NCBI GenBank assembly: GCA_964035575.1
Contig: OZ037836.1
Span: 1,054,001-1,118,000, forward strand
Length of the DNA stretch: 64,000 nt
Direction of reading: 5' to 3'
Origin: Rhynchopus sp. YZ270_cl-10
Lineage: Eukaryota
Shown here: in pieces, positions 1 to 64,000 of the stretch
Layout of the letters: each line of letters starts with the position of its first letter
Numbering within the stretch: position 1 is the stretch's first letter
Made by a program: the position numbers and the translations under genes
The notes under the pieces: generated by a model
Told to the model about the DNA's origin: nothing
The model's database searches: none
Seen by the model: only the letters and a program-made list of their open reading frames with translations

Positions 1-2788
1 ACTTTTTCTCCCCTCTCCCCCCCCTTCTCCCCTTTCTTCTTCTTTTTTGGCTATTTTTATTTCGTTCACATAGCCTAGATTCGGACCTGTTTTCAGGCCG
101 ACCGTGTACAGCCGGGTAGAGCTTGACAACGCCAACAGCTGTGGTCCAAGGAGGTCCCCAGTGTTGTCTGCCAATCCCCTTAACCCAACAAAAGACTACA
201 ATATAAAAACAATCTAGACAAAGCCGCCCCCATCCCCGTCCAGGCAAAATAAAAAAAAAAAGCATGAATTGGGCTGTTTTGAGCATCTAGAGTTTATTCC
301 CCAGCCATTTTCTGTACCGCCAGTGCACTTTGTATGGGCCAGCGCCTTGTCAAAAAATCGAAAAATCTCAAAAAAAAAAATTTTTTTTTCGGGAAAATTT
401 CGACCACTGAGGTGGGTCTTTGGGCACCAAAAAATGCAAAAAAAATGCAAAAATCGGGTGTTTTGACCATCTGTGGTTACACAAAACACACTTCTGTGTA
501 CAAGCCTACACCAATACAGTGGTAATACAAGGCGATTTTTGACCAAAAAAAAAATATTTTTTTTCGCCCAAAATCGGGCGTGGTACGTCATAAAATGGCC
601 CAAAATATCCAAGGAAAACCTTAGATTGGGCAAATTATGAAAAAAATTTTCAAGTCAAATTTTCAACCAAAATACGGTCATTTTGTTCACACAGTGATTC
701 TACGTCATGCTAGCTTCCTGTGCAGAACTCCAGCAATTCACCAATGCCGGCATCTATCTTTCCATTATCGCCATTGCACTTCGTGTGTTACCAACGTGCT
801 CAAGAAATGGCGTGCTGTCACACTCCAACCAGAGTATCGAACCCGTACGTACATAACGGAGATCCACGAGCCCACCCAAAGGCGGAGGGTCTAGCCGAAG
901 GCGGACGAGCTAGCCCAATCCGGACGAGCGAGCCTCATAAAGCACACCAGCTCCAATCTGACGGGGAACTTCGAGCCTCCAAGCCCAGAGAAAGAACCTG
1001 GCCACCGGAGGGCCCTAACGGCCCGACGAGGAGGCGCCCCATAGGGCGCTGGGGCCAAGGGACTTAAGTCGCCCTAACGCTTCGCTAAGTACCTGGAAAA
1101 ATCCCTAAGGAAAAAAGTGGAAAAAAAGTGTCTCAAAATTGACATCTATTTTTTGACCTTTTTGCTGGGTAGGTTTGGGTCGGTCCGACCTGACCCTACT
1201 GAGTCGGTTTAAGTCGGATTGGTAGCCTTGTCCCCTATCATCTCCCCTCTTCCCCCTTTTAATACAAGGGCAGTCTCGTGACTATGTAACCTACAAAACC
1301 ACCATTTAAGCACCTCAGTATCATACCCCATCTAAGCACCCTCAACCCTCATCCACACAGATTCGCCTCCTTAAACCTGCAAACCTGCAAACCTGCAAAC
1401 CTTCTAACACCTCAGAGGGCAAGGCCCGCAAACCCTTATTCCAATGGAAGAATTTTTCAAAAATTCTCTATACTTCCTATGACTGGACCCAACTCCCCTC
1501 ACTATTTTTCCCTAAAAAAACGCAAAAAACGCCCAAAAAATTCTGCCAAAAATATCAAAAATATCAAAAATGCGCATTTTTGCCGTGCCTCCACCACCCC
1601 TTCTTTATTTATTCGTTGTTCTTTGTTGATCGCATCCATCCTTTTTTCGAACCCCAAAAGTCCCGCAAAAACCCCGAAAACCCCTGTCCTGAAGTAAGAC
1701 TCATGGCACCCGAAGAACGCGTCTTTCATTTCCAGACGTATTGCATACTCATACAAAAAAATAAGACATGGGTTTTTGTGGGGATTCTTTTGCTTTTTGC
1801 AGCACAGAGTAAAATACCACAATGTGTGGAACGTCTTGCTCAGCACAGCTCTCCTCTCGCACTAAGTAGTAGTCTGTGCCACGGTGAGCAAGACTGTGCC
1901 CCTCTTCTTCTCCGAACCAGAGGACGCAAGCAGACATACTGCCAGAGACCCTCCACCTCGGGGAGGTGCTGCCCTGCCACCAACACACCACGTCGTCATT
2001 GTGCGTGTCTCTGTCGCTTCTGGCTTTGCTCGGGGGATTCGTCTCTGCTTCGTTTCGGACGTGCTTCAACCACAAGCTTACTCAGCTCGCCGTTCCTCAC
2101 TTCGTTGGACACAACCCTGCTGCAGCCGGAAAGGTAAATGCTCGTCAACGAAGTGCAGCCCTCAGCAAATTCCGTAGTGTGAGTAAAAGGATTCAAACCA
2201 ATCGACGTCACGTTCCTGAGTGGTGATAAATCCAGGGTTGTTAAGCTGCTGCAGTACACGAGGATATATGAACCCACCTGCGTCACATTGCTGAGTGGAG
2301 ACAAATCCAGGGTCGTTAAGCTGCTGCAGTTCGCAAGGAACCACGTACCAACCTGCGTCACATTGACGAGTGGAGATAAATCGATAGTCGTTAAGCTCTT
2401 GCAGCCGGAAAGAAAGCTGGTCTCGATCTGCGTCACATTGCTGAGTGGTGACAAATCGAGGGTTGTTAAGCTGATGCAGCTCGAAAGGAACCTCGCACCA
2501 ACCTGCGTAACATTGCTCAACCCAGAGAGGTCGATACTTGTCAACGAGGTGCAGTTGTACAGGAACCTGTCTCCAATGTGAGTCACAATGGACTCAGCAC
2601 TGAGATCAAGTCTCGTCAACGAAGTGCGCACCAAGAAGTCATTCGGAATGACAGTCGCAACCTCCGCCTGCAGACGCAAACACGCCACCTCAGGATCCTC
2701 CACACTCTCCAACTTCTTGGCTGTGATGTCGGTCTCACCCAACGCATGAAGCTCTGCAATGGCTTCGTACTTCTGCGTTTTTGTGAGG

Positions 2789-3519
2789 TGGGGGCCCGTT
2801 TTCGATGCATGCACCCCTATCCGAGATAGGTGATACAATACATCGTGGGGGTGATGTTACATAAGTCCATCACCGCCCCTGCTGTGCCCATCCTTCTGCT
2901 TCGTCTGCTTCTTCTTGAAGAAGCCTCCCAGCGTCGTCTGTCGCCCCTTCGAGGTGTCGTGGTGGCGGCGGCAGCAGTGCTCCAGCGTACTCTTCTCTTG
3001 CACACAGTTCCCGCACCTCGAGAGTCTATGCTTAGTGCATGCTTCGTGTCGGATCGGTAACCCGTCGTCGTTGGAGTGGTGCGCAAAGCAGCAATGCATC
3101 AGGTCTGCCTGGGCGTTCTTCGAGCAGGCATCACACTTCGTCTTCCGGTGCAGCACACATATCGCAAACTGGAAGATCGGAACCGCTCCTTCAGGTGCCT
3201 TCACGGGTGCATCCCCTGGACGCACGTGCTCATGGTGCCGGTAGCGAGCATGCGCAGATGTCTCCTGTTCAGCCCGCTGGATGAATGGTAGTGCCCTCCT
3301 GCCTCTAACTTCTGTGGAGGGGTACGCCGTCTCAGCAGAATACTCCCCCATCCATGTACCTCTCGCTCTATCGCCACCACGGAGCTCCACCTCAGACATG
3401 CCTTCGGAGCTGCGTTGCAGACGGTACGCCACACCAGCATCGTATAGCGCACGCAATGCCTTCAACGTTTCTTCTCCGCCGGCAAAGATAGGACGGCGGT
3501 CGATGCCTGTGATGGCGTT
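2789..3519 (-). mobile_element. 5'-truncated retroelement-like insertion with 18-bp target-site duplication
   Basis: TTCTGCGTTTTTGTGAGG is duplicated at 2771-2788 and 3520-3537. The insert is absent from both paralogs. Its ORF is open from the junction (3519) to a stop at 2857. No poly(A) tail. Confidence 0.8.
2857..3519 (-). CDS. C-terminal fragment of an element-encoded protein with two C-x2-H-x4-C-x2-C-x7/9-HCC-x2-HH repeats
   Basis: Repeats CVLHRKTKCDACSKNAQADLMHCCFAHH and CTKHRLSRCGNCVQEKSTLEHCCRRHH. GC-rich codon usage. No native start codon. Confidence 0.6.
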   Translation of the reverse strand, partial: NAITGIDRRPIFAGGEETLKALRALYDAGVAYRLQRSSEGMSEVELRGGDRARGTWMGEYSAETAYPSTEVRGRRALPFIQRAEQETSAHARYRHHEHVRPGDAPVKAPEGAVPIFQFAICVLHRKTKCDACSKNAQADLMHCCFAHHSNDDGLPIRHEACTKHRLSRCGNCVQEKSTLEHCCRRHHDTSKGRQTTLGGFFKKKQTKQKDGHSRGGDGLM

Positions 3520-5803
3520 TTCTGCGTTTTTGTGAGGATGATTGTGTCACCAGCACTCAGCTGCGTCATGTCCGCTCCTTCTCCCATCGCTTCGTCTCCG
3601 AAACTCATGCAAAAGCCGCCTTCAGGCAACCCCATTGCAGACGCCACCTTCCGCCGCAAGCCCTCCACTGTGTCATCTTCACCCACCTCGACTGTGTGCT
3701 GATTCGTGTCGAAACCCTTGATGTTCAGGTCCATGTCTTTGTTGTGGTTTTGTGTTCTGATCTCTGTGTGTGGTGGTGGGGTGTGGAGGACAAGCCTGCA
3801 GTCCTTTTCAAGAACCTTGCCAACAACAACTGTGGGAAGAAGGGCCTCTCTCCCGACTCGAGAGCATCTGTCCCCCACTGGTCGCCAGCACCTCTAACTG
3901 TGATGAGCCCCTCCCCTGACACTGTACCAGAACACAGAGGATGAACCCGAAACCAGAATGTACCTGAAGCAGAGTTGGAATACAAAGCCCTCTCGTGAAC
4001 AGTGTACCTTGGTACAAGGACCGGCTGTACCGGGGGGTGGACACCCAACCATCCATTTCGTGGTTTACATCTGATATGTGCTACTCCCGCTTCCACTCAT
4101 CAGCCAGATGAACGGGGATCATTGCAAACACAGCCTGCATGATGTAGGGTCCTCTGCCCGTTTCGCAGTGTGGAGAGGCTATAGAGGAGCACACACTCTG
4201 CGTCGCTAAGTTGGGCGGAGGACCTAAACTTGACTTGAAATACAGTGTCCCTTTGGTGCATGACTTGAAACCATGCAGTCCGACATCCATTTCGTGGTTC
4301 ATATCCTAAAAAAGGGGTCTTGTGGGGTGATATCCTTTTTTCCTTTTTCAAATGAAAACTTGGTTGTTTAGTACAGACACCCGAGGATGTGCTCCACTAT
4401 ACAACCCTTTTTTGTTTTCTCGTCTCGAAACCTTTTGGGTGATGCGAGTACAGCATATAAAGTGGGAGTGATAGTGTGAACAACACCACTGGGATGCTGA
4501 ACAACAGATATCATATACAGTGAGACAGACAAACACCGGAGAGGTAAAAACTAAGGTGGATTTTGGAATTTCAAAAGTCTAAGGAGGGTTTTTTACCCAT
4601 CTGATGTTTTTACCCCATCAGTGTTTTTTACCCCCTGGGCATGAGAATTTTGATGGAAAGTCCCATCCTTTTCCCCAATATCTCACCTCATTTCCCCCAT
4701 GAGAATTTTCCATGTTACCCCAAAGTACGATGTCCACTGAGAAAAACACCGGTGGGGTAGGAACATAGGTGGGGTAAAAAAAACACCGGAGGGGTAATAA
4801 CCAAGGTGGATTTTGGAATTTCAAAACTCTAAGGAGGGTTGCTTTTCCCCCCCACCGATGTTTGTTGTCTTACTGTATTTCCACCAAAAAGCTGTAAAAG
4901 AAACTAGAAAAGGGGGAGGGGAGAGGGAAGGGAAAAGGTGAAGTTGATAGTGCAAGACAACACCCTAGGTATAACCTAGGAACTGAAGTCCCAAAGAAGG
5001 GGCTCTCGGAGCCCTCTCTCTGGGAGTGAAAAATAATAAAAAAAGAAGCAAATGAAACCTGAATTATACAAAGCCCTCTCGTGAACAGTGTACCTTGGTA
5101 CAATGACCAGGCTGTACCAGGGGTGGACATCCAACCATGCAGTCCTACATCCATTTCGTGGTTTACTCATCTGATAAAGAAAAAGGTTATATTTTCCCTT
5201 CCTTCAAAACTTCACACACAACGCTTTTTGGTTTTTGGGAGACACACAAGGTGCCAGATTCTATGATAAGCACGGAACCATCCTGCACCTGTTTGTCATA
5301 TTGTTTCCCGTGCAATATATGAAAAAACGTTTCGCACTCGAAACTAGGGAAAAAAGTAAAAAAAAATGAAACTTGGAATGCAAAGCTTGGGACACTGTGT
5401 TCCTAAAGAAACAGAGGAAGAGGACGTAGGGCTGAACCTAAGCTGTTGTGCTTTGTCACTAAAAACTAAAAACTAAAAACTAAAAAAAGCAAAAAAGCAA
5501 AAAAAGCAAAAAAAAAAGCAAAGACAATAGAAAGCTATCGCGAGGGGAAAGGGTGGGGGGTGGCTAAACAAGGTAGCTGGAAAGTGTCACTTCGTCGTTC
5601 CCTCACCCTTTCTTGTAGTTGTTTTGATGCGTTGACGCTTCCACACACACTATCTCTCACCTGTTGGGTGGTGGTGTTGCGGAGCACGGTTGGGTGAACG
5701 ACGTTGACACTTTCCGCTCACAATAGTAGTGTGCGTTATATTTGGAAAAAAGGGGAAATGGTTCTCTGGTATGCTCTGATTTTATGTGTGTGCTTATTTT
5801 GTT

Positions 5804-5843
5804 GTATCGACAATCACCTACCGAGGTAGGTGATTGTCGATAC
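5804..5843. repeat. Perfect 19-bp-arm palindrome
   Basis: GTATCGACAATCACCTACC-GA-GGTAGGTGATTGTCGATAC. Confidence 0.9.
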
Positions 5844-6231
5844 TGGGATTAGGCATTTTTTGTTTTTTTTTTTTGGAAAAATTGGTGGAGTAGTGTAGTT
5901 GCCTCGGTTGGGTTGCCACAGATCTGCAATCTCCACTGTCATTTTTTAAGCAATAAACACGACTTTGAGCTGCTTTTTCACTTCATAGCAAATAAAGCAC
6001 TCGAAAAAAAATGCAAAAAAGGACCCCCATTATTTTGCTATTTTTTTTTTTTATTTTGTTTTTTAAACTGGCTTTCTTCCTTGCTTTCGTTTTTTTTTTT
6101 GTTTTCTTTATCTATTTTCTTTTTTTGAAAACTTGGTTGTATTAGTGTAGACACCCGAGGATGAACTCCACTATACTTCAGCCTATAGTACATTTCAATG
6201 AACTTCTTGTTTTTTTTTTTTTTTTTAAATT

Positions 6232-6761
6232 CAGGGTTTTATCCAGGATTCTGGGTTTTTGGGCCTCAGGGTACCAAAGCCGCCCCCAGGGAGTGTTTCT
6301 CACACGCAAACTTCAGTACGGAAGAGAAATCATAATCGCTGTAACTCGGTTATCGCTGTTTTCACCGTCCTGGCCTGATAAGAGACAAGAGCTGAGGTAT
6401 CTGCGCGTTCACTTTGTTCTTAGACCGTCTGACCACAGCTTTGGTGTAACTTTGTCGGGTAAACCTGTTACACCAACTCTCTGCTTAGAGTACCAGTCGC
6501 AAAAAAACTTTGAGCAACTGGACGTCATGAGTGTTGTCGTGGAGGGGTACGATGGGGGACACTGTCATTTTTTAATCCCCAACTTTTTTTTTTTTTGGGC
6601 TTCTTTTGACAGCGAGCGATCCAATTGCTCTCCACAGTAGGGTTTCGTCAGGGTGATATGGGACCCCCCTTCCCTATGTACCCCCTATAGAAAAAAAAAA
6701 AATCTGGAAAAATCCTCAGGGGGTACAATGTACCCCCCTATACCCCCTGGATAAAACCCTG
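6232..6761. mobile_element. Non-autonomous TIR element (CAG termini, hAT-like)
   Basis: 16-bp TIR CAGGGTTTTATCCAGG / CCTGGATAAAACCCTG. The TSD is not clean. Confidence 0.6.
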
Positions 6762-7599
6762 TTAATTTTTCCTCAAAAGAGGAAAACAAGAAATGGTAAC
6801 TCTAGATAGGAATTTCATATACATTATTTTCTGACGAAAAGAAGGCATAGAGGGCGCTACAAAGCCGTACCCTTGCTTTTTTTCTTGTTTGTTTGTTTGC
6901 TTGTTTGTGGTTAGATAACAAATTTACTTGGTTAAGATAGCAAACTTTTTTGATTGCCCAATCCCCCTTTTTCTCCACTTTCCAATTTATGTTGCACGCT
7001 TTGCAACTTGCAAGATGAAGAAGTTCTGGAACAACTCACATCCTCTTCACCACAAACGCTTTTCCCACCCCGGAAACATGCTGGGTTTTGAAGATGGCCT
7101 AATGGGGGCAACAATACAAGCACCACTCGGATCCAGGTTTGGGGGGGTGTGAGGGCAGTGTCATTTCACTGGAGGGGAAAAGGGGGGAAGAAGAAAGAAA
7201 ACTTGAAAGACGAATGTGCCTCTTGTGCATACACATCTGAAGAAAGTGTGAAATAGCACGGACACTAAGTGGGGTGGGTAAAGATGGGATGGGAAAGGGG
7301 AATGGGGTACAGAGCACAAAATATCAAGATATAATTTTCAATCGCAAGATGGAGTTGTATCCACCAGCGTCGTCTCCTCTTTTTTTGTAAATTTAAAAAA
7401 AGAGTCTTTGTTGAAATTTTCTGGCTTTTCTGAACTTTTTCCAGCTACTTTTCTGGTCGAGTAGCTATTTTCACTTTTTTGGTGTATGAGTAGGTTTTCT
7501 GGGTGGGAGACTGGATTCTGGGTGGTACAGTGGTGTGTCTGGGCACAGGCACCTGGGAACGCTGGTGTATTTTCAGCCCAGGTACCCAGGTGCCTGCCC

Positions 7600-7788
7600 C
7601 AGGTACACAGGTACACAGGTACACAGGTACACAGGTACACAGGTACACAGGTACACAGGTACACAGGTACACAGGTACACAGGTACACAGGTACACAGGT
7701 ACACAGGTACACAGGTACACAGGTACACAGGTACACAGGTACACAGGTACACAGGTACACAGGTACACAGGTACACAGGTACACAGGT
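7600..7788. repeat. (CAGGTACA)n minisatellite, ~23 units
   Basis: Perfect 8-bp tandem array. Confidence 0.95.
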
Positions 7789-10128
7789 AAAACCCGTTAA
7801 AATTTTGTATGAAAGTTCCTCAAAGCCAGAAAATTTCAACAAAGCCCTGTTTTCACACCTCCCAAAAAGTCGTTTTCTCTTGATTCGTGATTTCAGAGTG
7901 TGCACTCAGAAAACACTCATCAAGAAAACGACTTTTCTGGTCGGTAAAAAATAGCTATTTGTTTTGTTTTTTGTTCTTTTGCATGAAAAAGTAGGGTTCA
8001 GCCAGTACACCTTTTCCCTAATTGTGTAGCATAGACCCTCGCTGCAGTAGCGAGGCAATGGGCTGACTAAAAAACTGTAAAAGTAAAAAGTGGTTTCGAG
8101 CTGTCTGCTCCTCTACAAATAATATAGCACAAAAAAATAATATTTTTTTTCTGTTTTATTTTAGACTGCTCCCATTGGATAGCAGCCACGATGTTGAGAG
8201 GGTATAGCGTAACGATAGTAGTGTAGACATTTTTGATGATCTTCACTGTTGGTATATTGCTGTATCGACAAATCACCTACCGAGGTAGGATCTACACAAT
8301 GTCGCCCGAAGGCTTTATACTTAATCGGTATGGACGGAGGCCATCCTCAACCCTAGAAAGTAGCCTTTTTTTCCCCCTTTTTCTTTTTTGAAAACTTGGT
8401 TGTTTTAGTGTAGACTGAGGGTTTCGCTTTTTTTTACGTAGTTTTTTTAGTGCAGATACCCGAAGATGAACACCACTCTATTTTTTTCTTTTCTTTCAAT
8501 TGCCGTGCTTTTAAGTTATGGTAAGAGCAAGACAGAGCAAGGGGAGATGGGTGTGTGGGGTAGTTGAGTTCTATCAAAAGAATTGGGTTAGAACGAGTTG
8601 AGAGCTGTTGAGTTGCGGGGTGTCTGAGAGATCTCTGGGGGTTGGAAGGTTGTTTTTGTTTTTTTGGTTTTGCTAATCTGTATTTTTTTGTATAGTATTT
8701 CACTGTAGTACTTTGTAAGTTGAGAGGTAGGTGCGCTTCTTTGTTGCGACTAACTCCTGTTAAAGCCTCACTACAAGAAAAGAAATGTTTAAAAAAAAGG
8801 AATATTTTTCAAAAAAAATATTTTGATGTCGTTAGCAAACGGGTAAAGAAGGTCTGGTTTCGGCGGTCTGCTCCAATCTATGGGGGGTTTGAAAATTATT
8901 TTTATTTGTTTTGAAAGTGCTTTGTGCTCTGTTTAATTTTGCTTGAGTTTTGAAGACGTGGGGTTGGAAAGGAAGGGCGCGTTACTTTGTATGAGATTAC
9001 GACTCCTTTCTCAGCCATTGTCAAATGTCCTTGTTACGTGTTTGGTTATTTGCTTGTCTTCGTTGAAAGAAACGGAAAATTTATTTTTCCTTCCTTCAAA
9101 ACTTCACACAACGCTTTTTGGTTTTTGGGAGACACACAAAGGTGCCAGGTTCTATGATAAGCACGGAACCACCCTGCACCTGTTTGTCATTTTGTTTCCC
9201 GTGCAATACATGGAGAAACGTTTCGCACTCGAAACTAGGGAAAAAGGGGGGGGAAAAAATCTTGGAAGAAAGTAGGGAGCGGAGGGAGCGGAGGGAGGGA
9301 AAGCTTTTTGATAAAAAATTAGCGAGATACAAAATAATATATGGGGTGGGTAGATGTGGTGGGTACATATGGGGTGGGTGGGGTGGATACCTGGGTGCAC
9401 ACGACGGTGAAGTAAATAACTTGACTTGTGGTTTCACCGTTGGTTTACAACGGTGAAACCACAAAATAAAACTACACGACAAGTCATTTACTTCACCGTC
9501 GTGCAGACACCTCCAAGGCGTATGCAGCATGTATGTTGATAATACTATGATGTCAAAAGCTATCTTCACGCAGAAAAGAAAGAAAAGTTTATAAGATGAT
9601 TCTAAGCCTCTCGTGCTTAGTCACCTTGAAGAAAAAAAAAGGGGGGAATTGAAACCACACTCCTACTTTTTCCTTTTTGTTTTGTGTTTCCCCCACCCTC
9701 CACAAACAATGAAGCAATGTAAACAAAATACTGAAACGCACACACCTCGACCTGTCGGTGAAATGTGGCTCTACTCCAACCCGCCCCAGAATAGAAAAAA
9801 GGAAGGGAGGGGTACGGTGTTCAATTTCCTTTTTAGCATTGCATGGAATCAGAGAAAGGAACAAAGGGGGGAGGGTTTGTTAGTGGTACGTACCTGCTAG
9901 ATGAATGTAAATATGTAGACACCCAAAGTGGATGCAGATGTATCTTGACGTACAAAGCACCTTTGTGACAGTGTACAAAAATAAAAAAGTAAAATAAAAT
10001 CCCCAGCCAGATGAATGTAACAAAACCAAGCTAGGACCCTGGTGGAGATTAGGAATAAAAATAGTGGTTCAACATATGCAATCAATAAATTGGTGGTGGA
10101 GGATAAAAAATAAAAATAATAAAAAACA

Positions 10129-13100
10129 CATGGCTTCATAAATATATTCAATATTTTTTTTCACGTTTTTTTCAATATCAATATATTGATCAATATCACG
10201 TAGGAAATTTTCAATATATGGCAGCGTCCGCGAAAGACCCCCCCCTAAAGCTAACATCCATGCTTATTGGTATTTCACTAATTAACATTTTGGTATTTTA
10301 TAAGATTTTTTTTTTAAAATGAACTCAGAGTTAAGTTTCTGAGTTCATTAAAAAAAAAATCGGTGAAAAATTCCGAGTAGGTATTAATTTAGATAGGAAA
10401 AGCTATGTCAACAGCTATGTGTCCCCATATTTTACCTGTAAATACTAAGGATATAGGAAGGAATTCACTAATATCTGTCTCTAAACCCATTACCAAAAAG
10501 GGGGGGGGGGGGGAGGAAAGGGGGGTGGAGGCTTGTCGCCCCCTCCGAACACTCTAAATAGAGCGCGAAAGAGCTTCACGATCCGGGTCGTCTGCGGCGA
10601 CGCCGACTTTCTCGCAGAAACCCCCCTTTTTTGAGTGACCCTATTGACCTCTGTGATGAGTCTCTCCAAGAGTTACAGACAATTGTCCGCCTGTTCCTCC
10701 TCTTCCTCCTTCGTCTCGCTCTCATTGTCCTCCTGGGGTGCCGGTGATGCAACTACAGGAGTAGTAAACGGCGGACACCCCTTTTCTCCTGGTGGTTGTC
10801 TTCTGCATATGGAGAGACATATGCTTCGAGCTCCACACCTCGCGCATCCAGCTCCTCGCGTCCCACCCTTTGTCCCCCTGCCAGTGAACCCCTGCATACA
10901 CCTGCAGCTCGGCGAAGTTTTTTAGGCCTCGGAAAGGCCGGGTTTTCAGCTCCTGAGCGAATGCTTTGGCTGCTGATTCCATTTCCCCCTGTTGTGTTGT
11001 TCTGTGGGTGGTTATATGGGTGTTTGTGAGGATTTCCTTGTATATCCTTAGTATTTACAGGTAAAATAAGGGGACACATAGCTGTTGACATAGCTTTTCC
11101 TATCTAAATTAATACCTACTCGGAATTTTTCACCGATTTTTTTTTTAATGAACTCAGAAACTTAACTCTGAGTTCATTTTAAAAAAAAATCTTATAAAAT
11201 ACCAAAATTTTAATTAGTGAAATACCAATAAGCACGGATGTTAGCTTTAGGGGGGGGGTCTTTCGCGGACGCTCCCATATTGACACTTTTACCGTGTAAA
11301 TTTCCCATTCAATATTTGCAAATATTGATCAATATATTGATCAATATATTGACACTTTCCTTCACACAACGGTCTTGCGCCCCTTGGAAACTGGTTCTGC
11401 ATCTTCCAACCTCACACAAACTCGTGCACCACACATAAAAACATGCCCGAGTTGAGGCACAAAAAAATTGCCCCAATTTCCAGGACTGATAATTGAACTT
11501 CGGACCAAAAAATGCAAAAAAATATGGCGACTTGTGTGATACCAACCATGACAAAATTCCAAATGACTTCTCGAGTCCGCATTGCACTTCGCGGAGCCCC
11601 AAGGGAAGACACCCTTCTTCAGAAGCCAGGTAGAGAATGCTGTTCCCCACCCACCCCCTCTCACTGTCCGCGTAGATCCCCCCACTAAGGAGCCATCTGA
11701 TGCCACAAGGCAAGTCGCTCCCCCGCGATGGCATTGAATGGCACGTGCGCGTTTACGAACTGAGCCATGATTGCCCTTAGAGTCCCACGGTAACACGTGC
11801 AAAATCATAGAGTTTTTTTGGCTGTTAAAAAGGCTGGGGTATAAAGAGGTCGCGTGATTCGTCGAGCGGTTGTGAACCGCCTCCGTTCTCTTACGGTACG
11901 GAACACCCACCTCCTACCCTTTGCATGAGCTCGACTGCGTTTTAGCACGTTTCAACTACTCTTTTTTCTCGTTCTGTACCCAGAACAACCTCCTCTCCAA
12001 GCAGCAAACCCCACCCCTGACCAGGGGAAGCCTCCTGGGCCCATAAGCGGAACTATTTACTCACTGATCCTCTCATAAAAAAAGACATGTGGATGGATGG
12101 ATTTTTCAAATGTATGTTCGCAACTCTCATAAAAAAGTAGCGCACCGTGCGCCTCCGGCGCGGACAAAATTTGGTTTTGCGAATCCTAAATATTTTTTGC
12201 TAGCTCGTGTGGTTGATGAGCGAGAACGAAACCAAATCGATCGCAACGCCTCGTACACCAGCTAAAACACCTGAATGGTCACAGAACACAACGCAGTGCA
12301 TGGTTTTGTGGGTTGCTTTTGCCCACAGAAGTACCCCTGTGCGGCCTAGACCTGGTTCTAGCACCCCAGAATCGCGTTTTCCAGTCCATATAGCCGGGTA
12401 TGGTCCCAAAAAACCACCCAAAAAGGCGAAAATCCCGGTTTTTGGTGAAAAACGCCTGTTTTGCCCATAGGGTACTTAAGGAACGCACGTTTCTAAAGCA
12501 TTTCCCACGTAAACTCGCGACACGAAAATAGGAATTAAAAACAAATCTCTCACAGATCTGATTTGATGATCCGCATTTTTGAGGCCCAATCTTTCCAACG
12601 CCGAAAAAATCTTACACTTTGGTGCATTTTCGGGTGGGTGCACCAGGAGGGTACTGAGAGGGCAGCAACCTTAAAAACCTAAACACAGGTGTTTAGGAAT
12701 TACGAGCGGTAGCCCACAGCTCTACCCTATCCATGCTATAGTTTGGCTGTGATAATGTGCGATTTATGGCACAATCTTTGAAATGTTGCGCACATGGCTT
12801 CAACAGAAAAGTTTGACCCTTTGCCTCTCCACTCTGTGGCTGGAAGGGAGCTGAGAATAAGCCGGGTCCCGGGTACTGTCCCAGGACTAGAACTAGGACG
12901 GGTACTGGGCACTGGGTACAGTCCCAGTCCTAGGGACTGGGAATACCCCTCCATCCAGGCCCCACCCTCCCGCTTTCAGGCGTTTTCACAGCGTTTTCGA
13001 TATATTGTGCCCAGTCCCACTGAGAATAACCGGGTCCCGGGTCCCCAAGTCTTATTCTCAGCTATGGCCTCCCGTCAAGGAAAAAGCAGGCACTGCAACG

Positions 13101-13248
13101 TCAATATTCAATAATATGATCAATATTTCAATATTATTGAAATATTGACAGTTTTCAGTCAATATTATTGACACTTTCAATATTCAATCAATAATATTCA
13201 TCACCAAATCAATATATTGACGATATTCAATATATTTATGAAGCCATG
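10129..13248. mobile_element. Non-autonomous DNA transposon A1 (CATGG termini, 6-bp TSD)
   Basis: TIR CATGGCTTCATAAATATATT / AATATATTTATGAAGCCATG. TSD AAAACA at 10123-10128 and 13249-13254. An inverted second copy lies at 31407-37863. Confidence 0.85.
10220..11276. mobile_element. Long-TIR element with 4-bp ATAT TSD nested in A1 (Sola-like)
   Basis: ~236-bp TIRs (10220-10455 and 11041-11276). ATAT is duplicated. The empty site is visible in A2 near 36861. The core is a degenerate GC-rich coding-like stretch. Confidence 0.8.
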
Positions 13249-13375
13249 AAAACACAAAAATATAATACAGGACAATACAATATCAATAACCAGGAACAGA
13301 AAAAAATTTTTTTTTTTTGAAAACTTGGTCGTATTGGTGTAGCCACCCGAGGATGCACTCCACTATACTAAATAC

Positions 13376-14047
13376 CATGGGTAGTATCTGGATCCAGTTC
13401 CCGGTGATTCCAAGTTTCTCAGATTTTTCGTGAAATTCCAGGTTTTTTCCAGGTATTCCAGGTGATTCCAGGTTAATTCCAGTTAATTCCAGGTGGGCTT
13501 AAGCAGAAATCTGCACGAAACACAAACACACATTCCGATCTGGAAGTGTGGACAATGACAAAACACTCGGTTCTTGACACTTTGTAATCTGTCCGTCCAG
13601 TAGTGGGGTCACTTTGCCAAAATGACAAATTATTGGTACATACGTAAATACACACAAGTCACCTACAGTGCAAAAAGCCTAATTCCAGAAAAAACCCAGA
13701 TCTGGAATACTGGGGTGATCAGGGGTAGTCTTGTGCCACAAAATTCGCAAAACCCGGAATGCGAATCGCAAAAATTCGCACACACATATGACCTGCATGA
13801 CATGCATAGGGCATGAAGCTTTGATGTAGCTGTGCCTCTTCTCCGTGTATTTATTGCACTTTGTCTTTTGAGGGACATGGTACGGTAAAGCTACATCAAC
13901 ACGGTCAAGGTACAGAGGCACTGGTAGGATGGTGTTGGTCGACAACTTCTTCTTGCTTGAAAGGCGGCTGAAACCATTATACCTGGATTTTTTTTCTGGA
14001 TTTTTTTTCTGGAAGGACCTGGAATCTGGATCCAGATACTACCCATG
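13376..14047. mobile_element. Non-autonomous DNA transposon (CATGG termini, 6-bp TSD)
   Basis: 22-bp perfect TIR CATGGGTAGTATCTGGATCCAG. TSD AAATAC. The internal ~150 bp (13830-13975) is homologous to 44037-44185. Confidence 0.85.
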
Positions 14048-16243
14048 AAATACAATTTGTTTTTAGACCACTATCACGAGATAGCAGTCACGATTTGCTG
14101 TTGTGTCGACAATCTCCTAAGGACCCGCTTGGGGAACCTAGGGTCTATACTGAGTCGTGCTAATAGCCTGCCTCTGTTCTCTTTTTATTTTTTTTTGAAA
14201 ACTTGGTTGTATTAGTGTAGCCACCCTAGAGTGTGCTCCACTATTTTTTTTTTTTTTTTTTTTTAATTTCGTTTTTACAACGTTTGAGCAACCCTTTACG
14301 GGTTACCTTGTGAATATTTGTGGATATCTTTTTTATGTCAGGCAGTCCAATCGAGAGGGAAATTTTTTTTTGTAGTTGCATCAACAATCACATTATACCT
14401 ACTGGTATAACGATCTGTACTCAATTTCATCCGAAGCCTATGTACTACAGAAGGTATAGACGCAGATCATCCTCAACCCTTAAGAGTAACTTTTTTTTTT
14501 TGAAAGAAAGATGGAGTTGCCCACACGGTGAAACGCAAATTGACTTGGCTTGTAGTTTTGCTTTGTGGCTTTCGCCGTTAGCTTAACGGTGAAACCAACA
14601 AAGAAAACCCACCATTTACTTCACCGTGATAAGATACCTCCTGAAGTAAATATAAGGGAAATCTTGTGAGATGAACATGCCTCGAGTGTACACACGGTTG
14701 TCAGGTCCAGGTGGGAGAACAAAATTGGGAAAAAAAATTGGGTGTTCATTGAGTTATCCCACCATGGTGTGGGCAACTGCTTCTCTCCCAGTGGGTGAGC
14801 TTAGGCACACCCACCCGATTGTTGCTCTCCCAATTTGCTCTGACACCTGGATCTGACAACTGTTGCATACCAGCTTTAAAACTAATAAAAGAGAAGTTGA
14901 AAGTGAAAGCGCTTCATCACAAAGAAAAGAATACCCTGAAAAATATACAGCGCGTGTGTTGCACCCACTCCACTGATACGGGACCAATGAAGTGCGGGAG
15001 GGAGGAGGAGGAGGAGGAGGAGGGGGGTTGAGCTATTGTTCTGTTTATTTTTTTTTTTTTTCGCACAAAATTTTGTTGTGATGTGGTTTTCGCATGAAAA
15101 CAAAAGAAAAAAAATATTTCAAATGGTGTGATTACCCAACCGATTCTCCGTGGTTCTTCCGTGCTCCGGTAAGGGGGGCAGGGTTGTTCCTTGTTCTCGG
15201 AAAAAACAGCAAAATTCTGGATTTATGTTCCCGCTTTTTTCCTTTTTTTGGGCGCAGTGGTCGCGCTAATTATGGGAAAAAATGGGGAAAAAATGGATTT
15301 CGGGTACGAAAAAACGTTCCTAGAAAAGGTTAGCTGGGGAGGCCCGGAAACCCCGTTTTGTGGCATTTCCGGGCCAATCCCAGCCTGTGGTGGGGTATAT
15401 ACGGAAAAATGGACAAAGTTTTAGTGACTTAAATTTTCGCAAAATATGAACCCATACTCGTAAACAAGGGTCATTTTCAGGAAAATTCGGAAAATTCCGA
15501 GATTTGGAAGCAATTTTTCTCCTGAAAATCAGTGGGTTTTCAGCCCCAAAACACACCGCGATTGGAATTTCCGGAATCCGTCCGCGCTGTGGTGGGGTCA
15601 CTTTGCCGAAATGGCCAATTTTTTGGTTTTGGTCAAAATCCATGTGGGTAAAGAGGGCCAAGGTAAATCCCACAACCAGATTTTCTCTCCCTGATCCTGA
15701 CGTCTTGCAACACGAAAATGCGCGAAAACACCGGCATTTGCATTTCCGGAATCCGTCCGTTCTGTGGTGGGGTCAATTTGCCGAAATGGACAAGTTCTTG
15801 GTTTTGGTCAAAACCCGTCAGTGTAAGGTAAAGGGGGCAAGTGTTTGCCTGTAGAAACTGGAAGGGAACAGGCAGCGCCGCAGGCGCACGGTAACCAACT
15901 TTTTTTTTTTTTCTCTTTTCTTTTTTCTCCTCTTTCTTTTGACTTTCCGAGCCAATTGCGTTCCACGGCGGGGTCACATGTATATGCAAGTCCACTATGT
16001 GGTGGTCTTACTCAACAATATTAGAACTTCTGGTTTCTTCCAAAAATCTTGAAATCTGATTCTTGGATAAGGCACTGTGGTGGGGAGAAAAATGTGACCA
16101 CCCCGCACTGCGGGCCTACAACAAAAAAAATATCTTCTCCTGTTGTGCGCGAAAAATTTTCGCGCGCAGCGCGAAATTTTTTTTTTCTATAAGAAAATTT
16201 TGAGATTTAAAAATCAGAAAAATCCTGATTTTTCCCGGATTGA

Positions 16244-16688
16244 CTGGGGGGGGTCGAATAAAGCACGTACGTGTTTTATTAGGCGTCCCTACACTTCAGA
16301 TCCTGAGGTTTAAAAAAAAAAAAAAGTTCGAAAAGGCGAATAAAGCACGTACGTGCTTTATTCGCCTTTTTGAACTTTTTGGAAAGTTTTTCCAGTCGCA
16401 ATTTTTTTTTCGATTTTTTTCCGCCCAAGAGGTGATTTTGCTGCATTTCCGAGCCAATCCCAGCTTGTGGTGGGGCATATTCGGAAAAATGGACAAAATT
16501 TCAGCGACTTAAATTTTCACAAAATACGAACTACCTTGTCACAACACAGGAAAAGTTCAAAAAGTCGAATAAAGCACGTACGTGCTTTATTCGACGCAAA
16601 AAAAAGCAAAAATCCCATTTTTCAAATGCGTGCTTTATTCGACGTACGTGCTTTATTCGAATTACCTCGTTTATTCGGCCCCCCCCAG
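16244..16688. mobile_element. MITE with CTGGGGGGG(T/C)CGAATAAA termini
   Basis: Terminal inverted repeats and repeated internal palindromes CGAATAAAGCACGTACGTGCTTTATTCG. Confidence 0.6.
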
Positions 16689-19189
16689 TAATGAAATCCC
16701 CGTACTGCAAAAAAAAAAACGTTCCTACCAAAACCCCCAAAAATCCCGGGATGAAGGATGGGCTTTAGCGCGAGCCCTGTTTGGGCGGGGGGGTTTTTTT
16801 TTTTTTTTTTGCCCTTTCCGAGCTCTACCCTCACTGTAGTGGGGTCATTTCGAGAAAATGGACTAGTTCTTGATTGATACAAATTTTGGTCACGACCACT
16901 AGTGAGTTGCTCACAATGCTAAATGAGTGTCAGAACTGTGATTCTGGGCCCACTTTAACCGCCCCTCGAAATTCAAAAAGGGGTCCCAAACCCGGGCGCG
17001 CTACACGCGCGCAGAACTTTTTGCAGCTTTGGTCTAGTTGCATTTTTGGCTGCAAAATGCAAGGGGATCCCCAAAGACGTTGGGAATATTATTTGGATGG
17101 GGCAGTGATTTTGTACCTGAAAACATGCTCCCTCGTGGTAACCGTGTGCATGCCAATGAAGTGCTCTCTGGGGTTCGATAACCCGTGGAACCAGTGCTTC
17201 CGCCGATGAACGGTGAAGCGTTTGCACTTCTCTTTTTGCGGAGCAAAAAAATAATATAAATGGCGCCGCAGGCAAAAAATTTGGGTACGGTGTAAAAATC
17301 TAGCTTCCAAAAAACCCTTTTTTGTAGAGTAAAAAATGAATAATGGCGCCGCAGGCAAAAAAAAATTGGGGATACAGCCCTGGACGGTGCAGGATTTTGG
17401 TGTCATTTTTTTTTTTCCTTGCCCCCTGAAAACTCTTGCTTTTGAGAGTTTCGACCATTTCACCACACTGGTGGTGTGTCACCTACAGTGAAACCCACCA
17501 GAAACCACAAGAAAGCCCCCCAAGGAAAAAAGGAAAAAAAAAAAAAGGAAAAAAAAACTAAAATCCAGAATTTCATGTTCTCGGTCCCACTTAGGAACTT
17601 CCCTGAAGGGGGTATACTCTTTTTTTTTATTGTTTTCGTTTTTCGCCACCCGGGGGGCTTCGAGACCTGGCAACCGCACACGGTTGTGTACAAGTGATTT
17701 TGCTGACCAAAACATAAAAGTAACAACCAAAAATAAAAAAAAACTGATGATAAAATGATTTGCTAAAGCAAACTGACGGTGTTGACTTGGCTGTGCAGTC
17801 AGACACAGCCCCCTGGACAAGTCAGGATAGTGTCACGTGGACACTACACCGCGACCCGGAGGAAAGGGAATGTGATGCCACAAACATCCGGACTGGGAAA
17901 GCCTCCAAGGCGGTCATGGCATATATAGTTGCGTATTACAGCACACACAGCACACACTATCTACGGGCGGTCCATTTTTGCTGTGTCGACAATCGCCGAG
18001 TAATCCCACCAGGTGGGAGAATTCGGGTCTGCACTCAATGCCGAAGCCTTTGTACTACGGAAGGTATAGACGTCGTTCGTCCTGAACCCTTAAGAGCAAC
18101 TTTTAGGATGAAAAGAACCTTCAAAGGGGTAGTCCGCATCAAGGTGTTGTACACCAATGCACGGCCACATGCTAAGAAGGGGGTATTGGAGGTTACAGTT
18201 AAGAAACTGCCCTCTTTTCAAATGTGGGAAAGTAGAGGTGGGGTTACAGCCCCGCACACCTCCCCCCCAAGGTGTGGCAGAGGAATTGCGTCTCTGGGCT
18301 GACGCCAAGGCACTTACAAGCGCGCACAAAAGAGGTTCAGGAAAGAAACTCTTGAGAGGCTAATGCGGAGCGCACCTATGATGGGTGATGGGGCATGATA
18401 GGGGGAAAATGAAAGGAGGGGGGAAAGGGGGGGGGGGGGGGGGGGGTTAGGGGGGGTAGGGGATATCAAAGGGGTGTCACATTTGACGTTTTTCAAATTA
18501 GTGAAAACCGCCTATCAGAAAGTGCCAAAACCGCCTCCAACCACCCCACACCCCCCAGAAAACCTGTTCTTGCCCCGAAACTACCCATAGGGGGGTCTTC
18601 TGGGCCGTAAAATGCAATTCTAAAAAAGTGGTCACACTTCTGTACCTGGGCACCCCCACAGAACCCCCTTCAGAATACGAGAAAATAAAGTTCGACAACG
18701 CCACGGTCGGAGAGGGTTGGAAAGCAGGCTGAGGCACACGCGACGCTTGTGCTGGTGTTCTTCGGGGGAGAACTGTGCAGAAAGCGCCGGGGCGGCATCC
18801 TGCATGGCTGCACAGAGGTTGAAGAGAAGGGCGGGTCTAGGGGTGCGACTCCACTGTTTATAGGTGGGAACTATTGTCGTAATAACCTCTTACGGCATTT
18901 TTGGCCATTTCCAGGCCACCTCCGGTCGGAAAACCTCCCAGAAATGGGTCAGAAACACCCTGTGACCCGAAAATTCATGATAAGGGCGACTCAGAATATG
19001 ATAAAATGCAAAAAAGTAGTGAAAAAGTGGATTTTGACGGTTTTGGCCATGTTGGGTAAAATGGCCATTTTTGGTGAAAAAAAATAAAAAAAACAGCAAA
19101 ATTTCGACATCATGACAGCTGCTTGGGCACAAAACTGCCCAAAAATGTCCTGTGAGTCTATTCCGACCTGTTTTGGACACTTTAGGTAC

Positions 19190-19220
<31 letters not shown>

Positions 19221-19554
19221 ATTCCAGGCTCTCCGCTAGGATTTCCGATTTTGAAAATGTTCTGTTGATGGTCCACGTGGTGGGGTACATGCTTGCGCCG
19301 CAGGCGCACGGTACGCAACTTTTTTTTTTTTCAACGCCCGATTTTGACTTTTTTGGGACGTTTGAGCACTCACCTCTCCATATCTTCTTCTCCTGAGCTT
19401 TTTTGACAAGTAGAACGGGTCTGAACCACTCAGCAGAACTTTTTTTTTTTTTTTTTTTCCCCCATTTTCAAAAAGTTCTGTTGACAATCAACAGAACTTT
19501 AGTACCTAGCGGAGTGCCTGATGTATTCTGTAACCTCTCTCTATTTTACGGCAG

Positions 19555-20712
19555 GTGTGACCGGTTGAGGATGCACTGACGACGCAGCTGGAGTGTGAGG
19601 GAGACGACACGTGTCTCTGGGACGCTGTGTGGTCGAAGGACGGGTGCGTGAAGAACCCCTGCCTGAATACGCCGGATGAGGACGACTGCCTTGCTGTGTC
19701 TGTGGACATCCCTGACCCATGCACGCCACCTGCAGGAAACCCGGACTACTGCAAGTTGGATGTGTGCGACTTCCATGCAGGAAACGACTGTGAGGTGTCG
19801 AAGTGTCTCGAGGACGAGGAGGGCCGTTGCGAGACGGATCCCAACTGCGTCTGGATCCCTGCGGACCCGCTTCCGACCGGCCCTGTGTCGACCCTCGTGG
19901 GATTCTGTGACGAGAAGCAGTGTCTGCACACCCAGCAAGCGGACTGTGAGAAGGACGAAGTCTGCAAGTGGGACGGTGCTAACTGTGTGGAGACAGAGTG
20001 CGGTGTGCACAGGAACGAGAAGGACTGTGACCAGGACGCCACTTGTCATTGGGACCTGGACTCGGATCCGACCAACTGCAAGGAGACGCCATGTGCGCCG
20101 TACAAGTCGCAGGACCCGTGCAACGGGGATGATGACTGCATGTGGACAACTGTGCACGGGACCGACGTGTGCGTGCCGAAGACGTGCGAGAAGTACGACA
20201 ACAAGTGTGAGTGCGAGGTGGATGCCGACTGCAAGTGGCACCACGGACAGGGAACCGGACAGTGCGTGGCGACGGCGTACGACACGTGCCCTGACATGGA
20301 CGTTGCCTTCGTGCTTGACGGCTCTGGTTCGATGTCTCGTTCCTTCGGTAAGCACAAGCACGGATTCTACGGCCTGATGGAGATCCTGCGTGACTGGCTG
20401 AAGGACGTGCCCCTGACGGGAGACGACCACACCGCAGGTGCCGACATCTCGTCGAAGGGCAAGGGATTCCGTATGACCTTCATTCAGTTCTCGAAGCGCA
20501 ACGCCAAGCCTGAGGAGGACCACCCTATCAACTGTGCCGTTGGTGAGTGCACTAGCGGTCTCCTGTCTGGTCACCGTGACGAGCTTCAGGGAGACATTGA
20601 CTGGCACGAGGACAACTACCAGTCGCAGTGGACGTACCTTCACGACGCACTTGGTGACGTGGCAGAGCACACCTTCGTTGTGACACAGAGCCCCCCGTGG
20701 AGAGAGCACGTT
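19555..20712 (+). pseudogene. Isolated exon/fragment of a Cys-rich repeat + von Willebrand factor A domain surface protein
   Basis: Cys-rich repeats (C-x4-C-x5-C-x-W), then a MIDAS motif DVAFVLDGSGS. Preceded by a pyrimidine tract and CAG (19552-19554) and followed by GTGAGG (20713). The VWA domain is truncated. An apparent 1-nt frameshift lies at 19558-19561. Confidence 0.8.
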
Positions 20713-20953
20713 GTGAGGAAGGGCATTCTTTTACTTTTTTTTTCTGTGTGTTTGTTTTCTTGTTGTAGTCTTTTTTGGTGAAGGGGCTTGGCCGACGACA
20801 CTGAGAACCTCTTTGGTTCATAGCTGTTAACGACGTCTGGTCCTACCTAGCTGTACACTCTAATTCTAAAAATAAAATAAAATAAAACCAATAGGCAAAG
20901 GGGGAGGGGGGAGGCTAAAAGCCAAACAAAAGTAAAGAATGAAAAAGAAAAAC

Positions 20954-21364
20954 TCAAGTGCTCTGGGACGGCCGCGAGTTCCTGCTCCGCTTTAGGCCCC
21001 GCAGACGGTTGTAGAGGGTGTAAGCCTCTTCCACCTCGTCGGAGCTCATCGACGGCTTCTTCGCTTCTTTCCACAGGTAGAGGCAGGCGAGGGCGTCATC
21101 CACCGACTGCCAATCCCCTCCCGCTGCCAGCGACTGGTGCTGAAGCGTGTTCGGGTAGAACGTGTCCTTCCACGCCTCGGCGGTCGCTGGACACCCCATG
21201 TTGTTGAATCCTGGGCAGGGCGCCATACCGGCATAGAACGGCACGTTGGTCGGGAGGGCTGTAGGTGCGGGTTGAGAGCCACTCTCCGATTGCGTGTACG
21301 TGCTGGGGGCCGAAGTGGCGTCAGACATGGGGACTGCGAGTTCTGATTCGTCGATGAGGTCCAT
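20954..21364 (-). CDS. Hypothetical 136-aa protein inside the Pack-type element
   Basis: ATG-to-stop ORF that forms a GC-rich island sharply bounded by AT-rich sequence. No recognisable domain. Confidence 0.45.
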   Translation of the reverse strand: MDLIDESELAVPMSDATSAPSTYTQSESGSQPAPTALPTNVPFYAGMAPCPGFNNMGCPATAEAWKDTFYPNTLQHQSLAAGGDWQSVDDALACLYLWKEAKKPSMSSDEVEEAYTLYNRLRGLKRSRNSRPSQST

Positions 21365-23638
21365 AGAGACTTTTTTTGGCCGTTTTTTGGTGTTTTTGTG
21401 GTAAAAAACGTCCTATGATAGCCTATACTAATCGCAAGACACCGTTTGTCCCTTCTGGACCAATATGTGGGCCAAAAAATGGGTGAAACCCCCCGAAAAA
21501 GCACTCCGGGAGCCCAGATAGTTCCAAATTTCCCCGCCAACTCACAAAACCACCTCAAAAACATGCCAGTAAAACATTTTTAAAAACTATAGGGAGTCAC
21601 ACCCCCTATGGGGAGGGGTGCCCAGGTACAGAAGTGTGACCACTTTTTTAGAATTGCATTTTACGGCCCAGAAGACCCCCCTATGGGGAGTTTCGGGGCA
21701 GGAACAGGTTTTCTGGGGGGTGTGGGGTGGTTGGAGGCGGTTTTGGCACTTTCTGATAGGCGGTTTTCACTTATTTTGAAAAACGTCAAATGTGACACTT
21801 TTAAATAGGCCTTTGATATCCCCTAAAGGGGGGGGGGGGGGGGGAGGGGATGAATCAGCATCAAAAACAGACTGTCACGTTAACCTATACAGGTTCTTCC
21901 CTGAAACTCCACGCGCAGGATCAGCAACTTGCGGAGAGCATCACACCACTCGGTAATCCTCGGGTCATCCGCCCCCTGCAGTCGGACCCTCTCTCTCGGC
22001 GTTTTCCCCAAGGCGAAGTCACGAAGCAGAATTTCGCAAAAGCAGAATTTCCGCTATGCTCAGCGCCATCGGGTAGACGGCGTCCCAGTCAGCGAAGCGA
22101 GAGATGGACGAGGTGGGACCTCTCTCAAATTTGAGGTCATTTTCCCCTTGTGACAGAAACCGAGAACAAAAAAAAAAAAAAAAAAGTATACCCCCTAGCA
22201 GTTCTCCGTGGTTCCCCCGTGGTTCTTCCGTGGGTTCTCCGTACCCCCTGAATCACACCAATTTCAGTGACATTATTTTCTAAAATAAAAGAAGGTATTG
22301 AAGCGAAACAAAAAAAGTACGCTTTTTTTGTAAGGGGTAATTATCATAACACCCACGTTACTAATACCCATTTACGTGGGTGTTATAGTCATTTTCCCTT
22401 TTTTTTAAAAGGAAAATAGAAACTAACTTCAGGTTCTGAATAAAAAGAAAACAATGAAAAACAACCTTTTTCGTTTATCGCACCGCAAGCTTGATGTGTT
22501 TTTTTCCCGCTGAAGTGTGTGTTGTATGAGAGAAGAAAAAAATAATGAGTGAGAAAAACACAAGCTGGCGGGCACGCACCTTCCGTCGTTTCTATTTTCC
22601 TATTGTCTACCTTGATTTACAAAAAAAAAAAAGAAAAGAATTGGGTGTTGCTCTACAAATACATCTCACTGAGCACTCAACGAGAGAGAAAAGGGAACGA
22701 ACAAAACACAACAGATGGTAGTGTTCCCTTTAACCCCTTTGCACCCTCGAGAGGGCTTTGAAAAAATAACGTATTACAACGTAATGCAATCAATAAATTG
22801 ATGGCATGAAGAGGATATAAAAAGGGGTTGGGGTGAGGATACCACAAACGATACGCAGCGTCAGAGAATAAGATAGAACCTGAGCTTCTCGCGCTTGGCT
22901 ACCAACGAAAAAAAGGGGGGGGAGGTTAACTTGAAATACAAATCCCTCTCGTGACAGAGTTCCAAAAAAAAGAAGTGGAATTACGGTGCCACAGGCTGCC
23001 CTCGAGTTTTGACCACCTGTGTGATCATGACAAACACAAAGATATTTTTTTTTTTTCCCTTTTCCTTTGGTGCATATCCTTGTTTCAAAAATTTGTCATC
23101 AATATAATCACCAGAGTCAACAGGAGGGGATTGGCAGGATGACAATGAAAGGGAAAGGGAAGCTAAAAAGAACACACCCGCCACCTATGTGACTAAGTTG
23201 TATAATAGATGCTCGGCACCCCCGACCGAATACCGTATTATACGTACAATACGATTACCGTATTATACGGTGTTATACGGTGCTGCTGGGGGGCCGAATA
23301 CCATATAATTTTTTACAATCTAGCCTGTGCCATAAACGTTTTTTAAAAAAATAGGATGGAAGCACCCCGGTCCAAAAAGGAATGCAGCCACCCCTTTTAC
23401 AATCTAGCCTATGTCATTACTATGAGGTGGATGGGCACGTTGGCAAAAAAAGAAAGAAAAGCAATTGGTGTGAGAAAATAGCAGAAAGTAGCAGAAAATA
23501 GCACCTCCCTTCAGCCGCACTAAATCCAGATGCCCAGAATAGCAAAAAAAAAAAATAGCAGAAAATAGCACAACAATCGCACTCCCTTTCAGCCACACCA
23601 ATTTTTTATGAATTTTTTGTTATGTTTGCTTTGTGCTC

Positions 23639-23771
23639 TTGTTTTGTTTTGTTTTGTTTTGTTTTGTTTTGTTTTGTTTTGTTTTGTTTTGTTTTGTTTT
23701 GTTTTGTTTTGTTTTGTTTTGTTTTGTTTTGTTTTGTTTTGTTTTGTTTTGTTTTGTTTTGTTTCGTTTTG
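23639..23771. repeat. (TTTTG)n microsatellite
   Basis: 5-bp tandem array. Confidence 0.95.
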
Positions 23772-24071
23772 TAACACGTTTCATGCTCCGGAGGGGGGAC
23801 CTGAGGGGGGGTCGATATGTTGGCAGGTCGTTGAAATAGGGGATGATACCATTTTCTTTAATTTCCCTTACAATTTTGGAGGGGAAAAAACACACCAACA
23901 CACAAAACGCTAATGGTAACTTTAAAAAAGGACACACCTCCCCCATATATGGACCGATTTCCCAATAGCACCAATTCAGCAAAAGAGAGAAAGAAATTAG
24001 TTTTTACGTACTTTCCTACATCTAAGATGAGAAAGTACAAGGGCGATCTATTCAGATACATCCAAGAGAAC

Positions 24072-24728
24072 CAGGGCCTTCAACCATCGACAAAGTCTGT
24101 CCACAGTTTTGTCGAAGTAAAAAAAAAAAATGTGACCTCCCCGCGCTTCGCGCGCGCGGGTGCAGCAAATCACAGGAGAGAAGCTCTCAGGGTTTTATAC
24201 AGGTTTTGGTCATTTTTGAAAACTCGGTCAGCCAAAAAACACCGCCTGTCCCACACACGTGTATGTCAACACAAGCAGCATTGGTAGCTTTGTAGCCACT
24301 GGTGATCCACAAGCCGTAGTGGGTGTCACAGCTTTCGTATCAGTAAGCTCGGTACATTTATAACAACAAAGGTCCCTCTGGCGAAGCCACGGTACGCAAT
24401 ATTTCAAATATTGCGCATACCATGGCGCTTTATTTACAGCCAAACTATGTCATGGGAAGGGTGGGATGCCTGCTTGCGCCGCAGGCGCACGGTACGCTAC
24501 TTTTGCCTGGCTCACTCCTCGTTGGGTTCTACGAGCTCTGTCCAAATGGTCACAGTGGATCACAGGAGAATGTTAAAACCCTGAACCGAGTTTCTCCCGT
24601 GGACTACCCTGCAACTGGTCAGAGACTGTCAGAGATGAAGAGATTTTTCCAAAATCCCATATTTTTATATAGATTTGTCGAACTTCGACAAAAAAAACCC
24701 CCCCAAAATAAAAAAGTTGAAGGCCCTG
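24072..24728. mobile_element. hAT-type MITE
   Basis: 13-bp TIR CAGGGCCTTCAAC. 8-bp TSD AAGAGAA(C/G). Empty site at ~56858-56865. Confidence 0.85.
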
Positions 24729-24959
24729 AAGAGAAGGGAAGAAGAAAAAAAATAAATAAAGGGAAACTTACTACACCACGTTAAAGTCTTTGGCAAACAG
24801 TAAGCAGCATCAAGGGTGCCACGTACTCCTCTCCCTTTAGTATTTTTTTTTTATTCCAGAAAAAGAAATTTTTTTTTGGTGAGGCGCCTTAACCGATTCC
24901 CCGTGTTTCTATCAGTTGTCCTTGCTCAAATGAGTAATTTTTCTCTTTTCGTTTCTTTT

Positions 24960-26558
24960 TTAGTTCGCGCATCCGATAAACAGCTTATCCGCAAACCCTG
25001 GGTCGATTTCGTGCGCTACTTGGAAGAGAGCCTCACAGAGATCGTCATGCAGGTTCTCCTTGCATTTGATACTCCGCGTGAAGTATGTGTTCGGGCCGAA
25101 GAAGGCAAGCCGCAGATAGCTGATGTCATGCCTCATCACTTTAGATTTGAACGAAAACGACGTGAATTTGTCAATGTAGTAATGGTCGGAGGAATGCATC
25201 ACGGTGCTGGCCAGAAACGCGTTGGTCACCTCCGGTGTCCATCCGGGACGCAGCTTCTTGATGATGACCCGCGAGGCCATGATGATGTTGTGTGCTGTAG
25301 AGTTTCTTGCGGCAAGATGGATGAATTTGTTTGCTGCCTCGTGGTCTGCGTGGCTTTGCCCGGTGGGGCGTGCACAGTGATGGATTGGAAGTCCTTGAGC
25401 GCCGTTGTGTGACAGAATGTCGGCCATCACTGCAGCAGATCCCACTCCAATACCACCATAGGACCCATACGAGGCCGCGTTGTTCATCCACTGTGTTATG
25501 TCGTTGCTTTCTTGCGCGAGGTCCCAGCGATCCGCAGGGTCGGTGGGGTTGATCAACTGCGCGGTTCCATTCGCCCACCAGTGGATATGGAAGTGAGCGT
25601 ACAAGGAAGCGATAGTGTTCGCAATGACAACTGCCTCCTCGATGTCGTCATCCTCCGGTCCAACAACACGGTGCTCGCCAAGACCGTCATCCATGAGTAG
25701 AGTCATGCCGAGAAACTCTTGTTTATCGTGGTCCAAATCGATGGTCACGTAGTTGATGTTAATCACCGAGGTGTCTTGGAAGGGGAGACGCAAATTTTCG
25801 AACCTCAAATGCCCCGTTTCAAAGTCCATCCAGGAGATCATGCAGGTGTTTACCATTGCTTGGTACATATCGCAGCGGGTAGTTCTTCTCTTCGGCGAGA
25901 ACCGCCCGATGTGCGCATACCTCAAAAAGACGCGGAAAAAGATGTTCAAAGGGTACTCCACCCCAATGGTCGCCTGGTTGTAGAGGTACGCGCCCAGCTG
26001 CATTCCGTAGTACGAAGCAGACCTGCGCATGGCATAGGTGATGTTCAACCCCTTCGGCACCCACCGTCTGTTCAGCATATCCTTCGCGAAGGTAGCGTCC
26101 GTTGTGTCCGGGGCTTTCCCCTGCAGTGTAACCTGGGTTGTCGTGAAGGGCGCCTTCTCAAAAGGCTCGATTGGGACTGGTGTGAGATTGTTGTTCCAAC
26201 AAAGAAGCAGAAACGCGCCCAAACGGTACATCGTGAGAAGCAGAGGAACGGAGAGGAATAGACGGCGGTACGATACCGTGGAAAAGGTGGGGAGCTTTTC
26301 GAGCCAAGGGAACGACCCAAAGAGCTCGCGGAAGAGTGCAGGGTATTCCCGGGGAAGCGCTGCAAGCTCGGCGCAGCCACAAAGCAGAAAGACAGTCTTC
26401 GCAAAATTCGTCATAATGCCCCGCGGGTATGTGATGGCCACATCCTCGGACGTTGCACAAGCATAGGCAAAGGCTGGCAAATTCGGTCTCCACTGCATCC
26501 ACACAAATGCACCAACCCCTGCTGCGAAACCTACCCGATGGTCGAAGAAGTCCGACAT
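24960..26558 (-). CDS. Uncharacterised 532-aa protein with N-terminal hydrophobic segments and two H-x3-H motifs (possible metalloenzyme), copy 1
   Basis: Long intact ATG ORF. Its paralog at 57093-58691 has the same length with the frame preserved. Motifs HFHIH and HSSDH. Confidence 0.9.
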   Translation of the reverse strand: MSDFFDHRVGFAAGVGAFVWMQWRPNLPAFAYACATSEDVAITYPRGIMTNFAKTVFLLCGCAELAALPREYPALFRELFGSFPWLEKLPTFSTVSYRRLFLSVPLLLTMYRLGAFLLLCWNNNLTPVPIEPFEKAPFTTTQVTLQGKAPDTTDATFAKDMLNRRWVPKGLNITYAMRRSASYYGMQLGAYLYNQATIGVEYPLNIFFRVFLRYAHIGRFSPKRRTTRCDMYQAMVNTCMISWMDFETGHLRFENLRLPFQDTSVININYVTIDLDHDKQEFLGMTLLMDDGLGEHRVVGPEDDDIEEAVVIANTIASLYAHFHIHWWANGTAQLINPTDPADRWDLAQESNDITQWMNNAASYGSYGGIGVGSAAVMADILSHNGAQGLPIHHCARPTGQSHADHEAANKFIHLAARNSTAHNIIMASRVIIKKLRPGWTPEVTNAFLASTVMHSSDHYYIDKFTSFSFKSKVMRHDISYLRLAFFGPNTYFTRSIKCKENLHDDLCEALFQVAHEIDPGFADKLFIGCAN

Positions 26559-26591
26559 AGGAAAGGGGGGAAAGGAGGAGGAGGAAATAAA

Positions 26592-26705
26592 CTGGGTGTC
26601 AAGTCAGCAACGCGCGGGGGGAGCGAAGAGTAGTGGGGGGGAAGAGGAGAAAAAGAAAAGAGTGTGTGTTTCGAGAGGGAAACAATGTGAAAAAGAAAAA
26701 CAAAT
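26592..26705 (-). promoter_or_regulatory. Polypyrimidine tract + AG, candidate (trans-)splice acceptor upstream of the 532-aa gene
   Basis: The minus strand has long T/C tracts, then CAG about 34 nt before the ATG. The same arrangement is at 58725-58840. Confidence 0.4.
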
Positions 26706-26876
26706 CTGCTGCGGGTGGGTGGAGAATGGTTGTGGGTGTGTTGAAAAAGTAGGTGTGGGTGGGTAGGGTCTTTGGGTTACGGTCAAGATTATCCGAACCA
26801 GAGGACGCAAGCAGACATACTGCCAGAGACCCTCCACCTCGGGGAGGTGCTGCCCTGCCACCAACACACCACGTCG

Positions 26877-27818
26877 TCATTGTGCGTGTCTCTGTCGCTT
26901 CTGGCTTTGCTCGGGGGATTCGTCTCTGCTTCGTTTCGGACGTGCTTCAACCACAAGCTTCCTCAGCTTCTTGTCCTTCCTCACTTCGTTGGACACAACA
27001 CTGCTGCAGCCGGAAAGGTAAATGCTCGTCAACGAAGTGCAGTTCGAAGCAAAATACGTCATACCTCTAAAAGCGGTACTAATCTGCGCCACATTGCTGA
27101 ATGCTGACAAATCCAGGGTCGTTAAGCTGGTGCAGTTCTGAAGAAAGTGTGCACCAACTTGCGTCACGTTGTTGAGTGGAGATAAGTCGATGTTGGTTAA
27201 GCTCGTGCAGCCGTAAAGAAAGTTGTAATTAATCTGCGCCACATTGCTGAGTGCTGGCAAATCCAGGGTGGTTAAGCTGCTGCAGCTCCAAAGGAAGTGC
27301 TCACCAACCTGCGTCACATTGCTCAACCCAGAGAGGTCGATACTTGTCAACGAGGTGCAGTCTGCCAGGAAGCCGGTTCCAATGCGAGTCACAATGGACT
27401 CAGCACTGAGATCAAGTCTCGTCAACGAAGTGCCCGACAAGAAGTCATTCGGAATGACAGTCGCAACCTCCGCCTGCAGAAGCAAACACGCCACCTCAGG
27501 ATCCTCCACCCTCTCCAACGAGATTAACACCTCCTCCAACCTCTGGGCTGTGATGTCGGTCTCACCCAACGCATGAAGCTCTGCAATGGCTTCGTACTTC
27601 TGCGACTTCGTCTTCGTGAGGATGATTGTGTCACCAGCACTCAGCTGCGTCATGTCCGCTCCTTCTCCCATCGCTTCGCCACCGAAACTCATGCAAAAGC
27701 CGTCTTCAGGCAACCCCACTGCAGACGCCACCTTCCGCCGCAAGCCCTCCACTGTGTCATCCTCGCCCAGCTCGACTGTGTGCTGATTCGTGTCGAAACC
27801 CTTGATGTTCAGGTCCAT
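26877..27818 (-). CDS. Ubiquitin-like domain + LRR protein (313 aa), copy 2
   Basis: Ubl-like N-terminus (MDLNIKG...TVEGLRRKV...GDTIIL), 6 LRR units LTxLDLSxLSNVTQxxxxFLxxC, and a basic bipartite NLS-like tail. Confidence 0.9.
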   Translation of the reverse strand: MDLNIKGFDTNQHTVELGEDDTVEGLRRKVASAVGLPEDGFCMSFGGEAMGEGADMTQLSAGDTIILTKTKSQKYEAIAELHALGETDITAQRLEEVLISLERVEDPEVACLLLQAEVATVIPNDFLSGTSLTRLDLSAESIVTRIGTGFLADCTSLTSIDLSGLSNVTQVGEHFLWSCSSLTTLDLPALSNVAQINYNFLYGCTSLTNIDLSPLNNVTQVGAHFLQNCTSLTTLDLSAFSNVAQISTAFRGMTYFASNCTSLTSIYLSGCSSVVSNEVRKDKKLRKLVVEARPKRSRDESPEQSQKRQRHAQ

Positions 27819-28443
27819 GTCTTTGTTGTGGTTTGTGTTCTGATCTCTGTGTGTGGTGGTGGGGTGTGGAGTACAACAAGCCTGCAGTCCTTTTCAAGAA
27901 CCTTGCCAAAAACTGTCTGGAGAAGGGTCCCCCTCCCCGACCCACAACCCACAACCCCCGACTTCAGATCTCTCACCTCTCCACCCCCTCTCCCTGAACC
28001 AGCGCCCTTCACAGACGTTCCCTCCTCACGAAAGCAAACCCACCTTCCCCTGCCCCTCTCACGCACCCTTACCTGCCCCGTTCTGCAGAAGAAACCCGCA
28101 CAGCCTCCACGCTGTCTCCACCCACCCCACGCAAGGAAGAACGCGTAGGGTCCGGTTGGGGTCGTCTGCCCGTTTCGCAGTGTGGAGAGGCTAGTAGAGG
28201 AGCACACACTCTGCATCGCTAAGTTGGGCGGAGGACCTAAACTTGACTTGAAATACAGTGTCCCTTTGGTGCATAACTTGAAACCATGCAGTCCTACATC
28301 CATTTCGTGGTTCATATCCTAAAAAAAAGGGGGTCTTGTGGGGTGATATCCTTTTTTCCTTTTTCAAATGAAAACTTGGTTGTTTAGTTTTGACACCCGA
28401 GGATGTGCTCCACTATGCAACCCTTTTTTTTGTTTTCTCGTCT

Positions 28444-29160
28444 CAGTGTTTCCCAGCATCTCACCTAACTCTGAAAATAGGTGAGATTTTGCGGTTTTGC
28501 GGGTTTTTGTATAGGTGTGGCGAGCCCGGGCGCGCTTCGCGCGCCCGGGTCCCCACCTTAGCTCAAGTTGGGGGCCTCCGGCGGAATGTGAGAATTTCTC
28601 GGAGTTCGGCACTTCATTGATATTTGCACCAGTACATTTACAAAATAAACGGCAGTCATGGCAGGCATGACACCCAAGCGAAGCCACGGTACGCATCATT
28701 TCTAAAAATTGTTGACATAAATGTCACTGTCGTTGGAAGATTGGGGGGTCAGCTTGTTTTTGTGCCCAAAATTTCTCAGCACTGCTGACCAGGGACATTG
28801 GGAACATAGGGATTTTTGCGGAGCAAAAAAAAAATCAAACAAATGGCGCCGCAGGCGAAAAAAAATTAGGGTACAGTGTAAAAATCTATCTTTTTTACAG
28901 CACATAGTCACACACCTATTATGGTCCTAACCCTTTTTTGCGGAGCAAAAAAGGGAAAATGGCGCCGCAGGCAAAAAAAAATTGAGGTACAGCCTGGATG
29001 GTGCGGTCAGCAACCCAGTTCCCCATGGTACTCCCGTGGTTCAACCATGATTTTTTTTTTTTTTTTTTTTTTCCTGCAGGTGAGATTTCTCACCTCACTT
29101 TTTTTTTTTTTTTTTTTTTGTGAGATTTCTCACCCCAAAATCTCACCGTGGGAAACACTG
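28444..29160 (-). mobile_element. Non-autonomous derivative of the hAT element at 49290-53587
   Basis: Same TIR CAGTGTTTCCCA and same subterminal sequences. 8-bp TSD TCTCGTCT. Empty sites at ~4418 and ~60541. Confidence 0.9.
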
Positions 29161-32100
29161 TCTCGTCTCGAACAGTAATGTATATAGGGGTGGTGGGGGT
29201 GCAGTAAAGGGGGAAATATGTGGGAAACCCCCTTTTTCTGGTTTTTCGCGTGGTTGTGTGCAGGGTTTTATATAGCCAGCACCCACCAAAACGGTAGTGT
29301 TGTGTGAGGCAGTCATTGTTTTTGTGTGTGGAAAATTGGTGTCTTATCCAGGAATCCAGATTTCAGGATCGGGGTCAGCTTGGTTTTTCCCCAAAAATTC
29401 AGCACTGCTGACAAGGGAAGACACTGGGAACTATATTTTTTTTCAGGGTATTATCGTGCGGTTCGCATTTAGTTGACATCAACTAAATCTTTTTTTGGGA
29501 GGGGGAAAAAAAAAAAAAGAGGGGATTTTTGAGCACTTTTGGGGACCCCTCGCCCGACCCCCAGATGACTGGAATGATGGAACCATAAAATTTTTCTGCT
29601 CGCTGCGTACCGTACCCCTTATTTTTTTTGCCTGCGGCGCCATTTTCCTTTTTTGCTCCGCAAAAAAGGGTTTGTTGAGTGACTGTGTGGTGTAAACCAG
29701 CATTTTTACACCGTACCCTATTTTTTTTTCGCCTGCGGCGCCATTTATTTTTTTTTCATACGGCTAAAGAATCGCAGGGTGGCGTTCGCGAAGTTTGACG
29801 AATACAAGCGCGTGCGAAAAGTAGTTATGCAGTGGAGAAAGGAATGGAAACCACCAACCCTGAACAGTACTTGACCTGCCTTTCCCGGGGGAAATTTTTT
29901 TTTTATCAACTAAATCTGAGAAAATTGCGAATTTGACGATAATGGGCTGTTTTTTTTTTGCGGAGCAAAAAAAAATAATATAAAATGGCGCCGCAGGCGA
30001 AAAAAAATTCATGGTACGGTGTAAAAATCTAGCTTTTTACACCACGAGTCACTCAGAGAACCCCTTTTTGCGGAATACCGACTCGTTTTTTAGGATTCTT
30101 GACGACCGTGCTTTTCATGGTGGGGTCGCGTTGCTCTGGAGTCCCTTCGGGACCCCTCTTAGAGCCCTGTAAGGTAAGGTAAAAATTGCAAAAAATCCCG
30201 AAATTCTATAGTTTTTTTTTTTTTTTTTTGATTTTTTGCAGGGTATAAGCTTGGATTTTGGATTTTTTCCAGAATTAGGTTTTTTGAATTTTTTTTTTTT
30301 GGTGGGGTTATAGCAGGGTATTATATAGCCCCCCTAGCCCCCACCAAAAAGGTGGTTTTGTGTGAGGCAGTCATTTTTTTCTGTGGGGGAAACGAAGCGA
30401 AAAATTTTCTCGGTATTTTGTGACCACGGCAAACCTACACCACCCCAACCCTGCGGAAAAGCCTCCCCTCCTCTGTGCAACCTTGGTAGCTTTCAGCCAC
30501 TGGTGATCCGCAATCCGTAGTGGGTGTCAGCCTTATTGTCGGTAACCTCAATACATTTACAAGAAACGGTGGCCATGGCACCCAAAGGTTCCTGGCGAAG
30601 CCACGGTATGCAACATTTCTAAAATCGCGCTTTAAAATTGCACTATTTTACAGGCAAACAATGTCATGGGAAGGGTGTGAAAGCTTGCGCCGCAGGCGCA
30701 CGGTACGCTACTTTTATTCTTTTCGCCACATCTTTTTTCTCACTCATAGTTGGGTTTTTCAAGCTCCGTCCGTCAAATGGAGCTCAACGAACCCTTTTTT
30801 GCGGAGCAAAAAAGGAAAAATGGCGCCGCAGGCAAAAAATTTTTAAGGTACAGCCTGGATGGTGCGGTCAGCAACCCAGTACTGCGTACTCCCGTGGTTC
30901 AACCACGGTTCTTTCCCCCATATTTCCCCCCCCCCGAAATCCAAATCTAAATTTTTTTTTCCCCGAAAAATTTCAGAATTAGGTTTTTGAACCTAATTCT
31001 GAGTACCAAGCTAATACCCTGATTTTTTGTGGGATTTGGTCCCACATAAAGATCCCTATATACATCACTGGTCTCGAAACCTTTTGGGTGATGCGAGTAC
31101 AGCATATAAAGTGGGAGTGATAGTGTGAACAACACCACTGGGATGCTGAACAACAGATATCATATATTTCCACCAAAAATCTGTAAAAGAAACTAATTCA
31201 TATACTTTCAAATAAAAATTGAAAGCATTAGGGAAGTGTATAAAAAACAACGTAAAAGAAGCTAGAAAAGGGGGAGGGGGGAGGGAAGGGAAAAGTGAAG
31301 TTGATAGTGCAAGACAACACCCTAGGTATGACCTAGGAACTGAATTCCCAAAGAAGGGGCTCTCGGAGCCCTCTCTCTCGGAGTGAAAAATATTTTCATC
31401 ATATGCCATGGCTTCATAAATATATTGAATATCGTCAATATATTGATTTGGTGATGAATATTATTGATTGAATATTGAAAGTGTCAATAATATTGACTGA
31501 AAACTGTCAATATTTCAATAATATTGAAATATTGATCATATTATTGAATATTGACGTTGCAGTGCCTGCTTTTTCCTTGACGGGAGACCATAGCTGAGAA
31601 TAAGACTCGGGGACCCGGGACCCGGTTATTCTCAGTGGGACTGGGCACAATATGTCGAAAACGCTGTGAAAACGCCTGAAAGCGGGTCGGGGACCCGGGC
31701 ACGGGAGGGTGGGGCATGGATGGAGGGGTATTCCCAGTCCCTAGGACTGGGACTGTGCCCAGTACCCGTCCGAGTTCTAGTCCTGGGACAGTACCCGGGA
31801 CCCGGCTTATTCTCAGCTCCCTTCCAGCCACAGAGTGGAGAGGCAAAGGGTCAAACTTTTCTGTTGAAGCCATGTGCGCAACATTTCAAAGATTGTGCCA
31901 TAAATCGCACATTATCACAGCCAAACTATATCATGGATAGGGTAGAGCTGTGGGCTACCGCTCGTAATTCCTAAACACTTGTGTTTAGGTTTTTAAGGTT
32001 GCTGCCCTCCCAGTACCCTCTTGGTGCACCCACCCGAAAATGCACCAAAGTGTAAGATTTTTTCGGCGTTGGAAAGATTGGGCCTCAAAAATGCGAATCA

Positions 32101-33117
32101 CCAAATCAGATCTGTGAGAGATTTTAGGCTAGTTGACGTCACGGACATTCGGGTATGGGAGGGTATGGGAGGATTTGGGGGGGTATGGGACAGTATGGGA
32201 CGGTATGGGACGGTATGGGAGTGGTATGGGACTGTATGGGACAGTATGGGACGGTATGGGACAGTGTGGGAGGATTTGGGAGGGTATGGGACAGTATGGG
32301 ACGGTATGGGAGTGGTATGGGAGGGTATGGGCGGGTATGGGAGTGGTATGGGAGGATTTTTGGAGGTTTGGGAGTGGTTTGGGGGTCGTGCATGCACTTA
32401 GGGTAGCTCGACTTTTTTTTCGTTTCCCGCTCGCTGACCCTGAAAAAAAAATGTGCGCGCGCGCAAAAAAAAAGTTTTTCCTGAAAAAAAGTTGACAAAA
32501 AAGTTGTGGGAACAGGGTGATCCTGTGGGTTTTTTATATAAAATCGCCTCAGGGGCCCCAAAAACGGGTGACCCAAAACACAGTTTTTTGGCATTTCCGG
32601 AATCCGTCCAGAAAGTGGTGGGGTCGATGTCGAAAATTGGACAATTTTTTGACCACTTAAATTTTTGAAAATATGACCCCAGTCACTAATAGCTGGGGCC
32701 CATTTTCGGCCAAAAAATGCTGCTGAAAAAAATTTTCAGGTGAAAATTTTTCAGCCCCAAAACATACCGCGATTGGCATTTCCGGAATCTGTCCGCGCTG
32801 TGGTGGGGTCAATTTGCCGTCGTCCAGCTGCAAATTCACAAATTATGGCCTTTCCGTATACTTCAAACCCAGACCGGCCCGGTTTGCAGTTCTCGTGTAC
32901 AATTCGCACGCAAAAGAGAGCAACTCCCACACCGATTAGGGGGACGGTACGGGACGGTATGGGACGGTATGGGACAGTATGGGACAGTATGGGACGGTAT
33001 GGGACAGTGTGGGAGGGTATGGGGGGTCCGGAAAGATAAAAAGACCAGTCTTTATTCTTTGCTCAAAGTCAAACGAGTATGTGTTGAAGAGAAAAAGCCC
33101 CCCCCCCCCCCCCCCCC

Positions 33118-33964
33118 TAGGCATACTGTGCGGGCGAGTAAAAAAAACTCGCCTACTCGCCAAAAACTCGCCTAAAACTCGCCCATTTTTGGGGGGCGAG
33201 TTTTGGCGAGTTTTTTTTTTGGGTAGGGATTTTACCTTGGGAAAAGTGTACACACGAAAATATGAGGGAAATTTGAGTTTTGAAGAGAAAATTTTTTTCG
33301 TTCCACTTGAACAAGACCTCTACAGTTTGCTTTGTAGGCTTCCACAACCAGTACCACCAGTCCAGCTGTAGCTTCTGCGGATCCATGAAGCTTGCACAGA
33401 TGGGTGCGATGTAGTCGTGGGGGAATACCGCCAAGGGGTGGCCTGCAGGGTTGCCATTTACCGGCATGGCGAGGACATTGTTGTATAGCGAGTGTAGCCC
33501 CGGCTCATGTCTTCGTCATCCTCCGGATTGTAGCACGTCTTGTCCCCCGGGATCTATGGCACGCTTGGATCTTCCCCTGGAGCAAATGTTTACATACATG
33601 CCTGTCAGCCACTGCCGTGACATGGTTGCCTTTAGACGTACAAGTGACACAATTTCAATTTTTTGTGTGTTTTCGAGTGGCATGTTGTCATCAGTCACCC
33701 CCGCCCTCCATTTTCACATCCTGGTGCACATTTTCACCCCCAAGGTGCGTATGTGCACCAGAATTTGCACCCAAATGTGGGCGAGTTTAGGCGAGTTTAG
33801 GCGAGTTTTTGGCGAGTTTAGGCGAGTTTTGGCGAGTTTTTGGCGAGTTTTGGCGAGTAATAGGCGAGTAATGGGCGAGTAGGGCGAGTTTTTGGCGAGT
33901 TTTTCCTGAAAATCAGGAAAACGAAAAACTCGCCTAAAAACGGCTCGCCTGCACAGTATGCCTA
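33118..33964. mobile_element. TIR element with GGCGAG subterminal arrays and a decayed coding fragment
   Basis: TAGGCATACTGTGC(G/A)GGCGAG inverted termini. The TSD is ambiguous (TA or CTAG). A stop-containing GC-rich fragment lies at 33300-33700 on the minus strand. Confidence 0.65.
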
Positions 33965-34035
33965 GGTGGGGGCAAAACCCCTATTTTTTTGAGGCATTTG
34001 ACTTTTTTGGACTTCCGCGCAACGTACGTACAAAC

Positions 34036-35068
34036 CACCCCTCATACCCACCCAGAAATGGGTCAGAAACACCCTGTGACCCGAAAATTCATGCCAAGGG
34101 CGACTCAGAATATGAAAAAATGCAAAAAAATAGTGAAAAAGTGACTTTTTGACGGTTTTGGCCATGTTGGGTAAAATGGCCATTTTTGGTGAAAAAAATC
34201 AAAAAAACAGCAAAATTTCGACATCATGACAGCTGCTTGGGCACGAAACTACCCCAGGGAGGTCCTGTGAGTCCATTCCGACCTGTTTTGGACACTTTGG
34301 GTACTTTTTTTGGCCGTTTTTTGGTGTTTTTGTGGTCGAAATCATACCCCGTCCATACCCCGTCCAAGTCATGCGCCCTGCTTTCAGACCTACTCTGGGC
34401 CAAAAAATGGGTGAAAACCCCCGAAAAAGCACTCTGGGAACCCAGATAGTTCCAAGTATCCACCAGAAACCCACCCAAACACCTCAAAAACATGCCAGAA
34501 AAATATTTTCAAAAACACACTTTTTTCAAAAAGTTCATCTGGGCAGGTTCCATAATGACTTATTTGAAAAAGTGTGTTTTTGAAAATGTTTTTCTGACAT
34601 GTTTTGGAGGTGTTTTTGAGGGTGTGCGGTGGAAATTTGGAACTATCTGGGCTCCCGGAGTGCTTTTTCGGAGGTTTTCGCCCATTTTTTGGCCCAGAGT
34701 GGGTCTAAAAGCAGGGCGCATGACTTGGACGGGGTATGGACGGGGTATGGACAGTGCATGACGTTAACCATAAAAACGTCAAAAAACGGCCCAAACAAGT
34801 GCCTAAAGTGTCCAAAACACGTCGGAATGGACTCACAGGACCTCCCTGGGGTAGTTTCGTGCCCAAGCAGCTGTCATGATGTCGAAATTTTGCTGTTTTT
34901 TTGATTTTTTTCACCAAAAAATGGCCATTTTACCCCACATGGCCAAAACCGTCAAAAGCCACTTTTTCACTATTTTTTTTGCATTTTTTCATATTCTGAG
35001 GTGCCCTAATCATGGATTTTCGGGTCTCAGGGTGTTTCTGACCCATTTCTGGGGGGGTATGAGGGGTG
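34036..35068. repeat. ~1-kb imperfect palindrome (foldback)
   Basis: 34036-34535 is the reverse complement of 34555-35068 with scattered mismatches. Confidence 0.9.
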
Positions 35069-36923
35069 CTCACAGGTTTTTTGCTCACAAAACCACTTTT
35101 TCCAAAAATGCCTCACCCGTCCTGAAGGTTTTGCCCCCCCCTACCCCCCCCCCCCCCCCCCCCCAACCAAAAACAAACCCGATGTGAAGTAAAACGTACG
35201 GGGGAGGAGAAACACACGTACGGGGGAGGAGAAACACACCGACTAGGGAATCAAAAATTCCCTTCCAACCTTACCGTAAGTAAGTGGTAGAAAATATCAA
35301 AAAGTGAGAGGAATTGTCGCTATTATTTGTATGTCTTTTTATCCGAACCCCCCAATCCGCAGCAAAGCTGCTCAAACAAGTTTGATTGTGAAGAGTGGTA
35401 TGGGAGGTACGGGAGGGTATGGGACGGTATGGGACAGTATGGGAGGGTACGGGAGGGTATGGGAGGGTATGGGAGGGTATGGGAGGGTATGGGACGGTAT
35501 GGGGGGATTTGGGAGCGTTCGAGGGCGGTACGGGATGGTACGGAACAGGATTTCCCAGAAAATTCCTAAACCGACCCGTGGCGTCAACTAGCCTAGATTT
35601 GTTTTTAATTCCTATTTTCGTGTCGCGAGTTTACGTGGGAAATGCTTTAGAAACGTGCGTTCCTTAAGTACCCTATGGGCAAAACAGGCGTTTTTCACCA
35701 AAAAACCGGGATTTTCGCCTTTTTGGGTGGTTTTTTGGGCCCATACCCGGCTATATGGACTGGGAAACGCGATTCTGGGGTGCTAGAACCAGGTCTAGGC
35801 CGCACAGGGGTACTTCTGTGGGCAAAAACAACCCACAAAACCATGCACTGCGTTGTGTTCTGTGACCATTCAGGTGTTTTAGCTAGTGTACGAGGCGTTG
35901 CGATCGATTTGGTTTCGTTCTCGCTCATCAACCACACGAGCTAGCAAAAAATATTTAGGATTCGTAAAACCAAATTTTGTCCGCGCCGCAGGCGCACGGT
36001 GCGCTACTTTTTTATGAGAGTTGCGAACATACATTTGAAAAATCCATCCATCCACATGTCTTTTTTTATGAGAGGATCAGTGAGTAAATAGTTCCGCTTA
36101 TGGGCCCAGGAGGCTTCCCCTGGTCAGGGGTGGGGTTTGCTGCTTGGAGAGGAGGTTGTTCTGGGTACAGAACGAGAAAAAAGAGTGGTTGAAACGTGCT
36201 AAAACGCAGTCGAGCTCATGCAAAGGGTAGGAGGTGGGTGGTCCGTACCGTAAGAGAACGGAGGCGGTTCACAACCGCTCGACGAATCACGCGACCTCTT
36301 TATTCCCCAGCCTTTTTAACAGCCAAAAAAAGTCTATGATTTTGCACGTGTTACCGTGGGACTCTAAGGGCAATCATGGCTCAGTTCGTAAACGCGCACG
36401 TGCCATTCAATGCCATCGCGGGGGAGCGACTTGCCTTGTGGCATCAGATGGCTCCTTAGTGGGGGGATCTACGCGGACAGTGAGAGGGGGTGGGTGGGGA
36501 ACAGCATTCTCTACCTGGCTTCTGAAGAAGGGTGTCTTCCCTTGGGGCTACCGCGAAGTGCAATGCGGACTCGAGAAGTCATGTGGAATTTTGTCATAGT
36601 TGGTATCACAAGTCGCCATATTTTTTGCATTTTTTGGTCCGAAGTTCAATTACCAGTCCTGGAACTTGTGGCAATTTTTTTGTGCCTCAACTCGGGCATG
36701 TTTTTATGTGTGGTACACGAGTTGTGTGAGGTTGGAAGATGCAGAACCAGTTTCCAAGGGGCGCAAGACCATTGTGTGAAGGAAAGTGTCAATATATTGA
36801 TCAATATATTGATCAATATTTGCAAATATTGAATGGGAAATTTACACGGTAAAAGTGTCAATATATTGAAAATTTCCTACGTGATATTGATCAATATATT
36901 GATATTGAAAAAAACGTGAAAAA

Positions 36924-37834
36924 TAACTATTTATTGCATGATGTAAAGTGCACTTTATATCACGAGGGAGCTATGGTTCCGAGTTGTAGGTTTTAGTACA
37001 CGAGCGCAGCGAGTGTACTAATAAATTTTATGACCACGAGCGAAGCGAGTGGTCATAATATGCAACTCGGAACCATAGCTCCCGAGTTATATGAAGTGCG
37101 CTTTACAGAATGCAATACGATATTTTATCTCACGGGGATATAAACGAGCGCTTGATTTTGCGATTTTTGCTGTAAAAAAGTGACGTAAAGTAGGCTTCGT
37201 CACGTATTTTTGGCTTGGGATAGGCGGGAGAGTGACATAAAGCTTATTCATATGGGTGTAGGGAGAAGGAGAGGTTGTGTTGGTGATGCAAGACGGGTAG
37301 GAGTTTCATGTTTGACGCTGACAATCCCACTTTGAAGGCTACCCATTCTCCCACTTGCCAAAGTAGGCGCCTCTCGATGCTGATCTCTTGAGTAAAGGGG
37401 GGCCCCGAATAAGTTAATACCCCCAAATAATAGCTATTTTCCCAAATAACTTTTTATACTGCGTATACTGTGTATACTGTGTATACTGTGTATACTGTGT
37501 ATACTGTGTATACTGTGTATACTGTGTATACTGTGTATACTGTGTATACTGTGTATACTGTGTATACTGTGTATACTGTGTATACTGTGTATACTGTGTA
37601 TACTGTGTATACTGTGTATACTGTGTATACTGTGGAAATTTGTTGTTGTGTTGAGTTTTTGTAGTGTGGACACCTGCGTGATGATAAAGTATATTATGTC
37701 ATGACATAAAGCTTTATGTCACGATCCCAGCTATCCCAAGCCAAAAATACGTGACGTAAAGCCTACTTTACGTCACGCTTTTTTACAGCTAAAATCGCAA
37801 AAATCAAGGGCGAGTTTATATCACTAGTGAGATA
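36924..37834. mobile_element. Insertion with a terminal Y-shaped hairpin and asymmetric inverted repeats
   Basis: Absent from A1 (A-tract empty site at ~10155). Branched hairpin at 36932-37117. Inverted repeats at ~37123-37245 and ~37705-37838. Contains a (TATACTGTG)n array. Confidence 0.7.
37456..37634. repeat. (TATACTGTG)n minisatellite
   Basis: 9-bp tandem array of ~20 units. Confidence 0.95.
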
Positions 37835-38006
37835 AAAATATTGAATATATTTATGAAGCCATGATATGCAATCAATAAATTGATAGTATATGGTGAGGGA
37901 TCAACAAAAATGTCCCCATCTTTCTTTTTACATGTTTTGCAAAGAAAGAGGAAGATGGCATTAGAATGAACCTAAGCTGTTGTGCTTTGTCACTAAAAAC
38001 TAAAAA

Positions 38007-38520
38007 CACGGGTCGGGAAAGATCTTTTTTTTTTTTTTTTTTTCGAGAAAAAAAATCCTCTTCTCCCGAAAAAAAAAAAAAAAAAAGATTTTTGGGAGAA
38101 AAAAAAAAAGAGAAAAGATTTGAAAATCCTGGGAAAATCCTGAAAAAATCCTGAAAAATCCTGGAAAAATCCATGAAATTTCATGAAAAATCTCGAGATC
38201 TTGAGAAATCTTTGAAAAAAAAAAAAAAAAGATTTTCAAAATCTTTTTTTTTTTTTTTCCCAAAAAGATTTTTCAAAATCCCAAAAATCTTTTTTATCTT
38301 TTTTTTGAGAAAAAAAAAGATTTTCAAGATCTTTTTCATCTTTTTTTCTCTTTTTTTCCTTTTTTTTCCTTTTTTTTCCAGGATTTTTCAAAGATCTCAA
38401 AGATCTCGAGAGATCCTGAAAAAAAAAGACAAAAATCCTGAAAATCTTGATTTTTTTTTTTTTTCTCCCGAGATTCTCGAAAAAAGACAAAAAAAGACAA
38501 AAGATCTTTCCTGACCCGTG
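38007..38520. mobile_element. MITE with CACGGG termini and apparent 6-bp TSD
   Basis: TIR CACGGGTC(G/A)GGAAAGATCTTTT. TAAAAA on both sides, within a short tandem repeat. Absent at ~5460-5480. Confidence 0.75.
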
Positions 38521-38670
38521 TAAAAACTAAAAAAACAAAAAAGCAAAAAAAGCAAAAAAAAAAAAAAAGCAAAGACAATAGAAAGCTATCGCGAGGGGGA
38601 AAGGGTGGGGGGTGGCTAAACAAGGTTTTATGTGTGTGTGTTTTTTTTGCCGAAAAAAAAGCATTTTAAA

Positions 38671-39308
38671 CAGGGTATTAGGGTGGTTAAAAAAACTGGT
38701 TTTGAAAACCAGTTTTTCCAAAAACTGGTTTTCAAAAAAAAAAAAAAAACAGAGAAATCTGGAGGGGAAAAAAAAACCGACACTTTTCACCAGGCCTTTC
38801 TGTTAATGTCGTCCCCAGATTAGGGTGGACTCGATTTTTTCCCCCGCATTTTTTCCCCGCCTGGTAGAACCGTGGTTGAACCACGGGAGTGCCTTTGAGA
38901 AATGGATGTTCCTTGAATTTTTTTTTGCCTGCGGCGCCATTTTTCATTTTTTGCTCCGCAAAAAAGGGTTCGTTGAGTGGCTCTGTGGTGTAAAAAGCTA
39001 TATTTTTACACCGTACCCTCAAAATTTTTCGCCTGCGGCGCCATTTTATACAGTCCCTATGTTCCCAATGTCTACCCTGGGTCAGCAGCGCCGAAAAATA
39101 TTTTGAGCAAAAAACAAGCTGACCTCCCCAACTTGAAATCTGGATTCCTGGATAAGACACTGACCCCACCCCCGAAAACCCCGAAAAAGGTGACTGTGTC
39201 CGTCAACGGTGGAGGTTTTCGCCGGAAACACTAGTTTTCGCCACCCAGGAGAGAAAACCAGAAAAACCAGTTTTTTCCGGAATTTTGGATTTTCACCCTA
39301 ATACCCTG
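38671..39308. mobile_element. hAT-type MITE
   Basis: 15-bp TIR CAGGGTATTAGGGTG. 8-bp TSD ATTTTAAA. Confidence 0.9.
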
Positions 39309-40207
39309 ATTTTAAAACAAATCAAAAAAAAAAAAAAAAAAAAACAACAACAACAAAACGGCGAGGTGATGGGGTGGGTCAATGAAAACAGTGTTGAAAT
39401 TTGACCTAATGGGGGAAACAATACAAGCACCACTCGGATCCAGGTTTGGGGGGGTGTGAGGGCAGTGTCATTTCACTGGAGGGGAAAGGGGGGAAGAAGA
39501 AAGAAAACTTGAAAGACGAATGTGCCTCTTGTGCATACACATCTGAAGAAAGTGTGAAATAGCACGGACACTAAGTGGGGTGGGTAAGGATGGGATGGGC
39601 AGGGGAATGGGGTACAGAGAACAAAAAATATTTTTTTCTGATTTTTGATTTTAGACTGCTATCATAATAGCAGTCGCGATGTTGAGAGGGTGTAAAGCGC
39701 AAAAAATAGTAACTCTGATAGGTAAGTAAAAGGGAAAAAAAGGTTTTTTCGTTGAATAAATTTTTTTCGTTTATTGCACAATTACCCTGTTGGAGGGGTG
39801 ATTGGCGACCGTATCTGAGGAACTATTTCTCCTTTAAGCTACGCTTTAGGTATAAAAAAAATTTAAGCGGTTATAGAAGTGGATCATATGCAATCAATAA
39901 ATTGATAGTATATGGTGAGGGATCAACAAAAATGTTCCCATCTTTCTTTTTATGGTGTGTGTTGTGCAAAACATAGAAAAGAAAAGTAAAATGCTGGTAA
40001 AAGGGAAAAGGAAAAAAAAAAGAAAAAGAAAAGGTTCTAAGGCGCACCCAAGCCTCGATGATGTTTGCTTAGTCGTCACCTTCACAAGAGGTGATGGTCA
40101 TGACCTCAAATATGCCTCCTTCTTGTTTCATATACTAACTATTCTACTGAATAGAAGGTATAATAGGGTGCACTAAATGTACCTTTTTTTTTTTTTGGCA
40201 TCGCGAG

Positions 40208-41644
40208 CAGGGCTCTCGCCAATCACCCCTTTTGGCCAAAATGGGGGGTGATTTGGGGTCCCTGAGCTTTCCCCCCGTAAAAGCGGTCGCGCGCGCGCTT
40301 CGCGCGCGCGACTCCCTGCCAGTGCAGGGAGGCGAGGCGCTTTCTCCCCTCGTTTGGGGTCAGCTTGTTTTTATGCTCAAAAAAATTTTCAGCACTGCTG
40401 ACCAGGGACATTGGGAACTGTATGTCTGTGCTTTTTTTTTTTGCGGAGCAAAAAAAATAATACAAAATGGCGCCGCAGGCGAAAAAAAATTTAAGGTACG
40501 GTAGCTTTTACATCACATACTCACTCAACGAAACCTTTTTTGCGGAGCAAAAAAGGAAAAATGGCGCCGCAGGCAAAAAAAAATTGAGGTACAGACTGGA
40601 TGATGCGGTCAGCAACCCAGTTCCCCATGGTACTCCCGTGGTTCAACCCTGGGATTTTTTTTTTTTTTTTTTTGGAGGGGTGATCCGACAGGACTTTTGC
40701 TAACCATCATGCCATCATGCCACGTTTTTGGGCGTTTTTTATTTTTTTTTTTCCATCATGCCACCATCATGCCACGGGGGGTGGTGGGGCAAGGCTTTCG
40801 CTATCCATCACCTGGGGATTTCCCCCCAGATGGCATGATGGCATGATGGCATGATGGCATGATGGCATGATGGCATGATGGCATGATGGCATGATGGCAT
40901 GATGGCATGATGGCATGATGGCATGATGGCATGATGGCATGATGGCATGATGGCATGATGGCATGATGGCATGATGGCATGATGGCATGATGGCATGATG
41001 GCATGATGGCATGATGGCATGATGGCATGATGGCATGATGGCATGATGGCATGATGGCACCTTAAAATTTTTCTGCTCGCTGCGCTCGCGGAGGTATACC
41101 TCAAAAAAATTTCCGCTCGCTTCGCTCGCGCTGTACGCCATTTTCTTCCTGCCTACGGTGCCATTTTACAATGTCTAGGGGGATTCCCTTGCATTTTACA
41201 GCCAAAAATGAAACTTGACCCAAGCTGCAAAGGTTTGACCATTTTTAGTTCAAAGTGACCCAACCGTTGCAACAGCCCCTGCTTCTGGAAGACGTATTGA
41301 TTTTGTACGGTTAGTGTACGTAAGGCGCAAGACCAGCGCCGTTAATAAAGGATTAGATTCCGTTTTTTTGTTCTCTCGCAAAGCTGACCCTTCGCCTCTC
41401 CACCCTGTGGCTGGCAGGGAGGCGCGCGCGAAGCGCGCGACGACCGCTTTCACCAGGTGGGAAAGCTCGGAATGTACTTTTTTTCCAGGAAATTATTTTT
41501 TTTTGACCATCATGCCATTCAGGGGGAAAATCCCAAAGTTAGCAAAAGGCCTGAGTGATCCGAAACCCGGATCACCCCTCTTTTTTTTGAAAAAAATTTT
41601 TTTTGGGTGATTTAAAACCCGATCACCCCCCGGCGAGAGCCATG
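40208..41644. mobile_element. hAT-type non-autonomous element
   Basis: TIR CA(G/T)GGCTCTCGCC. 8-bp TSD ATCGCGAG. Confidence 0.85.
40829..41059. repeat. (GATGGCAT)n minisatellite
   Basis: 8-bp tandem array inside the 40208-41644 element. Confidence 0.95.
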
Positions 41645-42669
41645 ATCGCGAGTTTTACAGTCGATGGGAGTAACGACCGGCAGCCAAGCGTCGTCTGATC
41701 CCCCCTCTCGTGGTGAAAGACATTGTTTAATTTTATTTTTAAAATCAACAAATCGTCTAGGTAGGTTGTTGTATGTAAAGTGCCTCCCCACCGACAGGCT
41801 GTTGTGCAGCAAAGATAGAGGGGCAAAAATAGAAAAAAAAAACGACTTCAGGATATGACAGTTAAATGAAATAAAGAAAATACTTTTTCGTTTATCGCAC
41901 CGCAAAAGGTTTGTGTTTCTCACTGATGAATGTGAGTGATGTGTATGTAACTACTATGTTAGTGGAAAACCAATACGCTCAAGCGGGCACGCACCATCCG
42001 TCGTTTTCCATTTCTATTCGTCAATGCTTGATAACACAAAAAAAAAAAAAAATTGTCGATGTTTTTTTCCTCGTCGTCAAAGCTTTTTTTTTCGCGGCAC
42101 TTCGTCTTCTCACGATCTTAGCATTTCAATCTTCTTTCAGACAACTCCCTTGGGGGAAATCCGAATCAAGTCTGGGTTTGAGCGCAACAACAGATAATTT
42201 TTTTTTTCTTTTTTGGGGGTGACACGACAAAGGAGCGAAGGGGGGTTTGAAAGTTTGTTTTGTTTTTGATAAATTGTTGGAGTAGTGTAGTTGCCTCGGT
42301 TGTGTTGCCACAGTTGTGCAATCTCCACTGTACTCCACTGTGTTTTTGTCTTTGCTACTCTGTTCGTTTTGTATTGTATTTCATTGTAGTACTGTGTAAG
42401 TAAAGAGTGAAGGGGGGGGGTTGTGGGGGTTGAAGTTAAGGCTTAACTTCGACACGTTGAGGGCCCTGTCGATTGCCGAGCTTTTGAAGTTATGGTAAGA
42501 GCAAGACAGAGCAAGGGGAGATGGGTGTGTGGGGTAGTTGAGTTCTATCAAAAGAATTGGGTTAGAACGGGTTGAGAGCTGTTGAGTTGCGGGGTGTCTG
42601 AGAGATCTCTGGGGGTTGGAAGGTTGTTTTTTGGTTTTTGGTTTTGCTAATCTGGTGCTTCCCGGGGGG

Positions 42670-43094
42670 TATGCATTTCACAAATTTTCAATTCAATTCA
42701 CAACTTTTCACAACTTTTCACCACCCTTTTTTTCTTCGTTGGTGAAGCTTTTAAATGCCGGCATTTGCATTTCCGGAATCCGTCCGGCCAGTGGTGGGGT
42801 CAATTTGCCGAAATGGACAAGTTCTCGTCATTTCCGCACAGTGCACAGTACACAGGTACACAGGTACACAGGTACACCACATCACGTTCTATCTTGTGAA
42901 TCCCAGCATACCCCTCAATGGGTGGGTCACCACCCAACCCAAAAAAAACCCCCCACAAAAAAAAAAAAAATCAATTCACAACTTTTCACAATTTTTCACC
43001 ATTTTTCACCAGCCTTCACAATTTTATAGCGGTTTTCGTGTTGTGAAAACTTGTGAAAACTTGTCACATTTTGTGAAAATTTGTGAAATGCATA
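42670..43094. mobile_element. Probable MITE
   Basis: 21-bp inverted repeat TATGCATTTCACAAATTTTCA. Possible TA TSD. Confidence 0.5.
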
Positions 43095-44760
43095 ATAATG
43101 CTTTCACCGTTGGTTTACAACGGTGAAACCACAAAATAAAACTACACGACAAGTCATTTACTTCACCGTCGTGCAGACACCTCCAAGGCGTATGCAGCAT
43201 GTATGTTGATAATACTATGATGTCAAAAGCTATTTTCACCCACACAGGAAAAGAAGAAAAAAAAAACGGAAATTGAAACCGCACTCCTACTTTTTCCTTT
43301 TGTTTCCCCATCCCCCGCAAACAATGAAGCAATAAAAAACAATAAAGACAAAAGGGAGAGGTTGTGGTGAAACGCACACACCTCGACCTGTCGGTGAAAT
43401 GTGGCTCTACTCCAACCCGCCCCAGAATAGAAAAAAGGAAGGTAGGGGTACGGTGTTCAATTTCCTTTTTAGCATTGCATGGAATCAGAGAAAGGAACAA
43501 AGGGGGGAGGGTTTGTTAGTGGTACGTACCTGCTAGATGAATGTAAATATGTAGACATCCAAAGTGGATGCAGATGTAAACCCCCTCCGGATGTTATTTG
43601 CTAAATTGTGAGTAAATGATAAAAGGTTTTACATTATTAAAACCGTTTTTTACAATAGAAATTAGCCCTTTAAGGACCAGAGGGGACAGTGATGTCCACG
43701 CAACCACCTAAATTGGCTTCCACTAGGACTTTTTGAAGATTTTTTTTTTTAATGAGAAGATTTTGTGCGAAATCTTTCAAAAGACGCAAGATTCGATTTT
43801 TTTTGACGCTCTCATCCCCTCTCATCCACACCCGGCATTATCACATAATAGGGTATTTTGGGTCATTTTTTGGGAATAATGTACCATTCTGACGCGCTTG
43901 AGTCATCAGAGGATTCAAACTTTGGTGTGCAGGGAACCATTTTGTACGGTCTTCAGAACGAAACTAAAATAATGGAAAATACCCGCGACTGGGCAAAGTA
44001 ACACGCGTCGTTGCAGTTCCTGACCCTGAACTGGATGTGCCTCTTCTCCGTGTATTTATTGCATTTTGTCTTTTGAGGGACATTGTACAGAAAATCTATA
44101 TCAACACGGTCAAGGTACAGAGACACTGGCAGGAGGGTGTTGGTCGACAACTTCTTCTTGCTTGGGAAACAGGCGTCTGAAAACAGATTACATGTGCGGG
44201 GGATGCGGCGTTCACCTTTGTTCAGCACCATGCCAAGTTGGCCAAAAGTCCCAAAAGCCCCAACTTTTGTACTGTCCAACCTCTGTACAATTACGGTATA
44301 TGTAGTTGGTTGGTACCTTCTCTCCATGCAGTGAGACATTATCTACACGGTGCGGTAGTCAGCAAAATGACAACCTAAATGACAACCTCAATGACATGTC
44401 ATAATTATGACAACCCTATAGGTTGTCAGTGACAACCTAGGGGTTGTCAAATGACAACCTGAGGTTGTCAAATGACAACCTATAGGTTGTCATTTGACAA
44501 CCTTATGCATGTGAAATGCCTTGCAACAGCCATTTTTATTGGAAATGTGGGAGGTTGGGGGGTTGGGAGGTTGGTGGTTACCTGTTTGATTGTTGATTGT
44601 TGAATGTCCATGCACTGTAAAAATTTATTTAAAAAAAAAGGAGGAGATGGGGGGGGTGATTTCTGTTTTTGTTGATTTCATGATGATTTGGGTCCCTCAC
44701 CCCCTTTGTAAAAATCCCGCCCATACACATATGCAGGGGTCAAGTGACTGACGTGCCTGA

Positions 44761-45693
44761 CTAGTGCCATTGAACACTCTCTTCGGAGTCCTCCTTGTTT
44801 GCCTCTGTGTCACTGGCCTCAGCAAGAGTCTCCTCAGGATCCTCAGGAGCCTCCTCAGGAACTTCGTCCTCCCCAAACACGGACATCCATGATGCCCCGT
44901 CCATTTTCACAGAGAGTGCGTTGGGGGCCCCCACGGGTATGTCCACACGAGTAATTCCCACCTGCACCATCACGGAAGTCTCCCTCGTCGAATCAAGGGA
45001 CAGAGTGCTGGGGACATCATACGTACCGTCGACCACCCCGATGCTGGCCCCGATGGCAAGGCGCTCCCGCTTCAACGCAAAGCTCAGCTTGTGACCCTGC
45101 AGCGTCGGGTCGGTGCAAAACACGGTGCAACCGTTTTCAATAAAAATTCGGTGCACTTTTCCACCCGGTGTCATCTTTTCCCCCATCACCGTGATGATAG
45201 GCCATACGGAAGCGCGGGGGCCTCTTTTGATGACCCCCTTGGCCGCCGCTGTCCCTGTTCCCTCGTTGACAATGGACGTGTACAAGCACGCCATGTCCAT
45301 GTCCCCCAGCGACGCCCCTTCCCGAACTACAAGCGCCAGACGCTTGTACGCCTCCGTCTTCTTTGCGGCGTCCGATATCCCAGGCAACTTCCGCAGCACG
45401 AGTCCGCCAAACACAGTCTCCTTCACTGCCCCTCCGTTCCCTGAGATGCGGAGGCTGTACACACCTTTGGCAGCATCAGCCTCTGCCCTGTTCTTCGCCT
45501 GTGTGATGGCAAATTTTTTGCCAAGTTCAGCTGCCACTGAGCCATCATTGGACTTGAAGTCCACCTTGAAACATTTCGAAATCAAGGCCCTCAGTGCAGG
45601 GTGACTTAAGGGGGTTGCACCGGCGGGGTTCTTCGCTTTGTACACATAAACAGTACAAAAGTCGTTTGCAATCGTCGTCTGCTTGCTTGTCAT
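44761..45693 (-). CDS. 310-aa passenger protein with acidic tail; possible GNAT-fold acetyltransferase
   Basis: Intact ATG ORF. LYTSIVNEGTGTA resembles GNAT motif A and RIFIENGC resembles motif B. The by-eye similarity is weak. Confidence 0.7.
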   Translation of the reverse strand: MTSKQTTIANDFCTVYVYKAKNPAGATPLSHPALRALISKCFKVDFKSNDGSVAAELGKKFAITQAKNRAEADAAKGVYSLRISGNGGAVKETVFGGLVLRKLPGISDAAKKTEAYKRLALVVREGASLGDMDMACLYTSIVNEGTGTAAAKGVIKRGPRASVWPIITVMGEKMTPGGKVHRIFIENGCTVFCTDPTLQGHKLSFALKRERLAIGASIGVVDGTYDVPSTLSLDSTRETSVMVQVGITRVDIPVGAPNALSVKMDGASWMSVFGEDEVPEEAPEDPEETLAEASDTEANKEDSEESVQWH

Positions 45694-45920
45694 GATATGA
45701 TGTGGTGTGGTTTTTGGATCCTGGAAAGAGGGTGCGACTAATGGGATTGCGATGGAACAAAAACGAGTGCTATGGGGGGGGGGGAGGGGGATTCATTCCT
45801 TTGTATAGATTCGCGGTAAACAAACAAACAAACAAACAAACAAATAGTGGAGCACATTCTAGAGTGGCAACACTGAACAAACAAAAAATACAACAACAAC
45901 AACAAAATGTAAACAGGCTA

Positions 45921-46526
45921 CTACTCTCCGTGCATGTTGTACATATGATTTTCTACGGCTCTCGGTGAGGAAAACACGTCCATACAAATGGGACAATGTT
46001 TCTTGGAAATATCCTCTGAGTGATTACACAAAAGATGCTGGCTAAAACCTCGCTTGGAAACATTGCGTTCGCATATGGGGCATTCCTGCCTGCATGCACA
46101 AGTAATTGAAGGGCGGTGATTTGCGTCGTAGTGACAATAGAGCTTGTGCGCGGTATTGAAATTTGTTTGTGTTCCAAGTCTGGTACAGATGGTGCATATA
46201 TAGCCTTCGCCCGCATCCTCTGATTCTGATTCTGGTTCTGGTTCTGATTTGCTTTCCACAACAGGGGGTACCCTCCATGATGGCTCCTTACACACGCAAA
46301 TCTTCTTCACCCTACCCTCATCATCAGGGTTGGACAAGAATTTTTGCCCCCACCCTGTTCGGCGTTTTATGTGTTTTCCCAGTCCAGCACGTTGCAGTCG
46401 CTGCACCAAGTTAGTGCACGCGGTTTTCCAAGTCTCATCTACTACTGTTATGCATTTGCACAGCCACAACGTATCAAACTCCCAAAGTGCGGGAAGCGCG
46501 TCCGTTAGGGGGCCCAGTGGTGACAT
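45921..46526 (-). CDS. C2H2 zinc-finger ORF, possibly the frameshifted C-terminus of the transposase
   Basis: CTIC..HYDANH, CPIC..HLLCNH and CPIC..HMYNMH. It overlaps the transposase 3' end in the +1 frame. Confidence 0.7.
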   Translation of the reverse strand: MSPLGPLTDALPALWEFDTLWLCKCITVVDETWKTACTNLVQRLQRAGLGKHIKRRTGWGQKFLSNPDDEGRVKKICVCKEPSWRVPPVVESKSEPEPESESEDAGEGYICTICTRLGTQTNFNTAHKLYCHYDANHRPSITCACRQECPICERNVSKRGFSQHLLCNHSEDISKKHCPICMDVFSSPRAVENHMYNMHGE

Positions 46527-47790
46527 TAGTTTCAATTTCGAATGCCAAGAAATCGCGTTCCATTGTATTTGGGGAGGTGCATGCCGTCCAACGCTTCCTC
46601 TCCCCATTGGCATGCTCGAACAGTTCGTCCGACACGGTCACTCTGTGTGCGTCTTCTTCATCGAACCAATGTTCGACTGAGTGCATGTACGTGCTTTTCG
46701 TAACCCCTGGATTCGCCCATTCAAGCAAATACACGGTAAGGTGGTAACACAGTAATGCGAACAAGTAATCTTTTGCGTATGGCCTCGACTCGTTCGGGTT
46801 TGGGTTTGGTGTGTGGAAGAACCTCACTGGTATGTCACTATACCGAAAGTAGTAAAGGCCCTGCATGGCCTGGCACAATATTAGTTTGCTCCCCTCATTT
46901 TCCTGAATGAGGCTGCGTAGGATAGTTCGTGACTGCGTGCCTGTCATATTGCCGTCCTGCTTACCAAGGATCTTTGTTTCTACGTCGCGGGCACCCGGTA
47001 TGGTTTTAATGAGCAAACGCATCACCCCCTTGGTATCATGCAGCATCGGAGTTAGCGTGTAACAAGGTTGCTCGAATCGCCCGGCAATGCTGCACTCGAA
47101 TCCACAGGCGTCCATTTCTTGAAGGCTCAAGCGGGTGCAGTTGTGCAGGGCAGACAATCTGTCGTCCAGGTCGGTCGCACAGAACGCACTTCTATGTCCC
47201 CCGGGGCCGACACCTTTGAAGAGACTTGCCAACTCGGCATGATCTCCCCCGATTTTGTAGTACAGGAGGGAAAATTCGAAGCCTCCCTTCCTGAGGATGC
47301 GCTCTTGAACGTTTGAGAGCTGTGGCAGAAAGGTAAAAACCCACCAGTCGTGGAAGGTGGATTTTTTTTTGTCAGCGACCGTCAAAAAGTTTGTCGCTTC
47401 AAGCCCGTTCGTCGCAGCAACTGCAAGCCTCTTCCGTGCAAGTTGGGACCTGAAGGCACTGTACGGTGAATACCCATCCCACGTGATGATAATGGTCGGG
47501 AAGTCACCGCCCAGTCGCAGGGGGAAATACTTCAGAAGCAAAGAGAGCGATTTCTGCACATCACCTACCTGAGCCTCTGCCTTATCCTTAAACGGCTTCT
47601 CCCGCTGCTGCAACGTCTTGTACGCTAGGCCCATTGACGCCCCGGTCTCAGCTTTCACCAATTTTCCGATCTCTTCGCAGTCACGCATCGACAGTCCTAG
47701 CTGGACTCTGTTGCGACCTATGATGTTCCCCACCACCCGCACTGTTTCATGATCAATTCCCATTATTATTTTTTTTTTTTGTCCTGTCAT
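46474..47790 (-). CDS. RAG1-core/Transib-like DDE transposase (~438 aa)
   Basis: Ordered motifs RVQLGLS..VKAETG..L...EK, IIITWDG (D), GGDH (D), SAFC, PMLHDTKG, MTGTQSR, TYMHSVEH and SDELFEHAN (E) parallel the RAG1 motifs RVNTFLS..VKAITG, ESCDG, GYDE, CTLC, ALHCDIG, MNGNFAR, NYFHKTLAH and SEGNESGN. Confidence 0.8.
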   Translation of the reverse strand: MTGQKKKIIMGIDHETVRVVGNIIGRNRVQLGLSMRDCEEIGKLVKAETGASMGLAYKTLQQREKPFKDKAEAQVGDVQKSLSLLLKYFPLRLGGDFPTIIITWDGYSPYSAFRSQLARKRLAVAATNGLEATNFLTVADKKKSTFHDWWVFTFLPQLSNVQERILRKGGFEFSLLYYKIGGDHAELASLFKGVGPGGHRSAFCATDLDDRLSALHNCTRLSLQEMDACGFECSIAGRFEQPCYTLTPMLHDTKGVMRLLIKTIPGARDVETKILGKQDGNMTGTQSRTILRSLIQENEGSKLILCQAMQGLYYFRYSDIPVRFFHTPNPNPNESRPYAKDYLFALLCYHLTVYLLEWANPGVTKSTYMHSVEHWFDEEDAHRVTVSDELFEHANGERKRWTACTSPNTMERDFLAFEIETNVTTGPPNGRASRTLGV

Positions 47791-48712
47791 GGATGTCCGT
47801 GTTTGGGGAGGACGAAGTTCCTGAGGAGGCTCTTGCTGAGGCCAGTGACACAGAGGCAACCAAAGAGGACTCCGAAGAGAGTGTTCAATGGCACTAGTCA
47901 GACACGTCAGTCACTTGACTCCTGCATATGTGTATGGGCGGGATTTTTACAAAGGGGGTGAGGGACCCAAATCATCATGAAATCAACAAAAACAGAAATC
48001 ACCCCCCCATCTCCTCCTTTTTTTTTAAATAAATTTTTACAGTGCAGAGACAGCAAACAACAATCAACAATCAAACAGGTAACCACCAACCTCCCACATT
48101 TCCAATAAAAATGGCTGTTGCAAGGCATTTCACATGCATAAGGTTGTCAAATGACAACCTATAGGTTGTCATTTGACAACCTCAGGTTGTCATTTGACAA
48201 CCCCTAGGTTGTCACTGACAACCTAGGGGTTGTCTCGCACCGAGGGTTGTCCTTTGACATGTCCTTGAGGTTGTCATTTTGATGACTACCGCACCGTGTA
48301 CTAGGACTTTTTGATCGATTTTTTTTTCTTTTGAAAGATTTTGAACCGATCTTTCAAATGAAGCCATTTTCGAAAACCGAAAAAACAGGTGCGCAGCCGG
48401 AATAATTTTTTTCTTCAAAAATTTCAGAAAAAAATATCAGCTCCCCTCAATTTTCCATTTTCCATTTTTCTCATTTTATTTCGATTTCTGCTCCATTTGA
48501 AAGATCTGCTCAAAATCTTTCAATTGCGGCCAGGTACGATCAAAAATATGCATCGGATCTCATTTTACCTATGGGAGAGAAGATCCTAGCAAATCGAAAA
48601 AACCGGTCGTGGTCCATAAAGGGTTAGTGAATAATAAGTGGGAGAGTAAATAATACCCGTGAAGTAAATCATAAGTGGAGGCAAATAATATCCATGGGGG
48701 TTTAATACAGTA

Positions 48713-48932
48713 CCGACCCTCCCCCGTGAAATTGTCCCCTGGGGGGAAAAGTGAGGGGGGGGCAACATCTCGTACGGCAAAAGGGGGGGGAAATTTCTCG
48801 TACTGTAGGGGGTGGCCGTTTTGGTGTGAAGAAGGGAGAGCAAAGGTTGTCCCCGCGACTCCCTTGAAATTGTCCGTGGCGGCAAAATACCGGTTTTTTT
48901 GGGGGGGGGACAATTTCACGGGGGAGGGTCGG
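48713..48932. mobile_element. Tc1/mariner/pogo-type MITE
   Basis: TIR CCGACCCTCCCCCGTGAAATTGTCCCC flanked by TA on both sides. Confidence 0.8.
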
Positions 48933-49326
48933 TACATTTTTTTTTTTTGTTGGGGAACCTATAGGGTCTGTACTCGATGTTGGCCGAAGCCTTTGTACTA
49001 CGGAAGGAATAGAGCTTTTTTTTTTTTTTTTGTAGTTTCGACAATCACCTGTCCGAGGACGGGTTCTGTGCACAAAGTCGCCCGAAGGCTAATGAATTTC
49101 AAAATTTCAAACAAAAAAACAAAAATCCCTCTTTTTTTAGAAAAATTGTTGGAATAGTGTAGTTGCCACATGTGCAAGCTAAGAGAGCCGAAATAAAAAA
49201 ATAAAAGGATACGGGTGAATTTTTTTTGCCCCCCCACGTTTCAAACCGCGAAACATTTTTTTTTGGCAAAGACAATTTTCAGCTGAAAACAGTGTTTCCC
49301 ACGGTGAGATTTTGGGGTGAGAAATC

Positions 49327-50059
49327 CAGGGCGTTCGCCCCGGGGCGAAAAATATTTTTTTTCGTTAAAAAAATCTTTTCCTGAAAAAATGACATTTTAT
49401 TTCGCCCCAGGGCTTCGCCCCACCGGGGCGAAACCCTGTATAAATAAATAAATAAATAAAAAAAAAAAGGGGGGAAAAAAAAAATGAGAGAGAGATTTCT
49501 CCCCCCCAACCTGTCGACCCCCCCGGAGGGGGGGTCGCAGAGGGGGTGTCCACTGTACTCAAAATCATCCGCAAACCCGCCTGCCGTGAAAGTAAGTTTC
49601 CCCAGCACTCCCGCTCGCTCCTCAATCCTGCAGTCTGCTGAAGGTGTCCCGTACCCCCTGTTATAGAAGGTGTCACTACTCGTGTCAACTCTACCTTCAA
49701 CGGCAGAGAGACGTTTTAGTTGATTGAAAATAATCAAACTAAGGATGAAGTCTCATATGACAGATGCCTCTCTCTTGTACATCTGTTTGATTAAACAGCA
49801 CAAAGAGACCCTCAGTGAGGGGGGGATTGATGAAATTCTCCATCGTTTTGCTGGTTTTAGTGCTGGGGAAGGGATCACGCGCAAATCGCAATTTTTTTTC
49901 GACCACTCAGTACCGGGGATTCACCCCCACGAACTAGCTTCTCTCCGGCGGGAAAATTTTTTTTGACCTATTTTAAGCACTAGTAAAAAAGCAAAAATTT
50001 CGGGTTTTTTGGCATTTCGCCACGATCAGGAAAAAACGATGGCGATAGCGAACGCCCTG
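49327..50059. mobile_element. hAT-type MITE nested in the left subterminal region of the hAT element
   Basis: TIR CAGGGCGTTCGC. 8-bp TSD GAGAAATC. Empty site in the derivative at ~29122-29132. Confidence 0.9.
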
Positions 50060-50389
50060 GAGAAATCTCACAAAAAAAAAAAAAAAAAAAAAGTGAGGTG
50101 AGAAATCTCACCTGCAGGAAAAAAAAAAAAAAAAAAAAAAGAGGGGGAAAAAAAAAAAAAAAAAAAAAAAGTTCCCGGGGTAGGGTGGGGTAGGGGGCGT
50201 AGCCCCCTACCCCACCCTACCCCACCCTACCCCACCCTACCCCACCCTACCCCACCCTACCCCCCTCACTTTTCTTTCTTTGTTGGGGTGATCTCAGCAG
50301 TTTCCCCCCTAAAAAAAGACTCCCAAATCCCAGAAACACCAGTCTCATCGTAAACCCTTGCACTTTTGTTACCTTCTAAAACCCCGCAA

Positions 50390-53077
50390 ATGAGCAATGC
50401 GGAATGGATGCGCCCAACGAAGAGAATTCGTCGCGATTACGGGGCGTGGCGTAAAACAGAAATCGAGGAGCAGGCGGAGATGCGGGGGATCGGAAAGGGG
50501 AATGGGAAATCGTACCTCAGCAACCCGAAGCTGCTCGAGGCCTGCAAAAAGTACGACGAGCGGAAGGCAGCCGCAATGCGTTCCGCTGAAACAACCGCGG
50601 CGCTCTCGCTGGCGCCGGAAGGGTCGACCTTGACCCAGACGCCGATTTCGGCGCCCCTCCCTGTCCCGGGCCTGAAGAAGCGGGCCGCCAAGCGGGAGCG
50701 GGAGTCGTACACGGTGGGGGAAATGCCTGCCGAAGCGCCCACCCCCCAAGTCTACCTTGAGGTAGACCCGAGGAGGGTGGACAGCGAGGAGAGGGAGAGC
50801 GACAGCGAGGAGGAACACGCCCGCTGCCAGCTGAAGAGGGTGGTTGTTCCTCCCGTGCTCCCCGACCCCGACACCAACCGCGTCCCTGACACCGACACCG
50901 ACACGACCATGGCAGCCCCCGCCGCAGTACCGCATGTGGACGTGGATGAGGAATCAGAGGGAAGTGCGGATGAAGGCGAAACGGGGGGTGAAGCTACTGC
51001 CTTGGGAATGAAAGCTGCGACCCTGAAGCGGTACATGTCGGAGTACCCGTGGTTGGTCGTCGGAGGCGGAGAGGCGCGCTGCAAAATTTGCAACCAGACC
51101 TTCCTGAATAAGGCTAGGTTCAAGGACCAGGTGTCTGGACATGCTGACCGGAAGAAGCACAAGGTTGCACAGGAGAAGATAGGTGTGGAGGTGCTGAAGA
51201 GCCTCCGGGACAACCCCGCCCAGCGCAAGGTGAATAGCTTCGCCCGAGCGCAGTTTTGCAAACTTATACAAACAATCTACTTCCTCGCAAGAAGCGGCGT
51301 AGCTTACACCGACAACACCTCTTCCTTTTTGACATTTTTTTCCTCTATCCTGTCAGATGCGGATATGCAGGACTACCTGACACACGATACCAACTACATC
51401 TCGCACACAGGCATAGCTGATATCTTGCGTTGCTTGCGCGAGGTTTTCATGGAGGATATCAGCGCAGAGGCGAAGGCCTCCCCTTACTTTGGTATTTCGG
51501 CTGACTGCAGCAAGGATGTCTCAAGGGTACAGCAGCTCGTTGTTGTTTTGAGATACCTGGTGAATGCGAAAGTGAAAGAACAACTCGTGCACATCGGGGA
51601 GCTGAAGGATACCACTGGCACCGGCTATGCAGACAAGATCGAGAAGGTGCTCGAAGATCTTGGTGTGGACAAGACCCGCTTGGCCGGAGTTGCGTTTGAT
51701 GGCGCTGCGGCGATGCGCAGTGAGTTGCGGGGGGCGCAGCAGCAGATTCGTACTAGGTGCAATGCAAATGCACTGTTTGTTTGGTGTTGCGCGCACAGTT
51801 TGAATCTATCATGCCTCGATTCTAAGGAAGGGAACATCCTCAAGGTCTTCACTGTACTCAACTGGCTCTGGGTGTACTTCTCTGCTTCCGCCTCCAGAGA
51901 AGATGTCCTGGACGATCTGCTGTCCGTGCCCGGGATGAAGGAGACCGAACAGGAAAACCGCAAAAAACTGGTGAGGCCCGGGGAGACACGGTGGCTGAGC
52001 ACGGGGAGGGCAACGCAGGTCGTAGTTAGCCAGTACAAGGCTATCTGCGCCGCGTTGACAAAAATATCCGCAACGGATATTGAGGGGACTTCAATACTAA
52101 ATGCCATAGTATTCCCCGAGTTCTACGCAGGACTCCTCCTCGTGCACGACGTTCTCCAAGAGTTGAACGTCCTCAGCACCACCCTCCAAAGCCGCAGTAC
52201 ATCAGTTTTTAACGTGTGCACCTCCATCGACGTCGCCATCTCCAACATTGCCACCATCGACACGCACCCCGCGCTGAGCCCCACCTACAGCACGTGGATC
52301 GCCTCTTTTGCTAACCAGACGAACAGATATCTGCATGAAAGTAACTTTGAAAAGTTTCATTCAGAAACCTCGCACCCCTACCTCAAAAACCTCTCCACGT
52401 CATTAACCGACCGGTTCGCTAATGTCAATACAGTACGACTCTTCTCTATTTTTGATGGGACACGGCTCAGGGAAGAGGGGTATGGAGATAAGCAAATAAA
52501 GCAGTTGGTTGAGTTGTTTGCTGACTATAAGCAGTTATCGTACCGCAAGTATGCGATCACCGGCGAGCTGTGCCCGAGTAGACCCGTCTACCACAAAACC
52601 GAGTTCTCGACTGTGACCAAGGTTGGTGTACCTCTCCTGCAGATTGACATTAATCATTTTACTGCGGAACAGAAGGAGGCGTTAGGGGAGCTGGGTTGCA
52701 GGCAAGCATCGGCACTTAGGGAGTGGGTTGGTATGCGACGGGTATTCTGTCAATTGCAGGGTGACATTACCGAAGGTGACGTACAGTATTTTCTTAACAC
52801 TGAGCACGGTGACAGCTACCCCACGATTAAGCAGTTGTTTCAGTTGGGACAGTGTTTGCCTGTGACAAGTGTTGAGGATGAGCGTCTCTTCTCTTTGCTG
52901 AAGCGGATAAAGACAGACCTGAGAAACAGGCTCTCTGATGAAAACCTGTTTGCCATCATGCTTTGTTCCTTGTCGGATCATGGGGACATTCTCCCCGAAG
53001 GAATTTTAGAGCGCGTGATTACAAAATTTAATGCGATAAGGCCCCGTACTCTGTTCATCAAAGCAGTGGCTGCGTGA
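50390..53077 (+). CDS. hAT-family transposase (895 aa from the first ATG)
   Basis: Zn finger CKIC..H..KKH, catalytic SADCS and FDGA, CCAH (CxxH), TRW, VEDERLFS and a C-terminal hAT dimerisation motif (IKTDLRNRL). Confidence 0.95.
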   Translation: MSNAEWMRPTKRIRRDYGAWRKTEIEEQAEMRGIGKGNGKSYLSNPKLLEACKKYDERKAAAMRSAETTAALSLAPEGSTLTQTPISAPLPVPGLKKRAAKRERESYTVGEMPAEAPTPQVYLEVDPRRVDSEERESDSEEEHARCQLKRVVVPPVLPDPDTNRVPDTDTDTTMAAPAAVPHVDVDEESEGSADEGETGGEATALGMKAATLKRYMSEYPWLVVGGGEARCKICNQTFLNKARFKDQVSGHADRKKHKVAQEKIGVEVLKSLRDNPAQRKVNSFARAQFCKLIQTIYFLARSGVAYTDNTSSFLTFFSSILSDADMQDYLTHDTNYISHTGIADILRCLREVFMEDISAEAKASPYFGISADCSKDVSRVQQLVVVLRYLVNAKVKEQLVHIGELKDTTGTGYADKIEKVLEDLGVDKTRLAGVAFDGAAAMRSELRGAQQQIRTRCNANALFVWCCAHSLNLSCLDSKEGNILKVFTVLNWLWVYFSASASREDVLDDLLSVPGMKETEQENRKKLVRPGETRWLSTGRATQVVVSQYKAICAALTKISATDIEGTSILNAIVFPEFYAGLLLVHDVLQELNVLSTTLQSRSTSVFNVCTSIDVAISNIATIDTHPALSPTYSTWIASFANQTNRYLHESNFEKFHSETSHPYLKNLSTSLTDRFANVNTVRLFSIFDGTRLREEGYGDKQIKQLVELFADYKQLSYRKYAITGELCPSRPVYHKTEFSTVTKVGVPLLQIDINHFTAEQKEALGELGCRQASALREWVGMRRVFCQLQGDITEGDVQYFLNTEHGDSYPTIKQLFQLGQCLPVTSVEDERLFSLLKRIKTDLRNRLSDENLFAIMLCSLSDHGDILPEGILERVITKFNAIRPRTLFIKAVAA

Positions 53078-53774
53078 CAAGGATAAGGTGGTCGCGGACG
53101 AGGTTTGGTCGTGATTGTGTTTTATGCGGGCACTGTTGCCCTTCCCCCCTTTGTTATTTTACCCACCCCAACCTTTGTGTGTAGCAACACCGGTATAGTT
53201 CCCTGTTTCCTTTTTACCCTCACCCCTCCCATTAGATACATGTGTGTAATCCCCCTGTTGTCAATTCCCTATTGTATTCCAAATCTTCCCCCTCACAGAC
53301 GTAACAAGCGTTTTACCTGTGGGCACAGTAAAACCACACAAACTGGACAGTCTATTTTCTCCCCTGCCTCTCCCGTGTTAGTGTTGAAAAAGGAAAAAAA
53401 AAAAGACAACTGTTTTGTGGGACACCGGGCGCGAAATTCTCACATTCCGCCGGAGGCCCCCAACTTGAGCTAAGGTGGGGACCCGGGCGCGCGAAGCGCG
53501 CCCGGGCTCGCCACACCTATACAAAAACCCGCAAAACCACAAAATCTCACCTATTTTCAGAGTTAGGTGAGATGCTGGGAAACACTGGCTGAAAAAAAAA
53601 AAAATTTTTTTTTCCCCCTGACAGGGCCTGTGCTCGAAAAAAAAATTTTTTTTTTCTGTGGGTGAAAAAGACATGTCGAAAAAAAAATAAAAATATAGTC
53701 GCCCCCGGCGGGCCCTCGCCCTTTTCCCATGATTACCAGCATAAAAGCGAGCAGAATCAAAGCGAGGCATCTTC

Positions 53775-54281
53775 ACAAGAAATGAGAGAACTTGTGCACA
53801 AAAAATGCCTACCCGCATCTGCCCAGAACATAATTTTTTTCTCTTTCGGCCAGTCCTTGTGGTCCATCAGCTAACTTCAGGCAGGAAACGGACACGTATC
53901 CGTCCTGATTTGTCGTGGCAACATCACATTAAAGGTGTGCTTCTTGATGCCCTCTCCATCACACCAGTACAGGCAGACTCCAAGGTGGTTGTAGGAGCCC
54001 TCGTTGTAGAAGAGCTGGTTGGGCTCCTCGGGCAGCATTGGGAGCTTACCCTTTTGTTTGTAGTCCATGACTACAAACAAAAGAGGGGGTGCACTGATCT
54101 GCTGCTTGTGGAGGGTCTGGATGGCGGCGGCTTCCAACCTGTGCGTTCTGACGGTCATCAGTGCCGACAGAGTCCGTCTCAGATCCTCCCTGGCGATGGG
54201 GGATAGGCGCGTGAGGTCGGCAGAAGAAGAAACAGAAACAGAATTAGAAGCAGTCTCAGAAAAGGGAAGATCCCGTGACAT
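53775..54281 (-). pseudogene. Degenerate Sola-like DDD transposase fragment
   Basis: VVMDYKQK..LP......FY....YNHLGV, then after a frameshift IMFWADAGRHF. Consistent with the 4-bp TSD of the host element. Confidence 0.55.
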
Positions 54282-54519
54282 TGACTCTTCAGAGTTCCGT
54301 AAAGAGGAAGATCAATTTTGATATTTGTGTGTCACAGCCCCCCCAAAAAAAAAGAGAAAGCGCACAACATGTAGTAAGTGTGACAAGAAGGGTCACAACA
54401 GCCGCACTTACAGAAAAACTAAAGTAAAGAAATCATTGGTTCAGATCATTATCATATCAATAATGGGGCGAGGGCCCGCCGGGGGCGACTATATTTTTTT
54501 TTTTTTTCGACATGTCTTT

Positions 54520-55014
54520 CAGCCCCTCCGCTACGTTTTCAGATTTTTTTTGAGTTCTGTTGCGGGGATTTTTTTTCACCCTGCGCCAGTGTCTTATCCA
54601 GGAATTCAGATTTCAAGATTGGGGGGTCAGCTTGTTTTTGTGCCCAAAAAATTTTCAGCACTGCTGACCAGGGACATTGGGACACAGGGAACTGTATTTT
54701 TTTTTGCGGAGCAAAAAAAAATCAACCAAATGGCGCCGCAGGCGAAAAAAAAAATTCGGGTACGGTGTAAAAATCTAGCCTTTTACAGCACAGAGTCACA
54801 CACCGAACCCTTTTTTGCGGAGCAAAAAAGGGAAAATGGCGCCGCAGGCAAAAAAAAAATTGAGGTACAGTCTGGATGGTGCAGTCAGAAACCCAGTTCC
54901 CCATGGTATCCTGTGGTTCAACCATGGAATTTTTTTTTTTTTTTTTTTTTTTTTTTCTTTTTTTCAGACTTCTGTTGCGCCGCAACAGAACTTTATACGG
55001 TAGCGGAGCCCCTG
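54520..55014. mobile_element. hAT-type MITE
   Basis: Imperfect TIR CAGsssCTCCGCTAC. 8-bp TSD ATGTCTTT. Confidence 0.8.
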
Positions 55015-56309
55015 ATGTCTTTTTCACCCACAGAAAAAAAAAATTTTTTTTTCGAGCACAGGCCCTGTCAGGGGGAAAAAAAAAATTTTTTTTTTTTTCA
55101 GCTGAAAATTGTCTTTGCCAAAAAAAAATGTTTCGCGGTTTGAAACGTGGGGGGGCAAAAAAAAGCCACCCATACTAAAGGATAAAACAACAGCGGAGGG
55201 GGGGAGGAGGGGTTTTGTTTTTGTTGGAAAATTGAAACCATACCCTACTTTCCTTTTTATGTTTTTCCCCCACCCCCACAAACAATAAAGCAATAAAAAA
55301 CAATAAGGACAAGCTGACAAGCTGCGTTCAACGAAAAACACTCATTATCTTCCTGAGTAATGTTCTAAAGATTAGTTGGTGCTAAGTCGAAGTCCTTCAA
55401 TTCTGCCTCACATTTTTTGTATGAGTGACATAGGAAATAACGTGTGTTTGGGAGAGGGTGAACCCTTTCCCTTACTGTGCGGGGAGGGGGGAGGTGCTCA
55501 TTGGCGGGGACCAATGAAGTACAGATTTTTTTTGAAAGAAAGATGGAGTTGCCCACACGGTGAAAAGCAAATTGACTTGGCTTGTAGTTTTGCTTTTGTG
55601 GCTTTCGCCGTTGGCTAACGGTGAAACCAACAAAGAAAAACCACCATTTACTTCACCGTGATAAGACACCTCCTGAAGTAAATATAAGGGAAATCTTGTG
55701 AGATGAACATGCCTCGAGTGTACACACGGTTGTCAGGTCCAGGTGGGAGAACAAAATTGGGAAAAAAAATTGGGTGTTCATTGAGTTATCCCACCATGGT
55801 GTGGGCAACTGCTTCTCTCCCAGTGGGTGAGCTTAGGCACACCCACCCGATTGTTGCTCTCCCAATTTGCTCTGACACCTGGATCTGACAACTGTTGCAT
55901 ACCAGCTTTAAAACTAATAAAAGAGAAGTTGAAAGTGAAAGCGCTTCATCACAAAGAAAAGAATGCCCTGAAAAATATACAGCGCGTGTGTTGCACCCAC
56001 TCCACTGATACGGGACCAATGAAGTGCGGGAGGGAGGAGGAGCGGGGTTTAGCTATTGTTCTGTGTATTTTTTTCTTTTCGCATAAAAAAATTGTTGTGA
56101 TGTGGTTTTCGCATGAAAGCAAAAGAAAGAAAAATATTTCAAACTTGGTGTGTTTACCCAACCGATTCTCCGTGGTTCTCCCGTAGGTGCCCCGGTAAGG
56201 GGGTATACTCAATAAGGGAGGATACCATTTTTATTTTAATTTCCCTTACAATTTTGGAGGGGAAAAAACACACCAACACACAAAACGCTAATGGTAACTT
56301 TAAAAAAGG

Positions 56310-56717
56310 CCCAGTCCTGGGCTGGACGTTAAATTGCATCCGGGGGCCCTTTTGTGGCACTCCTCCTGAAACTCTATGAAGGTCTGACCTGAGGGTAAAA
56401 GGTGCTGGGTATGCTACCCTGGGTGCTGAAGGCAGGCACACAACATGTGTGGAGGGACCTGCAGAGCCCTAGCCAGTGAAGCCAAGGAGGCCCCCCTAGG
56501 AAACTAGGGAACGGATTGGAAGAGACCTCGCCGGTAGCCGGGAACCCTCCCTGGGCTAGTACAATGATGAAACTTCAATCTAAAGTCCACACCCATGTGG
56601 CGGCCGCTTTGGCATGCGTCTGTAAGGACAGCCTTGACTGATACTTTCTGTATTAGCACACGATTGCCTCCCTGAAGGCTACGTAGCTACCTGAGTACAA
56701 AAAAAAAAAAAAAAAAA
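56310..56717 (+). mobile_element. SINE-like short retroposon with poly(A) tail
   Basis: ~390-bp GC-rich body plus an A-tail. TSD AAAAAAGG. Empty site at 23924-23931. Confidence 0.85.
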
Positions 56718-57092
56718 AAAAAAGGACACACCTCCCCCATATATGGACCGATTTCCCATTAGCACCAATTCAGCAAAAGAGAGAAAGAAATTAGTTTTTA
56801 CGTACTTTCCTACATCTAAGATGAGAAAGTACAAGGGCGATCTATTCAGATACATCCAAGAGAAGGGAAGAAAACAAAAAGAAAAAGAAAAAGGGGAACT
56901 TACTATACTACGTTAAAGTCTTTGGCAAAACAGTAAGCAGCATTAAGAGTGCCACGTACTCCTCTCCCTTTAGTATTTTTTTTTATTCCAGAAAAAGAAA
57001 AATTTTTTTTGGTGAGGCGCCTTAACCGATTCCCCGTGTTTCTATCAGTTGTCCTTGCTCAAATGAGTAATTTTTCTCTTTTCGTTTCTTTT

Positions 57093-58691
57093 TTAGTTCG
57101 CGCATCCGATAAACAGCTTATCTGCAAACCCTGGGTCGATTTCGTGCGCTACTTGGAAGAGAGCCTCACAGAGATCGTCATGCAGGTTCTCCTTGCATTT
57201 GAGACTCCGCGTGAAGTATGTGTTCGGGCCGAAGAAGGCAAGCCGCAGAAAGCTGATGTCATGCCTCATGATCTTCGATTCGGACGAAAACGACGTAAAT
57301 TTGTCAAAATAGTAGTGGTCGCAGGAATGCATCACGGTGCTGGCCAGAAACGCGTTGGTCACCTCCGGTGTCCATCCGGGACGCAGCTTCTTGATGATGA
57401 CCCGCGAGGCCATGATGATGTTGTGTGCTGTGGAGTTTCTTGCGGCAAGATGGATGAATTTGTTTGCTGCCTCGTGGTCTGCGTGGCTTTGCCCGGTGGG
57501 GCGTGCACAGTGATGGATTGGAAGTCCTTGAGCGCCGTTGTGTGCCAGAATGTCGGCCATCACTGCAGCAGATCCTACTCCAACACCCCCATAAGAACCA
57601 TACATGGCAGCGTTGTTCATCCACTGTGTTATGTCGTTGCTTTCTTGCGCGAGGTCCCAGCGATCCGCAGGGTTGGTGGGGCTGATCAACTGCGCGGTTC
57701 CATTCGCCCACCAGTGGACATTAATGTGAGCGTACAACGCACCGATTGTGTTCGCAATGACAACTGCCTCCTCGATGTCGTCATCCTCCGGTCCAGCAAC
57801 ACGGTGCTCGCCAAGACCGTCCTCCATCAGAAGAGTCATGCCGAGAAACTCTTGTTTATCGTGGTCCAAATCGATGGTCGCATAGTTGATATTAATCACC
57901 GAGGTGTCTTGGAAGGGAAGACGCACATTTTCGAACCTCAAATGCCCCGTTTCAAAGTCCATCCAGGAGATCATGCCGGTATTTACCATTGCTTGGTACA
58001 TTTCGCAGCGGGTAGTTCTTCTCTTCGGCGAGAACCGCCCGATGTGCGCATACCGCAAAAAGACGCGGAAAAAGATGTTCAAAGGGTACTCCACCCCAAT
58101 GGTCGCCTGGTTGTAGAGGTACGCGCCCAGCTGCATTCCGTAGTACGAAGCAGACCTGCGCATGGCATAGGTGATGTTCAACCCCTTCGGCACCCACCGT
58201 CTGTTCAGCATATCCTTCGCGAAGGTAGCGTCCGTTGTGTCCGGGGCTTTCCCCTGCAGTGTAACCTGGGTTGTCATGAAGGGCGCCTTCTCAAAAGGCT
58301 CGATTGGGACTGGTGTGAGATTGTTGTTCCAACAAAGAAGCAAAAACGCGCCCAAACGGTACATCGTGAGAAGCAGAGGAACGGAGAGGAAGAGACGGCG
58401 GTACGATACCGTGGGAAACGTGAGCAGCTTTTCGAGCCAAGGGAACGACCCGAAAAGGTTGCGGAAGTGTCCAGGGTATTCCCGGGGAAGCGCTGCAAGC
58501 TCGGCGCAGCCACAAAGCAGAAAGACAGTCTTCGCAAAATTCGTCATAATGCCCCGCGGGTATGTGATGGCCACATCCTCGGACGTTGCAAAAGCATAGG
58601 CAAAGGCTGGCAAATTCGGTCTCCACTGCATCCACACAAATGCACCAACCCCTGCTGCGAAACCTACCCGATGGTCGAAGAAGTCCGACAT
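57093..58691 (-). CDS. Uncharacterised 532-aa His-motif protein, copy 2
   Basis: Intact paralog of 24960-26558. Motifs HINVH and HSCDH. Confidence 0.9.
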   Translation of the reverse strand: MSDFFDHRVGFAAGVGAFVWMQWRPNLPAFAYAFATSEDVAITYPRGIMTNFAKTVFLLCGCAELAALPREYPGHFRNLFGSFPWLEKLLTFPTVSYRRLFLSVPLLLTMYRLGAFLLLCWNNNLTPVPIEPFEKAPFMTTQVTLQGKAPDTTDATFAKDMLNRRWVPKGLNITYAMRRSASYYGMQLGAYLYNQATIGVEYPLNIFFRVFLRYAHIGRFSPKRRTTRCEMYQAMVNTGMISWMDFETGHLRFENVRLPFQDTSVININYATIDLDHDKQEFLGMTLLMEDGLGEHRVAGPEDDDIEEAVVIANTIGALYAHINVHWWANGTAQLISPTNPADRWDLAQESNDITQWMNNAAMYGSYGGVGVGSAAVMADILAHNGAQGLPIHHCARPTGQSHADHEAANKFIHLAARNSTAHNIIMASRVIIKKLRPGWTPEVTNAFLASTVMHSCDHYYFDKFTSFSSESKIMRHDISFLRLAFFGPNTYFTRSLKCKENLHDDLCEALFQVAHEIDPGFADKLFIGCAN

Positions 58692-59009
58692 AGGAAAGGG
58701 GGGAAAGGAGGAGGAGGAAATAAACTGGGTGTCAAGTCAGCAACGCGCGGGGGGAGCGAAGAGTAGTGGGGGGGAAGAGGAGAAAAAGAAAAGAGTGTGT
58801 GTTTCGAGAGGGAAACAATGTGAAAAAGAAAAACAAATCTGCTGCGGGTGGGTGGAGAATGGTTGGGTGTGTGTTGAAAAAGTAGGTGTGGGTGGGTAGG
58901 GTCTTTGGGTTACGGTCAAGATTATCCGAACCAGAGGACGCAAGCAGACATACTGCCAGAGACCCTCCACCTCGGGGAGGTGCTGCCCTGCCACCAACAC
59001 ACCACGTCG

Positions 59010-59924
59010 TCATTGTGCGTGTCTCCGTCGCTTCTGGCTTTGCTCGGGGGATTCGTCTCTGCTTCGTTTCGGACGTGCTTCAACCACAAGCTGGCTCAGC
59101 TTCTTGTCGTTCCTCACTTCGTTGGACACAACACTGCTGCAGCCGGAAAGGTAAATGCTCGTTAACGAAGTGCAGTACGCAGCAAAGTAAGTAGTACCAT
59201 AAGTAGTGACACAAATCGACGTCACATTGTGGAGTGGTGATAAATCTAGGGTGGTTAAGCTGGTGCAGTTCTGAAGGAAGCCTGCACCAACCTGCGCCAC
59301 GTTGTTGAGTGGAGATAAGTCGATGTTGGTTAAGCTCTTGCAGGCGACAAGAAAGCTGCGTTTAATCTGCGCCACATTGCTGAGTGGTGATAAATCGACG
59401 CTGGTTAAGCTCGTGCATCCGCAAAGAAAGCTGTCACCAACCTGCGTCACATTGCTCAACCCAGAGAGGTTGATACTTGTCAACGAGGTGCAGTGGGCCA
59501 GGAAGTTGAGTCCAATGTGAGTCACAATGGACTCAGCACTGAGATCAAGTCTCGTCAACGAAGTGCCTCCCAAGAAGTCATTCGGAATGACAGTCGCAAC
59601 CTCCGCCTGCAGAAGCAAACACGCCACCTCAGGATCCTCCACACTCTCCAACTTCTCGGCTGTGATGTCGGTCTCACCCAACGCATGAAGCTCTGCAATG
59701 GCTTCTTGCTTCTGCGTTTTCGTGAGGATGATTGTGTCACCAGCACTCAGCTGCGTCATGTCCGCTCCTTCTCCCATCGCTTCGTCTCCGAAACTCATGC
59801 AAAAGCCGTCTTCAGGCAACCCCATTGCAGTCGCCACCTTCCGCTGCAAGCCCTCCACTGTGTCATCTTCACCCACCTCGACTGTGTGCTGATTCGTGTC
59901 GAAACCCTTGATGTTCAGGTCCAT
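59010..59924 (-). CDS. Ubiquitin-like domain + LRR protein (304 aa), copy 3
   Basis: Intact paralog with 6 LRR units and an NLS-like tail. Confidence 0.9.
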   Translation of the reverse strand: MDLNIKGFDTNQHTVEVGEDDTVEGLQRKVATAMGLPEDGFCMSFGDEAMGEGADMTQLSAGDTIILTKTQKQEAIAELHALGETDITAEKLESVEDPEVACLLLQAEVATVIPNDFLGGTSLTRLDLSAESIVTHIGLNFLAHCTSLTSINLSGLSNVTQVGDSFLCGCTSLTSVDLSPLSNVAQIKRSFLVACKSLTNIDLSPLNNVAQVGAGFLQNCTSLTTLDLSPLHNVTSICVTTYGTTYFAAYCTSLTSIYLSGCSSVVSNEVRNDKKLSQLVVEARPKRSRDESPEQSQKRRRHAQ

Positions 59925-60809
59925 GTCTTTGTTGTGGTTTGTGTTCTGATCTCTGTGTGTGGTGGTGGGGTGTGGAGTACAACAAGCCTCAGTCCTTTTT
60001 CAAGAACCTTGCCAAAAACTGTCTGGAGAAGGGTCCCCCTCCCCGACCCACAACCCACAACCCCCGACTTCAGATCTCTCACCTCTCCACCCCCTCTCCC
60101 TGAACCAGCGCCCTTCACAGACGTTCCCTCCTCACGAAAGCAAACCCACCTTCCCCTGCCCCTCTCACGCACCCTTACCTGCCCCGTTCTGCACAAGAAA
60201 CCCGCACAGCCTCCACGCTGTCTCCACCCACCCCACGCAAGGAAGAACGCGTAGGGTCCGGTTGGGGTCCTCTGCCCGTTTCGCAGTGTGGAGAGGCTAT
60301 AGAGGAGCACACACTCTGCGTCGCTAAGTTGGGCGGAGGACCTAAACTTGACTTGAAATACAGTGTCCCTTTGGTGCATGACTTGAAACCATGCAGTCCG
60401 ACATCCATTTCGTGGTTCATATCCTAAAAAAAAAGGGGTCTTGTGGGGTGATATCCTTTTTTCCTTTTTCATATGAAAACTTGGTTGTTTAGTACAGACA
60501 CCCGAGGATGTGCTCCACTTTTCAACCCCATTTTTGTTTTTCTCGTCTCGAAACCTTTTGGGTGATGCGAGTACAGCATATAAAGTGGGAGTGATAGTGT
60601 GAACAACACCACTGGGATGTTGAACAACAGATATCATATCTTTCCACCAAAAAGCTGTGAAAGAAACTAGAAAAGGGGGAGGGGGGAGGGAGGGGAAAGG
60701 TGAAGTTGATAGTGCAAGACAACACCCTAGGTATAACCTAGGAACTGAAGTCCCAAAGAAGGGACTCTCAGAGCCCTCTCTCTCGGAGTGAAAAATATTT
60801 TCATCATAT

Positions 60810-61024
60810 GGGTGGCTTTTTTTTGCCCCCCCACGTTTCATTTCACGAAACATTTTTCCGCGGCAAAGACAATTTTCAGCTTTAAAAAAAAAAAAAAAAA
60901 AAATTCCCCTGACAGGGCCTGTGCTCGAAAAAAAAATTTTTTTTTTCTTTCCAGCTGAAAATTGTCTTTGCCGCGGAAAAATGTTTCGTGAAATGAAACG
61001 TGGGGGGGCAAAAAAAATTCACCC
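60810..61024. mobile_element. MITE of the 49213-55171 family
   Basis: GGGTG...CACCC termini with the same TIR sequence. ATAT TSD. Confidence 0.8.
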
Positions 61025-61208
61025 ATATGCAATCAATAAATTGATAGTATATGGTGAGGGATCAAAAAATGTCCCCATCTTTCTTTTTACATGTTTTGCA
61101 AAGAAAGAGGAAGATGGGAATAGGATGACCCTAAGCTGTTGTGCTTTGTCACTAAAAACTATAAACTAAAAACAAAAAACAAAAAACAAAAAAGCATTTT
61201 CATCATAT

Positions 61209-62267
61209 GGGTGGCTTTTTTTTGCCCCCCCACGTTTCAAACCGCGAAACATTTTTTTTTGGCAAAGACAATTTTCAGCACCCACAGAAAAAAAAATTTT
61301 TTTTTTCGAGCACAGGCCGAATTTTTTTTTTTTTTTTTTTCCAGCTGAAAATTGTCTTCAGGCCTAATGCTATCCGCTGGTTCGCTGGTTCACTTTTATT
61401 TATTATTTTTTTTTTTTTATCCGCTGGTTCGCTGGTTCACCCTTAAAATGGGGGTTTTTTGGGCTGGGGGGGGGGGTTCTCTGCCTGTGGTATGCCGTGG
61501 GTACCTTGGTCCTGGAGATGTGGGCGCCTGCGCCCGCATCTTCAGGAGGTGACGGTGGAGGCTTGTTCCAGGGACTCAATGATGCACACCCCTTGCCGGC
61601 AAAAAAAAAGTATCGCCTCAACCGGTCACCTGCCGTAAAAGAGAGAGAGGTTACAGAAAAAGCATGAAAAAAAATCCAAAAAAAAAAAGCAAAAATAAAA
61701 AAAGTAGCGTACCGTGCGCCTGCGGCGCAGCTCAAAAACTGGCAGCCCACAGACCTCTACCATAATTTGGCTGTAAAAATATTTGGTTTTAGGTCACAAT
61801 TTTTAAAATGTTGCGTACCGTGGCTTCGCCAGAAAGTTTTGATGTCAACCGCCGTTTCTTCTTGTACTGAGGGAAGGTTGCGTTCACAAGAGAGAGCCTA
61901 GTGTGACGGCTTGACGTGGAAAAACGTGAGAAAAGGGCGGGTTTGGTTCTTGATGCACGTTACCATCCCACGTCATCACGTATTTACGCGAAATGAACGG
62001 ACCTTTTCGCGGAGCGCAAAAAAAAATTTTTTTTTTACCCCTTTTCGGACATATCTTTACGGTTTTGGGGGGGAAGAATTCATGGAAATAAGCGAAAACC
62101 CTGGACCCCTTCCCGGAGGGAAAATTTTTTTTCGCTTTTTTTTTTTTTTTTTCCGCTGGTTCACTTTTTTCCCCCCTCCCCCAAAGTTAGCATTAGGCCT
62201 GAATTGTCTTTGCCAAAAAAAAATGTTTCGCGGTTTGAAACGTGGGGGGGGCAAAAAAAATTCACCC
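61209..62267. mobile_element. MITE of the 49213-55171 family with a nested element
   Basis: Same TIRs. ATAT TSD. Confidence 0.8.
61359..62201. mobile_element. TIR element with CAG termini and 9-bp TSD
   Basis: 14-bp TIR CAGGCCTAATGCTA. TSD AATTGTCTT at 61350-61358 and 62202-62210. Confidence 0.85.
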
Positions 62268-62460
62268 ATATGCAATCAATAAATTGATAGTATATGGTGA
62301 GGGATCAACAAAAATGGTCCCATCTTTCTAAAAAAGCAAAAAAGCAAAGACAATAGAAAGCTATCGCGAGGGGAAAGGGTGGGAGGTGGCTAAACAAGGT
62401 TTTATGTGTGTGTGTGTTTTTTTTTGCCGAAAAAAAAGCATTTTTTGTTTTATTTTTAAT

Positions 62461-62978
62461 GAGGTGATCCAGTCTCACGCTTTTTCACACATTTTCACTT
62501 GGTTTCACACATTTTCACACATTTTCACATGGTTTCACACATTTTCACATGGTTTCACATATTTTCACTTGGTTTCACACATTTTCACATGGTTTCACGG
62601 TGTGAAAAAGTGTGTACGAAAGTGAAAAAAAAACTGCTTCACGCACTCTGAGTGGATTCCTCCAGAAAAAAAACTTGGTGTTTTCACATGGTTTCACATG
62701 TTTTCACTTGGTTTCACACATTTTCACTTGGTTTCACATATTTTCACATGGTTTCACATGTTTTCACTTGGTTTCACACATTTTCACTTGGTTTCACATA
62801 TTTTCACTTGGTTTCACACATTTTCACACATTTTCACACATTTTCACACATTTTCACATGGTTTCACACATTTTCACTTGATTTCACACATTTTCACCTT
62901 GGTTTCACACGTTTTCACTTGTTTTCACACGTTTTCACGGTGTGAAAAAGTGTGGAAAAGTGTGCGCTGGATCACCTC
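62461..62978. mobile_element. MITE filled with TTTCACA repeats
   Basis: TIR GAGGTGATCCAG flanked by AT on both sides. Internal ~10-bp degenerate tandem repeats. Confidence 0.65.
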
Positions 62979-64000
62979 ATTTAAAACAAAGCAAAAAAAA
63001 AAAAAAACACACACACAACAACAAAACAAAAAGACAAAGCCATTGCAGGGAGGCGAGGTGATGGGGTGGGTCAATGAAAACAGTGTTGAAATTTGACCTA
63101 ATGGGGGAAACAATACAAGCACCACTCGGATCCAGGTTTGGGGGGGTGTGAGGGCAGTGTCATTTCACTGGAGGGGAAAGGGGGGAAGAAGAAAGAAAAC
63201 TTGAAAGACGAATGTGCCTCTTGTGCATACACATCTGAAGAAAGTGTGAAATAGCACGGACACTAAGTGGGGTGGGTAAGGATGGGATGGGCAGGGGAAT
63301 GGGGTACAGAGAACAAAAAATATTTTTTTCTGATGTTTTGATTTTAGACTGCTATCATAATAGCAGTCGCGATGTTGAGAGGGTGTAAAGCGCAAAATTT
63401 AAGCGGTTATAGAAGTGGATCATATGCAATCAATAAATTGATAGTATATGGTGAGGGATCAACAAAAATGGTCCCATCTTTCTTTTTATGGCGTATGTTG
63501 TGCAAAACGTAGAAAAGAAAAGTAAAATGCTGGTAAAAGGGAAAAGGAAAAAAAAAAGAAAAAGAAAAAGAAAAGGTTCTAAGACGCACCCAAGCCTCGA
63601 TGATGTTTGCTTAGTCGCCACCTTCACAAGAGGTGATGGTCATGACCTCAAATACAATGTGTCCCAGAATTAATGTCACCTGGCGACATTTTTGAAAAAA
63701 AAATGCAAAAGTGGACAAATTTCGTGACATTTTGACCTTGTGGTGAAGAAAAAGTGTGTAGGGGGTGAAATATTTACATTGCAAGTACCCTTTTTGGCAA
63801 AAAAGGGTCTACAACAAAAAAAAGTGAAGTGGATAGTGGATAGTGTACATGACTCTAGGACGCAGGCACGTAATGAAGTAAAAAACACATAGGCGTGCAC
63901 AAAATCAAGTAGCACATGTATTAATATTTTGTGTGCATCCCCTCGGACTGGCGAACTGCCTCTAGGCGTCGTGGCATTGACTCGATGTACCCTGCAACGA

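What the first reader, a model, noticed from the sequence alone, without database searches (positions are those of the whole stretch)
44346..48298. RAG1/Transib-like transposon with RSS-heptamer-like ends and extra genes in a protist-type genome
Seen: both ends begin CACGGTG, one mismatch from the V(D)J RSS heptamer CACAGTG. The internal ORF carries, in the right order, matches to RAG1-core motifs: the RV..LS...VKA.TG segment, D at 47476-47478 (TWDG), D at 47242-47244 (GGDH), LHD, YMH...H and E at 46615-46617 (DELFEHAN). Established: RAG1, Transib and Chapaev/CMC transposases share this catalytic core and CAC termini; Transib and RAG-like elements normally make 5-bp TSDs. Inference: this may be a distinct lineage. 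The flanks share only TA, the TIRs are very long, no RAG2-like kelch gene is visible, and two other co-oriented ORFs are present.
Basis: partly seen in the sequence, partly recalled or inferred. Interest (0 to 1): 0.9.

Follow-up and report, generated by a model that had tools for sequence, protein, structure and literature searches.

The report
Diplonemid RAG1-fold transposon, TA target
A 4-kb jumping DNA element, likely from a marine diplonemid protist, carries an enzyme predicted to fold like the antibody-gene shuffler RAG1, but it duplicates only a two-base target, has three zinc fingers that likely grip its ends, and likely represents an undescribed branch of RAG-related transposons rather than a close RAG ancestor.

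Summary
The element is real: 3,953 bp, CAC ends, 547/512-bp inverted repeats. An empty site in 4 of 4 sequencing runs shows a 2-bp TA duplication; most other flanks also end in TA. The predicted structure of the intact 618-aa protein matches RAG1 best (Z 14.7, 380 residues), with HzTransib, P-element and ProtoRAG close behind. The proposed D, D and E are invariant in the family. Two corrections: this copy has a 14-nt deletion, so one 'extra gene' is the transposase's own zinc-finger tail (two genes, not three); and the RSS likeness stops at CAC (no nonamer, no nonamer-binding domain). The family has 41 representatives; all five named clusters are diplonemid transcripts. Intact copies are 98.5-99.8% identical, so it spread recently. 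It fits the published CMCT group (CACTA-Mirage-Chapaev-Transib). The closest described lineage by ends and target is fungal ESTA. No sequence link to any described lineage was found, and no phylogeny with references could be built. Verdict: likely a new lineage of a known kind, testable in vitro, not a special RAG ancestor. ORF2 remains an orphan.

The parts
44344..44345 (+). left copy of the TA target-site duplication
   Evidence: empty-site joint 44343->48299 in 4 of 4 runs (table 5); flanks printed
44346..44892 (+). left terminal inverted repeat, 547 bp, begins CACGGTG; its inner part holds the last 43 codons of ORF2
44368..44502 (.). left subterminal array of the 8-mer TGACAACC, 11 copies; the inner 8 alternate in orientation with a 21-22 bp period; likely transposase binding sites
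   Evidence: 20 of the window's 23 exact 8-mers lie in the element's two ends; binding is inferred
44761..45693 (-). ORF2, 310 aa, acidic tail, orphan; preceded by a pyrimidine-rich stretch and AG that looks like a splice acceptor
   Evidence: cluster of 14 members; no relatives outside its own copies
45921..46526 (-). transposase gene, 3' piece (residues 418-618): CxC...CxC module, acidic linker, three C2H2-type fingers (about 45930-46196)
46525..46526 (.). site of a 14-nt deletion in this copy that shifts the transposase frame
   Evidence: table 4 (3 of 3 covering runs carry the 14 nt); P0013 on 7 contigs reads through
46527..47763 (-). transposase gene, 5' piece (residues 1-412): RAG1-like DDBD, RNase H-like and helical zinc-binding insertion domains; D96 at 47476-47478, D174 at 47242-47244, E383 at 46615-46617
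47787..48298 (-). right terminal inverted repeat, 512 bp, with its own TGACAACC array; carries an inverted copy of the ORF2 3' end
48299..48300 (+). right copy of the TA target-site duplication

Best explanation
This is a cut-and-paste DNA transposon with long CAC-ended inverted repeats and a 2-bp TA duplication, whose 618-aa transposase (frameshifted in this copy) is predicted to have the RAG1/Transib fold and likely defines an undescribed diplonemid lineage of the CMCT group. How it likely works: (1, inferred) both genes are read from host polycistronic transcripts, using splice-acceptor-like signals upstream of each ATG. (2, inferred) The transposase has no nonamer-binding domain; its three C-terminal C2H2 fingers likely bind the TGACAACC arrays at 23-157 bp from each end, while the core reads the terminal CAC. 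(3, inferred from RAG, HzTransib and ProtoRAG) D96-D174-E383 nick the end and leave a hairpin on the flank. (4, shown as outcome) Strand transfer with a 2-bp stagger at TA, less often CA/TG, gives the duplication. (5, shown) Near-identical intact copies and many different flanks mark a recent spread; this copy would need a transposase supplied in trans. ORF2 is most likely family-specific cargo or a fast-evolving accessory gene, not a RAG2.
For: Empty site in 4 of 4 runs. Of 27 contigs in the loose-end rows shown, 19 have flanks ending in TA, 7 in A preceded by consensus C, 1 in TG. AlphaFold2 model pLDDT 74, pTM 0.66: D96 ends the first strand, D174 follows a later strand, E383 lies in a helix after a helical insertion. 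Foldseek: 41 PDB matches at E<=0.001, every listed row RAG1 down to rank 40, then HzTransib. VIA-align: RAG1 Z 14.7, rmsd 4.9, 380 aligned, model 8-417 on RAG1 460-1000; HzTransib 13.2; ProtoRAG 12.3. ESM Atlas first hits RAG1, 0.94. LH and H(3)H motifs conserved; CxxC kept in 5 of 22 members. D2-E spacing 195-212 in 15 of 15 complete members against 206-214 for Transib (PMC1131882). 41 representatives form one deep family; 5 of 28 clusters looked up carry names, all Rhynchopus or Lacrimia transcripts. Six full-length copies are 98.5-99.8% identical to P0013.
Against: No phylogeny with reference lineages was possible, so 'undescribed lineage' is not shown; ESTA, Lanisha, Chapaev and Mirage proteins were not compared directly. 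The PDB holds no CACTA, Chapaev or ESTA structure (own knowledge), so RAG1 on top locates only the wider group; P-element transposase scores Z 12.5-12.7, within 1 of RAG1 in the wide search (13.5). The first Cys of the C(2)C motif is Ser in this element and in 17 of 22 members. Catalytic residues were not superposed residue by residue. The flank counts come from unpaired contigs, 5 rows were hidden, some contigs belong to related families, and runs X6 and X7 may share insertions. Only one site has both flanks. Finger-to-motif binding and hairpin chemistry are untested.
Confidence: 0.68

Rival explanations
1. It is a far-diverged member of ESTA, the CMCT lineage with TA duplications described in fungi.
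For: ESTA has TA TSDs and RAG1 likeness found only by HHpred (PMC12730594); all 52 ESTA entries seen begin with CAC.
Against: All 52 entries seen are fungal, mostly 6.6-13 kb, 44 begin CACC and none CACGGTG. No fungal protein is named among the hits of the whole-library search. TA duplication has arisen separately in a true Transib (Oriex), so it is a weak link.
Confidence: 0.13
2. It is a divergent Transib/RAGL-clade element proper, on the line toward RAG, that switched to a TA target.
For: Best structural and language-model hits are RAG1. By eye, the S-x-E-x-x-E-x-x-N motif, the GGD context and the 77-residue D1-D2 spacing match basal Transibs printed in the supplement of PMC9435367 (hand count 77 and 79). 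One member, P0051, has a CxxC...H....C tail like the RAGL C-terminal tail. Transib TSDs can vary.
Against: No 5-bp TSD, no nonamer, no NBD. The family profile does not detect CthTransib_0066 (1 of 40 shuffles scored as high locally, 4 of 40 globally), nor RAG1 or HzTransib by sequence. The LH-to-TG segment is about 30 residues shorter than in the Transibs seen. Zinc knuckles are common in transposons (own knowledge).
Confidence: 0.13
3. It belongs outside CMCT, near P or Kolobok transposases, and the RAG1 hit reflects the shared insertion-domain DDE fold.
For: P-element transposase Z 12.5-12.7; the LHDxK motif recalls the P-element HxxK context (recalled).
Against: P aligns fewer residues at lower identity (322-332, 8%) than RAG1 (376-386, 13-15%); no D(2)H motif; CAC ends, H(3)H and CxxC in basal members are CMCT marks (PMC12730594); Foldseek lists no P entry in its top 50 ranks.
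Confidence: 0.04
4. The element has three genes, as first read, with a separate zinc-finger protein.
For: Two overlapping ORFs in the window sequence.
Against: All covering contigs and the intact cluster members read through as one 618-aa protein; diplonemid relatives at 46% identity have the same fused tail.
Confidence: 0.02

Closest known systems
ESTA (CMCT clade; PMC12730594)
   Same: CAC termini, TA duplication, RAG1 likeness seen only by remote methods.
   Different: Fungal, mostly 6.6-13 kb, mostly CACCAC ends; here 3.95 kb, CACGGTG, diplonemid relatives, C2H2 tail. Protein-level relation untested.
Transib (HzTransib; basal 'bacterial' and subgroup I/II elements of PMC9435367)
   Same: Fold (Z 10.5-13.2), D2-E spacing about 208, S-x-E-x-x-E-x-x-N motif, CAC ends, about 4 kb.
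   Different: 2-bp not 5-bp TSD; no RSS-like nonamer; 0.5-kb TIRs with an 8-mer array; no NBD-like region; extra 200-aa Cys/His tail; second gene; no detectable sequence similarity.
RAG1 / ProtoRAG / AanRAGL
   Same: Best structural match over DDBD to C-terminal domain (RAG1 460-1000).
   Different: No NBD, no N-terminal RING/Chapa region, no recognisable RAG2, no 12/23 spacing, 2-bp TSD.
Chapaev / Chapaev3
   Same: CAC..GTG ends; LH and His motifs.
   Different: 3-4 bp TSD and an N-terminal Chapa zinc finger (PMC4079192, PMC4411706) are absent.
EnSpm/CACTA
   Same: CAC end, short TSD, subterminal repeat array and a second co-oriented gene (architecture recalled, not from a call).
   Different: No Transposase_21 or Plavaka Pfam hit in 25 + 17 members; ORF2 shows no TnpA-like match.

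Membership tests
CMCT clade | DDE triad in an RNase H-like fold with helical insertion | tested here: met
   residue-level superposition not available
CMCT clade | C(2)C motif after the second D | tested here: inconclusive
   SxxC in this element and 17 of 22 members, CxxC in 5 of 22 including the deepest-branching group under midpoint rooting
CMCT clade | H(3-4)H motif before the E | tested here: met
   H361-x3-H365 in 15 of 15 complete members
CMCT clade | CA..TG termini and 2-5 bp TSD | tested here: met
Transib | 5-bp TSD | tested here: not met
   2-bp TA; exceptions exist within Transib
Transib | RSS-like TIR with heptamer and nonamer | tested here: not met
   heptamer 6 of 7; nonamer 2-5 of 9 at six spacers on each end
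Transib | D2-E spacing 206-214 | tested here: met
   208 here; 195-212 in 15 members
Transib | significant sequence similarity or clade with Transib/RAG1 | tested here: inconclusive
   none found, but a published Transib also misses Pfam RAG1; only one reference protein was on hand; no tree
RAGL transposons | RAG2-like kelch gene | tested here: inconclusive
   ORF2 has no Pfam, PDB or Atlas hit and no periodic GG/W pattern; its fold model failed (pLDDT 36)
RAGL transposons | NBD and N-terminal region upstream of DDBD | tested here: not met
   model residue 6-10 aligns to RAG1 459-461; relatives start at the same place
ESTA | TA TSD and CAC termini | tested here: met
ESTA | transposase groups with ESTA in the CMCT tree | not testable with these tools
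   supplement sequences are cut before the transposase; no ESTA protein was retrieved
Chapaev | 3-4 bp TSD | tested here: not met
Chapaev | N-terminal Chapa zinc finger | tested here: not met
   no Cys/His cluster before D96
EnSpm/CACTA, Plavaka | match to Transposase_21 or Plavaka profiles | tested here: inconclusive
   no such hit (25 of 44 families shown; the rest single-member, E>0.089)
Lanisha, Mirage | protein-level grouping | not testable with these tools
   only the name and a GenBank number were seen

The most novel reading that the evidence does not exclude
The family is a deep, separate branch next to Transib/RAG, the first in Discoba, still mobile, that replaced the nonamer-binding domain by a C2H2 array and recruited its own accessory subunit (ORF2) in parallel to RAG2. 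It would be a living outgroup for how RAG's end recognition, target geometry and partner dependence evolved.
Probability: 0.15. Interest if true: 0.8.

Novelty: new variant of a known kind. Interest (0 to 1): 0.55.

Why it matters
RAG-related transposases have been described mostly in animals, fungi and one stramenopile alga. A diverse, recently expanded family in diplonemids would extend the group to Discoba, where DNA transposons are little studied. Intact intronless copies make it easy to test whether a RAG1-fold enzyme keeps nick-hairpin chemistry while using zinc fingers for end binding and a 2-bp instead of 5-bp target stagger. An active native transposon could also be a genetic tool for diplonemids. 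It does not, on present evidence, sit closer to V(D)J recombination than other CMCT lineages.

Tried and rejected
No whole genome is held for the window, so copies could not be paired. Sequence searches of the core found nothing in Pfam, PHROGs, NCBIfam (118, 119) or PDB sequences (11, 30, 57, 85: zinc fingers only); the Pfam blank is not diagnostic, since CthTransib_0066 also misses RAG1. A profile search meant to reach Chapaev/ESTA overflowed its candidate list and returned 1 known member: no information. Related loci: none in viral contigs (67) or prokaryote genomes; metagenomes none, then one 1,026-bp piece without ends. Motif scans for reference Transibs: 2 loci in genomes, one real; none in viral contigs. 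Viral fold library: no match at E<=0.001. ORF2: single-sequence fold failed, Atlas blank, second homolog P0047 is a frameshifted copy. Complex prediction of ORF2 with the transposase: no verdict, score 0.00. No RNA holder listed for this stretch. The family tree (90) is the quick tree of 23 members, first 520 residues, no outgroup; 10 of 20 inner branches open. A 12/23 reading of the ends was rejected: the left end has one extra 12-bp motif copy, but the first motif lies at position 23 on both ends. A 3-bp TAC duplication was rejected: it would leave unequal ends, and CA/TG flanks show that TA is not part of the element. Earlier findings of the scan: none. Literature: searches listed no paper on Transib/CMCT elements in diplonemids; the D. 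papillatum genome paper names TATE, MULE and Helitron only and its 7 supplement files hold none of Transib, RAG1, CACTA, EnSpm, Chapaev; the supplement of PMC9435367 names no diplonemid or euglenid. Repbase Reports and subscription journals were not searchable.
Full report
Observation. The element spans 44346-48298 (3,953 bp). Its first 16 bases are a perfect inverted pair and the inverted repeats extend to 547 and 512 bp, 482 of 493 aligned bases identical. Each end holds an array of TGACAACC; 20 of the 23 exact copies in the window lie there. The left repeat includes the last 43 codons of ORF2 and the right repeat an inverted copy of them, so the long repeats likely arose by copying one end onto the other (inference).

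Target site. In all 4 runs laid, contigs join 44343 to 48299, skipping one TA plus the element (table 5; shorter sides 21-37 letters). These are paralogous empty sites in a repeat that is far deeper than the element. A second laying on the left end showed 27 contigs with foreign flanks in the rows given: 19 end in TA, 7 in A after a consensus C, 1 in TG (5 rows hidden; flanks unpaired; some contigs come from related families). The duplication is 2 bp, TA preferred, CA/TG likely second. Depth over the terminal 30 bases is several times the internal depth in two runs, which hints at non-autonomous relatives.

Genes. The window shows three co-oriented ORFs. Searches returned a 618-aa protein that joins two of them. 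Contigs in the 3 runs that cover 46525 all carry 14 more bases (table 4), and the window pieces equal residues 1-412 and 418-618 of P0013. So this copy is frameshifted or misassembled, and the family has two genes. P0013 lies on 7 contigs in a cluster of 19; six full-length members are 98.5-99.8% identical to it. ORF2 has 14 cluster members and no other relative.

Family and host. The whole-library search gave 41 representatives, 23 at E<=1e-30. Of 28 clusters looked up, 5 carry names, all transcriptome proteins of Rhynchopus euleeides or Lacrimia lanifica; that these are diplonemids is my own knowledge. The rest come from unnamed assemblies and metagenomes. The host is therefore likely a diplonemid, and relatives are transcribed.

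Fold. AlphaFold2 on an 8-row alignment gave pLDDT 74. Foldseek ranks RAG1 chains first, then HzTransib (E 9.5e-4), ProtoRAG, ISCth4 and Hermes. VIA-align gives RAG1 Z 14.7 (rmsd 4.9, 380 aligned), HzTransib 13.2, P element 12.7, ProtoRAG 12.3, ISCth4 7.5, Hermes 5.8; the unbiased wide search gives RAG1 13.5, P 12.5, ProtoRAG 12.3, HzTransib 10.5. The model begins where RAG1's DDBD begins (459-461), so there is no nonamer-binding domain. Residues 418-618 were barely tested by these searches; Pfam and PDB profiles mark C2H2 fingers there below curated cut-offs. ESM Atlas features also point to RAG1 (0.94; shuffled proteins reach 0.9 in 4-10 of 100).

Motifs. D96, D174 and E383 are invariant; so are H175, C195 and H365; H242 and H361 nearly. 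Spacing is 75-85 (D-D) and 195-212 (D-E). The first Cys of C(2)C is Ser in 17 of 22 members; conserved H207 and C209 could replace it as zinc ligands (inference). A CxC...CxC module follows the core in all full-length members.

Against the RSS reading. CACGGTG or its complement occurs 23 times in the window, no nonamer follows, and the first 8-mer lies at position 23 on both ends.

Comparison. PMC12730594 (passages; supplement places 1-2 and 7-58 of 88 for ESTA, sequences cut short) defines the CMCT clade by C(2)C, H(3-4)H, CA..TG ends and 2-5 bp TSDs, and describes ESTA with TA TSDs and RAG1 likeness by HHpred. PMC1131882 (passages) gives 5-bp TSDs and D-E 206-214 for Transib. The preprint 10.64898/2026.08.26.747230 (abstract, sections 14 and 20; its Table S2 not seen) reports a Transib with an apparent TA TSD. 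PMC9435367 (whole main text; supplement passages and part 14 of 24) reports RAGL in Aureococcus and basal Transibs; one of these, CthTransib_0066, was fetched and shows no significant similarity to the family profile, although motif contexts look alike by eye. PMC4079192, PMC4411706, PMC10629977, PMC10161547, PMC8245031 and PMC8101967 were seen as passages only. Figures with motif alignments and trees were not visible and bear on the placement.

Mechanism. Shown: ends, TA duplication, gene structure, conserved triad, recent copies. Predicted: RAG1-like fold. Inferred: finger binding to the 8-mer array (three fingers cover about 9 bp; own knowledge), nick-hairpin cleavage as in RAG, HzTransib and ProtoRAG (PMC10629977), expression through splice-acceptor-like signals. 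ORF2's role is open; cargo or a fast-evolving accessory gene is most likely, since sister families yielded no homolog.

Verdict. A real, recently spread transposon that works like Transib/RAG1 but fails Transib, RAGL and Chapaev membership on TSD and domain tests; most likely an undescribed diplonemid lineage of CMCT, with ESTA and basal Transib as open alternatives. New variant of a known kind; interest 0.55.

Noticed in passing
window 50390-53077 (+): Intact-looking 895-aa hAT-type transposase ORF (Dimer_Tnp_hAT E 2e-7, DUF4371 E 1e-6); ends not mapped.
   Followed up: partly
window 24729-28444 and 56858-60549: 3.7-kb duplication, 94% identical, each copy with a 532-aa ORF without a Pfam family (one copy scanned) and a ubiquitin-like plus LRR gene.
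   Followed up: partly
window 34036-35068: 1,033-bp fold-back element with CACCCC ends and no clear 2-bp duplication; partial copy at 18934-19219; MITE-like, possibly of a CAC-ended family.
   Followed up: partly
window 60805-61029 and 48710-48935: Two small (about 225 bp) inverted-repeat elements, MITE-like.
   Followed up: no
window 43900-44345 and 48299-48560: The element sits in a very high-copy repeat with several subfamilies that share the motif at the insertion point; a 129-aa frame at 43953-44342 has no Pfam hit.
   Followed up: partly
protein P0051, residues 586-599: One family member has a CxxC-x4-H-x4-C tail in place of the C2H2 array, resembling the RAGL/Transib subgroup I C-terminal tail; tails seem swapped within the family.
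   Followed up: partly
L002 (CthTransib_0066): The published 'bacterial' Transib lies on a 3,240-bp contig of coverage 0.19 in a metagenome-assembled genome and carries stops; host contamination is possible.
   Followed up: no
window 19676-20781 (+): Cys-rich repeats followed by a weak VWA domain match (E 0.009), likely a spliced host surface-protein gene.
   Followed up: no
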